Source of the DNA: a virus
Lineage: Duplodnaviria; Caudoviricetes
IMG/VR virus record: IMGVR_UViG_3300025732_000054
Span: 1 to 53,862 of that record
Reading direction: 5' to 3' (one strand)
Length of the DNA: 53,862 nucleotides
Notes under the pieces: generated by a model
The model's database searches: none
What the model saw: only the letters and a program-made list of their open reading frames with translations
What the model was told of the DNA's origin: nothing
Shown here: in pieces, positions 1 to 53,862 of the stretch
How positions within the stretch are numbered: position 1 is the first letter of the stretch
Layout of the letters: each line of letters begins with the position of its first letter
Made by a program: the position numbers and the translations under genes

Positions 1-961
1 ACTGGCGGAAGCCCAGAGCGCATGGGAAAAGAAACTGAAGAGCGGCTATGTCCGTTCCCTCCGCAAGGCCCAGTCGGGTGAAACCGACAGCCAGTTCATT
101 TCGGGCGGCGTGGAGCCCATGCTGGCCCACAAGTGGGAGGGCGGACGTCATGCCCAGTTCCCGTCCTTCGTCCAGCCCAAACTGGACGGCATCCGGTGCC
201 TGGCCGTGATCCAGAACGGCGTGTGCTCCCTGTGGTCCCGTACCCGCAAGCCCATCCAGTCCGTGCCCCATATTGCCGAAGCCCTGGAAGCCTGGTGTCG
301 TGCGGCAGGGCTGACCCGTGGGCAGATTGTGCTGGACGGTGAACTGTACTCCCACGACAAGCGGGAAGAGTTTCAGGAGATTGTTTCGCTCGTCCGCAAG
401 GAGGAGCCTGATCCCCGTGCCGTGGAGATCCAGTACCATGTGTACGACGGCTGGTGCGGTGGAAACCAGAGCGAGGCGTACAGCACCCGTTTTCTCGGCA
501 CGATTTGCGAGTCGCACGGTCTGGCGGCAACGGCCAAGGGCAAGTCGCCCATCCGTACCGTGAAGACCTTGCCTGTGGATTCGGGCGAAGCGGTAATCGA
601 GGCATTCAACGAGTTCCGTGAGCAGGGCTACGAAGGGGCCATCTGGCGTGGCGACAGCGGCTACGAGAACAAGCGGTCCCGCAGTCTCCTGAAGATCAAG
701 GAGTTTGACGACAAGGAGTTCACCATCACGGGCATCACGCTTGGGCGTGGACGCATGAGCGAGTGTGCCATTTTCCAGTGTGCGACTCCGGGTGGTGGGG
801 AGTTCCGGTGTAAGATGCGTGGCACGCTTGATGGGCTCCGTGCCATAGCGGAAAACCCCGAGCGGTTCGTGGGCAAGCCCCTGACCGTTCGGTTCCAAGG
901 CTATACGGATGACGGGATTCCCCGTTTCCCCGTGGGCGTGTGTGTGCGTGATTACGAGTAA
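1..961 (+). CDS. lig: ATP-dependent DNA ligase (5'-truncated by window; frame open from base 2)
   Basis: Motif I QPKLDGIRC, III LDGELY, IIIa YHVYD, IV EGAI, V LLKIK, VI PRFP. The frame upstream of the GTG at 110 is open to the window edge (LAEAQSAWEKKLKSGY...). Confidence 0.95.
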   Translation, partial: LAEAQSAWEKKLKSGYVRSLRKAQSGETDSQFISGGVEPMLAHKWEGGRHAQFPSFVQPKLDGIRCLAVIQNGVCSLWSRTRKPIQSVPHIAEALEAWCRAAGLTRGQIVLDGELYSHDKREEFQEIVSLVRKEEPDPRAVEIQYHVYDGWCGGNQSEAYSTRFLGTICESHGLAATAKGKSPIRTVKTLPVDSGEAVIEAFNEFREQGYEGAIWRGDSGYENKRSRSLLKIKEFDDKEFTITGITLGRGRMSECAIFQCATPGGGEFRCKMRGTLDGLRAIAENPERFVGKPLTVRFQGYTDDGIPRFPVGVCVRDYE

Positions 962-974
962 GAAAGGATTCCCT

Positions 975-1115
975 GTGGACGAGACTGACCCTATGCGAAA
1001 CACCCCAGACATCTCTACCGAGAACACCATGACCGTGGTTGTGTTCCTCCTGTTTACCGTTGCCCTGGTTTCAGGCATCGGCTGGCTCATGTGGCTGAAC
1101 TCCAACCTGGGATAA
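975..1115 (+). CDS. small membrane protein
   Basis: GTG after AAAGGA; one hydrophobic stretch VVVFLLFTVALVSGIGWLMWL. Confidence 0.55.
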   Translation: MDETDPMRNTPDISTENTMTVVVFLLFTVALVSGIGWLMWLNSNLG

Positions 1116-1119
1116 ACCC

Positions 1120-1578
1120 ATGACTAACTGGAACAAGTACAGGCCACAGAAGCCCGTGACGATTTCGGCAAACGCTACGAACAAGACCTACACGAATCAA
1201 ACCGTGAAAACCCATAACTTGCCCACAACGCTTCCGCCCAACGAAAAGGACTTCCGGTACTTGCTGCGTGGTCGCCTGTGTTGGGCGGTGTGTGGTCCCA
1301 ATGACCCCAACAACAGCGGATCGTGGATTGTTTTTGTGGCAGGTCCGACCACGAATGGTGCTTGGGGAACCGAGTTCGATTTGGTTCAGGTGTGGAAGTT
1401 CGACAGCCATTTCAATGCTCCTCCCGCACCCGAGTTCTTTGTTCCCCAAGCCGCACCGCCTGACGGATTCATCATACACTCCAACGGAGCGTACATGCGG
1501 CTCCAGGCGGCACGGGACGCATGGAAGAGTTTTGTGGACAACGGTTGGACTCCTTTTGCGGGAGACATTCACGCATGA
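1120..1578 (+). CDS. hypothetical protein with DUF1651-like C-terminal ARxxWxxxxxxGW motif
   Basis: Ends YMRLQAARDAWKSFVDNGW; tightly packed in operon. Confidence 0.75.
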   Translation: MTNWNKYRPQKPVTISANATNKTYTNQTVKTHNLPTTLPPNEKDFRYLLRGRLCWAVCGPNDPNNSGSWIVFVAGPTTNGAWGTEFDLVQVWKFDSHFNAPPAPEFFVPQAAPPDGFIIHSNGAYMRLQAARDAWKSFVDNGWTPFAGDIHA

Positions 1579-1856
1579 CGGACATCACAGAAATCCTGCG
1601 TAGCATTGCCAGTACTCATCCGCCCGATTCGCCCCATGCCGTAAAGATCGGCGAGGCGGCGGTGGAGATCCAACGGCTGCGTGACGAGAATGCGAATCTC
1701 ACGCAACGGATACAGGATGCGTCCATTCTCCTGTGGGATTGGGACGGATACTGGAATCCAGAGGCAGGCACGGGCAATGCCCGTGAACTGGCAGGACTTG
1801 TTGAATCGGCGTATACACTTCTTCAAAACGAATCATGGAGGAAATCAAATGAATGA
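1575..1856 (+). CDS. hypothetical phage protein (EAAxEIQRLR coiled-coil motif)
   Basis: ATGA overlap with the previous gene, GGAGA SD. Confidence 0.75.
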   Translation: MTDITEILRSIASTHPPDSPHAVKIGEAAVEIQRLRDENANLTQRIQDASILLWDWDGYWNPEAGTGNARELAGLVESAYTLLQNESWRKSNE

Positions 1857-1980
1857 CTGGATTATTGGATTTGGAATGGGATTCGGGGCGGTCGTGGCAG
1901 GGGTTGCGTTGGGACTCCTTTGGTGGTATATTACCCGTTCGGTGTCCAACGGAATGAGAGGAATGGATCACGATGAATGA
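1849..1980 (+). CDS. small membrane protein
   Basis: GGAGG SD; MNDWIIGFGMGFGAVVAGVALGLLWWY hydrophobic helix. Confidence 0.65.
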   Translation: MNDWIIGFGMGFGAVVAGVALGLLWWYITRSVSNGMRGMDHDE

Positions 1981-2239
1981 AGCGAAGGCCACAACTACCG
2001 ACAGCATTATCAGCCGATTGCGGTGTGGCTCCAGGCACTCCATTCTCAACGTGGCCGATGAAGCCGCCGACGAGATCCAGCGGCTGCGTGAGGAGCGTGA
2101 CGAGGCACGGCGAAATGTGTGCTTCATTGAAGCAGCAAATCTTTCCTTTGGACCGGATGGAATTCCGTACCATCCATCCGTGGCACACAAGATTGCCGAA
2201 GATTACGGGTGGGACTGTTTCCAGGACAAGAGCAAATGA
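1973..2239 (+). CDS. hypothetical phage protein (EAADEIQRLREERDEARR motif)
   Basis: Overlapping start/stop packing; common phage coiled-coil motif. Confidence 0.75.
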   Translation: MNEAKATTTDSIISRLRCGSRHSILNVADEAADEIQRLREERDEARRNVCFIEAANLSFGPDGIPYHPSVAHKIAEDYGWDCFQDKSK

Positions 2240-2517
2240 TTAACGACGGAACACTTGAATCTTTCAAGACGGCATCCATTACGGATAGGGACAAGCAGTG
2301 GAGGATGCGATTTGTGTGGACTCCTGCCCAAAAGGTCTACAACGAAGTTTTCGTAACCCTTACAGACATGACCGGCGACAAAGCCGCTTCTGCTTTCAGG
2401 GTAAACGAGTTGGAGTTTGTGGGTGACGGAGTGTCGAGCGAACGTCACCTGTGGGTGAAAACCGATGATGCTCGCAAGTGTTGGATCACCATGATTGATT
2501 GTGGATGGAGGCAATAA
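2236..2517 (+). CDS. hypothetical protein with DUF1651-like C-terminal motif
   Basis: ATGA overlap; ends WVKTDDARKCWITMIDCGW. Confidence 0.75.
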   Translation: MINDGTLESFKTASITDRDKQWRMRFVWTPAQKVYNEVFVTLTDMTGDKAASAFRVNELEFVGDGVSSERHLWVKTDDARKCWITMIDCGWRQ

Positions 2518-2927
2518 TGACCATGATTGGAATGTCTAGTGAACGTTGGAATCGTTTGACTGAAACGGGCGAGGCTCTCACCGAAGTGGAGATGGACGCA
2601 GGCTGGCACTGGTGTCACGAATGGGATGGACTCCCGATCGGACCTGGAATGCCCGAGGCCATCTGTTGTAATTGTGGTGTGCCTGCGGTTGAGGCATGGA
2701 AGGCAAGCGAAGACGCACGACGGCTTGCGGATGAACAGAAAGAACTGAACGAGGAGTTTGAGATTCTTTCACGGCAGCAAGCAGCAGAGCAGAGCCAGTT
2801 GACCGAGGGAACGGAACCCCGAGAAGAACTTTCTGATGAGGAGTTCTTTTCAGAGTACGGTGAAGACGAAACGGAAGAAGCGAACGAGTGTAATGAACAC
2901 TTCAGGAACAATCCCAATGGGGACTGA
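2517..2927 (+). CDS. hypothetical protein, Cys/His cluster and acidic tail
   Basis: GGAGG SD, TAATG overlap; GWHWCHEWDGL...CCNC. Confidence 0.7.
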   Translation: MTMIGMSSERWNRLTETGEALTEVEMDAGWHWCHEWDGLPIGPGMPEAICCNCGVPAVEAWKASEDARRLADEQKELNEEFEILSRQQAAEQSQLTEGTEPREELSDEEFFSEYGEDETEEANECNEHFRNNPNGD

Positions 2928-3378
2928 AACCTATCAGCAAAAGCGTGTGTCGGGAACCGCATGGACTCTTCAGGCTCCAGGGAGCACCATCGAGGCCGAG
3001 TTCGTGGTGCGTGATGATCCCCAACACCCCAAGGCTGGTTTTGTGTATGTGGCCTTTTGGGATCAGGGGAGTGCCATCTCGTTCTCTTGGGTGCTCTTCC
3101 AGCACATAAAGGGAATAAAGTGGAACATGACTCCTGTTATTAATTCTGGAACGATTCATCCCATGTCACATTACCAAGCCATCACCACGGTTGGGTCCAA
3201 GCGTTTTGATTTTACTTTCATCGCTCCCACCGATGGAACCCCACAGAAGTACGCTCTGGACACGGAGAACTACATGAGCATTGGAAGTGCCCGGGGACTC
3301 TGGACCTTGCTGAAGGAAAACGGATGGGACATGCTCCGAAAACCCAGTGTTGCCCTTGATGCTTTTTCTGCTGACTAA
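2893..3378 (+). CDS. hypothetical protein with DUF1651-like C-terminal motif
   Basis: Contains YMSIGSARGLWTLLKENGW; start uncertain (2893 or 2917). Confidence 0.7.
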   Translation: MNTSGTIPMGTETYQQKRVSGTAWTLQAPGSTIEAEFVVRDDPQHPKAGFVYVAFWDQGSAISFSWVLFQHIKGIKWNMTPVINSGTIHPMSHYQAITTVGSKRFDFTFIAPTDGTPQKYALDTENYMSIGSARGLWTLLKENGWDMLRKPSVALDAFSAD

Positions 3379-3498
3379 TCCGCAAAGGTGAAAATCGGCA
3401 TACACCAAATCTGTTGCCCTTCTCTGGATATTCCAGAATCTGGTGGAGTAAATCCAAAATCTCACCAGAGAAAATCTTTCTTGGAATATCCTGACCCC

Positions 3499-3527
3499 TT
3501 GACCCCATCCCCCGCTTGTGGTATACT
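3499..3527 (+). promoter_or_regulatory. sigma70-type early promoter
   Basis: TTGACC-17nt-TATACT with an extended -10 TG, upstream of ORF 3551. Confidence 0.8.
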
Positions 3528-3550
3528 TTACCTGTAAAGGCGGAAACTCC

Positions 3551-3994
3551 ATGAACACCATGACCGAAAACATCGACTACAAGACCCTGTGCCGCAACCT
3601 CGCCAAGGTGAACTACCATCTTCTGAACGCTCTTGAAGAGAGCGAAGCGGAAGTCCAGAACCTTTCGGAGAAAAACTTGAGCCTTCAGATTCGGAACGAT
3701 CGTCTCGCCAAGAACAGCGACCTTGACTCGGACACCGTGTTCGACCTCCGCACCGACAACGACATCCTGCGGGACCGTGTGGAGGAGTTGGAGCGGGTCG
3801 CCCGCAGCCACGGCGCACTGTGCTCCCGTTGCGAAGTCCTGCTCATCCTGTCCCGCTACAACGATCCGGCGAGTCCGTACGATGCGGATGCCCTTGAGGA
3901 TCACCTTGGTGGCATCTGCTCCAGTTGTGCGGCGGATGACCGGCTCCGTAAGGAGCGTGGCACGGGCACCTGTATCTCGGCGGGAGCGGACTGA
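3551..3994 (+). CDS. coiled-coil protein with C-terminal CxxC...CxxC zinc-binding motif
   Basis: Downstream of promoter; heptad pattern then CSRC and CSSC. Confidence 0.75.
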   Translation: MNTMTENIDYKTLCRNLAKVNYHLLNALEESEAEVQNLSEKNLSLQIRNDRLAKNSDLDSDTVFDLRTDNDILRDRVEELERVARSHGALCSRCEVLLILSRYNDPASPYDADALEDHLGGICSSCAADDRLRKERGTGTCISAGAD

Positions 3995-3997
3995 GCC

Positions 3998-4168
3998 GTG
4001 CTGAAGAGCAAGCCCAGCGATCGTCTGTTCCTTCCCCGTGGTGTTGACCGTGATGACTTCGGTCGCCCCCGCAACCGTGCGAAGACTTGGGGAACCAAGA
4101 CGCAAGACCCCAAGAGTTCCCGTCGTGATTGGCGGCGGGAGATGCGGAGAGAATATGGATTCGGCTGA
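3998..4168 (+). CDS. small basic hypothetical protein (56 aa, below ORF-track cutoff)
   Basis: GTG start after GGGAG; MLKSKPSDRLFLPRGVDRDDFGRPRNRAKTWG...; fills the operon gap. Confidence 0.55.
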   Translation: MLKSKPSDRLFLPRGVDRDDFGRPRNRAKTWGTKTQDPKSSRRDWRREMRREYGFG

Positions 4169-4430
4169 ATCCAACGAAAGCGAAATCCCTTGGCAAGAAA
4201 CCCGGCGTGGCTATCGTGTGGGCAAAGACAAGCACGGCAGTCTCGGCATTTACGAAGTGACCTATGATGGCAACCAGAAGCCGTGTGCCATCAGCGAAGT
4301 TCCCGCTGCGATCACAGGCAGCAACATGTGTGACCTGACGAGCGCATACGGCTCCATGCACGATGCGTTCAACCGACCCGTTCTCTCGATAGAAAAGATC
4401 CGCAACCAAAACCGCAAAGGACTGACCTGA
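4155..4430 (+). CDS. conserved phage hypothetical protein
   Basis: GGAGA SD; YRV...GIYEVTYD...P...AFNRPVL pattern recalled from phage hypotheticals. Confidence 0.7.
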   Translation: MDSAESNESEIPWQETRRGYRVGKDKHGSLGIYEVTYDGNQKPCAISEVPAAITGSNMCDLTSAYGSMHDAFNRPVLSIEKIRNQNRKGLT

Positions 4431-4840
4431 TGGAAACCCAGAGTATGGCAAAGGATGACAAACCCGGCTTCTGCCTCCGTGTGGATGAACCTGATACGGG
4501 CGACGAATACCGCATGGGATCACGGGGCTTTTTCATTGGCTTCGCCAATGGCTATCGAGTCTCGGTACAGTTCGGCAAGTTCAACTACTGCTCGGCTCGG
4601 GGCGAAGTGAGTCGCAAGCCGTTCCCGAAGGCCCAATACGAAGCATGGCTCCAAGAGAACTGCCCTGATGCGGAAGTCGCCATCTGGAATCCACAGGGCA
4701 ATCTGGTTCCTTTCAAGACCTCGGAGAACTCCATCCCTGATGATGTTCGACCGTACACCGATCCTGAAACCCTTGTGAAGATCCTGGAATGGGCAGCAAG
4801 CCAGCCGCCCATGCCCCCCGCCTCTGCTCCGACTAACTAA
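4430..4840 (+). CDS. hypothetical protein
   Basis: TGATG overlap; FANGYRVSVQFG...YC...AEVAIW pattern. Confidence 0.75.
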   Translation: METQSMAKDDKPGFCLRVDEPDTGDEYRMGSRGFFIGFANGYRVSVQFGKFNYCSARGEVSRKPFPKAQYEAWLQENCPDAEVAIWNPQGNLVPFKTSENSIPDDVRPYTDPETLVKILEWAASQPPMPPASAPTN

Positions 4841-4851
4841 AATGGACGAAC

Positions 4852-5124
4852 ATGAACCACGAACAGAAAATCTCACAACCCCGTCCCATAGCGATGGCAC
4901 TGTCCATCCTTCCGGCCTTTGCCCTGGTTTTGATTGTACTGAAGTTGACTGGCAGGATCGACTGGCACTGGATGTGGGTGCTGGCTCCCCTTGCCTTTCA
5001 CTTCCTCGTATGTGTCATATTCGTCGTCGCAGCGACCTTTCTGGCATGGGCGAGGCTGTTTGGACTGATTGCTGATCTCATCGAAGATTTTGTCGGTAGC
5101 ACCACGGAGAACAAGAATGTCTGA
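4852..5124 (+). CDS. membrane protein
   Basis: Two hydrophobic helices with VLKLTGRIDWHWMWVLAPL motif common in phage membrane proteins. Confidence 0.75.
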   Translation: MNHEQKISQPRPIAMALSILPAFALVLIVLKLTGRIDWHWMWVLAPLAFHFLVCVIFVVAATFLAWARLFGLIADLIEDFVGSTTENKNV

Positions 5125-5725
5125 AACCAACAACAACAACCCCACCAACGACGCTTTCGAGAATCTTCGCAACATGATTCAGAATCTGGAGAACCAGATC
5201 TCCAGCATCAAGAGCAACATGCCTCCTGATCCCAAGAATCCTCAGAATGTTTGGGCCAATCCCAAGAACCACCAGTTCGTGGACAACCCCATTAACGCTG
5301 CGTGGTTCCCGCCCATGATGCCGCCCCAGATGATGTCGCCTCAGATGCCGCCTCAGATGCCGCCTCAGCCCCCGCAGGTGGCTCCCGATGTGGCACAGTT
5401 CATCAGCATGGCGGAAGTCCTCCTGTTCAATGCCATGTACCTGCCGTTCAGCCGTGGGGCCAGCCGTCTTTCTGATTTCTTCGGTTTGGTCCTCCAGGCG
5501 AAGGCCCGGATGAGCCGTGAGGATTTCACGGACCAGGATCGTCAGGCTTTCGCCAACTGGTGTAAGCAGATTGGCAACATCATTGACCTCTCCCAGAGCA
5601 AGGGCGTGTGGCTGCTTGATGACGAGCGGGAGTTTGTCCACAGCATGGCTACGGGCAATGTGTGGAACTACGAGGGTGGTCCTGGTTCGGATGAGGGCTT
5701 TGACGGAGAGGGGGAGTTCCAGTGA
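5117..5725 (+). CDS. hypothetical protein with Asn/Pro/Gln/Met-rich N-terminal region
   Basis: GGAGA SD; MPPQ repeats; strongly GC3-biased codons. Confidence 0.8.
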   Translation: MSETNNNNPTNDAFENLRNMIQNLENQISSIKSNMPPDPKNPQNVWANPKNHQFVDNPINAAWFPPMMPPQMMSPQMPPQMPPQPPQVAPDVAQFISMAEVLLFNAMYLPFSRGASRLSDFFGLVLQAKARMSREDFTDQDRQAFANWCKQIGNIIDLSQSKGVWLLDDEREFVHSMATGNVWNYEGGPGSDEGFDGEGEFQ

Positions 5726-5877
5726 ATACCATTCCTCCACTCCACCGTGGCTGGCATCGTCCTGCGAAGCCCCAGCCTGGCCCGTCCACTCCGCCTTCGT
5801 GGATTGACCGCCGATGGGTCCGCCGTCTGAAGAATCCCAACACCATTCAAACCCCGAGACTGGAGCGAAGTCGATGA
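5722..5877 (+). CDS. small Pro/Arg-rich hypothetical protein (51 aa)
   Basis: GTGA overlap at the start and ATGA overlap at the end; fills the gap exactly. Confidence 0.5.
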   Translation: MNTIPPLHRGWHRPAKPQPGPSTPPSWIDRRWVRRLKNPNTIQTPRLERSR

Positions 5878-6170
5878 GCGAAGAGACACCGATCGACCCT
5901 GTTTGGAAACTGCTGCTTGATGAGTTGCGTCGGGCGGAAGTTGTGGTACACTTCACGAAGCGTGACGGCACAAAGCGGCAGATGCGGTGTACCCTGAAGG
6001 AGTCCGCCATTCCCCAAACCCCTAAGGCCGAAGGCGGACGGACCCGCAAGAGTTCGCCTGATGTTCAAATCGTGTGGGATCTGGATGCGGGCGACTGGCG
6101 TTCGTTCCGTCGTGAATCCATTGACCACTATGTGCTGCTCCCGTTCCCCAAGGAGGAAACCTGTGCCTAA
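5874..6170 (+). CDS. WYL_2/DUF2693-like SH3 beta-barrel protein
   Basis: VHFTKRDGTKRQMRCTL...VWDLDAGDWRSFR signature of this T4-like phage family. Confidence 0.85.
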   Translation: MSEETPIDPVWKLLLDELRRAEVVVHFTKRDGTKRQMRCTLKESAIPQTPKAEGGRTRKSSPDVQIVWDLDAGDWRSFRRESIDHYVLLPFPKEETCA

Positions 6171-6411
6171 TTGTCTTTCCGAAACCCTAACCGTGTCCTT
6201 TCACCAGTCCCCGTACGGCAAGAACTGGATTGCCTCCATTCATGGAATTGATGTGGACGAGAGTTGCGACGGCTATACAGCCAGCGAACTCCGTGAACTC
6301 GCCGAGCGATTCAATCATTATGCCAGTGTTCTGGATCGAATTAATTCCAGTGTGGACACCCCCATTCTTTTTGATTCGGTCGCCGACGAAAACAAAATTC
6401 AGCAAAGTTGA
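6163..6411 (+). CDS. hypothetical protein
   Basis: AGGAGG SD before GTG at 6163. Confidence 0.65.
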   Translation: MPNCLSETLTVSFHQSPYGKNWIASIHGIDVDESCDGYTASELRELAERFNHYASVLDRINSSVDTPILFDSVADENKIQQS

Positions 6412-6431
6412 TTCTTTCTTTTCAGAGGGAC

Positions 6432-6459
6432 TTGACTCTTGCCGATGAACTAGTATACT
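6432..6459 (+). promoter_or_regulatory. sigma70-type early promoter
   Basis: TTGACT-16nt-TATACT. Confidence 0.8.
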
Positions 6460-6466
6460 AGTAGCG

Positions 6467-6532
6467 TACAGGTGAGGGTACGACAGACGGCGTATCCAAG
6501 CCTCCAAACTGAACCCGTCTGACTTGTAGGAG
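6467..6532 (+). promoter_or_regulatory. structured 5' leader (H-type pseudoknot closed by a third stem next to the SD)
   Basis: Three 7-bp helices: TACAGGT/ACTTGTA, GGGTACG/CGTATCC, CAGACGG/CCGTCTG. Confidence 0.6.
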
Positions 6533-6539
6533 ATTTTGT

Positions 6540-6923
6540 ATGAAGACTCGTAGCAACCGTTCGACTCGTTCCAGCACCCGTTCCAATTGGGATCTTGGCA
6601 CTGCCACCATCACGGTGGGTGACTCCTCGTACGAGGTGACTACCTTCGGTGGTCGCTTTGTTTTCGAGAACACCTTCAATGGCAAGAACTACGGCCCCGA
6701 GGCCACCCAGTCGGATCGCATCCTTGCGTTCCTCTCCAACGGTTACAGCATCAACCAGGCTGCTGCGACCCGCATGTTCGGGTGCAAGAACCTGAGTGCC
6801 GCCATGAGCGTCATTCGGGCGAAGGTTGAGCGTTTCGGCAACTGGCGCATCGTGACGAACGATGAGGGCACCGAGTACAGCCTGAAGGGTGTTGTCCTCG
6901 TTGACCCGCAGGACATGGCCTGA
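6540..6923 (+). CDS. winged helix-turn-helix (HTH_39-like) DNA-binding protein
   Basis: TQSDRILAFLSNGYSINQAAATRMFGCKNLSAAMSVIR resembles HTH_39; AGGAG SD; basic N-terminal tail. Confidence 0.7.
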   Translation: MKTRSNRSTRSSTRSNWDLGTATITVGDSSYEVTTFGGRFVFENTFNGKNYGPEATQSDRILAFLSNGYSINQAAATRMFGCKNLSAAMSVIRAKVERFGNWRIVTNDEGTEYSLKGVVLVDPQDMA

Positions 6924-6967
6924 TCGAACCTTTGAGATGGCTACCCCCGAGGTAGCGTGATTCGGGC

Positions 6968-6997
6968 GTGTACGGGAGAAATCCCGTACACACCTTT
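6968..6997 (+). terminator. hairpin, possible weak terminator
   Basis: GTGTACGGGA-GAAA-TCCCGTACAC followed by ACCTTT. Confidence 0.55.
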
Positions 6998-7010
6998 ATG
7001 GCAGAAAACA

Positions 7011-7165
7011 GACTTTTATATTAATGTGGGTGCATCGGAGTGCGCACTCCGAATGCTTGGGGTATGTCCATGAGCCGTGTGGTACAGCGTATGCTGGCCG
7101 AGCGACTCCAGGCGAAAGCCTGCCTGCCCACAGAAGACTTGGTTGGAAACCACCAATTAAAAGTT
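7011..7165 (+). ncRNA. candidate multi-branched structured RNA
   Basis: Nested closing stems and 4-5 internal hairpins, followed by an intrinsic terminator; no credible ORF. Confidence 0.5.
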
Positions 7166-7170
7166 TCCAA

Positions 7171-7206
7171 AGCCAGCGGGACCGTTAATCCCGCTGGCTA
7201 TTTTTT
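7171..7206 (+). terminator. intrinsic terminator
   Basis: AGCCAGCGGGA-CCGTTAA-TCCCGCTGGCT then ATTTTTT. Confidence 0.85.
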
Positions 7207-7395
7207 ACCCATAGCGTTAAAGGTAAGAATCGATCGGCACGGGGTGCTGCCGGTCTGGATTCCCGATGGGACAACCGGCAAAACTCAAGGTCCAATAATA
7301 TCGGCGGCCCCCGCTCTAAATCCCGCATTTTCAAGGGTTTACGATCGGTCAGTCGGACGGACATGCGGCACTTCTGGAATCTGTCGGGATTCCTC

Positions 7396-7424
7396 TTGAC
7401 TCTGCGGCACACCCGATACATAAT
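7396..7424 (+). promoter_or_regulatory. sigma70-type promoter
   Basis: TTGACT-17nt-CATAAT, upstream of ORF 7448. Confidence 0.65.
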
Positions 7425-7447
7425 GTGCCACACAAGTGAGGTGAACC

Positions 7448-7873
7448 ATGTACGATGCCGATGAACATGCTAGTGCTACAGGCACTCCCGTAAACGACCC
7501 CAACGACATTTCCCGTGAGTTGGATTTCATCCAATACCTGGCCAGCACCAGTTCCCTTTCGGAAGCGGACGGCAAGCGGCTGGCCGCAGCGGGACAAAAG
7601 ATACAGTCGGTCCTCTCCCAGTTCCGTCGAACAAATGAGAAGTATCGTCGGGCATGGCTCCTGAACATGCGGGACGGGAGCACCGTGTACTGGAAAGATC
7701 CACTCCGTGTGGAGAGCGGATACTATGCTTTGGATTTGACAAACTCGGACTGGACGTGCCATCACGACACCCTGTCCAATACTGAAGACATGGAGTTTGT
7801 AATTACGGCTCCATTCGATCCAGAATTTGAACAGACCGTTTCTGCCGAAGAACTGTTTCCTGATGCTGATTGA
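7448..7873 (+). CDS. hypothetical protein
   Basis: GAGGTG SD, downstream of promoter. Confidence 0.75.
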   Translation: MYDADEHASATGTPVNDPNDISRELDFIQYLASTSSLSEADGKRLAAAGQKIQSVLSQFRRTNEKYRRAWLLNMRDGSTVYWKDPLRVESGYYALDLTNSDWTCHHDTLSNTEDMEFVITAPFDPEFEQTVSAEELFPDAD

Positions 7874-8017
7874 TTTTTAGATTTGGAGTCTGATGGGAAT
7901 CTATTCTTTTCCACCAAAAGACCAGAAAGCCCAACAGACCCCTTATCCTGCTACATACCGTACCGCTTTGGAGTGAAGCGGAGTCCAATTCACTTCGTAC
8001 ATTTGGAGAAATGTTAT

Positions 8018-8788
8018 ATGAGTAAGACGCAAATCGCATGTCTGGGAGCCCTGATCGCCGCCGCCTCTGCCTTTGGGCAGCAAGCACCGGCACAGCCCGC
8101 TCCCGCCCAGCCTGAGTTCAAGTTGAATCTGGCTGAAAACTTCGGCTACTATGCCTTTGATGGTGGCAGCAATCTTGCCGCTTTCGACACCAGCCTGAAG
8201 TTGGACCTCAGTGATGCCTTTACCGTTGGCGTGGCCGTGCCTGTATACAACCAGGGCGACAACACCAATATCGGTGACGTGTCTGTCTGGGGTGAAGCGG
8301 TCGCTATGGAATCCAAGGGCAATCTGCTCGGGGTATTCCATGACTGGTCGCTGTCGGTGTTTGGTGGAGTTGATCTTCCCACGGAAACGGTGTTCGCATC
8401 AAACAATGTGAACCCCTTCTTTGGTGCTCAGTTCAACTCTGGCATTTTCGGAGTGGAAGGTCTTCAGTTTGGACAGAGCGTGGAGTACACCTTTGTTGGA
8501 ACTGATGCGTATGTCCCGCTGCTCGGGGCATTCACCAGTTCTGATGTTCTGAACTTTGGAACTGATCTCTCCTACTGGTTCTCCAAGGAACTCGCTCTTA
8601 CCGCTGATTTTGTTCAGCAGTACTATGTGGATTCCAGTGAGTACCAACTCCTGCTCGGACCTGGAGCCAAGTGGAATGTGACCCACAGCATTAATCTTAA
8701 TGCGAGTGTTCTCATGCCCATCTCCCAGAGCGTGAACACCAGCGAGAGCGATTATGTCGTGACCGCTGGCGTCGGCATCGAGTTCTGA
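8018..8788 (+). CDS. secreted outer-membrane beta-barrel protein (COG4313/'transporter'-like)
   Basis: Signal peptide MSKTQIACLGALIAAASAFG, alternating amphipathic strands, C-terminal beta-signal VTAGVGIEF; GGAGA SD. Confidence 0.8.
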   Translation: MSKTQIACLGALIAAASAFGQQAPAQPAPAQPEFKLNLAENFGYYAFDGGSNLAAFDTSLKLDLSDAFTVGVAVPVYNQGDNTNIGDVSVWGEAVAMESKGNLLGVFHDWSLSVFGGVDLPTETVFASNNVNPFFGAQFNSGIFGVEGLQFGQSVEYTFVGTDAYVPLLGAFTSSDVLNFGTDLSYWFSKELALTADFVQQYYVDSSEYQLLLGPGAKWNVTHSINLNASVLMPISQSVNTSESDYVVTAGVGIEF

Positions 8789-8805
8789 TCCCTTTCAGAA
8801 TTGAG

Positions 8806-8843
8806 GCACACCGACACCACCGAAAGGTGGTGTTTGTGTTTTT
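8806..8843 (+). terminator. intrinsic terminator
   Basis: GACACCACC-GAAA-GGTGGTGTT followed by a T-rich tract. Confidence 0.8.
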
Positions 8844-8886
8844 GGACTACATATAGAATGTTATGGAAATTATTGGAGGATAGTTT

Positions 8887-9693
8887 ATGTCTAAAGAATA
8901 CACTCCGGCAGAGCATGAAATAAGAGTTACTAAAACTATAAACGAACTCTTGAAAGAAGGAATTTCTCCCAATGCCTATGCGGAAAGATCGAACAAAGGG
9001 GTTCGGTATTCTGATATTGAAATATACTATCCAAAAAATCCAAGGGAAGAAAAGCCTTCAATGAAAACATGGTGTGAGGTAAAAATGAACCACACCGATA
9101 ATCTTGCTAATGTGAGAGTAATGTATAAAAATGGAAAATGGCAACTCTCTGGGAAATCACAAAATGTGGAAGCGGCCAACATTGTGTGCGAAGAATTAAA
9201 TGACTCCAACAAAACTAGAGATTGGGTAAACGAGTTAGCAGATTTTTGTCTTATAAAGCGAAAAGAAATCTGGCTACCAACAGAAAGATCCTTGATAAAA
9301 AAAGCAGGAATCAACGGATACGAAAATATTGTAAGTCTTGAGAAAATGAGACTGTTTTTAAAGACCAAAACCAATCAGTATATTTTTACCAAGCAAAATT
9401 ACGATCTTGGAAAACTGGCTACAATACACTATACAATTGGAAAAAACGAACCTGTTCATTACATCCAATCCGGAGACGGATTCTATCTGCTTGGAGACGA
9501 AAACCCATTGGGACTAAAAGGTGTTCCAAAGTTCGGAGGAACAGGAAATCTTAGTGTTCGAATTTCTTTGAGAAATTCTACGCAAGTGTATGAAATACAA
9601 CCAGAACTCAAAATAAGAAAAAACACTATGGAACCTAGTCCATATTCTTGTACACCCAATACCGTAAAGAAAAATCCTTTCTTGAACAAATAA
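8887..9693 (+). CDS. putative PD-(D/E)XK nuclease (restriction/homing-endonuclease-like)
   Basis: SDIEIY...WCEVKM catalytic-like motif, basic, AT-rich, GGAGG SD, own CTACATA promoter at 8847. Confidence 0.6.
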   Translation: MSKEYTPAEHEIRVTKTINELLKEGISPNAYAERSNKGVRYSDIEIYYPKNPREEKPSMKTWCEVKMNHTDNLANVRVMYKNGKWQLSGKSQNVEAANIVCEELNDSNKTRDWVNELADFCLIKRKEIWLPTERSLIKKAGINGYENIVSLEKMRLFLKTKTNQYIFTKQNYDLGKLATIHYTIGKNEPVHYIQSGDGFYLLGDENPLGLKGVPKFGGTGNLSVRISLRNSTQVYEIQPELKIRKNTMEPSPYSCTPNTVKKNPFLNK

Positions 9694-9787
9694 AATGTAG
9701 CAGAAAACATTTCGTTATACATATCGCTGTAGTGCTTACGGGGCTACACTAACCTATACTTGTCTTGCTTATGAAAGGAGACACAAA

Positions 9788-10189
9788 ATGACAATACCTA
9801 CATTGTTTGATTATCTCATCGGGTTCGATCAAGATTTTCTAAGACTTCAGAGCATAGAAATGAAGTCACCAACCTTTCCTCCGTTTGATCTATACGAGGA
9901 AAAAGGAAAGACTGTACTAGAGTTCGCACTCGCCGGTCATTCCAAAGAAGACATTAAAGTGTCCGTAAAAAACTCCACACTGGAGATCACTGCTTCACGG
10001 GCACGAACTCGCAATCCTGAAAACAAATACCTACACCAAGGAATTGGTTTGCGTTCGTTCTATAAGCAGTACATTCTGTCGGAGAATGCCGTGGTTGAAT
10101 CTGCGGAGTTCAAGGACGGAATCTTAAAAATTGTAATTGCTGTTGTAGTACCTGAAGACAAGAAAGTTCTTCAGATTCCAATCCTCTAA
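9788..10189 (+). CDS. hsp20: small heat shock protein Hsp20 (IbpA-like)
   Basis: FPPFDL...EFALAGHSKEDI...YLHQGIGLRSF...AEFKDGILKI...IPI alpha-crystallin signature. Confidence 0.95.
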   Translation: MTIPTLFDYLIGFDQDFLRLQSIEMKSPTFPPFDLYEEKGKTVLEFALAGHSKEDIKVSVKNSTLEITASRARTRNPENKYLHQGIGLRSFYKQYILSENAVVESAEFKDGILKIVIAVVVPEDKKVLQIPIL

Positions 10190-10212
10190 CTTCCCTAAAT
10201 CCCGTAAGCACG

Positions 10213-10240
10213 ACAGGGCACCACAAGGTGCCCTGTTTTA
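10213..10240. terminator. intrinsic terminator, probably serving both strands
   Basis: ACAGGGCACC-ACAA-GGTGCCCTGT-TTT between convergent genes. Confidence 0.8.
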
Positions 10241-10351
10241 TATCCGTTTGCGTTTAAGTTTCCTGTGACCCTTCGGTGCGTTCAATTTTCTTTTTTCGGT
10301 TCGTTCATCGAAAATGGGTTTGTTTACCCGTCGCTGCCGTAGTTTCTTCAT
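10238..10351 (-). CDS. 37-aa highly basic peptide
   Basis: MKKLRQRRVNKPIFDERTEKRKLNAPKGHRKLKRKRI; AGGAGG 7 nt upstream; CTAAATA late promoter at 10378-10384 (minus strand). Confidence 0.7.
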   Translation of the reverse strand: MKKLRQRRVNKPIFDERTEKRKLNAPKGHRKLKRKRI

Positions 10352-10415
10352 GCAGGAACCTCCTGTGGTATTTTCAGTATTTAGGAATCGGCGGAAATCA
10401 CAAGAAATATAAATA

Positions 10416-10495
10416 CTGTCGGTCTAAAAGGACCAGTGCTGCAAGCGTCGATTACGCTATTCATGCCACTGGAATTTCGCTACCTTTCGACCGTC
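10416..10495 (+). ncRNA. candidate small rod-shaped RNA
   Basis: TATAAATA promoter at 10408-10415, five stacked helices, terminator at 10501-10536. Confidence 0.55.
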
Positions 10496-10500
10496 AAGAG

Positions 10501-10536
10501 AGAAAAGAGGGGAGAAATCCTCTCTTTTCTTTTCTC
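10501..10536 (+). terminator. intrinsic terminator
   Basis: AGAAAAGAGGGGA-GAAA-TCCTCTCTTTTCT-TTTC. Confidence 0.8.
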
Positions 10537-10567
10537 AAACTTTCTTTCAGGAATGTGTGAAGAAGGC

Positions 10568-10595
10568 TTGACGGCGGGTCGATATAGTGTATACT
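10568..10595 (+). promoter_or_regulatory. sigma70-type promoter of the tRNA cluster
   Basis: TTGACG-16nt-TATACT, 15 nt upstream of tRNA-Lys. Confidence 0.8.
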
Positions 10596-10610
10596 TACCC
10601 AAGTCAGTTA

Positions 10611-10683
10611 GCCCCTATAGCGCAGTTGGTAGCGCAGTTGACTTTTAATCAATTGGTCCCAGGTTCGAGCCCTGGTGGGGGCA
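10611..10683 (+). tRNA. tRNA-Lys(TTT)
   Basis: Cloverleaf; GTTGA-CT-TTT-AA-TCAAT; GGTTCGAG T-loop. Confidence 0.95.
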
Positions 10684-10700
10684 TTTCAGAATGAGACAAC

Positions 10701-10773
10701 ACTCCCTTAACTCAGCGGCTAGAGTGCTTCCTTTACACGGAAGAAGTCGTAGGTTCGAATCCTATAGGGAGTA
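10701..10773 (+). tRNA. tRNA-Val(TAC)
   Basis: CTTCC-TT-TAC-AC-GGAAG; GGTTCGAATCC. Confidence 0.95.
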
Positions 10774-10774
10774 C

Positions 10775-10846
10775 GCCACCTTAGCACAACGGCAGTGCAC
10801 CTGATTTGTAATCTGGAGGTTGTGAGTTCGAATCTCACAGGTGGCT
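10775..10846 (+). tRNA. tRNA-Thr(TGT)
   Basis: CCTGA-TT-TGT-AA-TCTGG (one T-T mismatch); GTTCGAATC. Confidence 0.9.
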
Positions 10847-10851
10847 CTCTT

Positions 10852-10931
10852 GCGTAGATCAGTGTGACGCTGACTAGAGTCGTTGACTTGCAAGCAACGA
10901 TTGAGAATGGGTGCAAGCCCCACTCTACGCT
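10852..10931 (+). tRNA. non-canonical tRNA-like RNA (loop contains TGC/GCA; extended anticodon arm)
   Basis: Perfect 7-bp acceptor GCGTAGA/TCTACGC, T-arm TGGG-TGCAAGC-CCCA, 8-bp stem AGTCGTTG/CAACGATT around ACTTGCAAG. Confidence 0.55.
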
Positions 10932-10993
10932 TTGGATATTTTGTGGTTGACTCAACTGTTACTTTTACTACATACTTGTAAAAGGAAGCACAC

Positions 10994-11392
10994 ATGAATG
11001 TCAATCAAAAAGGTGTAAGAGGTTTACTAAAAGTAATGGATGATCTTCAAGAAAAGGGCTATTTTACTTTTCCTGCTTTCGATGACCATTCTCCTGTAGA
11101 TTTAGTTGCAATTGATAGTTTTGGAAAATGTTATCGTTTACAGGTAAAATATAGAGAAAAAAATACAAAAAAGAAAAACAACAGATACGATTTTGCAACA
11201 TCTTCTGTTGTTAATGGAAAAAGAATAGAAATAGATAGATCTATGATAGATGGTTGGGCTATTTTCTTATCTGAAGATAATAAGGTCGTTTACCTTAATA
11301 AAAAAGATGTAGAAAACAAAAAGTATATTACCATAGATCCTACAAAAGAATATGGACAGATGGCAGAGTGGTTTAATGCACCGATCTACTAA
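10994..11392 (+). CDS. PD-(D/E)XK endonuclease, I-Ssp6803I/PDDEXK_5-like
   Basis: DHSPVDLVAID...YRLQVKY motif; AT-rich; AAGGA SD; CTACATA at 10968; 3' end overlaps tRNA-Ser. Confidence 0.85.
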   Translation: MNVNQKGVRGLLKVMDDLQEKGYFTFPAFDDHSPVDLVAIDSFGKCYRLQVKYREKNTKKKNNRYDFATSSVVNGKRIEIDRSMIDGWAIFLSEDNKVVYLNKKDVENKKYITIDPTKEYGQMAEWFNAPIY

Positions 11393-11440
11393 ATCGGAAT
11401 AGATCAAAATCTATCGAAGGTTCGAATCCCTCTCTGTCCG
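11354..11440 (+). tRNA. tRNA-Ser(ACT), class II
   Basis: GGACAGA/TCTGTCC acceptor, G73, CCGAT-CT-ACT-AA-ATCGG, long variable arm. Confidence 0.85.
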
Positions 11441-11448
11441 TTTTGTAT

Positions 11449-11535
11449 GGAAGGTTGTCCGAGCGGTTGAAGGAGCAGCATTGGAAATGCTGTATAGGAG
11501 CAATCCTATCGTGGGTTCGAATCCCACATCTTCCG
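11449..11535 (+). tRNA. tRNA-Ser(GGA)
   Basis: CAGCA-TT-GGA-AA-TGCTG, long variable arm, G73. Confidence 0.95.
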
Positions 11536-11562
11536 TTGTTGACTAAATACTTGTGTGTCTAT

Positions 11563-11635
11563 GCGGGCGTAACTCAGCGGCTAGAGTTCTTGCCTTCCAA
11601 GCAAGATGTCGAGGGTTCGAATCCCTTCGCCCGCT
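11563..11635 (+). tRNA. tRNA-Gly(TCC)
   Basis: CTTGC-CT-TCC-AA-GCAAG; U73. Confidence 0.95.
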
Positions 11636-11671
11636 CTTTTGTTCTGAATCATTATAACCTGGAGGTATACC

Positions 11672-11923
11672 ATGTTTGGACTTGGAAATAGAACTACATC
11701 TTACGCATTTGCTGCTGCTGCCCTGTTTCTCTTTGTAGCAGGACAGCCGTACTACAAGTACGCATTCGCTTCTCTGGTCTGTGCGCTTGCTCTGGCCTAC
11801 ATGAAGGTTTTCGAAGTGGAGAACAATCGCAGGGAAGACAGCCAGCGGCGTGAAATAGACTACCGCTTTGAAGACCTGAAGGAAGACCTGTACCGAAAAG
11901 AAAATACCCGTAGCGGCAAGTAA
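11672..11923 (+). CDS. small membrane protein with charged C-terminus
   Basis: GGAGGT SD; two hydrophobic segments. Confidence 0.75.
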   Translation: MFGLGNRTTSYAFAAAALFLFVAGQPYYKYAFASLVCALALAYMKVFEVENNRREDSQRREIDYRFEDLKEDLYRKENTRSGK

Positions 11924-11933
11924 ACCATTTAGT

Positions 11934-12005
11934 AGAACTGTGGCTCAGTGGTAGAGCATTCCGTTGATAATGGAAGGGTCGTTGGTTCGAATCCAACCAG
12001 TTCTA
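11934..12005 (+). tRNA. tRNA-Ile(GAT)
   Basis: TTCCG-TT-GAT-AA-TGGAA; GGTTCGAATCC. Confidence 0.9.
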
Positions 12006-12010
12006 TTTGA

Positions 12011-12084
12011 GGTCTGTTGGCGCAACTGGTCAGCGCATCGGCTTGTCACGCCGAAGGTTGCGGGTTCGACTCCCGCACAGATCG
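12011..12084 (+). tRNA. tRNA-Asp(GTC)
   Basis: TCGGC-TT-GTC-AC-GCCGA; G73. Confidence 0.95.
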
Positions 12085-12085
12085 T

Positions 12086-12157
12086 TGGTCTGTAGCACAA
12101 CGGCAGTGCGATCCGCTGTTAACGGATAGGTTACAGGTTCGAATCCTGTCAGACCAG
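12086..12157 (+). tRNA. tRNA-Asn(GTT)
   Basis: ATCCG-CT-GTT-AA-CGGAT; G73. Confidence 0.95.
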
Positions 12158-12162
12158 TTTTA

Positions 12163-12244
12163 GCACGAATGCCCGAGCAGCAAAGGGGAGAGTCTGTAAA
12201 ACTCTTGGCATTAGTCTTCGTAGGTGCAAGTCCTACTTCGTGCA
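12163..12244 (+). tRNA. tRNA-Tyr(GTA)
   Basis: AGAGT-CT-GTA-AA-ACTCT, class II variable arm; atypical TGCAAGT T-loop. Confidence 0.85.
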
Positions 12245-12311
12245 TTAGATTTTACAATTTTCTCCTAAACAGACTAGTAGTCTGCCATACATACAGATGG
12301 AGGAATAACTC

Positions 12312-12704
12312 ATGTCTGTATTTACAAACACAACAAATCCAAAGCATCAGGGAAGTATTGGAGAGTCAAGAGCGATATATGAATATACAAGAATGGGATT
12401 TATTGTATCTAAACCCATTATGGATTGTGATTATGATTTGTTAGTGGATGATGGAATGGCGATTAAAAAGGTTCAAGTAAAAACAACAAAACAACTTCAC
12501 AAAACAAGCAAAAATCCTATTTGTAATTTAAGAGTGATGGGCGGCAATCAGTCTTTTTCTACAACAAAAAAGAGAAAATCAGATGATTGGGATATCTTGT
12601 TTGTCTTGGCAGAAGATGGAAGATGTTGGTCTATTCCATCTACAGAATTTAAAACTGAAACGACTTTGACTATTACAGAACAATTCGACAAGTTCAAAAT
12701 CTGA
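12312..12704 (+). CDS. PD-(D/E)XK endonuclease, I-Ssp6803I/PDDEXK_5-like
   Basis: QGSIGESRA...VSKPIMDCDYDLLVDDG...KKVQVKT; GGAGG SD; ATACATA at 12287. Confidence 0.9.
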   Translation: MSVFTNTTNPKHQGSIGESRAIYEYTRMGFIVSKPIMDCDYDLLVDDGMAIKKVQVKTTKQLHKTSKNPICNLRVMGGNQSFSTTKKRKSDDWDILFVLAEDGRCWSIPSTEFKTETTLTITEQFDKFKI

Positions 12705-12732
12705 TCGGGGGGTTCGAGTCCCTCCGCAACCA
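12705..12732 (+). pseudogene. orphan tRNA 3' fragment (T-arm plus acceptor 3' strand)
   Basis: GGGGG-TTCGAGT-CCCTC-CGCAACC-A directly after the nuclease stop; no matching 5' half upstream. Confidence 0.6.
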
Positions 12733-12802
12733 TTATAATTATGTTATGTTGGGCAACTTTCTCTCCTACATAGGGTAGGCCAGTTACCCAAAGGAGAAAC
12801 AA

Positions 12803-15223
12803 ATGCCAACAACAATCGAACACCAAGCCCACAAGGTAAAGTATGTTTGGACATTCAATGAAGATGTCGAAACTGGAACTTTCTGGGATGGTAGTCCGTA
12901 CATCATCAGTAAACCTGGATTGAAACTAGTCGATGTGGAAATGCACACCGAGTTTGGGGTCGAAAAGCCGAATCAAATCATTCCTGACCTGGAGTTGGGT
13001 TGGGCAGGAAAAGAAGGATTCAAAGGCGAACTGTATATCAATGGACTAGTCAAGAATCCACGAGGACAAGACGATTACGGTTCTGATGGACGAGTACGGA
13101 ACCGTGGAAATGCGTTCGACTCCCGATCTTTCGGAACTTCGAATAAGGGCTGGACTCCGTATAAGAGAGCACCGGTAAACGGAAAGTGGACCAAAGTTCC
13201 GCTTCCTACAAATCAAGCGTCTTCGTATAGTGGATTTGACCTGAATACTTTTCTTGCCACCAAAACTCAATTAGAAAACGGTGGAGTGGATGTGGAACTG
13301 GGGGATGTGCTTGTTGTCCAGTGGTCTAATTTTGACATTAACGCTCCACACAAATGGAATGTCGCTAATGCTTTGACCTACCCATATACCCGAACAGTCA
13401 GCCGTTCTTGTTGTATGTCTTACGGAACTCTGTTTGTTTTAGACAAGCATCCGGAAGAAGTTTCGTTCCGACCACCAGTCCTTTGGCCCGAAGAGAACCG
13501 TCGCAACAGACCGCTCTATTCAGTTTCCCGCTTGAACGGCAAACTACCCGACGCATCGGAACTTGTGGTAAATCCGTGGCCGAGAGTGAAAACACCAACC
13601 TTTGTCGGTGATCCTGCTTTCCGCACTTTCTGTTACGGCTTCCCTTTCGGAAACGGAACAACCTATTCGCAGTCCATGCCTCTGTATTCTGGCAGCAAGG
13701 ACGGCACAATCCATGCTTACGGGGCATATTACCAATCTCCTTTGATTTCTCGTCTACAATGCCTCTATTCCAAAGAGGTTCCTGACGCTCAAAGAGCGGA
13801 AGCCCTTAAGGTAATAGTCCAATGGGGTATTGACGCTTTCGGGTCCATCAAGTCGTACGCATGTACTTCTAGTGGTGCTGGTCAACGCCCATGTACGGCA
13901 CGTCCGTGGTCTATCATTGCTGGTCATTTCTTGGGTGAACTTGCCATGCGTGCTCCAGAAACCACCATGATTTCTGACACCACAAGATCTAACGGGTTCT
14001 TGGCAAATAGAGGTGCTGTGACGGAAACTGAAGACGGAGAAGCAGAAACAGGAAACACCAATGAAAAGATGGTGATGATCTACGGCGATCCTAACACAAG
14101 CCTTAGTTCCAAAAAGCGTTGGCACTCCTTACAGATTTCGCTTGAAGCACTTTGCTACATGAAGGTTGTGGATCAAGTGGGAAATGTTCTAGACCATAGA
14201 ACTCTTGGAAAGACCCACCGTAGACTTTTCTCTGGAGCAGGAGCCAATCTTGCCGAAACTCCTGAAGATGTAAAGTACAGTCTGCTCGGAAGTAACTACT
14301 ACAGAGAAGGTTGGTCCGTATTTTCTGGCAAGTGCGCAAATATACAATGGAATGATGTTCCTGCTGATCTCAATAAAAATTGGGCAGCATCACACGACGG
14401 AAAGTCTGGTTCTTTCTTCTACTCTTATGTGAAAGTAGTTTCTGGTCCAGGAGCCGGAGACACCCTTTATCGAATTATAAAGGCATGGGGAGATTTCCGT
14501 AATGCCCAACCGAGCGCACAGAAGTTTAATACCGGATACGGGTTTATGCTCGATAAGCCTTGGCAAAACGGCCAACCAGATCAGACTTCCACTTTCGAGA
14601 TGATTACTTGTACTGAAAAGAATGTGGGAGAGGTGTTCTATCTCATCGGTCCTACCCGTTTCAACGGCATGGCTGATGCGAATCTTTCTCCACACACAGC
14701 ATATGCCCCAATATGCGAAGCCCTTGTGGTCCCCCTGTATGGTTGGATGAAATATATCGAGCAGAAGACTGGTGCTAATCCAGACTTGGACAAGGATGCC
14801 ACCCTAGCACACGAGTATGCTTACAGAATAATCTATACAAGTCCATACGAGTGGGTCACTTACAGCACAGATTACCATGCTATGGGTTGTAATCCTTGGG
14901 AAACAGCAGTGCTGAACAAGTGGTACGGCAGACCTGCCACTCCTGCTGAATTGGCAAAAACTATAGATTGGACAACTCTTAGTGGTGTGAAGACTTGGAT
15001 GGGAGTGGATGTTTCTAATCTTGGAAATCCAGACAGCCTTTTGGGATACGATGCCGACTTCAACAATGACGGTCAGGTAAATTCTGAAGACATGGAAATG
15101 CTCTTGGCAAAATGGGGAACCAATGACCCAACCTACGATCTTGATAATGACGGAATCGTGGGAGCCAGCGATCTTGCTATTCTTCAGGGGGAATGGGACG
15201 AACTAGACGAATTACAAGAATAA
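12803..15223 (+). CDS. large protein with C-terminal dockerin-like (Planctomycete-type) domain; paralogue 1
   Basis: Ends ADFNNDGQVNSEDMEMLLAKWG...DLDNDGIVGASDLAILQGEW; AGGAG SD; CTACATA at 12766. Confidence 0.85.
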   Translation: MPTTIEHQAHKVKYVWTFNEDVETGTFWDGSPYIISKPGLKLVDVEMHTEFGVEKPNQIIPDLELGWAGKEGFKGELYINGLVKNPRGQDDYGSDGRVRNRGNAFDSRSFGTSNKGWTPYKRAPVNGKWTKVPLPTNQASSYSGFDLNTFLATKTQLENGGVDVELGDVLVVQWSNFDINAPHKWNVANALTYPYTRTVSRSCCMSYGTLFVLDKHPEEVSFRPPVLWPEENRRNRPLYSVSRLNGKLPDASELVVNPWPRVKTPTFVGDPAFRTFCYGFPFGNGTTYSQSMPLYSGSKDGTIHAYGAYYQSPLISRLQCLYSKEVPDAQRAEALKVIVQWGIDAFGSIKSYACTSSGAGQRPCTARPWSIIAGHFLGELAMRAPETTMISDTTRSNGFLANRGAVTETEDGEAETGNTNEKMVMIYGDPNTSLSSKKRWHSLQISLEALCYMKVVDQVGNVLDHRTLGKTHRRLFSGAGANLAETPEDVKYSLLGSNYYREGWSVFSGKCANIQWNDVPADLNKNWAASHDGKSGSFFYSYVKVVSGPGAGDTLYRIIKAWGDFRNAQPSAQKFNTGYGFMLDKPWQNGQPDQTSTFEMITCTEKNVGEVFYLIGPTRFNGMADANLSPHTAYAPICEALVVPLYGWMKYIEQKTGANPDLDKDATLAHEYAYRIIYTSPYEWVTYSTDYHAMGCNPWETAVLNKWYGRPATPAELAKTIDWTTLSGVKTWMGVDVSNLGNPDSLLGYDADFNNDGQVNSEDMEMLLAKWGTNDPTYDLDNDGIVGASDLAILQGEWDELDELQE

Positions 15224-15245
15224 AACGAATCTTGATTATAAGAAA

Positions 15246-15275
15246 GAGGGGGTCTTCGGACCCCCTTATTTCTTT
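15246..15275 (+). terminator. intrinsic terminator
   Basis: GAGGGGGTC-TTCG-GACCCCCTT then ATTTCTTT. Confidence 0.85.
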
Positions 15276-15280
15276 GGGTC

Positions 15281-15288
15281 TATAAATA
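15281..15288 (+). promoter_or_regulatory. T4-type late promoter
   Basis: Exact TATAAATA between the terminator and ORF 15323. Confidence 0.8.
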
Positions 15289-15322
15289 AGAGGAATCCAC
15301 CACCGAACGAGAACGAGGACAA

Positions 15323-18085
15323 ATGAGCACAGCAATCATAACACAGGTAATGGACGGTATTACATTCTCTTGGAGCCTGAGTTCTTCGGGAGATGCGGCT
15401 ATAGAATCAGGAACTTTCTGGGATGGAACTCCGTATGTGGTTGCCGCCGAAGGTCTAAAAGTCACAGATGTGGACATTGTGAGCCAACTGGGAGCAGGTC
15501 TTACTTCAGAAAAACCGTGTAGGATTGCCAACCATGAACTTAATACCTTTAGCAACGGGACGAAGTATTACGGAAACCTGTACCTAAACGGGTTGGTAAA
15601 AAATCCCAGAGCAGTGAATGATGTGGATTCAGATTCCACAGGCAGAGAGGGCAACGGACAACAGTTCGACAACAGATACTTTGGTGTTTTTAGTAATGGG
15701 TGGACCCCAATTAAGCACCCTCGATCTCCTAAAACCACCGACGATCCCACGGCATACGGAACTGGTGGTGGATTCAATCTTGAAGGATTTCTGACAACCA
15801 AAAACCAGTTAGAAACTACAGGGATAGGGCTTGCTGCCCATGATGTGGTAATGGTAGCAAAATCAAATTATGATCCCAACAATCCACGCAAGTATTCTAT
15901 GAACGATTCCACAGGATACCCGTATCAGAAACACCTTAGCCGAAGTTGTGTTTTAGGATTTGGTGTGTTGTTTGTTTTAGCGGCGCACCCTGCTGGTGGT
16001 GGTCAGAATTACTTCCGACCTCCTGTTTTGTGGCCTCAAGAAGACCGAGCCAACAGACCGCTACATCTTCTTTCGGCCATAACCCCAAGAGTCCCAAACA
16101 GAGGCGATAGTTCAGATATGGCGGATATTAGGCCAACTCTTGCTGCTGGCACCTGGGGTCGTGGTGTGTTCCGTAATCTTGGAGGCCAGTTCATAAATTT
16201 CTGCTACGGGTTTCCGTTTGGTGGGGGAATAACCTATTCACAAGTCTTGCCCCTGTATCCGGCATACGGAGAAGCACACTGTAACAGTAGCAATAGTTCA
16301 CCATCCGATGCGTATGGAGCATATTTCATTACTGCTCTTCTTGTTCGGTTGACCGCCATATATGCCGATAGATCTGCTGTATTTCTGTCTGACGCCGATC
16401 GACTAAAAGCACTGCGCTCCATTGTTCAGTGGGGTATTGATGCGTTTGGCTCTATCAAGAGTTTCAGCGGAACCCAAAGCGGTGCGGGCCAGCGTCCGTG
16501 TGTGGCTCGGCCCTGGTCTATTATTGCTGGTTGGTTTTTGGGGGTGGAGGACATGCGGGCACCCGAAACCACAATGTTGTACGGAAGTTATGCTCCAGGC
16601 AATCCTACAAATGCGGGAAGACCTCTGACGGCTAGAGGTGCTGCTTGGTTGAACACTTCCATAGGAACAGAAACAAAAACCCTTCGTGGATACAGGTCTG
16701 TGGCAGAAGGCGGAACCGATGGTTTGGTCATTACCAAAGAGAACTGGTTCAACGAGGTCTATGGACACATAGACACTGAAGTGGGCAGAAAACGGAGAGC
16801 GGCACTAATGACCTCTCTAGAGTCTGTTTGCTACTTTAAAGTGGGAGGCGATCCGCAATCCCGAGTGTTGTATTATAAAAATTTGGGCAGAGCAAGAAAC
16901 AGAACTTTTACCACGACGAATGCCAAACCCCTAACCGTGAGCACTTCTTCGGTAGATGAAGCCATCCGTATCTACAATGCCGACTCAAACGCATCACAGC
17001 GATGGCGTGGGATTGTCGGTAAACTTCAGTGGTCTGAAAACCCGTTCCCAACAGGGTGGCCGGCTTCACACGATGGCAAGTCTCCCACTATTCGATTCTG
17101 CTATATTCGTGTCAAGTCAGATCCAGGCAGCAATACCAGCACAACTACCAATTACCGAATACTAAAGTGCGATGGGGATTTCCGCAGCAGCGATCCTGGG
17201 ACTGGTGGAAAATACACTCTGTACTTGGACCGTGATTGGGTTGGAGGAACCCCGAGCAGCGAAGCGACTTTTGAAATGATGGCTTTCACTGAAGAAAATG
17301 TGGGAGATATCATCTACATGATTTCAGTGAACTGGAAAGTTAATGGAGCGCTTGCGGCATTTGTGGAAGCCAATCCTAATCCCACTACGATATACGGAGG
17401 GATCTGCTATCCTATTCTTCTTACTCTGTATTCTTGGATACGGTTTGCCAAAAACAAATTGAATGGTGGACAGCCTGTGGACCTGGACGAAAATTCCACT
17501 TTTGCCCATGAGTTCTTAGAGCAAATCACCAGAAAAATGCCGTATGCTTTTTACGAGTACAGCACCAAAAGTATGGCTTCTCTTTACAATTGGGAAAGAC
17601 CAGTTTTGGGGTGGTGGCTGGGAGAAGGGAATCCTGCTCTTTCTTCTGGCGATCCTGACAGATTCCGTCCATTTAGTGATCTTTTGAGTAGTGGGGCGAC
17701 TGCTGTTGCCTTGGAGTTTGGAGCCAGCGGTTGGGCCAAACTCCCCGGTGTTAAGTACTGGCTGAACGGTGTGTATTTGCCCGCTCTATCATTCAATGAT
17801 GATCCACCCCCCCAATTGCCTACTCCTGACGACTTTACAGATGCGGGAGAACAGGAAAGCGGTGGTGATGCTGGGGACGGTACAGGGGTTGGTGTGTGTG
17901 GAGGGACAGACAGTGGAGCACTACACAGCGACGGTGCTGGTATTTGTGGATGGGCTCCACCCACTCCTACAATCGGTGATAATCCAATAATAAGAGGATA
18001 CAATCCCATAACTGCTATAAAACCAACTTTTGCTTTCTTTAGCGGATACGAACAGGCAATACTCAGACGGAGGAGAACAAGATGA
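15323..18085 (+). CDS. large protein, paralogue 2 of 12803..15223 (no dockerin tail)
   Basis: Shared blocks GTFWDG, LYxNGLVKNPR, FRPPVLWP, IVQWGIDAFGSIKS, SGAGQRPCxARPWSIIAG, ASHDGKS. Confidence 0.9.
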   Translation: MSTAIITQVMDGITFSWSLSSSGDAAIESGTFWDGTPYVVAAEGLKVTDVDIVSQLGAGLTSEKPCRIANHELNTFSNGTKYYGNLYLNGLVKNPRAVNDVDSDSTGREGNGQQFDNRYFGVFSNGWTPIKHPRSPKTTDDPTAYGTGGGFNLEGFLTTKNQLETTGIGLAAHDVVMVAKSNYDPNNPRKYSMNDSTGYPYQKHLSRSCVLGFGVLFVLAAHPAGGGQNYFRPPVLWPQEDRANRPLHLLSAITPRVPNRGDSSDMADIRPTLAAGTWGRGVFRNLGGQFINFCYGFPFGGGITYSQVLPLYPAYGEAHCNSSNSSPSDAYGAYFITALLVRLTAIYADRSAVFLSDADRLKALRSIVQWGIDAFGSIKSFSGTQSGAGQRPCVARPWSIIAGWFLGVEDMRAPETTMLYGSYAPGNPTNAGRPLTARGAAWLNTSIGTETKTLRGYRSVAEGGTDGLVITKENWFNEVYGHIDTEVGRKRRAALMTSLESVCYFKVGGDPQSRVLYYKNLGRARNRTFTTTNAKPLTVSTSSVDEAIRIYNADSNASQRWRGIVGKLQWSENPFPTGWPASHDGKSPTIRFCYIRVKSDPGSNTSTTTNYRILKCDGDFRSSDPGTGGKYTLYLDRDWVGGTPSSEATFEMMAFTEENVGDIIYMISVNWKVNGALAAFVEANPNPTTIYGGICYPILLTLYSWIRFAKNKLNGGQPVDLDENSTFAHEFLEQITRKMPYAFYEYSTKSMASLYNWERPVLGWWLGEGNPALSSGDPDRFRPFSDLLSSGATAVALEFGASGWAKLPGVKYWLNGVYLPALSFNDDPPPQLPTPDDFTDAGEQESGGDAGDGTGVGVCGGTDSGALHSDGAGICGWAPPTPTIGDNPIIRGYNPITAIKPTFAFFSGYEQAILRRRRTR

Positions 18086-18579
18086 GCAGTCCCAACTACC
18101 TAAGCCCTACAGCATTCCGTGTAATCATACCACGAATGCCTACCCTCACGGACTATATCCAGACCGTGAGCATTCCTTCGCTCACCATAAACTCTATGGA
18201 CATACAGTACAAGGGATTTCCCCGTGTGAGTGCTCCGTCTTCACTGGATCTTACAGATCAGATTGTGGTGAACTTTGCGGTTGACGAAGACATGGAAAAC
18301 TGGCAAGAAGTATACAATTGGATGAACTCCATTGTTCTTACGAGCACAAACAACGGGTATATCAATCCTAATACCGAACTGTATTCAGATATCATTGTAC
18401 TCACATACACCAATGCGAAGAAACCCAAAAAGAAGTTTACATTTCACCAGTGCTATCCTGTAAGCATGATGTCTTTCGAGTTCAACTCCATGACCACGGA
18501 AATTGATCCCATCATGGTCAATTGTAATTTCGCATACAAGACCTATGAAATAGAAACGCTTGCTGTAGGAACCCCATGA
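18082..18579 (+). CDS. gp3: tail completion/tail tube terminator protein (T4 gp3-like)
   Basis: NYLSPTAF...QTVSIPSL...FAVDEDMENWQEVYNWM...YSD...F.F...YP pattern of cyanomyovirus gp3. Confidence 0.85.
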   Translation: MSSPNYLSPTAFRVIIPRMPTLTDYIQTVSIPSLTINSMDIQYKGFPRVSAPSSLDLTDQIVVNFAVDEDMENWQEVYNWMNSIVLTSTNNGYINPNTELYSDIIVLTYTNAKKPKKKFTFHQCYPVSMMSFEFNSMTTEIDPIMVNCNFAYKTYEIETLAVGTP

Positions 18580-18797
18580 TTCCAAACAAACAAAAAAAGC
18601 CACAAGAAAACGAAAACTACTGGTTTGCCGGACATCTATCCGACGATGGATATTTTACACCCCTGCTACTTACGGCACGGGAAATGGAAATAGCCAAGAA
18701 AAGAGCAGAACGAAATCCTGAAGATGTTCCCCATCATTCGGTTGCGTTTCAGCAAATATCTGGTGGAAATCCAGTAGGCCAAAAATACCTTTGCTGA
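18576..18797 (+). CDS. small conserved hypothetical protein
   Basis: ATGA overlap; LLLTAREMEIAKKRAERNPED motif. Confidence 0.65.
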   Translation: MIPNKQKKPQENENYWFAGHLSDDGYFTPLLLTAREMEIAKKRAERNPEDVPHHSVAFQQISGGNPVGQKYLC

Positions 18798-18813
18798 AAC
18801 TTGTCAGACGCCC

Positions 18814-18841
18814 TTGACTCGGGGGCAAGTACGGGTATACT
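18814..18841 (+). promoter_or_regulatory. sigma70-type early promoter
   Basis: TTGACT-16nt-TATACT. Confidence 0.8.
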
Positions 18842-18848
18842 CTTCACT

Positions 18849-19049
18849 ATGTCCAAACGACATCTAGACCCCATTGACCTTGCCGCCGAACGGGAAGGCG
18901 TTGCCGTTGCCCAGCACCGGCAGACCATCAACCGCCCTTTCGGACACGGCAAGCGTATTCAGCAACAGCGTCGTGCCCATATGGACGGTTCCAAAAGAAT
19001 TGAATGCCGTATTCTCAAGCAAACATTTGATAGGATTCGATATGCGTGA
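18849..19049 (+). CDS. small basic hypothetical protein, probably leaderless
   Basis: ATG lies 8 nt after the -10 box, no SD; overlaps the next start. Confidence 0.6.
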   Translation: MSKRHLDPIDLAAEREGVAVAQHRQTINRPFGHGKRIQQQRRAHMDGSKRIECRILKQTFDRIRYA

Positions 19050-19254
19050 TTGCGATACTTGCGGCAAGCCTATTCCTCAGATTAGGCTTGAGGCTCTTCC
19101 CCGTGCCACTACCTGTGTGGCTTGCTCTCGGGAGGAAAAGCGTGTAGGATTCATGGATTGGTATCACAAAACAGCACCAGAGTTGGTGGTGGTGGCACCA
19201 GAAAACAAAGAAAGCCTGCGTAGGGCTATTCGTGTGAATTGTAGGAGCCGATGA
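19042..19254 (+). CDS. TraR/DksA C4-type zinc finger protein
   Basis: CDTCGKPIPQIRLEALPRATTCVAC; AGGA SD. Confidence 0.85.
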   Translation: MRDCDTCGKPIPQIRLEALPRATTCVACSREEKRVGFMDWYHKTAPELVVVAPENKESLRRAIRVNCRSR

Positions 19255-20186
19255 TTCGACATTTGGGATATGCTTGCCAAAATCTATCTTTGGCCGAGGG
19301 TCGTAAAAAGAAAGATCGGATTCTTACCGATCGAACCCTTCGCCAAAGTGGATTTTCCCTTGAACGGGTGGGGGATCTGGCCGTACAGAACTCTGCCGAC
19401 CTTTTGCCAATCCTGGAATGGAATCAAAAGAATGGAATCCGATTCTTCCGAATTGGCAGCGGAATGTTTCCTTTCATGGACCATCCTGATCTGCGGTACG
19501 GGCTTGAGGATCTCTCCCAGACCCACAGGGATGCCGTTACAGCCGCCCTCGCACGTGCGGGGGCGTACGGGCGGGCGCACGGGATGCGGCTCTCATGCCA
19601 TCCTGGTCCCTATACCTGTATTGCCTCTCCTGATCCCCAAACGGTGAGCAAAAGTATCTTATGTTTGGAGATGCACTCCCTTATTGCGGACCTTTTGGGA
19701 TACGGTCCCGAGTTCGCAATTAATATTCATGTGGGTGGAACATATGGGGATAAGTCGGGAACCGCCCAACGGTTCTGCCGTAATTTCTCCAGTTTGCCCC
19801 AAACTCTACAGAACCGTATAACATTGGAAAACGACGACAAGGAGTCCATGTGGTCCCTGAGCGATCTCCATTCGTATATTTGGAAAGGGTGTGGAGTAAA
19901 ACTAGTACTGGACATCCATCACCACCGATTCTGTAATCGGGAACCTGTGACCGAAGCAGCCAGTCTCGCTTTTGAAACATGGGATGGATTCTTAGAAATA
20001 CCAAAAATACATTATTCGGAATCTAAACCTAATTCCCGACCCCAAGCCCACTCGGACTACATACAGTACCCTATTCCAGATCTCGGTGATCGGGAGTACG
20101 ATGTTATGATTGAGGCCAAAGCCAAAGACCTCGCACTCCTGCGTTACCGAACCCTCTGTGAAGCATGGACCGGAGTAAAAGTATGA
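19251..20186 (+). CDS. uvsE: UV damage endonuclease UvsE/UvdE
   Basis: LGYAC, IRFFRIGS, RLSCHPG, INIHVGG, LENDD, VLDIHHH, KIHYSES, AHSDYI, DVMIEAKAKD. Confidence 0.95.
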   Translation: MIRHLGYACQNLSLAEGRKKKDRILTDRTLRQSGFSLERVGDLAVQNSADLLPILEWNQKNGIRFFRIGSGMFPFMDHPDLRYGLEDLSQTHRDAVTAALARAGAYGRAHGMRLSCHPGPYTCIASPDPQTVSKSILCLEMHSLIADLLGYGPEFAINIHVGGTYGDKSGTAQRFCRNFSSLPQTLQNRITLENDDKESMWSLSDLHSYIWKGCGVKLVLDIHHHRFCNREPVTEAASLAFETWDGFLEIPKIHYSESKPNSRPQAHSDYIQYPIPDLGDREYDVMIEAKAKDLALLRYRTLCEAWTGVKV

Positions 20187-20572
20187 CTGAAGCAGAAATT
20201 GATGAGATGAAAAAGGAACTGATTCTTCTGCGATCCCAGCGGGAGAAAACTGAAGAAGAGTTCACCAAGATGCGGGCGATGATCCAGCAGTTGTACTCGG
20301 ATCTTGCTAATTCGGACATGGCAGAAACTGAAACCAGTTCTGGTGATTGTGCGAAGGCCATTCTGGAAACTGTACTTGTCCAGTCGGAAACGGGTGGTGT
20401 GCGGGGATCGCCACTACAGTACAACCACGAAACTGGTGGCTGGGCGTTTTGGGACGAGACTGATACAAATCTAAGTAACGAATACCCCACAATTGACGAA
20501 GCCCTAGTTCAATTTGCCCATTATTGTGATTATTTGGATTCCCAAACCACCAAGGGTGGAGAGACGGCATGA
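20183..20572 (+). CDS. hypothetical protein
   Basis: ATGA overlap; N-terminal coiled coil; GWAFWDET motif. Confidence 0.7.
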   Translation: MTEAEIDEMKKELILLRSQREKTEEEFTKMRAMIQQLYSDLANSDMAETETSSGDCAKAILETVLVQSETGGVRGSPLQYNHETGGWAFWDETDTNLSNEYPTIDEALVQFAHYCDYLDSQTTKGGETA

Positions 20573-20826
20573 GTGGATACAGGCTACATATGGACATTCT
20601 CCTACCGTTCACCGAAGCCGAGGCTCTGGAACGGGCTGAGGAGATTGTGCGAATGTTGAGCGATAAGGAAAAAATGCGGGAGATGGGTGTTCAGTCTATA
20701 AACTATCGGCTTGGTCACGACGAGGACCGGCAGAAGAGCAATTACTTTATTAAGAATAGCAATGGTCATGTGAACAACAAAAAGTCCAAAGTTTTGTTTT
20801 CTGAGGACTTGACCGGGGTGGAGTGA
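20569..20826 (+). CDS. hypothetical protein
   Basis: ATGA overlap, GGAGA SD. Confidence 0.7.
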   Translation: MSGYRLHMDILLPFTEAEALERAEEIVRMLSDKEKMREMGVQSINYRLGHDEDRQKSNYFIKNSNGHVNNKKSKVLFSEDLTGVE

Positions 20827-20836
20827 GTGGTATACT
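20809..20836 (+). promoter_or_regulatory. sigma70-type promoter
   Basis: TTGACC-16nt-TATACT with extended -10 TG, 14 nt before tRNA-Ile(TAT). Confidence 0.8.
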
Positions 20837-20850
20837 CTGTGGAGTGTGAT

Positions 20851-20925
20851 GCGCCGTGGGAGGTCTTGGTTATCTCAGCCCGACTTATAATCGAGTAAGA
20901 CTAGGTTCGATTCCTAGACGGCGTA
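20851..20925 (+). tRNA. tRNA-Ile(TAT), atypical
   Basis: GCGCCGT/ACGGCGT acceptor, A73, CCCGA-CT-TAT-AA-TCGAG(T), CTAGG-TTCGATT-CCTAG. Confidence 0.8.
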
Positions 20926-20975
20926 CTGAATGTGATGGGTTCAATTTTAACAATTTTAACAAAGGAGAGTGCCTA

Positions 20976-21497
20976 ATGTTTGTGAAGAGTTCAAGTTTTC
21001 ATCAGGATTTGCTCAATGTGGTGGGTGTGCTTGCGGGCGGTGTTGCCCTGTACGGGTATGCTGAAGGCAATCACTCCTTGACTGTTGCTGCGGCAGCGGT
21101 GTGTGCGGGTTCGTTCTTTGCGGTTTCCCGTATTCTGAACGGGTCGATTCTCCGCAGTGACGAGAACGAGCGTTTCAGTAAGGTGTGGTCGGAAGTAGAC
21201 AGCCTACACGAAAAGATTGAACGGCAAGACAACGCAATCCACGACCGGATTTTTGAAGTGGAAGACCGTCTTGCGAAGCGGCTAGCGGAAATGGTTCCCC
21301 AGTCCGAGTTCAATGACTACATGCGGAACACCAGCGACCGCTTTGACGAGGCTTATCGCCAAATGGAAGATCAATCATCAAACATCTGCCGTATGCACGA
21401 ACAGGAGACTGAAGCCGTGCACAGGCGGATTGACGAAATCACCGAACTCACCAATGAGTGTCGGGAGGCTTGCGATTCAGGCAAGCGTAGCAAGTAA
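20976..21497 (+). CDS. membrane-anchored coiled-coil protein
   Basis: AAAGGAGAG SD before ATG at 20976 (the ORF-track start lies inside the tRNA); two TM segments then a charged coiled coil. Confidence 0.8.
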   Translation: MFVKSSSFHQDLLNVVGVLAGGVALYGYAEGNHSLTVAAAAVCAGSFFAVSRILNGSILRSDENERFSKVWSEVDSLHEKIERQDNAIHDRIFEVEDRLAKRLAEMVPQSEFNDYMRNTSDRFDEAYRQMEDQSSNICRMHEQETEAVHRRIDEITELTNECREACDSGKRSK

Positions 21498-21521
21498 GCG
21501 TTTTACGAAAGGAGAAAAACA

Positions 21522-21728
21522 ATGAGTAAGAACGCTAATGAGACGGTTTGTGGAACTAGTGCTTGGTGCGGTGGGGACTTCCTCACCAGAGCGCTCGGGA
21601 AGGTTGGAGTTTCCCGTAGCCTGCTCGTCACCCTCGCAGTTCTTCCATTCGCCTGGAGCGGTGTAGCATTTGTTAAGAATGCCGTCGTCCACGTTTGGAA
21701 CTTCATCACCACGGCTGTCGCCCAGTGA
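21522..21728 (+). CDS. small membrane protein
   Basis: AAGGAG SD; hydrophobic C-terminal half. Confidence 0.75.
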   Translation: MSKNANETVCGTSAWCGGDFLTRALGKVGVSRSLLVTLAVLPFAWSGVAFVKNAVVHVWNFITTAVAQ

Positions 21729-21732
21729 TACT

Positions 21733-21757
21733 TGGCCCATCACAATGTGGTGGGTCA
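21733..21757 (+). terminator. hairpin before tRNA-Glu (terminator or processing stem)
   Basis: TGGCCCATCAC-AAT-GTGGTGGGTCA; weak U tract. Confidence 0.4.
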
Positions 21758-21760
21758 CTT

Positions 21761-21834
21761 GCTCCCATAGATTAACTGGCTAAATCCCCGCCCTTTCAAG
21801 GCGGTGAGTCGGGGTTCGAGTCCCCGTGGGAGTA
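21761..21834 (+). tRNA. tRNA-Glu(TTC)
   Basis: CCGCC-CT-TTC-AA-GGCGG; GGTTCGAGTCC. Confidence 0.9.
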
Positions 21835-21911
21835 TTCAATCAGAACTAACACGACCTTAACACAACCGTGTCTACATACCTGCTCTAACACAGGAAAACA
21901 CGGAGGAAAAA

Positions 21912-22151
21912 ATGGAACTAGCACTACTAGGGGCGGGAGTCATATCATCTGTTCTTCTCTATAAACACGGAAAGAAAAAAGGGCAAGAACAGGGATACAC
22001 ACTCGGATACGATCACGGTATTTTCAAAGCACAAGAGTTCGCAGAAATCATAGCCAAACAGCGGACAATAAATGAAAAACTCGTCCCCGGCCATAAGCCA
22101 ACCAAAGCCCGATTCCACAAGCACGGAAAAGACGTCGCCTGGGTCGGTTGA
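21912..22151 (+). CDS. small protein with N-terminal membrane anchor
   Basis: GGAGG SD; CTACATA at 21872; GxxxG pattern. Confidence 0.7.
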   Translation: MELALLGAGVISSVLLYKHGKKKGQEQGYTLGYDHGIFKAQEFAEIIAKQRTINEKLVPGHKPTKARFHKHGKDVAWVG

Positions 22152-22677
22152 AACCCGTAACATTATAGACCATTACCACTACTGGAAGCACGAAGCCATT
22201 CTTGCGGATCTTGACACCCGCAGGAAAAACTTCACGGTTGTGTGCTGTAATGTGGGTAATGATTTTAATATTGCCACTACCATACGAAATGCCAATGCGT
22301 TTCTTGCTCGGGAAGTATGGGTGTACGGCAAAAAGCAGTACGACCGGCGTGGCACTGTGGGCACCCACAACTACACACGGTTTCGGCACTTTCCTACATT
22401 TGATTCTCTGCGGGATGCCGTTACTGGATCTCAGGACTCACAGATCGTGTGTATAGACAATGTGGCTGGTGCCAGACCTATTGATACCATGAGGTGGGAC
22501 CGGAACACCCATTACTATCTGGTGTTTGGTCAGGAACAGGTGGGAATCCCACAGGAAGTTCTTGACTTGGCCCACGACTGTCTGTATATTAAGCAGTACG
22601 GTTCTGTGCGAAGCCTGAATGTAGGAACAGCAAGTGGAATAGTAATGTACGATTACTGTTCCAAGGTGGGAGAATAA
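22072..22677 (+). CDS. SpoU/TrmH-family (SPOUT) RNA 2'-O-methyltransferase
   Basis: NDFNIATTIRNANAF, LVFGQEQVGI, IKQYGSVRSLNVGTASGI motifs; start uncertain. Confidence 0.9.
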   Translation: MKNSSPAISQPKPDSTSTEKTSPGSVETRNIIDHYHYWKHEAILADLDTRRKNFTVVCCNVGNDFNIATTIRNANAFLAREVWVYGKKQYDRRGTVGTHNYTRFRHFPTFDSLRDAVTGSQDSQIVCIDNVAGARPIDTMRWDRNTHYYLVFGQEQVGIPQEVLDLAHDCLYIKQYGSVRSLNVGTASGIVMYDYCSKVGE

Positions 22678-22759
22678 GCCGAAGTGGATGGAATGGCAGA
22701 CACGGCGGATTCAAAATCCGCTGCCGCAAGGCGTGTGGGTTCGACTCCCACCTTCGGCA
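22678..22759 (+). tRNA. tRNA-Leu(CAA)
   Basis: GCGGA-TT-CAA-AA-TCCGC, class II arm, A73. Confidence 0.95.
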
Positions 22760-22796
22760 TTCATACATAAATTGTAAAGGATAAGGAGACACACAT

Positions 22797-23612
22797 ATGG
22801 GATACGACCCTTTTCACGCAATGCTTGGTGGCGGCTTTCTGAAGAAGCGTTTGGAAGAAAAGAATCTGGTTCCAGAACCGCTTGTAGAGGCTAAACTGTC
22901 TCGTATCTTTCAGTATGTGGAAGATCCCAAGAAAACCTTTGGGATCGTATCTGCTTCCCGCTCAGAACTCCCTGATGCTGAAAACAACCAGCGGTATACG
23001 GAACTGAAGAAAAAGGTCCGTGAAATGGGTCTGGGTTTCATCGAGATGAAGGGAGGTTGGACCGAAGGTGGGATTACCTCGGAAGAGTCCAGCCTTTTCA
23101 TTCCAAAGATTTCACGGGAACAGATACTGGCTCTCGGCAAGCACTACGGACAGTACTCGGTAATGCACAAGGACGAGAAGGAGTTTGTCTACATCGGCAC
23201 TAATGAAAATGCGGGTGTCGGCAAGATCCTTAGCCGATTCAAGGCCAAGGAAGGGAAAGAGAATATTGATTTGACCAAGGAAAGGGTAAAGGATTACTTT
23301 TCAATGCTCCGAAAAGGTTCCCACAGAGGCAAAAAGTTTGTTTTCAATCCCAAGGCAGGACCAGACGAAAAGACAAGAGAGGCCGAAAGCAAGGTTAAGA
23401 AGCCTGGTTCTGTTTGGAAAACCGAAGGCGGTCTTTGGGGAGCAAAGAACCGTGCCGGTGAACTGGATTATTTTGAGGATCAGCACAAGGCTGAAGGGTT
23501 TGCTAAATCAATGCGTGAGGAGTTTCAGATCTTTGAAAAAGAAGAGTGGAACTTTGCGAAGGCTGCTTACATCCGCAGGGGGTTTGATCCCGCTTGGATT
23601 CGTATTGACTGA
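22797..23612 (+). CDS. late hypothetical protein, DUF3293-like domain (possible head-internal protein)
   Basis: EAKLSR...FGIVSASR...ENNQR...EESSLFI...LGKHYGQYSV pattern; ATACATA at 22763, AAGGAG SD. Confidence 0.7.
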   Translation: MGYDPFHAMLGGGFLKKRLEEKNLVPEPLVEAKLSRIFQYVEDPKKTFGIVSASRSELPDAENNQRYTELKKKVREMGLGFIEMKGGWTEGGITSEESSLFIPKISREQILALGKHYGQYSVMHKDEKEFVYIGTNENAGVGKILSRFKAKEGKENIDLTKERVKDYFSMLRKGSHRGKKFVFNPKAGPDEKTREAESKVKKPGSVWKTEGGLWGAKNRAGELDYFEDQHKAEGFAKSMREEFQIFEKEEWNFAKAAYIRRGFDPAWIRID

Positions 23613-23621
23613 GTTGAGTGA

Positions 23622-23695
23622 CGGAGAGTAGCACAACTTGGTAGTGCGCTTGCTTTGGGTGCAAGAGGTTGCAAGTTCAAATCTTGTCTCTCCGA
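23622..23695 (+). tRNA. tRNA-Pro(TGG)
   Basis: CGG start, CTTGC-TT-TGG-GT-GCAAG, A73. Confidence 0.95.
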
Positions 23696-23696
23696 T

Positions 23697-26690
23697 TTAT
23701 CGATATACCATAGAGTAATATCTAGCCGACGAGAACAAAATAGAAGGATCGGTCATTCTTCCGCTCTGTGGTAACATCATCGTAGAAGATCCTATATTGG
23801 TATTGTTATTCATCATCATGGCAGCATTAGCACCAGCACCCACAGCCTGACCCATTCTAGCAGATTCTGCTTCGCCTTTGAGTTTTTCATTAGAACTCAT
23901 TACCTTTTCCATTGCCATGGAAACGTCTTGTAAATTTTTCATTTGAGTCGCATCAAGATTTATCAATTTATCTATCGTAGCCATAGCACTTGATGAATCT
24001 GAAAAACTTGCCAATGCGGTTCCTAACCGTTCAATAGCCGAAGCAATCATATTCAGTGCGTTCGCCGCAACCATCAGATCTCCACTAACCGAGGCAAATG
24101 CCATAATTTGATCGAATACACTTTTCTTTTCTTCACCAGAAATTTTGGAAGTCGCCCAGTTTAATCCTGAAGCCACGAGCCCGCCCGCCGCTTCTCCAAC
24201 TCCTCCCACGGCCATCGCAGCACTAAACACTCCTACTGCTGCGGCGAGTGCGACTATAGCGGCAGCAGCACCGAAAAGATTACCAGCACTAGATGCCAAT
24301 CCATTCATAGTGGCCGATAGAGCCATAAGTTTTTCTGTGTCTATAAGGGATAGGCTAAACGCCAAAGGCAACATACCCAATCCAACGGCAGCAAGCCCTA
24401 AACCTGCTAAAATTAGAAGGGGAGAAAGTATCGCCATTATTGCTAGTCCAGGAGCAAGAGCAAGCAAACCCATTCCAATGCCTGTTAAGAGATTAGGATC
24501 TATACCTTTAAGTAGACTCAATCCGTATGCGAATGGTATGAACGATGCTCCTATAAGGGCGAGCAATCCCGCTCCTATTGCGATTGCCGCAGCACCAATT
24601 CCACCACTTCCAGTTGCCAATATACCTATTCCCAACGCAAGAGCAGATATTGCCACTAACGCACCAACCGCACTCCAAATTACCGCAGGATCTACGGCTG
24701 TAATAAGAGTTAGGCTTGCGGCAAATATGGCAAATGCTCCAGTAACGGCAAGCATGGTTAATGCTCCCTTTAATACATCTCCATACATTTTGCCCATTGC
24801 CACAGCCGTATATGACAGAGCAATGATAGCACCAGTCGCTAGCAAGATATTTTCCCAAGGAACTTCCATAAGTTGTTTCATGCCTAAAGCGAACGGTATT
24901 ACTGATGCTCCAACAAGTGCCATACCAAGGGCACCTTTGGCTACATCCCTGTTTCCAAACTTCTTCACTCCATCGGCAATGGCTCCCAAGAAATTTGTAA
25001 TTCCAGAGAAAGCCCCACCACCTCCGCTAGATGTTGGAGCAACAGGAGTAACTTCTTCACCTTCACCTCCACCAAGTAGTTCCATTCCCTTTTCCAAAAT
25101 CCCGGCTTCAGATTCTTCACCAGATTCTTCACCAGATTCTTCATCAGATGTGCCAATTCTTTCTTTAGTTAAAAAGTCGTAGATGTTTTTGATAATCTTT
25201 TCTAAATGAATATCATGGGTATAAAGCGATCCTGGAGTGGTCGCTTCTTTGGTTAGGGTGCTTATATCTTCCGCCGTAGTTGTGATCGAATCTGCCACAT
25301 CTGCTCTTTCTGCTTCTGTGGTAGGAACAAGTTCCTCTTTGCCCTCCAGTCTTTCTGCTTCTGTGGTAGGAACAAGTTCCTCTTTGCCCTCCAGTCTTTC
25401 TGCTTCTGTGGTAGGAACAAGTTCCTCTTTGCCCTCCAGTCTCTCTAGTCTTTCTGCTTCTGCGGTAGGAACAAGTTCCTCTTTGCCCTCCAGTCTCTCT
25501 AGTCTTTCTGCTTCTAGTTTTTTATTTGCTTCTATTCCTTCTCTGACAAGATCTTCTAGTCCAAGATCTTCTGCTTCCTGTCGCCTATACTCCTCTAACT
25601 TTTTCATATCGTCTTCATTAAGAGTAGAAAGCGCTCCACGGCCAGCGGCGGCGGTCATAATTGCTTCTGCTTTTTGTGTTTTTTCTAATCGGGCTTCTTC
25701 ACTAGACGCACCAAAAGCACCAGTTTTACTGAGTCCCAATTTGCCTGTTACTGCTCCGAAAAGATCACGACCCATTTGGGACAACATTTCGTCTGGTCCT
25801 TTTCCTTCAAAAAGGAATCCATGTAAACCACCAGTGAAAGAACGAGCAAACAGATTTTTAAGATAGCCTCCGGTTTCTGTTTTACCCTCTATCTCCTCGC
25901 TTTTTTTAATCGTTCCTCTAGAGATCTCATTTTGTTCTCGCAAGAAGCGTATTTCTGCTCCAAGTCTTACCAATCTCTTCTCTTCTTCGGAGGTGAGTTC
26001 GCCCTCTTTTTCTTTTAATTTAGCGTATCTGGATTCTAGTCTTACTAGCAATTCTTCTCTTGACTGTAGAACAAGCCTTTGTCCTTCAATCACACCCTTC
26101 ATTCTTGCCCTAGCAAAATCTTGTTCTGTTTCTGTGTTTGCTTCACGAAGAGCAGCCACAGCAGCACCCATTCTCTTAGTCATAACATCTTCAAGGGTGA
26201 ATCTTGATTGAATTTTTTCCACAATGCGTTTCTGACCGTCGAGTTCTGCATTAAGTCGTTCTTCTAATGCTTTTTTTCGTTCTTCGTTTTCTACTTTTCT
26301 AATTTTTGCTAGTTCTTCTGGGAACTTTTTTTCCATTTCTTGTAATTTTTGTTTAGCCGCCTCTAAGTCTTTTATATTCTTCGAAGATCCGAAAAAAGCA
26401 TCAAGATCTTCGTTAATTGCTTTTCTTGCTCGATATGCTAATTTTTCAGAAAGACTCATTGAAGACATTAATACTTTTTCTAATCTATCGGCATCAAGAG
26501 TATGTCCTAGATCAGCGATGGCAGAAATAGACATCTCTGCCGCTTCCATCATTTGCGTGGAATAACGACCAAATAGACCACCAAATTTAGCCATTTGCCT
26601 TTTGCGATCTTCTGGCATCTCTATGTTGAGAGCGGCAGAAGACAGTGCTTCTAGTGCTGCGGCTACTTTAGAGTCTATTGGTCTTGCCAT
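23697..26690 (-). CDS. tape measure / baseplate hub protein (gp29 position)
   Basis: Long coiled-coil N-terminus, Ala/Gly-rich hydrophobic repeats, located directly after gp26/gp51. Confidence 0.8.
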   Translation of the reverse strand: MARPIDSKVAAALEALSSAALNIEMPEDRKRQMAKFGGLFGRYSTQMMEAAEMSISAIADLGHTLDADRLEKVLMSSMSLSEKLAYRARKAINEDLDAFFGSSKNIKDLEAAKQKLQEMEKKFPEELAKIRKVENEERKKALEERLNAELDGQKRIVEKIQSRFTLEDVMTKRMGAAVAALREANTETEQDFARARMKGVIEGQRLVLQSREELLVRLESRYAKLKEKEGELTSEEEKRLVRLGAEIRFLREQNEISRGTIKKSEEIEGKTETGGYLKNLFARSFTGGLHGFLFEGKGPDEMLSQMGRDLFGAVTGKLGLSKTGAFGASSEEARLEKTQKAEAIMTAAAGRGALSTLNEDDMKKLEEYRRQEAEDLGLEDLVREGIEANKKLEAERLERLEGKEELVPTAEAERLERLEGKEELVPTTEAERLEGKEELVPTTEAERLEGKEELVPTTEAERADVADSITTTAEDISTLTKEATTPGSLYTHDIHLEKIIKNIYDFLTKERIGTSDEESGEESGEESEAGILEKGMELLGGGEGEEVTPVAPTSSGGGGAFSGITNFLGAIADGVKKFGNRDVAKGALGMALVGASVIPFALGMKQLMEVPWENILLATGAIIALSYTAVAMGKMYGDVLKGALTMLAVTGAFAIFAASLTLITAVDPAVIWSAVGALVAISALALGIGILATGSGGIGAAAIAIGAGLLALIGASFIPFAYGLSLLKGIDPNLLTGIGMGLLALAPGLAIMAILSPLLILAGLGLAAVGLGMLPLAFSLSLIDTEKLMALSATMNGLASSAGNLFGAAAAIVALAAAVGVFSAAMAVGGVGEAAGGLVASGLNWATSKISGEEKKSVFDQIMAFASVSGDLMVAANALNMIASAIERLGTALASFSDSSSAMATIDKLINLDATQMKNLQDVSMAMEKVMSSNEKLKGEAESARMGQAVGAGANAAMMMNNNTNIGSSTMMLPQSGRMTDPSILFSSARYYSMVYR
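25305..25514 (-). repeat. 45/54-nt tandem repeat encoding (EAERL[ERL]EGKEELVPTT)x4
   Basis: Near-identical units starting at 25305, 25350, 25395, 25449. Confidence 0.95.
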
Positions 26691-26694
26691 TTTA

Positions 26695-26862
26695 CTATCT
26701 CTTTCTGCTTCTAGACGAAGCCGCCTTCATTTTGGCGTTTTCTGCTTCTATCCGTTTGTTTTCTTCCTCCACATAATTTCTAAGAAGGGTCACGTATATG
26801 TCTCTCTCCCAAGGTATCATATTTTCAATTTCAGTTAAACTGTATTTATGATGCTGCATCAT
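26695..26862 (-). CDS. gp51: gp51-like baseplate hub assembly protein (55 aa from first ATG; probably reached by frameshift)
   Basis: MMQHHKYSLTEIENMIPWERDIYVTLL is the cyanomyovirus gp51 signature; below ORF-track cutoff. Confidence 0.85.
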   Translation of the reverse strand: MMQHHKYSLTEIENMIPWERDIYVTLLRNYVEEENKRIEAENAKMKAASSRSRKR

Positions 26863-26888
26863 CTGAAAGTTCAGATTATAATAATTAG

Positions 26889-27632
26889 TCAGGCTATTGT
26901 GGGAGAGACAGAACCGAAAAAATCTTGAATGCCCCGCAGAACGATGTCTTGCTCATAGGAGCATTTTGGGCACTTGAAATGAACTCTCTTTTCCACACGG
27001 GGAATATTTGTTATGAATTCCACCATTTTGGTAAATGGTTCACTGGTGATGCTTTCCATAAATTCATTTATTTCTTTTGCGGAGTAGGTTTTCGGGTCGT
27101 AGGTTTTTTCTCCATCAAAGATCATGTCGATACACTTTGCCAAGATAGAAAACACTGTTTCTGTATCTGTTTTTTTATTTCCTAGTGCCGCAGTAGCCGC
27201 TTCTGCTATTTGAATTGTTGGATACACCATAGTTAAACCAAGAGTATCGGTTATCATTATTTTATAAGGGCTGCTATAGTTTGTGTTCATGTTTACTTGT
27301 ATTCCGGAAAGATCTATTTTTATCTTTCCGGAAAGAGAACAACCTGGGCATACAACTACTGGTTCTAGCACCTCTCCCACAGACTTCCCCCGTATCTGTA
27401 TGAAAATGTGTTCCACATCAAATACAGGCATTGAATCTACAGAGATATCATCGTCTATGCAATTTGATAGTATCTGTTTGATTGCCTTGTTTTGTGCTTT
27501 TGTGTCTCCCGTTTCCATAGCGAGAAGGAGTATCTTTTCTTCCTTCACCAAGAATGGACGGAAAGTTACTTTTTTGCCCGTGGAGGGCAGGGTTGTTTCA
27601 TATTTTGGTACACTAATTGTTGGTAACGCCAT
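26889..27632 (-). CDS. gp26: baseplate hub subunit/assembly chaperone (gp26-like, T4_baseplate family)
   Basis: MALPTISVPKYETTLPSTGKKVTFRPFLVKEEKILL...IRGKSVGE...CPKC...GIQDFF. Confidence 0.9.
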   Translation of the reverse strand: MALPTISVPKYETTLPSTGKKVTFRPFLVKEEKILLLAMETGDTKAQNKAIKQILSNCIDDDISVDSMPVFDVEHIFIQIRGKSVGEVLEPVVVCPGCSLSGKIKIDLSGIQVNMNTNYSSPYKIMITDTLGLTMVYPTIQIAEAATAALGNKKTDTETVFSILAKCIDMIFDGEKTYDPKTYSAKEINEFMESITSEPFTKMVEFITNIPRVEKRVHFKCPKCSYEQDIVLRGIQDFFGSVSPTIA

Positions 27633-27672
27633 TATATTCTCCTTATTTTAATGATTTCATGGCACATTAATT

Positions 27673-28239
27673 TTATTGTTCTTGACCGACATCGTGACGC
27701 ATGGTATTTAGCAGATAGCAAGAAAAGGTTGCTGTGGCCTTTAGGTATTCTCCACCCTCGGAAGAGAACGAAATGCTCTGAAGTGAAGTTGGATATAGAC
27801 CTTGAATGGTAACAAGTTCTTGCCCTGCTCTGTTTGATATTCGACAGGAGTTGTCGATACAATACTCTTTAAAATAACCACTAGTATAGTAGACTTCTCC
27901 GCCGCCCAACACCCCTATCGCTTTTACGGCTTTCATCCACGCCTCTATGCTATACAGCACTCCAAAATCTCCAGTCAAACGCCAAGACATTTCCATGTCT
28001 CCCACGGTAATGTCTGTTCCTAATTTGGCTGTAAGAGAGTTTGCTATTCTGGAGTCTGAAGTTTGTATGGTTCGTTCAGGAATGTTTACTGTTTCAATGT
28101 AATCGTTGTAGTTGTTCAAGTCTCCCACATGGAGGCCGGTCCAAGTAACACTGAAATCAGAGTTAAGAACATAGTCCTTCTCTGCGGTTCTCAATTTAGA
28201 GAGTATGTTTACTAGGGGTGTGCTGGATATGCTCGACAT
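27673..28239 (-). CDS. tail tube initiator-like protein (gp54/gp19 fold)
   Basis: ETVNIPERTI...LYPTSLQSISFS...ATF pattern and synteny between gp2 and gp26. Confidence 0.65.
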   Translation of the reverse strand: MSSISSTPLVNILSKLRTAEKDYVLNSDFSVTWTGLHVGDLNNYNDYIETVNIPERTIQTSDSRIANSLTAKLGTDITVGDMEMSWRLTGDFGVLYSIEAWMKAVKAIGVLGGGEVYYTSGYFKEYCIDNSCRISNRAGQELVTIQGLYPTSLQSISFSSEGGEYLKATATFSCYLLNTMRHDVGQEQ

Positions 28240-28250
28240 CTTAATTTCCT

Positions 28251-28955
28251 TTACAGTCTGCCCATGAGTTCACGAATCTTCATTTTGGTTTCTATCCAAA
28301 CCTTTTCCTTGTTTGCTTTTCCTCCACCGGCAACATGGAAATCAGTGAAAGGAAGAGATACCGCATTTGCCCATTCATTGGATGGTATGATTACCACCCT
28401 TCCTATTATTCTACTTATATCATAAGCCCGCAAACAACTCAGTCCAGCCACATATTTCATTGTTTTCAGGTCTTCGTATGTTATCCGAAACATCCCCTGT
28501 CCTTTGGCTGGAACTTTGAGTCCCTTTGCTCCATTTGCCAAGCCTAGCATTCTGTCTACTATTTCTGCCCGTATATCTGGCGGCAGGAAGTGAAGGTTTA
28601 TCCCTAGCAACAGGTTTTCGTGAAAGCCCAAAGAAATCACAATGGGTGTTGCGTCCCAGTATTTCAGCGTTTCATACCCTTTAGGAAGATAAGAAAAGAC
28701 GAACATTCTCCCTTCCATCATCAAATACTTTTTTGAAGACTGCCGTTGTCTAGAGTTAAGGATGCTTTTCTTGATCTGATTGTTTGGGGGCAGAACAATA
28801 CCACCCTCTTCAATCTTGTTTAAAAACCAACTTGCGGCCCCAGGATCTGAGCCAGACAGTTTTGCCTGCTCCATCAGGGCTTGTCCCATCCCCTTAAGGA
28901 TGTTTCGACTTGTCCGAAGGTCAACTACTTGTGGTTTTTTTTGATCTCTAGGCAT
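28251..28955 (-). CDS. gp2: DNA end protector protein (T4 gp2-like)
   Basis: GRMFVFSYLPK...LKYWDATP...GINLHFLPP..R...IPSNEW...LP. Confidence 0.9.
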   Translation of the reverse strand: MPRDQKKPQVVDLRTSRNILKGMGQALMEQAKLSGSDPGAASWFLNKIEEGGIVLPPNNQIKKSILNSRQRQSSKKYLMMEGRMFVFSYLPKGYETLKYWDATPIVISLGFHENLLLGINLHFLPPDIRAEIVDRMLGLANGAKGLKVPAKGQGMFRITYEDLKTMKYVAGLSCLRAYDISRIIGRVVIIPSNEWANAVSLPFTDFHVAGGGKANKEKVWIETKMKIRELMGRL

Positions 28956-28959
28956 TTTA

Positions 28960-29403
28960 TTAGAATATGTCGTCTTCGGTCAGAACGACAAACTCCCATC
29001 CCCTTTCTTCTGCGAACCGTTTAGCCGCTTCCCACTTCTGTTGATTCACCATCCAGGTCTTGGCTTCGTATATGTAGTTTGATTTTTGCTTTTTCGTGGG
29101 TTTCTCTGGCTGTTTGGGTTCTTTACACTGCTTTTTGGGTTTGATCTCCACAAGGGACACCTTGCGTCCGCCGTCTTTCCCCGTACTCTCGATTACAAAG
29201 TCTACCAGGTATTGGTGAACACGGTCGTCCAGTGGAGATAGATACGGTATCTTTATTACTTCTGATCCCCATTTAGTTATGCTAGTATTGGTGTCGCAAT
29301 ACACCATGAATCGGCGCTCCCACAGGGACCGATACTGTATGTTTCCGATGTTTCCCACATACTTGTTGGGGTTTTGTGGTTGATACTTACCTTTGTACGA
29401 CAT
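28960..29403 (-). CDS. gp4: head completion nuclease (T4 gp4-like, TnsA fold)
   Basis: YKGKYQPQNPNKYVG...YRSLWERRFM..CD...WGSE...PYLSP.D...HQY.VDF...EIKP...NQQKWEAA. Confidence 0.95.
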   Translation of the reverse strand: MSYKGKYQPQNPNKYVGNIGNIQYRSLWERRFMVYCDTNTSITKWGSEVIKIPYLSPLDDRVHQYLVDFVIESTGKDGGRKVSLVEIKPKKQCKEPKQPEKPTKKQKSNYIYEAKTWMVNQQKWEAAKRFAEERGWEFVVLTEDDIF

Positions 29404-29429
29404 AAATAGTTCTGAAACGAGAGGAGAAC

Positions 29430-30176
29430 ATGGCATCCCTTACCTATCCTAATTCCATAAACAGCGCAAGAGGAGTCCCGTATGTGATATTCACTTTCTT
29501 GGATGGGCCTCTTACTGGACCAGTCAGTGCTTCAACAAATGGAGACAGTATTACCTTATTTATGCCTCCAGCATTTCAAATACAAGACTCCCATGACTAC
29601 GAGTTTAAAAAGGGTGGAGCGGCTACTCAAGTGTTTCAAGGTATTCTTAATTTAGGAATGGGGAATGGTGGGGTTGGAGGCAACGCTCTTGGCGGTATAG
29701 TAGACGCCGCCTACGGATTTTTCCAAAGAGGATTTAAGGGAAATTTGGAAGGGGCAGACGCATTTGGTGCTGCTGAAGCAGGTGCTGCGGTTCGAGATCC
29801 CAAGTTTTTCAACTATAAAGAACCAAAGCCCCGTGAGTTTACATTCAACTACAAGTTTGAACCAAAAAATCTTGGCGATGCCCAAGCAATGATAGCGATA
29901 ATTCAAAAGTTCCGATTTGCCTCTTATCCTTCGTTGCTTGGAACAAAAATTTACGGCGTTCCTTCTTCTGTGTCTATGTCTTTTCATAATTTTAATTCCA
30001 CTATGGAAAAAAATGAAAATATGGTTATTAAGCAAGTCAATACAACACTCTCGGAAGGAGAGCAAGTTATGACTTTTAGCACAGGAATACCCACACAAAT
30101 AGGGCTTCAATTAGAACTAGCAGAAACCAAACTCATCACCAAAAGTGGCGATGAACTCGTTGGTTCTCCGACCTAA
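29430..30176 (+). CDS. gp48: baseplate tail tube cap (gp48-like)
   Basis: YP...ITLFMP...PREFTFNYKFEPKN..DA..M..IIQKFR...L.L.E; ATAAATA promoter at 29402. Confidence 0.8.
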   Translation: MASLTYPNSINSARGVPYVIFTFLDGPLTGPVSASTNGDSITLFMPPAFQIQDSHDYEFKKGGAATQVFQGILNLGMGNGGVGGNALGGIVDAAYGFFQRGFKGNLEGADAFGAAEAGAAVRDPKFFNYKEPKPREFTFNYKFEPKNLGDAQAMIAIIQKFRFASYPSLLGTKIYGVPSSVSMSFHNFNSTMEKNENMVIKQVNTTLSEGEQVMTFSTGIPTQIGLQLELAETKLITKSGDELVGSPT

Positions 30177-30188
30177 TCAGGAAATTCA

Positions 30189-32150
30189 ATGGCATTCCAA
30201 TACTTCTCAAAACTACCAGTAATAGATTACCCTATATCCCAAACCCAAACTAAACGGGGAAGGGATATTCTCCACAGATTTTTTGTGGACCAAAGATATG
30301 CAAAGATGAATGAATACCTTATGCAGTATAGGGCTGAAGACGGAGACGCCTTGGATGTTATTTCTGCTAAACTATACAAAAGAGCGGATTACCATTCTAT
30401 CATAATGTTCATAAATCCTGCCAAGGGGGTGTTTGGTGGTGGGTTGCCTGTTAGTTCTGCGGTACAAGAAGAATATATGGATGCTGTTTACGGCGACACC
30501 GTTCATGTATTAGATCCTATTTTGCCACCGGCAGTCATATACGATTGGGCACCAGTAACACCAACTTTCAATGTTCCTGAAATTAAATCTAAACTAGAAA
30601 GTATCCGTGCGGAACCGTACATCTATGTTTCGCAAAACGAATTTGGGGGACAACTTCTTTCAGGAGTTATTGACCCGAGCAATGTGGTAAGTTTGATACA
30701 GGGTAAGTACGGCAGCAATCCTAGTGGATGGGGAATGTTGGATTTTGAAATTCCGTTCCAATCTGTATTGGAAGCAGGACCGTCAACTGGTGGATATGCT
30801 ACATGCGTAAACAGTCTTGTAAGCACAATGGAGGCGGTAAAATCCGCATTCCCACGGGTCCGTTGGACATACTATGGATTTCCTGGTCTGTCCTATTATC
30901 CAGGTGCTGGAAATCTATGGGCTTTTGCCAGCGAATCGGCACGAAAAACAGAAATCGAAAAACAGATTCTTGGTTTTAGTCCAGTTTTACGGGTAATGGA
31001 TTGGTATTCACCTTCTGTATATGATGTATTCGACCAGAGCCATCCCGCTATGTCTGTGGGGGATGCTGCTCAACACAATGTGAACGAGCGAGAGTATCGA
31101 ATTGCCCGTGTAGGGGTAGTGAAAGAATTTCTAAGCAGAAATGGGTTGGGGCATCGCCCCATACTGCCAGCCGTTTCACCGTTCTTTGCGCCTGGTGGGG
31201 GGCCAAGTGGAGTAACTCTAGAAAATAAAAAGATTCCGTTCACCCAAATGGTACAAGATCAGATTCTTCCGTTAACAGAAGCAGGGTGTAACGGAGTTGC
31301 CATATGGTCTGCTGCTGATTTTTATGCGGCACAAGCGCTCACAGGAACTGATGCTGGGAATTCCATACAAGTCCGAGTTCGTCCCATATATACGGTTGAC
31401 TACTTTGCTGGAATAACTCCTGGAGACTCGGGAACTCCTGGGTGGACGGCGGCGGCAACCCGAACCAAACTGTTGACTGGTCTAGGGAATGCCGTGGCAG
31501 ACATGGCCGTGGCAGCAGCAGGCAATAGCGGACTACAAGAGGGGCGTGACATCTACCCCATCTTTGGTTACGGTTTGGAAGAGGGAGAAACGGTATTCTC
31601 TTGGTTCCCCGCCAATCCCAATCAAGAGGTGGATACAGAAACGGCTGCGGTGGTAAGAGAATGGAATCCACGCCTAATGACCGTAAAATTGGACCAAACA
31701 CGGGGATCGTTTCCTGTGGGTGGAGTTATAGGAAATGAAAGCAAAACTGCCCTGTTCCGTGTGACTAAAAAGATCCAAGAGAAGGATGCCGTTCACCATT
31801 TCGAGGCAATACAAGATACTTTCAATGGAACTCCGCTGAAGAAAGGATCTATTATTGATCCCCTGTCTGCGGTGTATCCTGTTAGTGGCGGAGTGGTATT
31901 GACGCCAATAGGTAATCCTGGTATTTGCGGTGGATCGACTGGCTCTTATTTCAACAGCCTTGTGTGTCTACACAACACAATTGGTATTCCTCCTGCCATA
32001 TCTCCGTATATCAAAGCCGTTTCCAATCAGGAACAGGAATACAGAAATATTGAAAGCAATAGAAACATGATCGTTCCTTCCAACAATCCAAATCTGCTAG
32101 AAGGTTTAGTGACCGCAGTGGAAGAAATACTTGATGGAGTTCAAAGATAA
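30189..32150 (+). CDS. gp53: baseplate wedge gp53-like protein with a large inserted glycoside-hydrolase-like domain
   Basis: N-terminal YFSKLPVIDY...DGDALDVISAKLY...IIMFIN and C-terminal AVHHFE...VSNQEQE...IESNR match gp53; about 330 extra internal residues. Confidence 0.8.
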   Translation: MAFQYFSKLPVIDYPISQTQTKRGRDILHRFFVDQRYAKMNEYLMQYRAEDGDALDVISAKLYKRADYHSIIMFINPAKGVFGGGLPVSSAVQEEYMDAVYGDTVHVLDPILPPAVIYDWAPVTPTFNVPEIKSKLESIRAEPYIYVSQNEFGGQLLSGVIDPSNVVSLIQGKYGSNPSGWGMLDFEIPFQSVLEAGPSTGGYATCVNSLVSTMEAVKSAFPRVRWTYYGFPGLSYYPGAGNLWAFASESARKTEIEKQILGFSPVLRVMDWYSPSVYDVFDQSHPAMSVGDAAQHNVNEREYRIARVGVVKEFLSRNGLGHRPILPAVSPFFAPGGGPSGVTLENKKIPFTQMVQDQILPLTEAGCNGVAIWSAADFYAAQALTGTDAGNSIQVRVRPIYTVDYFAGITPGDSGTPGWTAAATRTKLLTGLGNAVADMAVAAAGNSGLQEGRDIYPIFGYGLEEGETVFSWFPANPNQEVDTETAAVVREWNPRLMTVKLDQTRGSFPVGGVIGNESKTALFRVTKKIQEKDAVHHFEAIQDTFNGTPLKKGSIIDPLSAVYPVSGGVVLTPIGNPGICGGSTGSYFNSLVCLHNTIGIPPAISPYIKAVSNQEQEYRNIESNRNMIVPSNNPNLLEGLVTAVEEILDGVQR

Positions 32151-33583
32151 TGTCTAGACCATACAGCAAACCACTAGACTATATTGTAGATTTCGTTGGT
32201 ATATCGAGCACTAAATCAGACGACAAAGAAGTTATCGTTTTACACGATGACTCGAAGGATATAATGCGGTGGAATGCTATTAATGTATATGAAGATATTT
32301 TTAGAAATTTTATGACATGCGAAATAGCAATATTAGATCAAGATGGTGGATTTTTGGATCGTATACGCACCGAAGAAATGATTACAATCAAATTCAGAAC
32401 TCCAGGAAAATCACCAAGAACACATTACTTTTATTTGTACAAAGTCAATCCGATTATCCCCCTAGACAAAATCATGGGTGCTCAATATGTTATACATGGA
32501 ATCTCCGTGGAATTTTTTGCCAATTCTCTTAGGGCTTTTTCCAAATCATATTCTGGAAAAACAGAAGACATGGTTAGAGAAATTTACAGTGAATTTTTAC
32601 TATCAAAAACAGAAAAACTTAAGAAAAAGTTATATCTTGGAAATATCGAAGATTCTAAAACAAAGTATGATATGAAATTTTCTTTTCCATATGTAAATCC
32701 CGTGGAAGCAATAAATCATATGGCATCTGTTTCTATAAACGAAAAGAACTCGTTTGCTTGTAATTACATATTTTATGAAAATAGGGACGGATTTTGGTAC
32801 ACCTGTTTAGAAGAGATATTCAAAAATCCAGACTTTAGCACTGAGGGAGCAGTAAGACGAACACACACCTATATTTCATCACAAACGCTAACAGAATCTT
32901 ATCTTGATTTTTTGAAACATTTCAACAACACCATACGAGTAGAACCTCAAAACACCGGTGATAAAATCGTAGACACTATTGATGGGGTGTATGGTGAATA
33001 CTTTTCAGAGTTTGATCTTTTATATAAAAAGTATACGCCGTATATCAATCCGGATAAAAATACAACTAAGTACCTTGATGTTAAACCGGCAGAGGGCCAG
33101 CGTTATTTAGACTACTTCGACAAAACAGCCCATGCCGAAAAGAGCATCAAACCACTTCTTTCAAAAGATAACGAAATATTTCATTACCCCTTGGGAAGAA
33201 ATCGTGTGTGTTTTACTAATGGTGCTCTATATTCTGATCCTGTAAAAGATCCTAATAATTCGTCTAGAATCACAGGATGGAAATTGTACGACACCCATGA
33301 GGGAGAATATTCTTTTCTCCGAAGATCACAGATGCAACAGATAAACCTATTCACTGTTCAGATTACTGTTCCAGGAAATACAGACATTACGGTTGGAGAC
33401 TCTGTTAATCTTAATGCTGCCATATACAGATCAGGTGACGGTACTTTTATTGGAGGCAAATACCTAGTGATCGCCGTAACTCATAAGATTATTCCATCGG
33501 GATATCAATCTGTTGTAACTCTTGCCAGAGACGGTGTTCGCTATAGGGAGTTTGATACTAAAACCGAAGGTAAAGCGGTATGA
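32150..33583 (+). CDS. baseplate hub protein (gp27/late-control-D-like)
   Basis: INVYEDIF...SKSYSG...YIFYENRDGF...ITVPGNTDITVGD...GKYLVIAVTHKI; precedes gp5. Confidence 0.8.
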   Translation: MSRPYSKPLDYIVDFVGISSTKSDDKEVIVLHDDSKDIMRWNAINVYEDIFRNFMTCEIAILDQDGGFLDRIRTEEMITIKFRTPGKSPRTHYFYLYKVNPIIPLDKIMGAQYVIHGISVEFFANSLRAFSKSYSGKTEDMVREIYSEFLLSKTEKLKKKLYLGNIEDSKTKYDMKFSFPYVNPVEAINHMASVSINEKNSFACNYIFYENRDGFWYTCLEEIFKNPDFSTEGAVRRTHTYISSQTLTESYLDFLKHFNNTIRVEPQNTGDKIVDTIDGVYGEYFSEFDLLYKKYTPYINPDKNTTKYLDVKPAEGQRYLDYFDKTAHAEKSIKPLLSKDNEIFHYPLGRNRVCFTNGALYSDPVKDPNNSSRITGWKLYDTHEGEYSFLRRSQMQQINLFTVQITVPGNTDITVGDSVNLNAAIYRSGDGTFIGGKYLVIAVTHKIIPSGYQSVVTLARDGVRYREFDTKTEGKAV

Positions 33584-33596
33584 TAAAGGATAAAAT

Positions 33597-35822
33597 ATGA
33601 GTGCAGTAGAATACATTTCTAGAAACGAATTTGTATGGTGGCAAGGGATGGTGGAAGATGTTCACGATCCGATGAAAGCCGGTCGGGTTCGTGTTCGTGT
33701 TATAGGTTGGCACAATCCCGACAAAGGCCAACTACCAACAACAGATTTGCCTTGGGCTCTCGCAATCATGCCTGTCACTAGTGCCAGCAGTTCTGGCATA
33801 GGGCATTCCAGCACAGGGCTTGTGCCTGGTTCATTGGTTATTGGTTTTTTCCGTGACGGTCAACTGGCACAGCAACCAGTGATTTTCGGCTCCATACTCG
33901 GTATTCCTCTAGAAGGACCACCTGGATCTTCGTTTGGCTATGGAGATCCACGACTGACTGTTGCCACTGGTGGTCTGTACAAACCCAACACCGCAATGCT
34001 TGGATCGAGTGGAGAGATTGGAAGATTCTCCCCACGATCGGGACACTATGTGGGAGAAACTTTTGATCCTGGAGAAGACCTTGGTTTGACCGAAGAAATC
34101 AAAAGCGTCGGTGGTATTGCCAAGTACGAATACGATTTCTATGGCAAAGGCATTATCCATGCCAATTCCGAATACGGAAATATCTATCCTCGTTATTGGG
34201 GTGGTCCCACAGGCAGCATATCACCAATAACCGATGTGAATGCGCTTGCGGGAGGCTGTGGACCAACTCATGGATCTAAAATCCTACAGGAGTATATTAT
34301 TGATCGGGCATCCCTGGGAACTGTGCTGCCTGTTCCGAAGTTCCGTCCTGTTTATGAAATACCCCTAATGGGATATGATGTTCCTGTAACAGATCTTTTA
34401 CAATCCTTGGACGGTGGTGGAATCAATGAAACCACCATCAAAAAGTTTGACTTGGGTGCTGGTGGTGGTTTCAGAACCGGAGACGACATCTTTGGAAAAT
34501 ATGGTGGACTGCCGCCGCTGCCTGATGGAGTTTCTTCTGGGAACGAGTTATTCGCATCGGCAGGAGATTTGGAAAATGCCGGAAATCCATTCTATGGGTT
34601 TGAAACTACAACTACCATGCGTGGAAACGAGTATTTCGAGCGGATATTCGGAGCAACAACAGAATACATTACAGTTGAAAGGGATCGTGAAGGAAATCCC
34701 AATTACATTGTAGACAAAGAGAATCCTTGGGTGTTTACACAGCCCCAAGGGACAACCCTTACACGGCAATATCCGTACAACCATGTTTACGAAACAGAAT
34801 CTGGTCACATCATGGAGTTTGATGACACCAATGGCGGAGAGCGGATAAAGATTGCCCACAGATTGGGAACTTCCGAAGAGATAATTGAAGACGGCTCCAA
34901 GATAGAGCAAGTGATAAACGACAAGTATACCCGAATACTTGGGGACCACAACACTGTAGTGGGAGGAAACTCCATATTTTTTGGTGAGCGTGGATTCAAG
35001 GCAATTATTAATGCCGAAGCCATTTACTATCCACGGGACACGGAACTACAAGGCAGACCAGCCGCACTCACTCCACAAGGTGATACAGGTGACGATCCGT
35101 TTGTGTACGGTCCAGGATTCTTGGGAACCGCAGAAGTTGGTGGACCAGGTTGGTGGGATGGGGAAACCTATCCGGATGGTTCGACTCCTGAAGATTCCCA
35201 ATTCTTTATAGATCCCCAGCGAGAGCGGGACATCTTTGGTGGAAATTACGAGTTAGACATACCCAGAGGAGTGAGCCTGGATCCTGGAATAACTTTCCAC
35301 GGTGGCTATCGTGGCTTGCCTCGTATGAATTTTTTCAAGGGTGGAAATACGGACATCATCGTGGCATACGGAAATGTGAACCTCCATATCATGCGGGGGA
35401 ACGCCAATGTTCGTGTAGACGATGGTGATATGAACTTGGAACTGCTTAATGGGGACATGAAATCTTATATCTCTGGAAACCACTTTCAAAGAATTGACGG
35501 GAGCGAAGTTCGTTATATTGCTGGCAATAAATATGATATTGTCCGTGGAACTGCTAGACAAATAGCACAGAATCAAGAAGTAACGACTAGAGGTGGTGTC
35601 GGAATACTGAACAACTATGTCTCGTTGGACTTTACTATAAGAAATATTGGAGGCGATTCTTCCCTGTCTAGCCCTAGCGGAAACGGTCCTGTTGCTGGTG
35701 CCGGAGGCGGAGGAAGCGATCAGGAATTGCGTGGACTGAACGAAGACATAGCCAACTTTGGAGGCCAAGTTCCACCAGTATTTCCTGTTGTTGGTGGGTT
35801 TGGCGGAGGAGGTCTACCATGA
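33597..35822 (+). CDS. gp5: baseplate central spike gp5-like
   Basis: OB fold FVWWQGMVEDVHDPMKAGRVRVRVIGWH...LPWA...GFFRDG..AQQPVIFG; YPYNHVYETESGHIMEFDDT; C-terminal beta-helix repeats. Confidence 0.95.
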   Translation: MSAVEYISRNEFVWWQGMVEDVHDPMKAGRVRVRVIGWHNPDKGQLPTTDLPWALAIMPVTSASSSGIGHSSTGLVPGSLVIGFFRDGQLAQQPVIFGSILGIPLEGPPGSSFGYGDPRLTVATGGLYKPNTAMLGSSGEIGRFSPRSGHYVGETFDPGEDLGLTEEIKSVGGIAKYEYDFYGKGIIHANSEYGNIYPRYWGGPTGSISPITDVNALAGGCGPTHGSKILQEYIIDRASLGTVLPVPKFRPVYEIPLMGYDVPVTDLLQSLDGGGINETTIKKFDLGAGGGFRTGDDIFGKYGGLPPLPDGVSSGNELFASAGDLENAGNPFYGFETTTTMRGNEYFERIFGATTEYITVERDREGNPNYIVDKENPWVFTQPQGTTLTRQYPYNHVYETESGHIMEFDDTNGGERIKIAHRLGTSEEIIEDGSKIEQVINDKYTRILGDHNTVVGGNSIFFGERGFKAIINAEAIYYPRDTELQGRPAALTPQGDTGDDPFVYGPGFLGTAEVGGPGWWDGETYPDGSTPEDSQFFIDPQRERDIFGGNYELDIPRGVSLDPGITFHGGYRGLPRMNFFKGGNTDIIVAYGNVNLHIMRGNANVRVDDGDMNLELLNGDMKSYISGNHFQRIDGSEVRYIAGNKYDIVRGTARQIAQNQEVTTRGGVGILNNYVSLDFTIRNIGGDSSLSSPSGNGPVAGAGGGGSDQELRGLNEDIANFGGQVPPVFPVVGGFGGGGLP

Positions 35823-37567
35823 AAAACAGAAAACCTGATATTGCTTTTTCTGGCGTAGGTTTAACTCCAGAGCAAAGGGCATTCGTAAACTCGGTCATAA
35901 ACGGCAAAGGGTTCAAAAATCCCATTGAAGATAAGATACGATCCCTGTATCGTTCAGTTGTTCGTGGTATAGAGCAGTTGAATGAACCAAACTTGTTTGG
36001 AGACGATAATCTGTCTTTGGATTATCAAGATCTTTTCCAGATGAAACTTGAAAATCTTCAAATTGCCATTGTCGAGTATTGGAAGCACTCCAACAAATTG
36101 TCTGGTGTCGTGGATTCTGAAATTCCTGAACTCGGCGAGTTTGATGCGATATACGCAACAACAACACCCCCACCACCACGGAAAAAGATATATGGAACCG
36201 ACCGAACAGAATCCACTTCTCCTCTAGACAAAAATAAAGTCGGTTGTCTTCAGAATATAGCAGAATTTTACGATCGGCTTGTGACCTCTGTTAATTACTG
36301 TACTGCTAGATCAGAGATGAACCAGTCTCCAGATTGCGATTTTGCTCCATTCGGCAGCATACTCGGAGACTCAGATCGCATAATAAGTGGAGTAGACCGT
36401 GGAGTGGAATGTGGACCAGGCTGCTGTGATCCGTGTACACAACTCCCGTGTACGGGTCTTGAGCCTGTATGTTTTGGCTTGGATGGAATTGTGGATCACA
36501 TTATTTCCATAAGAAATTCTGTTGGTGGTCAGCGTGGAATAGATTCGGCACTTCAGGTTGCCTATCAGTACTCTTTGGGTGTTGACAGATTGACCGCAGA
36601 GTTCCAGTGCCTTATTAATCGTGACGATCTGAATTACTGTAAAGAAACAAAATATGCCGAAAGATTCGCTCTTGCCCGCCGAATTGCGAATGATCTCGCA
36701 CAGGGAGACAGCAATTTGGCACAGATAATGAATGTCATGTTTAATGACAGATTTGTCTTGAAAAAGCCTATCGCCCCTAGATTAATTCTGGATGAAAGAA
36801 TTCGGAAAAAGATAGAGCAGTTACTACGTTCTAAAGAGTTGAGTCAACTAAAATATGACGAACCGGACGATACTTGTGGTTGCCCCGAATATTTCCCGCC
36901 AGATCCTCCAAAATTACCAAGAAGAAGACGACCAGGACTTCCGCCAGCACCAGTGGCTAGACCAAGAATTCCACCACCGCTTCCTCCTCCTCCGGCGAGA
37001 TTCAAGGCTCCTCAACTTCCCAGTGCTATTCCTCCGCTTGTGGCCCCTCCACCTGCCATATTCATCTCTCCGGCCATAACGGACGAGGGAGGGCCAACAG
37101 AAGAAGAAGAAACCACCACACTGCCTCCAGACGGGACGGTAGAGGATGTCACCACCGAATCGCCACCTGGAAACGATGTGGGTGACGGAATTTTTGAATC
37201 CACGGTTTGCTGTATTGGAAGCATTGGTGGAGCGGGCACAGATTCGTCCTTGTCTAGTCATGCCGAGAGCAGCATAATAACAGGAGAATTTCGTGCCGGG
37301 TGTTTCCCGTGTTGTGATTCCAGTGGAGGGTTTAAACTTATTGCTCAACAAAGGGGAGGAAAATTTGGATTTTGCGAGCGTGGTGGCCTACAGATATGTG
37401 TATGCCAGGCAAAACGAAATCCGTCCAACCCGTGTTATACACCAGAAGGAGTGATGTCTCCACCCGGATCCAACCTATCTCTTGTAGGAGAGTTTAAGAA
37501 AGAACCATTGCCTCTTCAGTATGTTAGTCCGGAAGATTATTACGATGCGGAACTAGTCCCTACATAA
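35819..37567 (+). CDS. Cys- and Pro-rich hypothetical structural protein
   Basis: ATGA overlap with gp5; long ORF. Confidence 0.8.
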   Translation: MKNRKPDIAFSGVGLTPEQRAFVNSVINGKGFKNPIEDKIRSLYRSVVRGIEQLNEPNLFGDDNLSLDYQDLFQMKLENLQIAIVEYWKHSNKLSGVVDSEIPELGEFDAIYATTTPPPPRKKIYGTDRTESTSPLDKNKVGCLQNIAEFYDRLVTSVNYCTARSEMNQSPDCDFAPFGSILGDSDRIISGVDRGVECGPGCCDPCTQLPCTGLEPVCFGLDGIVDHIISIRNSVGGQRGIDSALQVAYQYSLGVDRLTAEFQCLINRDDLNYCKETKYAERFALARRIANDLAQGDSNLAQIMNVMFNDRFVLKKPIAPRLILDERIRKKIEQLLRSKELSQLKYDEPDDTCGCPEYFPPDPPKLPRRRRPGLPPAPVARPRIPPPLPPPPARFKAPQLPSAIPPLVAPPPAIFISPAITDEGGPTEEEETTTLPPDGTVEDVTTESPPGNDVGDGIFESTVCCIGSIGGAGTDSSLSSHAESSIITGEFRAGCFPCCDSSGGFKLIAQQRGGKFGFCERGGLQICVCQAKRNPSNPCYTPEGVMSPPGSNLSLVGEFKKEPLPLQYVSPEDYYDAELVPT

Positions 37568-37586
37568 TACGATAAATGGAGACATT

Positions 37587-40500
37587 ATGGCCGAAAGACC
37601 CCTTGTAATTAATGCCAAAGTTATAAACCTGCTTAATGCTGCTCCGGTAAGAAACTTACGGCCAGCACTGGGTTCGTTGATCCAGAGAAAAACACTGGAT
37701 GTGGGGTGCTATCCGTTTCCGTTCATGGTCAATGAGCAGAATGTTCCATTGGACGGGCGGGTTGTTGGGGGTGTTACTCTGGACACACGACCTGTTCCGT
37801 ATTGGTGTTCCGAAAATGCGTATGCCACAAAATACGGGGACGCCACCTATAACAACGGGGACATAGTATGGTCTGGTGGAGCGGGGGGAATTAAACAAAA
37901 AGGAACCGGTAATTCTGGAATCATTATTCCTAATGCTTTCCGATACGATTCTGTTCTGGGTGTCACCTATCCCACACGACGGGTAAACATGTCCTTTGTG
38001 GGAATGGAAGAAACAGTTCCCGTGGAATGGGAAAATCTAAAGAATGCCTATTATGCCGGAGGGGTCACTTTCACAGGGGAAGACGGGGTGACTCTAGGAA
38101 TAGCCTCCAATGTGCTTTTCAAGGTATGGACAGGTCTGACATTTGAACAGAGAACCATCGTGGGGGGTAGTGGTGTAACCTATGTTCTTAAACCCATGAG
38201 CAATTACATTTTGGGTGGAGGCACATACAGCCAGTCTTTGGCCCTGTACAACTACCAGTGCCTGGATCAGATATTCAATTCTCCGTTCATAACCCAAGTG
38301 GGAGGAGATCCCAATACTTTTTGGGAAGGCAGCGGATACGGATTGTCTTTCGGGGTGAGTGCTGGTACTACCGGTGAGTTGTTTCTCCTTAACGCAGTTT
38401 ATGCCGGAAATAATCCAAACCTTGCGGGATCATATTACCTTGAAAATGCTGGCTCTTGTGCTGATTTTCCGTACAGCCAGTTTTTCTTAGGGGCCACTGC
38501 GGGATCGACATTCTCGGGCAGACAACTGGCAATAAACATGGCTGGTGCTGGTGGGGTGGTTCCGTTTTTGAGGGCAGACGAACCGTATCCTGGAAGAAGT
38601 TTTATTGATACTATGGCATTAATATTGGGAACAAACCAAACCGTAGTCACGCTGGTGACTGGCGGAACTGCCTCTATACGCAGCATTGATTTTAACAATC
38701 CATGCTCTTCTTCTTTGCTTTATCGTGAAGACACGGAACTTGGTCGTTGGGGTTATGACATTGAAAGAATAAATCTGGAATACCAAACAACACCCCCACC
38801 AATACCCACGGATTTTGGATGCCATATAGGATCGTTCATAGAGTATATGAGCGGACCTACTGCTATACAAAATGGATTGTACCACCCGCTTTCCCTGATG
38901 TTCTGGAGGCAGATCAGTAGTGGAACAGATGTTCAGGGTACTATCAACGATTATGTTGGAGATGATCCCCTTTCTAGTGAGCCTGTAATTAACAAGTTAG
39001 AGGGCATACACGACTACTTGTGTTACGAGTATTACTCTGGGAGTACCTTGGAGTCCCGTGTTTACTATCCCATAAGACCCATAACAAAACAGTGGTATGA
39101 TTCTAATTTTATTCCTGCTTACAACAGCAATGGTGGAGGAGATTCAGAAACCGTGGGAGGGTTTGGAACCACTCTTGAAAACAAATTCTCGGTAGGTTTT
39201 CCTGAAGCGTTTAGGGGAGATGGATCTGTAAATGATCCCATAAGCCTAAAATATTTGGAAGAGAATCCAACCAATACAAATACGAATTTCGATTTTGTGG
39301 GAACATCTAGTTTAACGGGGGTCACGGGTGTGGCTTTCCCGTATATGATTCCAATCTTTACTTATGGAATGAAAGGAATACCTAATAAAACCCTTGATAT
39401 ACAGGGAGAGTTCCAAAACTTTGAGTCGTCGTGGAACAGAGATCTCTTCGGGGTGGGGGATGAATCACTAAATTCGGAACTGTATCCGTATTATGCCGAT
39501 GGTGTTTCTTCGGGAGCAGATTTTCGTAGTGATGCGATTTCTCCATACAATTTTGAAACACTAGATGGTAAACACAACTTCAGACTTTACTCTTGGGATG
39601 CCCTGAACAAGATTTCTCCAAATGACACATCCGGATCTCCCGTAAGAAGTTCTTTCTCCGCTCTCCCTGAAGGCGACGGGTTGGGCAGATTGACTTATAA
39701 ACAAACAGGAGCAAATCAGAGGATAGAAATGGACGGAACCGAAGTTTCGGTAGACCCACTACTGTTTCCTCCCGCTGTATTGCCCAGTGAACCAATTAGT
39801 GGATTAAAAGTAAACGGTATTAATCTGGGTTGTGATGCGTATGTTAATCTTGTTCGGTATGCGAATTCTGTGTCACTAGACAACACAACACCTGGTCTGA
39901 CAGCCAAACGAGTTCTTCTGGCTTCCAAAGATTTGAGCGATTCTACACAGACCTTTGCCGAATTTGAGGGTGGTTCCGAATTTTTGGATGATCCCCAACA
40001 AGTATTTACTAGAACTGGAGATGCCCCTAACGCATCCAACAATTTCTATACTCCTGTTCCTGACAGTGGTGATTTATCCTCTGGCGGTAATTTCTTCTTT
40101 AGAACGGCTGGTTCCACTCTTACTGTATTCGGTGGCTCTTACTACCTCACACCATCAGACTATGTGACCAAATACGTGGGTGGAACTGAATTTGCTGGAA
40201 ACTGGTGGGAAAATGTCTCAGTCCCCCCAGATCAAATTGATGGAATAGCAGCACTAATTTCTGAGTTGCTGTCGGCTCCGAATCCTGGAGATGTCTGGTC
40301 GTCAGATACAACCACTAATCTTTTTAAAGGAAGTCCATACAATTTCGAGTCAGAAGCCCCAAATGGGACAGGGGGTATTGCTGCTGCGTTGGGAGGAGAA
40401 AATCGTTTACACCCAGCATTTGTGTATCGTTTACTGACATCCTCTGCTCTGGGTTCTAATCCTTTTTATACTGAGAGTTGTTTAGAAAGTTGGTCTTATG

Positions 40501-42323
40501 GGGGTACTCCTTGTCATAAAGTCCCCGACATAATTGAACCTTTTTATTCTGGATTTGACTCTTATTTTGGCAGTGGGGCAACAGGATGTGGACAATACGG
40601 GCAAGATGAAGTTGATGAAAATTCTTATTTGGATTTCTTCTATAGGTGTAGATTGGGGGATGATGTCTTCTCAGAAAGAGTCTATGCCTATTCTGCTGCT
40701 TACTTTAATCCTGGACTGAACTCTCTATATTCTTACCAAAATGAAGGCTGTAATACCAGCGGGGGAGGAATACCAGATCCACCGGCAGGAGCCACCCTTA
40801 CCCCATTCGGCCTTACTTTTGCCTCAGCCCTTGCTGCGGTGGCCGGAACGGACATAAATTTCGGGGACCAAAGCCAAACAGGTCGTTTGGCCGTTAGAAA
40901 TGTGTTTGGTTTTTCGGGCAATACGGCAACCACTCTGCCAAACGGAAGCAACAACAGTGTTGGAACGCCTGTGTCACAGTGGCTTCAAGAGAAATTGGAA
41001 TCTCTGTTCGAGTTCTATAACGAAAACTATCCCGCAACAGATGCTCCCACCAGAGCAAAAGTAGAAAAAGTAAACAGATTCTTTACGGCTTTATACGGAC
41101 AAGATTTTACGGATTACGAAGCGGGTTTACAAAACAGCAAGACTTACAAGTTATGGGCAATCAAGCCACGGTGTTTAGAAGAAATGGATGCCGATTGTCT
41201 GGCTCTTGCGAGGCAACTATTAAACAACACTCAAACAGCAGCAGCCACAGACGGTGGAAATTACATCTTCCGTGATCCCAAGCCTCCTGTGGACAAGTTG
41301 ACACGGCAAAAAATATCAGACTTACAGAGGTCAAACATATCCCCAAACAGACCCATAACCACATCTGATATTACACCAACCAATGACGGGTTCCTTAGTG
41401 CTTTCCAAACAATATATGTGGAACCACTGGGCAAAGCCCCTAATGTGCTTGCGACACAGGCACAGGCGGTTTCACGGGCAACAATACGGAGCACCGTTTT
41501 CGGAAAACTAATATCCGTGATAGACAGCCGTGGCATGTTGCGGGATGCCAATGTCATAACCTTGGAATCAGGTTTCGGAACAAAGATCACGGGAAGCAGT
41601 GGGGGCAATGCCATAACAATCTCTGTGGAAGGCTTGAGTCTTGGCAGTCTAAACGACGTGTCTTCCGTTGCTGCCACCGATGGAGATGTGCTTTCTTATG
41701 ATTTGGTGAACGCCCGTTGGATCAATCGTTCCCTGTACGACCTGAACGATATTCACAGTGGAATGCCGTATATCTTTTCAGGAAATACCCAACCTTTGTT
41801 TAATCTGAACATCGGACAGGTGGGTGGAGCCGATCTTACCACAGTTCTTGCCAATGCGGGAACCCTGAAGTTCAATGGCAAGCCTGAAAAGACCCCCACC
41901 GAGGTGTACTTCTCGGTTTCAGACGCCAACGGCAACAACCAGACCGGACTATTCAACCGTTTCGGTACGGGAGTGGCAGGAACCTTGCTCCTGAAAAAGT
42001 TCGGCGATCCCAATACTTTCTACCGTTTCCAAGTGGACGGGTTGACAGGTCCGTATGCCACTGCTCCTGGAGGGTCGGCAGCGGACACAGGAGTACAGGT
42101 GTCCCTGATAAACTCTGGTACAGGAACCCTTTCTGAGGGCGATCGCCTGACGGCATTCCTGTTCCTGGAGCCTGCCACCAACCGTGTAAACTTCTACTAC
42201 CAAGCCCTCCCGCCCACGGGCGCAGGCGTGACGGGCGGTAGCAGGTGGATGAACTCTGAAACAGGCACGGAATATATCTACATTAATGACGGTGACACAA
42301 ATCAGTGGGTACAGGCGGTGTAA
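37587..42323 (+). CDS. very large virion structural/fibre-associated protein
   Basis: 1578 aa; CTACATA at 37560; C-terminal LNDV..DGDVLSYD and W.NSETG.EYIY.DG...QWVQ fibre motifs. Confidence 0.85.
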   Translation: MAERPLVINAKVINLLNAAPVRNLRPALGSLIQRKTLDVGCYPFPFMVNEQNVPLDGRVVGGVTLDTRPVPYWCSENAYATKYGDATYNNGDIVWSGGAGGIKQKGTGNSGIIIPNAFRYDSVLGVTYPTRRVNMSFVGMEETVPVEWENLKNAYYAGGVTFTGEDGVTLGIASNVLFKVWTGLTFEQRTIVGGSGVTYVLKPMSNYILGGGTYSQSLALYNYQCLDQIFNSPFITQVGGDPNTFWEGSGYGLSFGVSAGTTGELFLLNAVYAGNNPNLAGSYYLENAGSCADFPYSQFFLGATAGSTFSGRQLAINMAGAGGVVPFLRADEPYPGRSFIDTMALILGTNQTVVTLVTGGTASIRSIDFNNPCSSSLLYREDTELGRWGYDIERINLEYQTTPPPIPTDFGCHIGSFIEYMSGPTAIQNGLYHPLSLMFWRQISSGTDVQGTINDYVGDDPLSSEPVINKLEGIHDYLCYEYYSGSTLESRVYYPIRPITKQWYDSNFIPAYNSNGGGDSETVGGFGTTLENKFSVGFPEAFRGDGSVNDPISLKYLEENPTNTNTNFDFVGTSSLTGVTGVAFPYMIPIFTYGMKGIPNKTLDIQGEFQNFESSWNRDLFGVGDESLNSELYPYYADGVSSGADFRSDAISPYNFETLDGKHNFRLYSWDALNKISPNDTSGSPVRSSFSALPEGDGLGRLTYKQTGANQRIEMDGTEVSVDPLLFPPAVLPSEPISGLKVNGINLGCDAYVNLVRYANSVSLDNTTPGLTAKRVLLASKDLSDSTQTFAEFEGGSEFLDDPQQVFTRTGDAPNASNNFYTPVPDSGDLSSGGNFFFRTAGSTLTVFGGSYYLTPSDYVTKYVGGTEFAGNWWENVSVPPDQIDGIAALISELLSAPNPGDVWSSDTTTNLFKGSPYNFESEAPNGTGGIAAALGGENRLHPAFVYRLLTSSALGSNPFYTESCLESWSYGGTPCHKVPDIIEPFYSGFDSYFGSGATGCGQYGQDEVDENSYLDFFYRCRLGDDVFSERVYAYSAAYFNPGLNSLYSYQNEGCNTSGGGIPDPPAGATLTPFGLTFASALAAVAGTDINFGDQSQTGRLAVRNVFGFSGNTATTLPNGSNNSVGTPVSQWLQEKLESLFEFYNENYPATDAPTRAKVEKVNRFFTALYGQDFTDYEAGLQNSKTYKLWAIKPRCLEEMDADCLALARQLLNNTQTAAATDGGNYIFRDPKPPVDKLTRQKISDLQRSNISPNRPITTSDITPTNDGFLSAFQTIYVEPLGKAPNVLATQAQAVSRATIRSTVFGKLISVIDSRGMLRDANVITLESGFGTKITGSSGGNAITISVEGLSLGSLNDVSSVAATDGDVLSYDLVNARWINRSLYDLNDIHSGMPYIFSGNTQPLFNLNIGQVGGADLTTVLANAGTLKFNGKPEKTPTEVYFSVSDANGNNQTGLFNRFGTGVAGTLLLKKFGDPNTFYRFQVDGLTGPYATAPGGSAADTGVQVSLINSGTGTLSEGDRLTAFLFLEPATNRVNFYYQALPPTGAGVTGGSRWMNSETGTEYIYINDGDTNQWVQAV

Positions 42324-42325
42324 CT

Positions 42326-42505
42326 GTGGCTCTAAACTTTCCCACCAATCCCACTCCCGGTTTTATCTACACCCATGGCAGTCGTTCTTGGATTTGGAAC
42401 GGCTATGCCTGGGATGTCTATCAACCGTATAGTATAAATATCGACGGTGGTCGGGCAAATGAAGTCTATGGAAGCCTTCCAGGGATCGACGGGGGAACCG
42501 CATAA
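42326..42505 (+). CDS. small fibre-associated protein
   Basis: ALNFPTNP.PG..YT.G.RSW.WNG.AW motif, ends IDGGTA. Confidence 0.7.
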   Translation: MALNFPTNPTPGFIYTHGSRSWIWNGYAWDVYQPYSINIDGGRANEVYGSLPGIDGGTA

Positions 42506-43894
42506 ATGGCACTACGAATACAGGTACGGAGGGACACAGCCCAAACTTGGACTGCGGTCAACCCCATTCTTGCCATTGGCGAAATCGGTTACGAAACCGA
42601 CACCAATAAACTCAAGGTAGGAACAGGTCTTACCGCATGGGTATACCTGCCGTATATCACCGGCGATGGGGGTATATCCGGAGACTATATTTCTACAATT
42701 AATGGTGCGACTGGTCCCATAGGGCTGTCGGCTGGTCGTAATGTGGAAATCACGAAAACGGGCAATACCTTTACCATAGGCTCGATTTTCGGGACTACGG
42801 GGGCATGGGGAGCGTTCTGGGACACACGCATACAGACGAATGTTGCTGGACAAAACGGTTCCAATGTGGTGATGTTCAACAGCGGAGACACCGCTAGCAT
42901 TGGTGTCACGGTTGCGGGACCGTCTGGTTCCCATCTGAAAGTTCTACAGGCGGGCGTGTACAATATTCAGTTCTCTGCTCAACTGAGTAAAACTTCATCA
43001 GGAGTAGACCAGGCATATATCTGGTTCCGAAAAAACGGCACAGATATTCCCGATTCCAATACCACGGTTGAACTAAACGGAAACAATAGCGAGGCGGTGG
43101 CCGCATGGAACTACATGTTGCCCCTGGAAGCCAACGAGTATGTGGAACTAGTATGGTATACCGACGAGCCCAATCTTAGCCTGTTCGGACAGCCAGAAAC
43201 GGTTTCAAGTGGTGTGACTCTCCCCGGGATTCCATCAGTCATAGGAACCGTACAGCAGGTCACTTTCAACCAGGTCGGACCAACTGGTCCCACAGGACCA
43301 CAGGGATTGGTGGGTCCGGTTGGAATTGGTCTACAGGGACCAACAGGATCGACTGGACCAACTGGACCAACCGGTCCCCTCGGACCAACCGGACCCACTG
43401 GTGCCACGGGTGTGGGAATATCGGGAGCCACCCTTTCTAATTATAATTTAGTTATAACCTATACAACCGGAGCCACAGCCGATGTGGGATATATTCGTGG
43501 AGCCACAGGAGCACAGGGCGAAGCGGGAACTCTTAGTGAAACTTATGTCAGGAGTATAAACGGAATTACAGGAAATGTGGTTGTAACAGGAACCACAGGT
43601 CAAATCGATGTTACTACCATTACAGACACGGGAGTTGTTCCCAAAGGGATTACCCTGGGATTTCCGACAAATGTAAAAATACTGGGAAGTCTAAACATTG
43701 GTGGAATAACCCTTTCGGCAAGCGGGGGCGACCTTCTTGTCAATGGTGGCCTCTGGAGCCTCGGAAACATATATAACACGGGCAGTCTAAATGTGGACGG
43801 TCTGATCATTACAAAAACCGGGTTTAGTGGATTTACTGGTGACAGTGACATTGAACCTATAGAAGCAGTTCTGCTTGATGGAGGCGAGTTCTAA
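42506..43894 (+). CDS. tail fibre protein with Mtd-N-like N-terminus and collagen-like repeats
   Basis: [33 protein letters not shown]; (GPT)n; ends DGGEF. Confidence 0.85.
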
Positions 43895-45294
43895 TGGCAA
43901 CTATTAGATTTAGACGGGGCGATAGCAATCCTACAGCAGCCATTCAACCTACCGGGATCACCATGGGTGAGCCCGTATTCAATAAAGAACTAAACACATT
44001 CTGGATCGGGGGTAGTGGTGGTGTTGACGGCTTTACGGCCATATGGGTGGGTGCGGAGATTGAGAACAATGTAACCTGGAATAGCCCTAGCCAGTATAAA
44101 CTTGCGACACAGGCTGCCATTGCTTCCCAAATCAACACTATTGTTGGTGCTTCGGCGGGCGTCCAGACCATTGAAGGTTTGTCCGGTCAAATTGATCTTA
44201 TATTTGGAACGGGCATTTCTGGTTCTACGAGTGCCGGTACAATTACTCTAGAAAATACCGGTGTTACCCGCTTGGGTCTTAGTGGAGACTGGCGGACTCG
44301 TGGAGTTACGAATTTTGGCGGTGCTGCCACGGGTGGAGTGACCCTTGGAAGTGAAGTTTGGGCTGGAAATGCCACTCCTGCGATAAACTCAGCCCAATTA
44401 AGTAGTGGTAAATTTGGTGCTATTACAAATTCCACAGTACTCACAGGAAAGAGTCCTATGGAAATATTGGAATTAATGCTTATAGATTATTTGACACCCA
44501 CACTCAGCAATCTTATTATGGGTTTTGTTAATGCTTCTTCCACAAACAATACTGCTACTAATCTTGCTTTTGGAATGACTGCGGACAGTAATGGTACTAG
44601 TTTAGTCTCTTGGAGTTATAGCAATCCAACAAATATAGCAAGCGGCGGTGCTACCCTTTCTGCTTCCACTTCAACACTTGTTTCTGGATCTAATGGTACA
44701 CTATTAACACCCGCCTCTATTCCATCTGCTACTGGTACTGATGGTGGTCAAAACATATCATTTACTCCGGCTGCTCATTATGTGGGAATTACCGTAGCCA
44801 GTACCACAGCCACATCCAGTGTTGCGTTCACGCTGACAGCCAAACCGACACAGGGTTCTAATATTACAACATCAAGAACTTACAGATGGTATCCAAGAAT
44901 ATATCATGGATGGACAACAGATCCAGGTTTGATGTATCCTCCAGATTCGTGGAAGAGAGATAACAACTTAGCAAATGGACTTACTACAGGTGCCCTTATG
45001 GGAACTCAGAGCATGACCGTAAACGACCCCGACGGGGGTTACTCATGGACAATGCCAAACACCCCCGGTGATGGTAATACTCCCAATTATGTGTATTTCT
45101 GGATTCATTCCCATTGGTTACCAGGAGTAATTAAAGACGCTGTTTCTGGTGGTAATGATTTTGCCATAGACACAGACATTGCAGGAACTCTGGTCACAGG
45201 TCTTACTATTGATAATGGGTACACAGCAACTTACAGAAGATATAGATCACAGGACTTATTGACTTCGGCAACAATAGCACTTAGAGATGTTTGA
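43894..45294 (+). CDS. fibre/structural protein
   Basis: MATIRFRRG...GEP N-terminus; G/T/S-rich. Confidence 0.8.
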   Translation: MATIRFRRGDSNPTAAIQPTGITMGEPVFNKELNTFWIGGSGGVDGFTAIWVGAEIENNVTWNSPSQYKLATQAAIASQINTIVGASAGVQTIEGLSGQIDLIFGTGISGSTSAGTITLENTGVTRLGLSGDWRTRGVTNFGGAATGGVTLGSEVWAGNATPAINSAQLSSGKFGAITNSTVLTGKSPMEILELMLIDYLTPTLSNLIMGFVNASSTNNTATNLAFGMTADSNGTSLVSWSYSNPTNIASGGATLSASTSTLVSGSNGTLLTPASIPSATGTDGGQNISFTPAAHYVGITVASTTATSSVAFTLTAKPTQGSNITTSRTYRWYPRIYHGWTTDPGLMYPPDSWKRDNNLANGLTTGALMGTQSMTVNDPDGGYSWTMPNTPGDGNTPNYVYFWIHSHWLPGVIKDAVSGGNDFAIDTDIAGTLVTGLTIDNGYTATYRRYRSQDLLTSATIALRDV

Positions 45295-45314
45295 TTGAAG
45301 TAAAGGAATAACAG

Positions 45315-48300
45315 ATGCCAACACCCTATGTAGGAACAGTAAAATTATCAGGTAGAATATCTCCATCAAATATAGAGGATGTTTATCCTGTATTCGATCC
45401 GGCGACAGGATTAGGTAGTCTTCGTACTGTAGGTACAACTGCCGAACGGGATGCTATTACTTCCCAACGTCGGCAAATAGGCATGGTGGTGTATGTCACA
45501 GGCGGTGCGGCGGGAGAGACTGGATACTATGCCCTTATAGGGTCTACCACAGCAAATACCAGTTGGACCAAGGACTTCCGCATCGGCACTGGCGGAGATG
45601 CCATTGGTAATCTGTATGTAAAGACCTTTAATTCAGCAACTGGAGATATTCTTCTTGTTGCCGGTACTGGAATAACTGTTGGAACCGATGTCGCAAATAA
45701 AACAGTAACGGTGAACAACAACGGTGTTCTACAGATCACCAATGGCAATACTAATACCTACGGTATTCGTGTGGCCAGTGGGGGAACCGGAACTGGTGGA
45801 GTTCTCCTTGAGAATACAGGCGTTACGCACACGGTTGCCGGGTCGGGAATAGCCCTTTCAGGCAACTTCTCTGGTGCCAGCGGAACCGTGACTATCACCA
45901 ATACCGGTGTGACGGGAATGACGGCTTCGGCTGGTTCTGGTATTCGTCTGACCGGGACTACAGGCAATATTACCATAACCAACATCGGTGTTACTGGACT
46001 CGGTACTAGAGACTCGTTTATATCTCTCAGCGGAAGCACAGGTAGTATCACCATAGGAAATGAAGGTCTTCACTCTTTCAATGGAGAAACCGGCGCTATA
46101 ACTTTTACTATATCGCCGAGTGTAGATAATGGAAACGGCATAAGAGTTGATGATAACAGTACCGGAAAGTCAATAGACTTTACGGTAGTTAATACAGGTG
46201 TCACGGGGATTGCTGCTGGTTCTGGTGTGTCTGTTTCTGGGGCCACAGGAAGAGTAGTAATCTCCAGTACTGGTGTCACTGGAATCACAGCCCAAGCCGG
46301 TTCTGGTATTTCTATATCTGGAACCACAGGCAACATCACTATAACGAACATTGGTGTAACAGGACTGTCTTCATCTGAAGCACTGGGTATAAGGTTCAGC
46401 AGTAGCACCGGAAATATTACTGCTACAAACGTTGGTGTTACTGGCATTCGGCAAGGAAGCAATATCAGTCTCAGTGGTGGACCCACAGGAGATATCACGG
46501 TTGCAGTAACCACAGACCCAACTTTCTCTGGTAATGTTGTAATCGGTGGAAATCTTAATGTTGCCGGAAACTTCACCGTAAATGGCACTAGTACAATAGT
46601 GAACACCAGCACACTTTTCGTAGAAGATCCCGTGATTTACATCGGAGGCGTATCTGGCGGTGGGGAACAAACCTCAGACGACAATCTGGATCGTGGTATT
46701 GCTTTCTCATACTATGACACCGCAGGAAGAACAGGCTTCTTCGGGTGGGATGATAGTGCCTCTAGATTTATCTTTATGCAGAACGGAACTCTTGCCGGAA
46801 ACACGGTAAATCCAACCACATACGGGAGTGTTCTTGCTGCTAACTATGAAATAGCGGCTGGTGGAACATTAAATTTCAAGGATGGCGATGGAGGCCAAAC
46901 AGGAAGTCTCTCCGTAGCGGGCAATCTCACAGCAAACAGAACATACACCCTACCAGACGTCAGCGGACAACTACTAGTTCATGGTATGATTTATGCCGGA
47001 ACTGGAGTAACCATAGACAGTGCCGCAGCGGGAGTAACAGTAAACAACAATGGTGTTCTACAGGTATTGAACTCCAACGTTCTTGGTGGCACTTATGGAA
47101 TAAGTAGAAGTAACACCACTGGTACTGGTTCATTCTTCCTTATAAACACTGGTGTGACTCATATCAGTGCTGCTTCGACATCCAATACATCAGGGATCTC
47201 TGTATCTGGTGCAACTGGCACAGTCACCATAACCAATACAGGTGTTACAGGTATTTCTGCTGGAACTGGACTGAGTATAACTCCAGCCGGTGGTACAGGT
47301 AGAATCACTCTTACTAATGAAGGTGTTCTGTCTTGGAATGGTTTGACCGGCAATCTTCAAGGAGTGAGCGGGATACGAGGAACTGATTTCAATATTATTG
47401 CTGTAAATGAGATATACACGGCAGGCACAGGATCTACAGCGTATGGGTTTGGACTGACTGGCGCAGTACAACTATACTTACCGCCGGTGGTCAAAATAGG
47501 ACAACCAGACACCGAACTATCAGGTTGTGCCAACGTTGGACTTTTGGTGGAAGGTGAAGCAAGAGTTTTGTTCCCGTATATCTTGCTTGGATCGACTTTC
47601 GCTGGTCTGACCGGAACTGCTTTCAATAGTGACGGGGCTCTAGACCGTGGCGAAACTGCGGACATTGGTATTGATTTCAAGTATAACGACCAAAGCCCGA
47701 CACCAGATACAGTAAAAAGAGGGTTCTTTGGTTTTAATACAAAGAACAGCAGATTTACCCTAAAGTTTAACGGACAAAGAATATATGGCGACAGAATAGG
47801 GGCAGATGCTAGTGGTTCTCTTTACTTTGACGGTGGTGGGGTAGAAACTACTGTTTCTACACGACCTCCTGTACTTGGAACTGGAGCACCAATTCCAACT
47901 ACCTCTACCACTAGCACCACAGCAGAGCCAAGTACGAGCACAACAAGCACAACAAGCACAACAAGCACAACAAGCACAACAAGCACAACAAGTACAACAA
48001 GTACAACTACAAGTACAACTACTACTCTTCCGCCAACCACTCCGTTCCAAACAGTAACACCATGTGATCCTCCAGGATCTACTCACGGGACAAGATTTCA
48101 GGGAGCGATAGGTGGAGCGCATTTCCGAACTCTTCACATAGGAGCAAAACCACTATATGGAAATGGAAATGAATTCTATGATGAATGGGTTACTGGTAGA
48201 ATTGGAGTTTGGGGAGACGACGAGGAAACTCAAAACTATGGAGATCTTACTCAAGATCGCTTCTGGGGTTTTGGAAATTATAGCGGAGCAATACCAACTC

Positions 48301-48617
48301 CACAAGACTTCGGTGGTGCTGGACAATTCCTTATGTCCACAAACACTACGGGTGTGTGCGCAGATCAACAACCAGTCTGGACTTATCTACAACTTGGTAG
48401 GGACACAGACGGTCAGTATATTTCTACAATAACAACAGGAACTGGATTACAAGTCGAATTAACTAGTGGAAGTTATTATTGGGATAGTACCGCAAATATT
48501 ACTCTTTCCACCATTACCAGCGGGCTAGACTTTGAGTTGTTCGGATTTACTGCTAACGAGTTTGTAAATACTGCTGGTGTTGTGTCTCTGGGTATAATTG
48601 ACGGAGGAGTGTATTGA
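45315..48617 (+). CDS. long tail-fibre-like protein with NTGVT..AG.GI repeats and STT linker
   Basis: Repeated ITNTGVTG..AGSGI.SG.TG units; VEDP...DRGI...GFFGWDDS module; ends IDGGVY. Confidence 0.85.
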   Translation: MPTPYVGTVKLSGRISPSNIEDVYPVFDPATGLGSLRTVGTTAERDAITSQRRQIGMVVYVTGGAAGETGYYALIGSTTANTSWTKDFRIGTGGDAIGNLYVKTFNSATGDILLVAGTGITVGTDVANKTVTVNNNGVLQITNGNTNTYGIRVASGGTGTGGVLLENTGVTHTVAGSGIALSGNFSGASGTVTITNTGVTGMTASAGSGIRLTGTTGNITITNIGVTGLGTRDSFISLSGSTGSITIGNEGLHSFNGETGAITFTISPSVDNGNGIRVDDNSTGKSIDFTVVNTGVTGIAAGSGVSVSGATGRVVISSTGVTGITAQAGSGISISGTTGNITITNIGVTGLSSSEALGIRFSSSTGNITATNVGVTGIRQGSNISLSGGPTGDITVAVTTDPTFSGNVVIGGNLNVAGNFTVNGTSTIVNTSTLFVEDPVIYIGGVSGGGEQTSDDNLDRGIAFSYYDTAGRTGFFGWDDSASRFIFMQNGTLAGNTVNPTTYGSVLAANYEIAAGGTLNFKDGDGGQTGSLSVAGNLTANRTYTLPDVSGQLLVHGMIYAGTGVTIDSAAAGVTVNNNGVLQVLNSNVLGGTYGISRSNTTGTGSFFLINTGVTHISAASTSNTSGISVSGATGTVTITNTGVTGISAGTGLSITPAGGTGRITLTNEGVLSWNGLTGNLQGVSGIRGTDFNIIAVNEIYTAGTGSTAYGFGLTGAVQLYLPPVVKIGQPDTELSGCANVGLLVEGEARVLFPYILLGSTFAGLTGTAFNSDGALDRGETADIGIDFKYNDQSPTPDTVKRGFFGFNTKNSRFTLKFNGQRIYGDRIGADASGSLYFDGGGVETTVSTRPPVLGTGAPIPTTSTTSTTAEPSTSTTSTTSTTSTTSTTSTTSTTSTTTSTTTTLPPTTPFQTVTPCDPPGSTHGTRFQGAIGGAHFRTLHIGAKPLYGNGNEFYDEWVTGRIGVWGDDEETQNYGDLTQDRFWGFGNYSGAIPTPQDFGGAGQFLMSTNTTGVCADQQPVWTYLQLGRDTDGQYISTITTGTGLQVELTSGSYYWDSTANITLSTITSGLDFELFGFTANEFVNTAGVVSLGIIDGGVY
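47937..48008 (+). repeat. 9-nt tandem repeat (AGCACAACA)x6 plus 2 variant units encoding Ser-Thr-Thr
   Basis: Read directly from the sequence. Confidence 0.95.
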
Positions 48618-48654
48618 TCCCCTATACATAATGTAAACAGGAGTGCGGCGTAAT

Positions 48655-48891
48655 ATGGATTTGACAAACAAGAATTACAATGAAGCAGTAATAATTCCTT
48701 ATCTTGAAAAACGGTGTAAAGACCTGCTGTTCATGTCTCTGGTTATGGAAGCCCAACTGTTGGCAGAGAAAGAAAAAAACAAGGATATGCAGGAGTACAT
48801 CGCTACTCTGCTTGTCAAATTAGATGGGCTCCGTAAAACAAAAAAGGGGAGTAAGGTGGAAGAGTCTCTTCCGAATGATGATACATACTAA
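48655..48891 (+). CDS. small coiled-coil protein (possible fibre chaperone)
   Basis: ATACATA at 48624, AGGAG SD. Confidence 0.7.
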   Translation: MDLTNKNYNEAVIIPYLEKRCKDLLFMSLVMEAQLLAEKEKNKDMQEYIATLLVKLDGLRKTKKGSKVEESLPNDDTY

Positions 48892-48915
48892 TCCGTAACA
48901 TGTGGAGTCTTTGGC

Positions 48916-51363
48916 ATGGCAACAATCAAACCTAAACGAGGCACAGGCGCACCCACAGGGTTGGTCCAACACGAACTGGCAGTAAACACTGCTGGTCGTA
49001 TCATTTATTTGGGCAATACCGGTGGAACTGGAGACATTGTTGCTTCGCATACTACGGTTCGTGGCCTGAGCGGAACTGTTGGGGTTAGTGCCGGCAACGG
49101 AATAGCCATAACCAATTCTGGAAATTCATTCAGCATAGCACTCAACGCTGGTTTAAGAGAACTTTCAGACACGAATATAAGTCTGTCTCCAACTCTTAAT
49201 GATGGTCTTGTTTGGAAAGGAACAAGATGGCAAAACACCCCAGTTGTTCTTTCTCTCAATGGGGGTGCGGGAGATGTCACCGCAGTCACTTCGCTCGCCG
49301 CCGCAGCAGGCATTTCGCTTTCTGGATCATCAGGCGACATTACTGTTGAAAATATAGGTGTAGTTCAGACAAATGCGGGCTTGGGTATTTCTGTATCTGG
49401 AGCCACGGGAACAGTAACAATAACCAACACTGGTGTCACTCAAGCAGTTGCGGGTTCTGGTATTAGCGTATCTTCCGCTACGGGACGAGTTACCATTACC
49501 AACTCCGGAGTAAGAGCCGCAGCCGCAGGTGCGGGAATCTCTATCTCTGGAACCAATAGCATAACCATAACCAATCAGGGAGTGAGATCTCTGAACGGTT
49601 CAACCGGAGATCTTCAAGATGTTTCTGCCCTATCAACAGACGCATCAGGGATTTATCTGAGTGGAAGTACAGGAAGCATAACAATACGAAACACTGGTGT
49701 GTTTAGTGTTGTTGCGGGAAACAGCGGTATTGGGGTAAGCACAATTGCTGCTTCAGACAATCCTCAATATGTTACGATTACTAATACTGGTGTTACTCAG
49801 GCTGTTGCCGGATCAGGAATCTCCGTGTCTGGTGCTACAGGAGCCGTAACCATCACCAACGCAGGCGTGACCGGCATACAGGTTTCTGGAGGAACCGCCG
49901 CTACAGGAGGTATAATCCTTGCCCAAGGGTCTAATGTAACCATAACACAATCGGGCAACACATTTACCTTTGCTGCCGAACTCTCGGGTGCGAGCGCAGG
50001 CGTGACCACACTCAACGGGCTGAGTGGAGCAGTAGTGCTTGCCGCAGGCACGAATGTAACCATCACACCATCAGGAAATACTCTGACTATCGCTGCCGAA
50101 CTCTCGGGTGCGAGCGCAGGCGTGACCACCATACGAGGATTGAGCGGAACGGTGGGTGTAAGTGCAGGTTCTGCGATTTCTATCACAAATTCGGGCAACA
50201 CCTTCACAATAGCCAATACAGGAGTTTGGTCTTTTAATGGATCTACTGGTAATGTTGTCTATGTTGCTCCTGAACCTCCTGTCAATAGCGTGTCGGCAGG
50301 AACAGGTATATCTGTTCTAAATGATGGGGGAGACATAACCGTAACAAATATCGGTGTGGTTTCTTTTGGCAACAGTACAACATCAGGTGGAACCTACGGA
50401 ATCCGTGTAAGCGGAACGACCGGATCAGGTGTATTTCTCACGAATACAGGTGTGACCACGGCTGTTGCGGGATCAGGCATTTCCGTGTCTGGTGCTACAG
50501 GAACCGTGACCATAACAAATCAGGGTGTGCGATCTTTCTCTGCTAGTACAAGCACTCTTGATACTGTTCAGAATTTATTAGTCACACCATCTTCTGGTAC
50601 TGGAGATGTTTCTTTGTCTTTTGATGTGATTGCTGTAAAAACCGTTACTACTAGTGGTTCAGGAATAAACGCATCAACAGGTACTTTAGCAGACGAAGAA
50701 GGCGGTTATGTCGTTACTATATCCAACACTGGTGTCCATGCCATAAACAATCCCAAAACGGCCAGTGGTGGAACATACGGAGTCCGAGTCACTGGAAATA
50801 CAGGCTCTCTAGAAATCATCAATACTGGTGTGACTTTTGCTCAAGCAGGATCAGGAATCTCCGTGTCTGGTGCGACTGGAACCGTGACCATCACCAACAC
50901 CGGACTTACAGGGATAGCCAAGTCTGGTGGAGCATATGCCACAGGAAATGTTACGCTTGTAGAGGGCTCCAATATAACCATAACCCAATCGGGTTCTACA
51001 TTCACCATAGCCTCTAGTGGCGGTGGAGGTGGCGATGTTTCCTCTGTAAATGGAGCCACGGGAGCCATAACCCTTGTGGGTGGCACGGACATAAGCATAA
51101 CCCCGTCAGGTTCCACATTCACCATCGCCTATACAGGTGTCGGTGGACCAGGTGGTGGAGTATCAACGGTAAACGGATTGAGTGGTGCTGTAGGTCTAGC
51201 AGTCGGGCTTGGCCTGACCCTGACCTCTTCAGGAAATACACTAAATATAGCAGGACTCACGGCATCCACATCGCAGATCGGAGTTGCTTCGTTTGACTCC
51301 ACAAACTTCTCGGTGTCTGGTGGAGTGGTGTCTATAACTGCTATAAATGGTGGAACTTTCTGA
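48916..51363 (+). CDS. tail-fibre-like protein with NTGVT..AG.GI repeats
   Basis: MATIKPKRG...ELAVN N-terminus; repeat units; ends INGGTF. Confidence 0.85.
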   Translation: MATIKPKRGTGAPTGLVQHELAVNTAGRIIYLGNTGGTGDIVASHTTVRGLSGTVGVSAGNGIAITNSGNSFSIALNAGLRELSDTNISLSPTLNDGLVWKGTRWQNTPVVLSLNGGAGDVTAVTSLAAAAGISLSGSSGDITVENIGVVQTNAGLGISVSGATGTVTITNTGVTQAVAGSGISVSSATGRVTITNSGVRAAAAGAGISISGTNSITITNQGVRSLNGSTGDLQDVSALSTDASGIYLSGSTGSITIRNTGVFSVVAGNSGIGVSTIAASDNPQYVTITNTGVTQAVAGSGISVSGATGAVTITNAGVTGIQVSGGTAATGGIILAQGSNVTITQSGNTFTFAAELSGASAGVTTLNGLSGAVVLAAGTNVTITPSGNTLTIAAELSGASAGVTTIRGLSGTVGVSAGSAISITNSGNTFTIANTGVWSFNGSTGNVVYVAPEPPVNSVSAGTGISVLNDGGDITVTNIGVVSFGNSTTSGGTYGIRVSGTTGSGVFLTNTGVTTAVAGSGISVSGATGTVTITNQGVRSFSASTSTLDTVQNLLVTPSSGTGDVSLSFDVIAVKTVTTSGSGINASTGTLADEEGGYVVTISNTGVHAINNPKTASGGTYGVRVTGNTGSLEIINTGVTFAQAGSGISVSGATGTVTITNTGLTGIAKSGGAYATGNVTLVEGSNITITQSGSTFTIASSGGGGGDVSSVNGATGAITLVGGTDISITPSGSTFTIAYTGVGGPGGGVSTVNGLSGAVGLAVGLGLTLTSSGNTLNIAGLTASTSQIGVASFDSTNFSVSGGVVSITAINGGTF
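49972..50129 (+). repeat. 38-nt exact direct repeat, 120-nt period (49972-50009 and 50092-50129)
   Basis: GCTGCCGAACTCTCGGGTGCGAGCGCAGGCGTGACCAC twice. Confidence 0.9.
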
Positions 51364-51364
51364 T

Positions 51365-52468
51365 ATGCCTAGAGAAGAAATCATACAGATAAAATACGGA
51401 CTGACGGCAGGAACTAGACCCAGTAGCCTTCTGCGTGGTGAACTGGCCGTGAACCTTGCCGATCTACTGGCATTCGTCGGGAATGACCTGGGTGCTGCGG
51501 TGCCCCTGTTGGGCAAGGACTATCTTCTTGCTTCCGCATCCTACGACACCGATACTTCAGGCATTACCGTTCCCCAACTAGCGGAGTTTGTGGAAATCGT
51601 TGGATGCGGGGGCGGTGGTGGTGGCGGAGGCGGGTCACGAAGCAATGCGGGATCAGGAGTAGGAGGGGCAGGGGGCGGTGGTGCCCAAGGCGGTTCCGTA
51701 TTTTTCCCTCTGGATGAACTAGGGATTACCGCAGGTTCGGTGCTGCGAGTCGTAATTGGAACAGGTGGTGTGGGAGGAGCGGGCACATTCACAAGCGGCA
51801 CACAGCCCACAACCGCCGGCAACAACGGGTCTTCAACTTTTCTACAATCCAACAACGGTTCAATTACCTATATGGAGTTTCCTGGAGGCCGGGGTGCGCC
51901 AGTCGTAGCCAACAACGGCACTGTGACCACGACGGATTACGGGTTTGTCCCACGATTCCGAAAATTGATACAGGGTGATGGAGGCATATCTAATATACCC
52001 ACGAGCACCAGTCCATCTCCTGTGGGGAATGGAACCCCATCAGTATGGGGCGGTGGCGGCGGAGGAGCCGGGGCACAAGTGAATGCTTCGGGCACGAACT
52101 TCTACAATGGCACAACTGGTGGTGGATTGAATCCGTGGGTAATTGTTATTAATGGTGGAGGCGGAGGAACGCCCGGCACTGGTTACGGAAACAATGCTAA
52201 TATCACTGATGCTCCTGCCAACGGAACTACAGGCTGGGGCGGAGGTGGTGGAGGAAGCAGAAATGCCCCAGGTGTGGCAGGAAGAAACGGTGGGAACGGT
52301 GCGGACGGTGGACCCCGTGGTGGAGGCGGCGGTGGTGGAGGTGCTCTTCGGAGCAGCAGAACCGACTGTCGTCCAGGAAATGGTGGCACTGGCGGAAACG
52401 GATACATTACCCTGCGATGGTGGGGACTGGTTGGGCAAACGGTATACGGAAAGGTTCCTCTGCGATGA
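51365..52468 (+). CDS. glycine-rich structural protein, paralogue 1
   Basis: GELAVN.AD N-terminus; EIVGCGGGGGGGGG; ends G.G.GYITLRWW. Confidence 0.85.
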   Translation: MPREEIIQIKYGLTAGTRPSSLLRGELAVNLADLLAFVGNDLGAAVPLLGKDYLLASASYDTDTSGITVPQLAEFVEIVGCGGGGGGGGGSRSNAGSGVGGAGGGGAQGGSVFFPLDELGITAGSVLRVVIGTGGVGGAGTFTSGTQPTTAGNNGSSTFLQSNNGSITYMEFPGGRGAPVVANNGTVTTTDYGFVPRFRKLIQGDGGISNIPTSTSPSPVGNGTPSVWGGGGGGAGAQVNASGTNFYNGTTGGGLNPWVIVINGGGGGTPGTGYGNNANITDAPANGTTGWGGGGGGSRNAPGVAGRNGGNGADGGPRGGGGGGGGALRSSRTDCRPGNGGTGGNGYITLRWWGLVGQTVYGKVPLR

Positions 52469-53610
52469 GCGACATTCAGTTTTATAATAGTATTGTGGCA
52501 GGCACAACCTCGGCACTGAGTACCGGGGAACTAGCAGTCAACATAGCGGATCGTTCCCTGATGATCGGCAACTCCGCAGGCACGGCTGTTCGCCTGAACG
52601 CTTTCAAGTATTTTCTGTCCACACGATACGATACAACTACTTCCGACATCCCTGTGCCTGCGGGCGCAAAGTTTCTTGAGATTATTGGCTGCGGTGGAGG
52701 CGGCGGTGGTGGTGGAGGTTCTACGGTCAGACAGGCAAACATGACCGCATCAATAGTACAGACTTTCGGAGGCGGTGGAGGAAACGGTGGACAGGGGGGA
52801 AGATTTATCTTTTCTATTAGTGAACTGGGAATGACGGCAGGAGTATCTACTGTTCAAGTAAATATTGGTGCTGGTGGAGGCGGAGGAGTCCCTGCCACGG
52901 CTGCTAATACCAATAACAATGGAAACGCAGGATCGGACGGAAACAGCACTTGGGTTCAACGACAGGGGGATGGCATAACCCAAGCATTTGTGATTTTCCC
53001 TGGAGGTATTGGTGGTCTTGCGGGTATTCGTGGAACATCGACACTAAACACCCCTGTAGAAAAATCTGGAACAGTGTTTGACGGAATCCTGGGAGAATAC
53101 GATCCACAACTGCCCGATGATTTTCGTGAATACTGGGGAGGTGAAGGTCGAGGCGGACAGTATATTGGCGGAAACACCGCAGTAACCTTTCTGTACGGTC
53201 CTACTGGATATGCCTCTCTGTACGGAGGAGGCGGTGGCGGCGGCGGCGGCGGTGGATATGTTTTCCTTGTGGGAGGCGTATCGTACGGAGTGGCTCTGGG
53301 CGGAGGCTATCCCGGAACTGGTGGAGCGTTCATAAATAATGTGGCAAATACAGACATAACTCCTGGAACTGTTTCAGGGTCTACCACGACTTTCGCATCT
53401 GGTGGAAACACAGGGACGTATGGTGGTGCTGGTGGTGGGGGCGGTCCTGGAGGATGGACAGCAGAAATGGCAAAAACTGGAGGAGACGGTGGTGCTGGAG
53501 GTGGTGGCGGCGGAGGGGGAGGAAGCCTACGATTCTATGATGCCACCGCAGGACAACCGGGCACAGGCGGTCGAGGCGGCAGCGGTTATGTAATACTGAG
53601 GTGGTGGTGA
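52465..53610 (+). CDS. glycine-rich structural protein, paralogue 2
   Basis: ATGA overlap; GELAVNIAD; EIIGCGGGGGGGGG; ends GSGYVILRWW. Confidence 0.85.
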   Translation: MSDIQFYNSIVAGTTSALSTGELAVNIADRSLMIGNSAGTAVRLNAFKYFLSTRYDTTTSDIPVPAGAKFLEIIGCGGGGGGGGGSTVRQANMTASIVQTFGGGGGNGGQGGRFIFSISELGMTAGVSTVQVNIGAGGGGGVPATAANTNNNGNAGSDGNSTWVQRQGDGITQAFVIFPGGIGGLAGIRGTSTLNTPVEKSGTVFDGILGEYDPQLPDDFREYWGGEGRGGQYIGGNTAVTFLYGPTGYASLYGGGGGGGGGGGYVFLVGGVSYGVALGGGYPGTGGAFINNVANTDITPGTVSGSTTTFASGGNTGTYGGAGGGGGPGGWTAEMAKTGGDGGAGGGGGGGGGSLRFYDATAGQPGTGGRGGSGYVILRWW

Positions 53611-53862
53611 ATGTCTAGAGAAGACACAATAATCATATACAACTCCATTACTGCGGGAGCCGTGCCTTCGGGTCTGAGCCTGGGAGAAATTGCGGCCAAT
53701 AGTGCCGACCAGAGGTTCTATGTGGGAATATCTGGCAGTACCGCAGCACTCTTGTCCCCTTTCACAAGCGGAAACTCTATATCGTCTACACGATACGACT
53801 CTTCCAACGCATCCATCCCTGTTCCGGGCGGAGCGGTTCTTCTTGAAATCGTTGGGTGTGGT
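53611..53862 (+). CDS. glycine-rich structural protein, paralogue 3 (3'-truncated)
   Basis: MSREDTIIIYNSITAGAVPSGLSLGEIAANSAD...RYDSS...IPVPGGAVLLEIVGCG runs to the window end. Confidence 0.8.
   Translation, partial: MSREDTIIIYNSITAGAVPSGLSLGEIAANSADQRFYVGISGSTAALLSPFTSGNSISSTRYDSSNASIPVPGGAVLLEIVGCG

Follow-up and report, generated by a model that had tools for sequence, protein, structure and literature searches.

A covarying leader pseudoknot before a winged-helix gene family of uncultured tailed phages: a candidate translational operator

Introduction

Why should a small gene for a putative winged helix-turn-helix (wHTH) protein, in a large phage without cultured representative, be preceded by a 5' leader that is occupied almost from end to end by intersecting inverted repeats? 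A preliminary description of this locus, made from its sequence, took the leader to be a pseudoknotted RNA that senses a protein or a ligand and gates the ribosome-binding site (RBS) of the gene by means of three mutually compatible helices. In the analysis reported here, the leader is predicted to fold into an extended H-type pseudoknot, composed of a hairpin (helices Pa and S1) and of a further helix, S2, which the hairpin loop makes with bases located upstream of the Shine-Dalgarno (SD) sequence. It is a cis-acting leader pseudoknot that is missing from Rfam, and its function, discussed below, is that of a candidate. Much of the architecture first described was recovered; its outermost helix proved specific to the window, and the proposed mode of action was not supported.

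The locus and its promoter unit

The window, that is, the whole stretch of DNA analysed, is a 53.9-kb fragment from a record of an uncultured virus, estimated by CheckV to be 24% complete. It derives from a large, tailed phage with genes for DNA ligase, baseplate, tail and tail-fibre proteins, and 13 tRNA genes are the sole Rfam matches at gathering score in the whole window. The wHTH unit sits among a run of small + strand open reading frames (ORFs), and its features are collected in Table 1. The TTGAC and GTATACT motifs of its promoter are invariant across the aligned upstream regions of eight orthologues, and the position of the promoter places the predicted transcript start at approximately 6466-6467. 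Inverted repeats over the -10 element, with arms of at least 5 bp, were found in 25 of 52 promoters of the wider gene family, compared with 22% of flank shuffles; such a repeat is absent or weak in about half of the family promoters. Downstream, the stretch from the leader to the 3' hairpins contains no ORF other than the wHTH gene, and the first hairpin is reached within 17 nt of the end of the coding sequence (CDS). The second hairpin is preserved in 7/7 orthologues, and two of its pairs in the window are compensated. The view of the locus as a compact promoter-leader-HTH-hairpin unit is thus borne out by a conserved promoter, a palindrome on the -10 element, and two 3' hairpins with compensatory changes.

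Table 1. Features of the wHTH unit, in positions of the window
Feature	Position	Strand	Remarks
Sigma-70-type promoter, TTGACT / 16-nt spacer / TATACT	6432-6437 / 6454-6459	+	10/12 consensus matches
14-bp perfect palindrome covering -10	6449-6462	.	Candidate DNA operator, read in the sequence
5' leader	6466-6539	+	Predicted start (~7 nt past -10) to base preceding ATG
Pa 5' strand, AGGT	6470-6473	+	Conserved outer helix, from RNAalifold consensus, window minimum-free-energy fold and energies
S1 5' strand, GGGTACG	6476-6482	+	85.7% of cells paired; 4/7 pairs changed on both sides
L1	6483	+	Single nt, purine (A or G) in 8 orthologues
S2 5' strand, CAGACGG	6484-6490	+	Within S1 hairpin loop; 100% of cells paired
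S1 3' strand, CGTATCC	6491-6497	+	
Pa 3' strand, GCCT	6500-6503	+	Overlaps CTCC 6502-6505
A-rich linker running back along Pa and S1 to S2	6504-6514	+	3' part conserved (0.77 identity)
S2 3' strand, CCGTCTG	6515-6521	+	0.93 identity; ends 7 nt before SD and 18 nt before ATG
P1 3' strand, ACTTGTA	6522-6528	+	Pairs with 6467-6473 in this window only; not conserved
Shine-Dalgarno, GGAG	6529-6532	+	Kept in 8/8 orthologues
CDS, 127 aa	6540-6923	+	Basic disordered tail, beta hairpin, winged HTH
3' hairpin 1	6940-6956	+	Same-place stem with other letters in 7/7 orthologues
3' hairpin 2	6968-6991	+	10-bp stem, GAAA loop, then CCTTT; terminator-like

Fold of the leader in the window

Reading of the sequence and a script check both located the three 7-bp helices that had been described, namely P1 (TACAGGT at 6467-6473 with ACTTGTA, including one G-U pair), S1 (one G-U pair), and S2 (seven Watson-Crick pairs). 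The loops of 1 nt and 0 nt were recovered as well, as L1 and L2, respectively, and the third loop, L3, is 17 nt long and contains the CTCC motif. The hairpin loop of S1, which carries the 5' strand of S2, comprises 8 nt, and the distance from the start of Pa to the end of S2 is 52 nt. It was also correct that P1 adjoins the SD, since its last base, 6528, is followed directly by GGAG, with the ATG at 6540.

A total of 20000 dinucleotide-preserving shuffles of positions 6467-6539 were used to gauge how unusual this arrangement is. A 7-bp helix occurred in 6219 of them and two crossing 7-bp helices in 196; crossing helices together with an enclosing helix occurred in 0. The + strand of the window contains 175 crossing helix pairs within 75 nt, with an enclosing helix at the leader locus only, and the one crossing-plus-enclosing locus of the - strand (43317-43391) belongs to a repetitive ORF of tail-fibre-like type. 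Given 175 such pairs on one strand, crossing by itself is therefore ordinary in 54 kb; the full crossing and enclosing arrangement is not. With respect to stability, the combination of Pa and S1 is favored over that of P1 and S1 in the window (-15.3 vs -12.5 kcal/mol). The nested minimum-free-energy fold includes Pa and S1 in the window and in most orthologues, which leaves the hairpin loop free for S2, a duplex of about -10.4 kcal/mol.

Conservation among close orthologues

Scans for orthologues with an alignment of the close protein relatives recovered 1 viral and 10 metagenome loci. These 11 loci carry 7 distinct leaders, or 8 when that of the window is included. Of the 136 cells that make up Pa, S1, and S2 in the 8 distinct leaders, 92.6% pair, compared with 32-41% for slid partners and 85.6% for column shuffles (0/500 reach the observed value, a count that overstates independence because the leader sequences are phylogenetically related). 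Moreover, 7 of the 17 pairs change on both sides. The consensus of RNAalifold on the same alignment picks Pa and S1 unprompted.

The two helices of the pseudoknot differ in how they vary. S2 is invariant except in leader L002, where two outer pairs are compensated (C-G to U-A and A-U to G-C), and its arms form a perfect inverted repeat, free of G-U pairs, in all 8 orthologues. Covariation in S1 affects four pairs, and leaders L005, L007, and L011 each have one internal mismatch in this helix (the three being U-U, A-C, and C-A); as counted from the alignment, G-U and A-C exceptions are equally frequent in S1, with 3 of each. Sequence identity is 0.88 and 0.93 for the strands of S2, 0.77 for the linker preceding its 3' strand, and 0.65-0.70 for the strands of S1; identity at 38 fourfold sites of the wHTH gene is 0.54. 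Conservation in these orthologues and in the wider family described below indicates that S1 and S2 are selected, and the compensatory changes in orthologous leaders confirm the crossing of S1 and S2 as an H-type pseudoknot. That this pseudoknot is real and under selection is very probable.

Helix P1, the anti-SD motif, and access to the RBS

The enclosing helix fared differently. P1 is present in the window, and in the register found there 67.9% of its cells pair in the orthologue alignment. The energies of duplexes between the 5' segment and the pre-SD tract are matched by a fraction of only 0.003 of shuffles for the window, as compared with 0.09-0.78 for the 7 orthologues, none of which does better than its shuffles. 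P1 as a conserved helix was therefore set aside as specific to the window and in competition with Pa. In the window, 6470-6473 of the P1 5' strand are shared with Pa, which is conserved and more stable. The anti-SD motif, CTCC, is likewise present in the long loop as described, but its pairing with the SD is no better than that of shuffled loops (fractions of shuffles at least as good, 0.12-0.81), and it overlaps the 3' strand of Pa; anti-SD:SD pairing was rejected.

The proposed gating of the RBS by sequestration was examined in 57 leaders by nearest-neighbour modelling only, in which the mean unpaired probability of SD and AUG was 0.50 with S2 sequestered and 0.51 with the loop strand alone blocked. 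Predicted accessibility of SD and AUG is thus independent of the pseudoknot, gating by sequestration is unsupported, and masking or unmasking of the RBS by the knot was dropped on the basis of these models.

A wider class of leaders before distant wHTH genes

An alignment of seven distant wHTH proteins retrieved at least 263 relatives in viral contigs, from which 80 loci were kept. These provided 58 unique upstream regions and, together with the 8 orthologues and with the exclusion of two leaders cut by locus ends, a set of 64 leaders of at least 120 nt was scanned for the pseudoknot layout. The layout was detected in 58 of the 64 leaders, with an S2 of at least 6 bp in 51 and with S1 and S2 adding up to at least 11 bp in 48. 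Among 1280 shuffles, the corresponding shares were 27%, 9.5%, and 6.9%; among 3607 chimeras, in which the hairpin of one leader was joined to the pre-SD part of another, they were 30%, 12.7%, and 12.8%. It should be noted that the scan is loose, with a background of 27-30% for any match. Among the 6 leaders that gave nothing, three had mis-assigned start codons, as revealed by later model matches, and among the parses obtained that of L167, at least, is doubtful.

The plan shared by these leaders consists of a consensus-type promoter, a two-part hairpin, and a hairpin loop that pairs with a tract upstream of the SD. The hairpin is often purine-rich in its 5' strand and pyrimidine-rich in its 3' strand. 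S2 measures 5-8 bp and is represented by 34 different 5' strands across the family, L3 is mostly 17-21 nt, L1 is 0-6 nt, and L2 is 0-4 nt. The 3' end of S2 lies 2-10 nt from the SD in all but three of the listed parses, and those three have an implausible L3 of 56-60 nt. Most family leaders have 3-16 unpaired nt after the predicted 5' end. In a 15-member subgroup aligned with MAFFT, the core of S2 is paired in 100% of sequences, and one pair is A-U in 8 members and G-C in 7. Further, when helices tolerating G-U were compared with helices tolerating A-C, the former were found in more leaders (58 vs 50 of 64) and were also longer (Wilcoxon p 0.027), a result that modestly favors an RNA of the + strand.

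The upstream regions of the distant genes could not be aligned with the leader of the window, and two covariance models, R1 and R2, each recovered their own subgroup only. Because neither model reaches beyond its subgroup, the class is not captured by any single model, and a core or nucleotides common to all family leaders are not visible. Two exact patterns built on the arms of S2 were also searched in viral contigs: the first was too loose, with at least 119 stretches, and the second matched 21 stretches, none of which was the leader studied. The predicted pseudoknot plan is the hallmark of a sequence-diverse class of leaders that precede one HTH_39-like gene family of uncultured tailed phages.

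The layout is also specific to this gene within its phage. There is one copy of the pseudoknot per locus, and when the loose test was applied to the 45 ORF starts of the window that are led by an SD, 5 passed, in line with the background rate, with the wHTH gene tied for the top score. A survey of IMG/VR published in 2023 predicted structured RNAs and arrived at 8495 candidates, of which 879 are located immediately upstream of a gene with a known domain (PMC10690425). A pseudoknot in the leader of HTH_39-like genes is not described in the full-text literature searched, and the lists of that survey may hold the hairpin part.

The encoded winged-HTH protein

The only Pfam match of the 127-aa product is HTH_39, at an E value of 3.3e-4 and with 20.9 bits, below the cut-off of 21.3. 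An AlphaFold2 model with a mean pLDDT of 69.7 places a disordered basic tail at residues 1-17, a beta hairpin at 19-36, helices at 57-66, 73-80, and 85-99, and a wing at 102-117, and residues 57-117 are modelled at a pLDDT of approximately 80-90. A Foldseek search against the PDB returned weak winged-helix rows alone (best E 0.075). The sub-threshold match and the winged-helix model together agree with the earlier assignment of the downstream gene as a winged HTH. The PHROGs assignment of the product is phrog_4973, a family of unknown function, and a search of NCBIfam gave no match.

Of 23 candidates, 21 proved to be close protein relatives, 68-99% identical. With an amino acid identity of 73-78%, as compared with 31-62% for its neighbours, the wHTH product is encoded by the best-conserved gene of the neighbourhood, and upstream synteny is kept among the orthologous loci. 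A profile search of 1.84 billion representatives showed that the full-length protein forms one narrow cluster and that distant relatives of its winged-HTH half occur as stand-alone proteins of 70-120 aa (33 matches at E of 0.001 or below). No relative was found when prokaryotes were scanned at the protein level with one genome for each species, and tblastn with three family members against 50,697 records of cultured phages found no match.

Proposed function of the leader

We regard the pseudoknot as most likely to be a gene-specific translational operator that is bound by a protein, with a probability of roughly 45%, and we infer this role from its position, its gene specificity, and analogy. 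As such an operator, the knot would act in cis on translation initiation: a protein would bind the folded pseudoknot and then hinder or trap the ribosome. Because the knot ends 18 nt before the AUG, it lies, when folded, inside the region covered by the 30S subunit. Further, since SD and AUG are outside the knot and their predicted accessibility is unchanged by it, any effect must be steric or be exerted via a factor. Within subgroups, the rate of change is much lower in S2 and its flanks than in S1 or at synonymous sites, which points to a constraint beyond pairing. An operator that binds a protein would be the most economical explanation given that the gene product is a putative nucleic-acid-binding regulator and that its promoter often has an inverted repeat over the -10 element. 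Against the operator reading stands the lack, within the unit, of a second gene to regulate.

The most likely binder would be the HTH regulator that the gene encodes, and the palindrome over the -10 element may be a second target of this protein. Autogenous control of this kind is our first choice, as a tentative one, because two HTH proteins, Aca2 and Aca1, bind promoter DNA as well as a motif in their own 5' UTR. Under such control, the consensus promoter would allow a fast and strong burst, followed by shut-off at both the DNA and the RNA levels. It is possible, though on present evidence somewhat improbable, that wHTH proteins of this large family from uncultured phages control their own translation by binding the leader pseudoknot in combination with a DNA operator over the -10 element. 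If they do, the dual binding of DNA and RNA by HTH proteins would be extended to a new family and to a pseudoknotted target, and RNA and protein would have co-evolved through dozens of specificities.

Comparison with known leader RNAs

The RNA motif bound by Aca2 and Aca1 is structured and located just past the transcription start site, and RNA binding by Aca2 blocks ribosome binding (PMC13551039). The likeness to the unit described here includes a phage gene for an HTH regulator, a strong promoter, and an inverted repeat at -10, as far as the cited account of the Aca systems extends (PMC13551039). The conserved, covarying RNA structure between transcript start and RBS is a further Aca-type feature that is present here. 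In contrast, the Aca motifs in that account are simple hairpins or inverted repeats, whereas the leader of the wHTH gene is predicted to form a three-helix pseudoknot, and aca genes are in operons with acr genes (PMC13551039), whereas the unit here is single-gene, with no co-transcribed anti-CRISPR or anti-defence gene. The Aca RNA motifs are also described as resembling the DNA operator (PMC13551039), and inspection by eye of the palindrome and the RNA helices of the present locus revealed no such likeness. Finally, the protein here differs from the Aca regulators in being an HTH_39-like winged helix, for which RNA binding is a candidate activity.

In the structure of the T2 gene 32 leader, a single-nucleotide first loop crosses a second stem of 7 bp, an arrangement that is the basis of a steric argument, and gp32, a cooperative single-stranded DNA binder, starts at the knot and extends to the RBS along a long, unstructured A/U-rich tract. 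The knot of the window likewise has a 1-nt first loop and a 7-bp second stem. It resembles gene 32 also in that the leader of a phage gene for a nucleic-acid-binding protein bears an H-type pseudoknot close to its 5' end, and in that the sequence varies between phages with the fold kept. The differences are that the product here is a winged HTH and not a protein of the gp32 type that binds single-stranded DNA, that there is no long A/U-rich tract, the knot ending 2-10 nt from the SD, and that there is an extra outer helix, Pa. The gene 32 leader pseudoknot of T4 and T2 is autoregulatory (PMC10690425).

A third point of reference is the repZ gene of plasmid ColIb-P9, together with repA of IncB, in which a 5' hairpin uses its loop to pair with a short run of bases directly 5' of the SD (PMC4705826), and this loop-to-pre-SD pairing is also found here. 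The repZ knot keeps open an SD and a GUG codon that would otherwise be masked, it requires a leader-peptide ORF, and it is countered by an antisense RNA, the Inc RNA of ColIb-P9, which competes for the hairpin loop (PMC4705826). Here, no masking structure was found in the modelled leaders, no conserved leader ORF in the orthologue set of the window, and no antisense promoter in 5800-7500 of the window, and S2 is 5-8 bp as compared with the 4 bp reported for the repZ system (PMC4705826).

What is at hand, regardless of the parallel preferred, is a class of pseudoknots of about 52 nt that is supported by covariation, is represented by dozens of natural variants, and is tied to one regulator family, in phages that are large, aquatic, and without cultured representative among the phage records searched. 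If the regulator binds the knot, this would be a second and structurally different case of an HTH protein that reads both RNA and DNA, and the class would provide orthogonal protein-RNA pairs in the form of a natural library. If the knot acts by itself, it would be of practical use as a compact element for translation or stability. In both cases, the class is a candidate family to add to Rfam.

Alternative explanations

The main rival to a protein-bound operator is a knot that functions without any factor, as a translational enhancer, a ribosome standby platform, or an mRNA-stabilising domain. Such a knot would provide constitutively high early output by fixing the pre-SD region in a compact form or by slowing decay from the 5' end, and we consider it a serious if rather unlikely explanation. 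Its topology matches that of the activator pseudoknot of ColIb-P9 repZ as described (PMC4705826), the promoter is of a strong consensus type and conserved, the gene is present in RNA-library contigs of four studies, and the lack of nucleotides conserved family-wide fits a purely structural role. Yet a general enhancer should recur, and the restriction of the layout to a single gene family, with a background level at other starts of the same phage, counts against it. So do the slower evolution of S2 and its flanks noted above and the finding that the knot relieves no RBS-masking structure, and the unpaired nucleotides at the predicted 5' end would make for poor protection of that end.

The preliminary description had also allowed for the sensing of a ligand, for which the comparison is with small pseudoknot riboswitches. 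The preQ1-I, SAM-II/V, fluoride, and guanidine-III riboswitches are small H-type pseudoknots with an A-rich third loop placed before the RBS, and they are like the leader here in size, topology, third loop, and position. A riboswitch for a small molecule or ion that tunes translation of the regulator would also be in keeping with the nearly invariant nucleotides at the junction of S1 and S2 in the narrow set of orthologues. The family as a whole speaks against it: S1, S2, L1, and L2 are free to vary in sequence and length, with no universal core, whereas aptamers keep their pockets, and a small-molecule riboswitch is unlikely when no nucleotides are conserved family-wide. Moreover, the SD lies outside the knot and its second stem, and the gene that would be controlled encodes a DNA-binding regulator and not a metabolic or transport protein. 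In Rfam 15, no match overlapped 6460-6545 of the window at E values up to 10, and none was found at E values up to 1 when the leaders of 12 distant relatives were compared. The element matches no Rfam family, and a riboswitch is on the whole quite improbable.

An equally improbable reading is that a trans-acting or antisense RNA binds the hairpin loop in competition with S2, with the knot as the ON state of an RNA-RNA switch. A third pairing partner would be in keeping with how slowly S2 evolves in comparison with S1, and the topology equals that of the repZ system in its published outline (PMC4705826). The search of positions 5800-7500 found no promoter-like site on the - strand, however, and the rest of the window shows no excess of the S2 7-mer (8 matches vs 5.5 expected), so that a third partner there was discarded. 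Nor is there an RBS-masking structure or a conserved leader peptide; the short ORF considered for that role occurs in 4/8 leaders of the orthologue set of the window, without an SD.

That the repeats act as DNA only, as operator half-sites past the transcript start or a cruciform, with the RNA fold as a by-product, is the least probable explanation of all: the perfect S2 repeat without G-U pairs, the parity of A-C and G-U exceptions in S1 of the orthologues, and the modelled DNA-binding fold of the protein would suit it, but three nested or crossing helices that covary independently are not expected of a protein-DNA site, complementarity is kept by all of the different S2 sequences, helices tolerant of G-U outperform those tolerant of A-C family-wide, the arms of S2 stand 24 nt apart with another helix between them, and the region is present in RNA-library contigs.

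Contigs from RNA libraries

The RNA-library contigs from the four studies cover 6478-6935, 6489-6929 (in two studies), and 6565-6957 of the window, and those that extend from 6478 or 6489 onward place pseudoknot and CDS on one piece. No contig lay on 5900-6477 or 6958-7500, which is not evidence for a monocistronic or abundant transcript. The stops at 6489 and 6929 that are shared by contigs from two studies provide a weak hint at most, and one contig has an adapter-like loose end at 6489.

Conservation and genomic neighbourhood of the wHTH gene

Across the related loci the wHTH protein is far more conserved (73-78%) than are its syntenic neighbours (31-62%). Two genes upstream of the wHTH gene, the product of an ORF at 5814-6170 clearly contains WYL_2, a domain of the Sm-like SH3 barrel type (E 7e-14). 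Seven of the 11 related loci extend far enough upstream, and in these seven the ORF keeps its syntenic position. The G+C content of the window drops at approximately 8 kb, from 0.53-0.58 (1-8000) to 0.43-0.46 (8001-16000). A total of 13 tRNA genes are present in the window, 10 of which are clustered approximately 4 kb downstream of the wHTH gene. In distant relatives (L152, L154, L171, L173, L179, L204, and L229), the wHTH gene is located among tRNAs, tmRNA, or permuted tmRNA, and in four of these loci (L152, L154, L179, and L204) a manA RNA (RF01745) lies some 70-100 nt downstream of it; the manA RNA of L179 scored above the gathering score, with several others just below. The link between the wHTH regulator and RNA-gene islands is a recurring one. 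The family profile also matched P0022, a protein of 1617 aa, in 13 separate stretches, at profile positions 24-78 (beta hairpin to first helix); P0022 is a long repeat protein made from part of the wHTH-family domain.

Putative regulatory elements flanking the wHTH gene

Features identified in the window
Feature	Position	Location or detail
Perfect palindrome, 14 bp	6449-6462	spans the -10 hexamer of the wHTH promoter
3' UTR hairpin 1	6940-6956	wHTH gene
3' UTR hairpin 2	6968-6991	wHTH gene; GAAA loop, then CCTTT
Terminator-like hairpin, 11 pairs, with T run	7171-7199	poorly coding stretch after wHTH gene
Second promoter-like site, TTGACT / 17 / CATAAT	7396-7424	poorly coding stretch after wHTH gene
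tRNA genes	10611-12244, 21761-21834, 22678-22759, 23622-23695	

The palindrome over the wHTH promoter is a candidate DNA operator. Inverted repeats that span the -10 and have arms of at least 5 bp were found in 25 of the 52 promoters of the wider wHTH gene family, versus 22% of flank shuffles. At the other end of the gene, compensatory changes preserve both 3' UTR hairpins in all seven orthologous loci, and the pair may serve either to terminate transcription or to stabilise the 3' end. Beyond them, the poorly coding stretch may harbor a small RNA; a Qrr-like Rfam match at 7109-7207 was weak and sub-threshold (22 bits, E 0.28).

Other candidate structured elements

Only one other site in the window, 43317-43391 on the minus strand, combines two crossing 7-bp helices with an enclosing helix. 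It falls within a tail-fibre-like ORF (42506-43894), where repetitive coding sequence probably produces the arrangement incidentally. Separately, the exact-pattern scan of viral contigs for the arms of S2, the crossing helix of the leader pseudoknot, matched unrelated contigs (L136, L140, L141, and L150; L148 and L151) that have in common crossing direct and inverted repeats around one 7-mer. These repeats, which are adjoined by a shared 'taggagtta' stretch, may represent another structured element.
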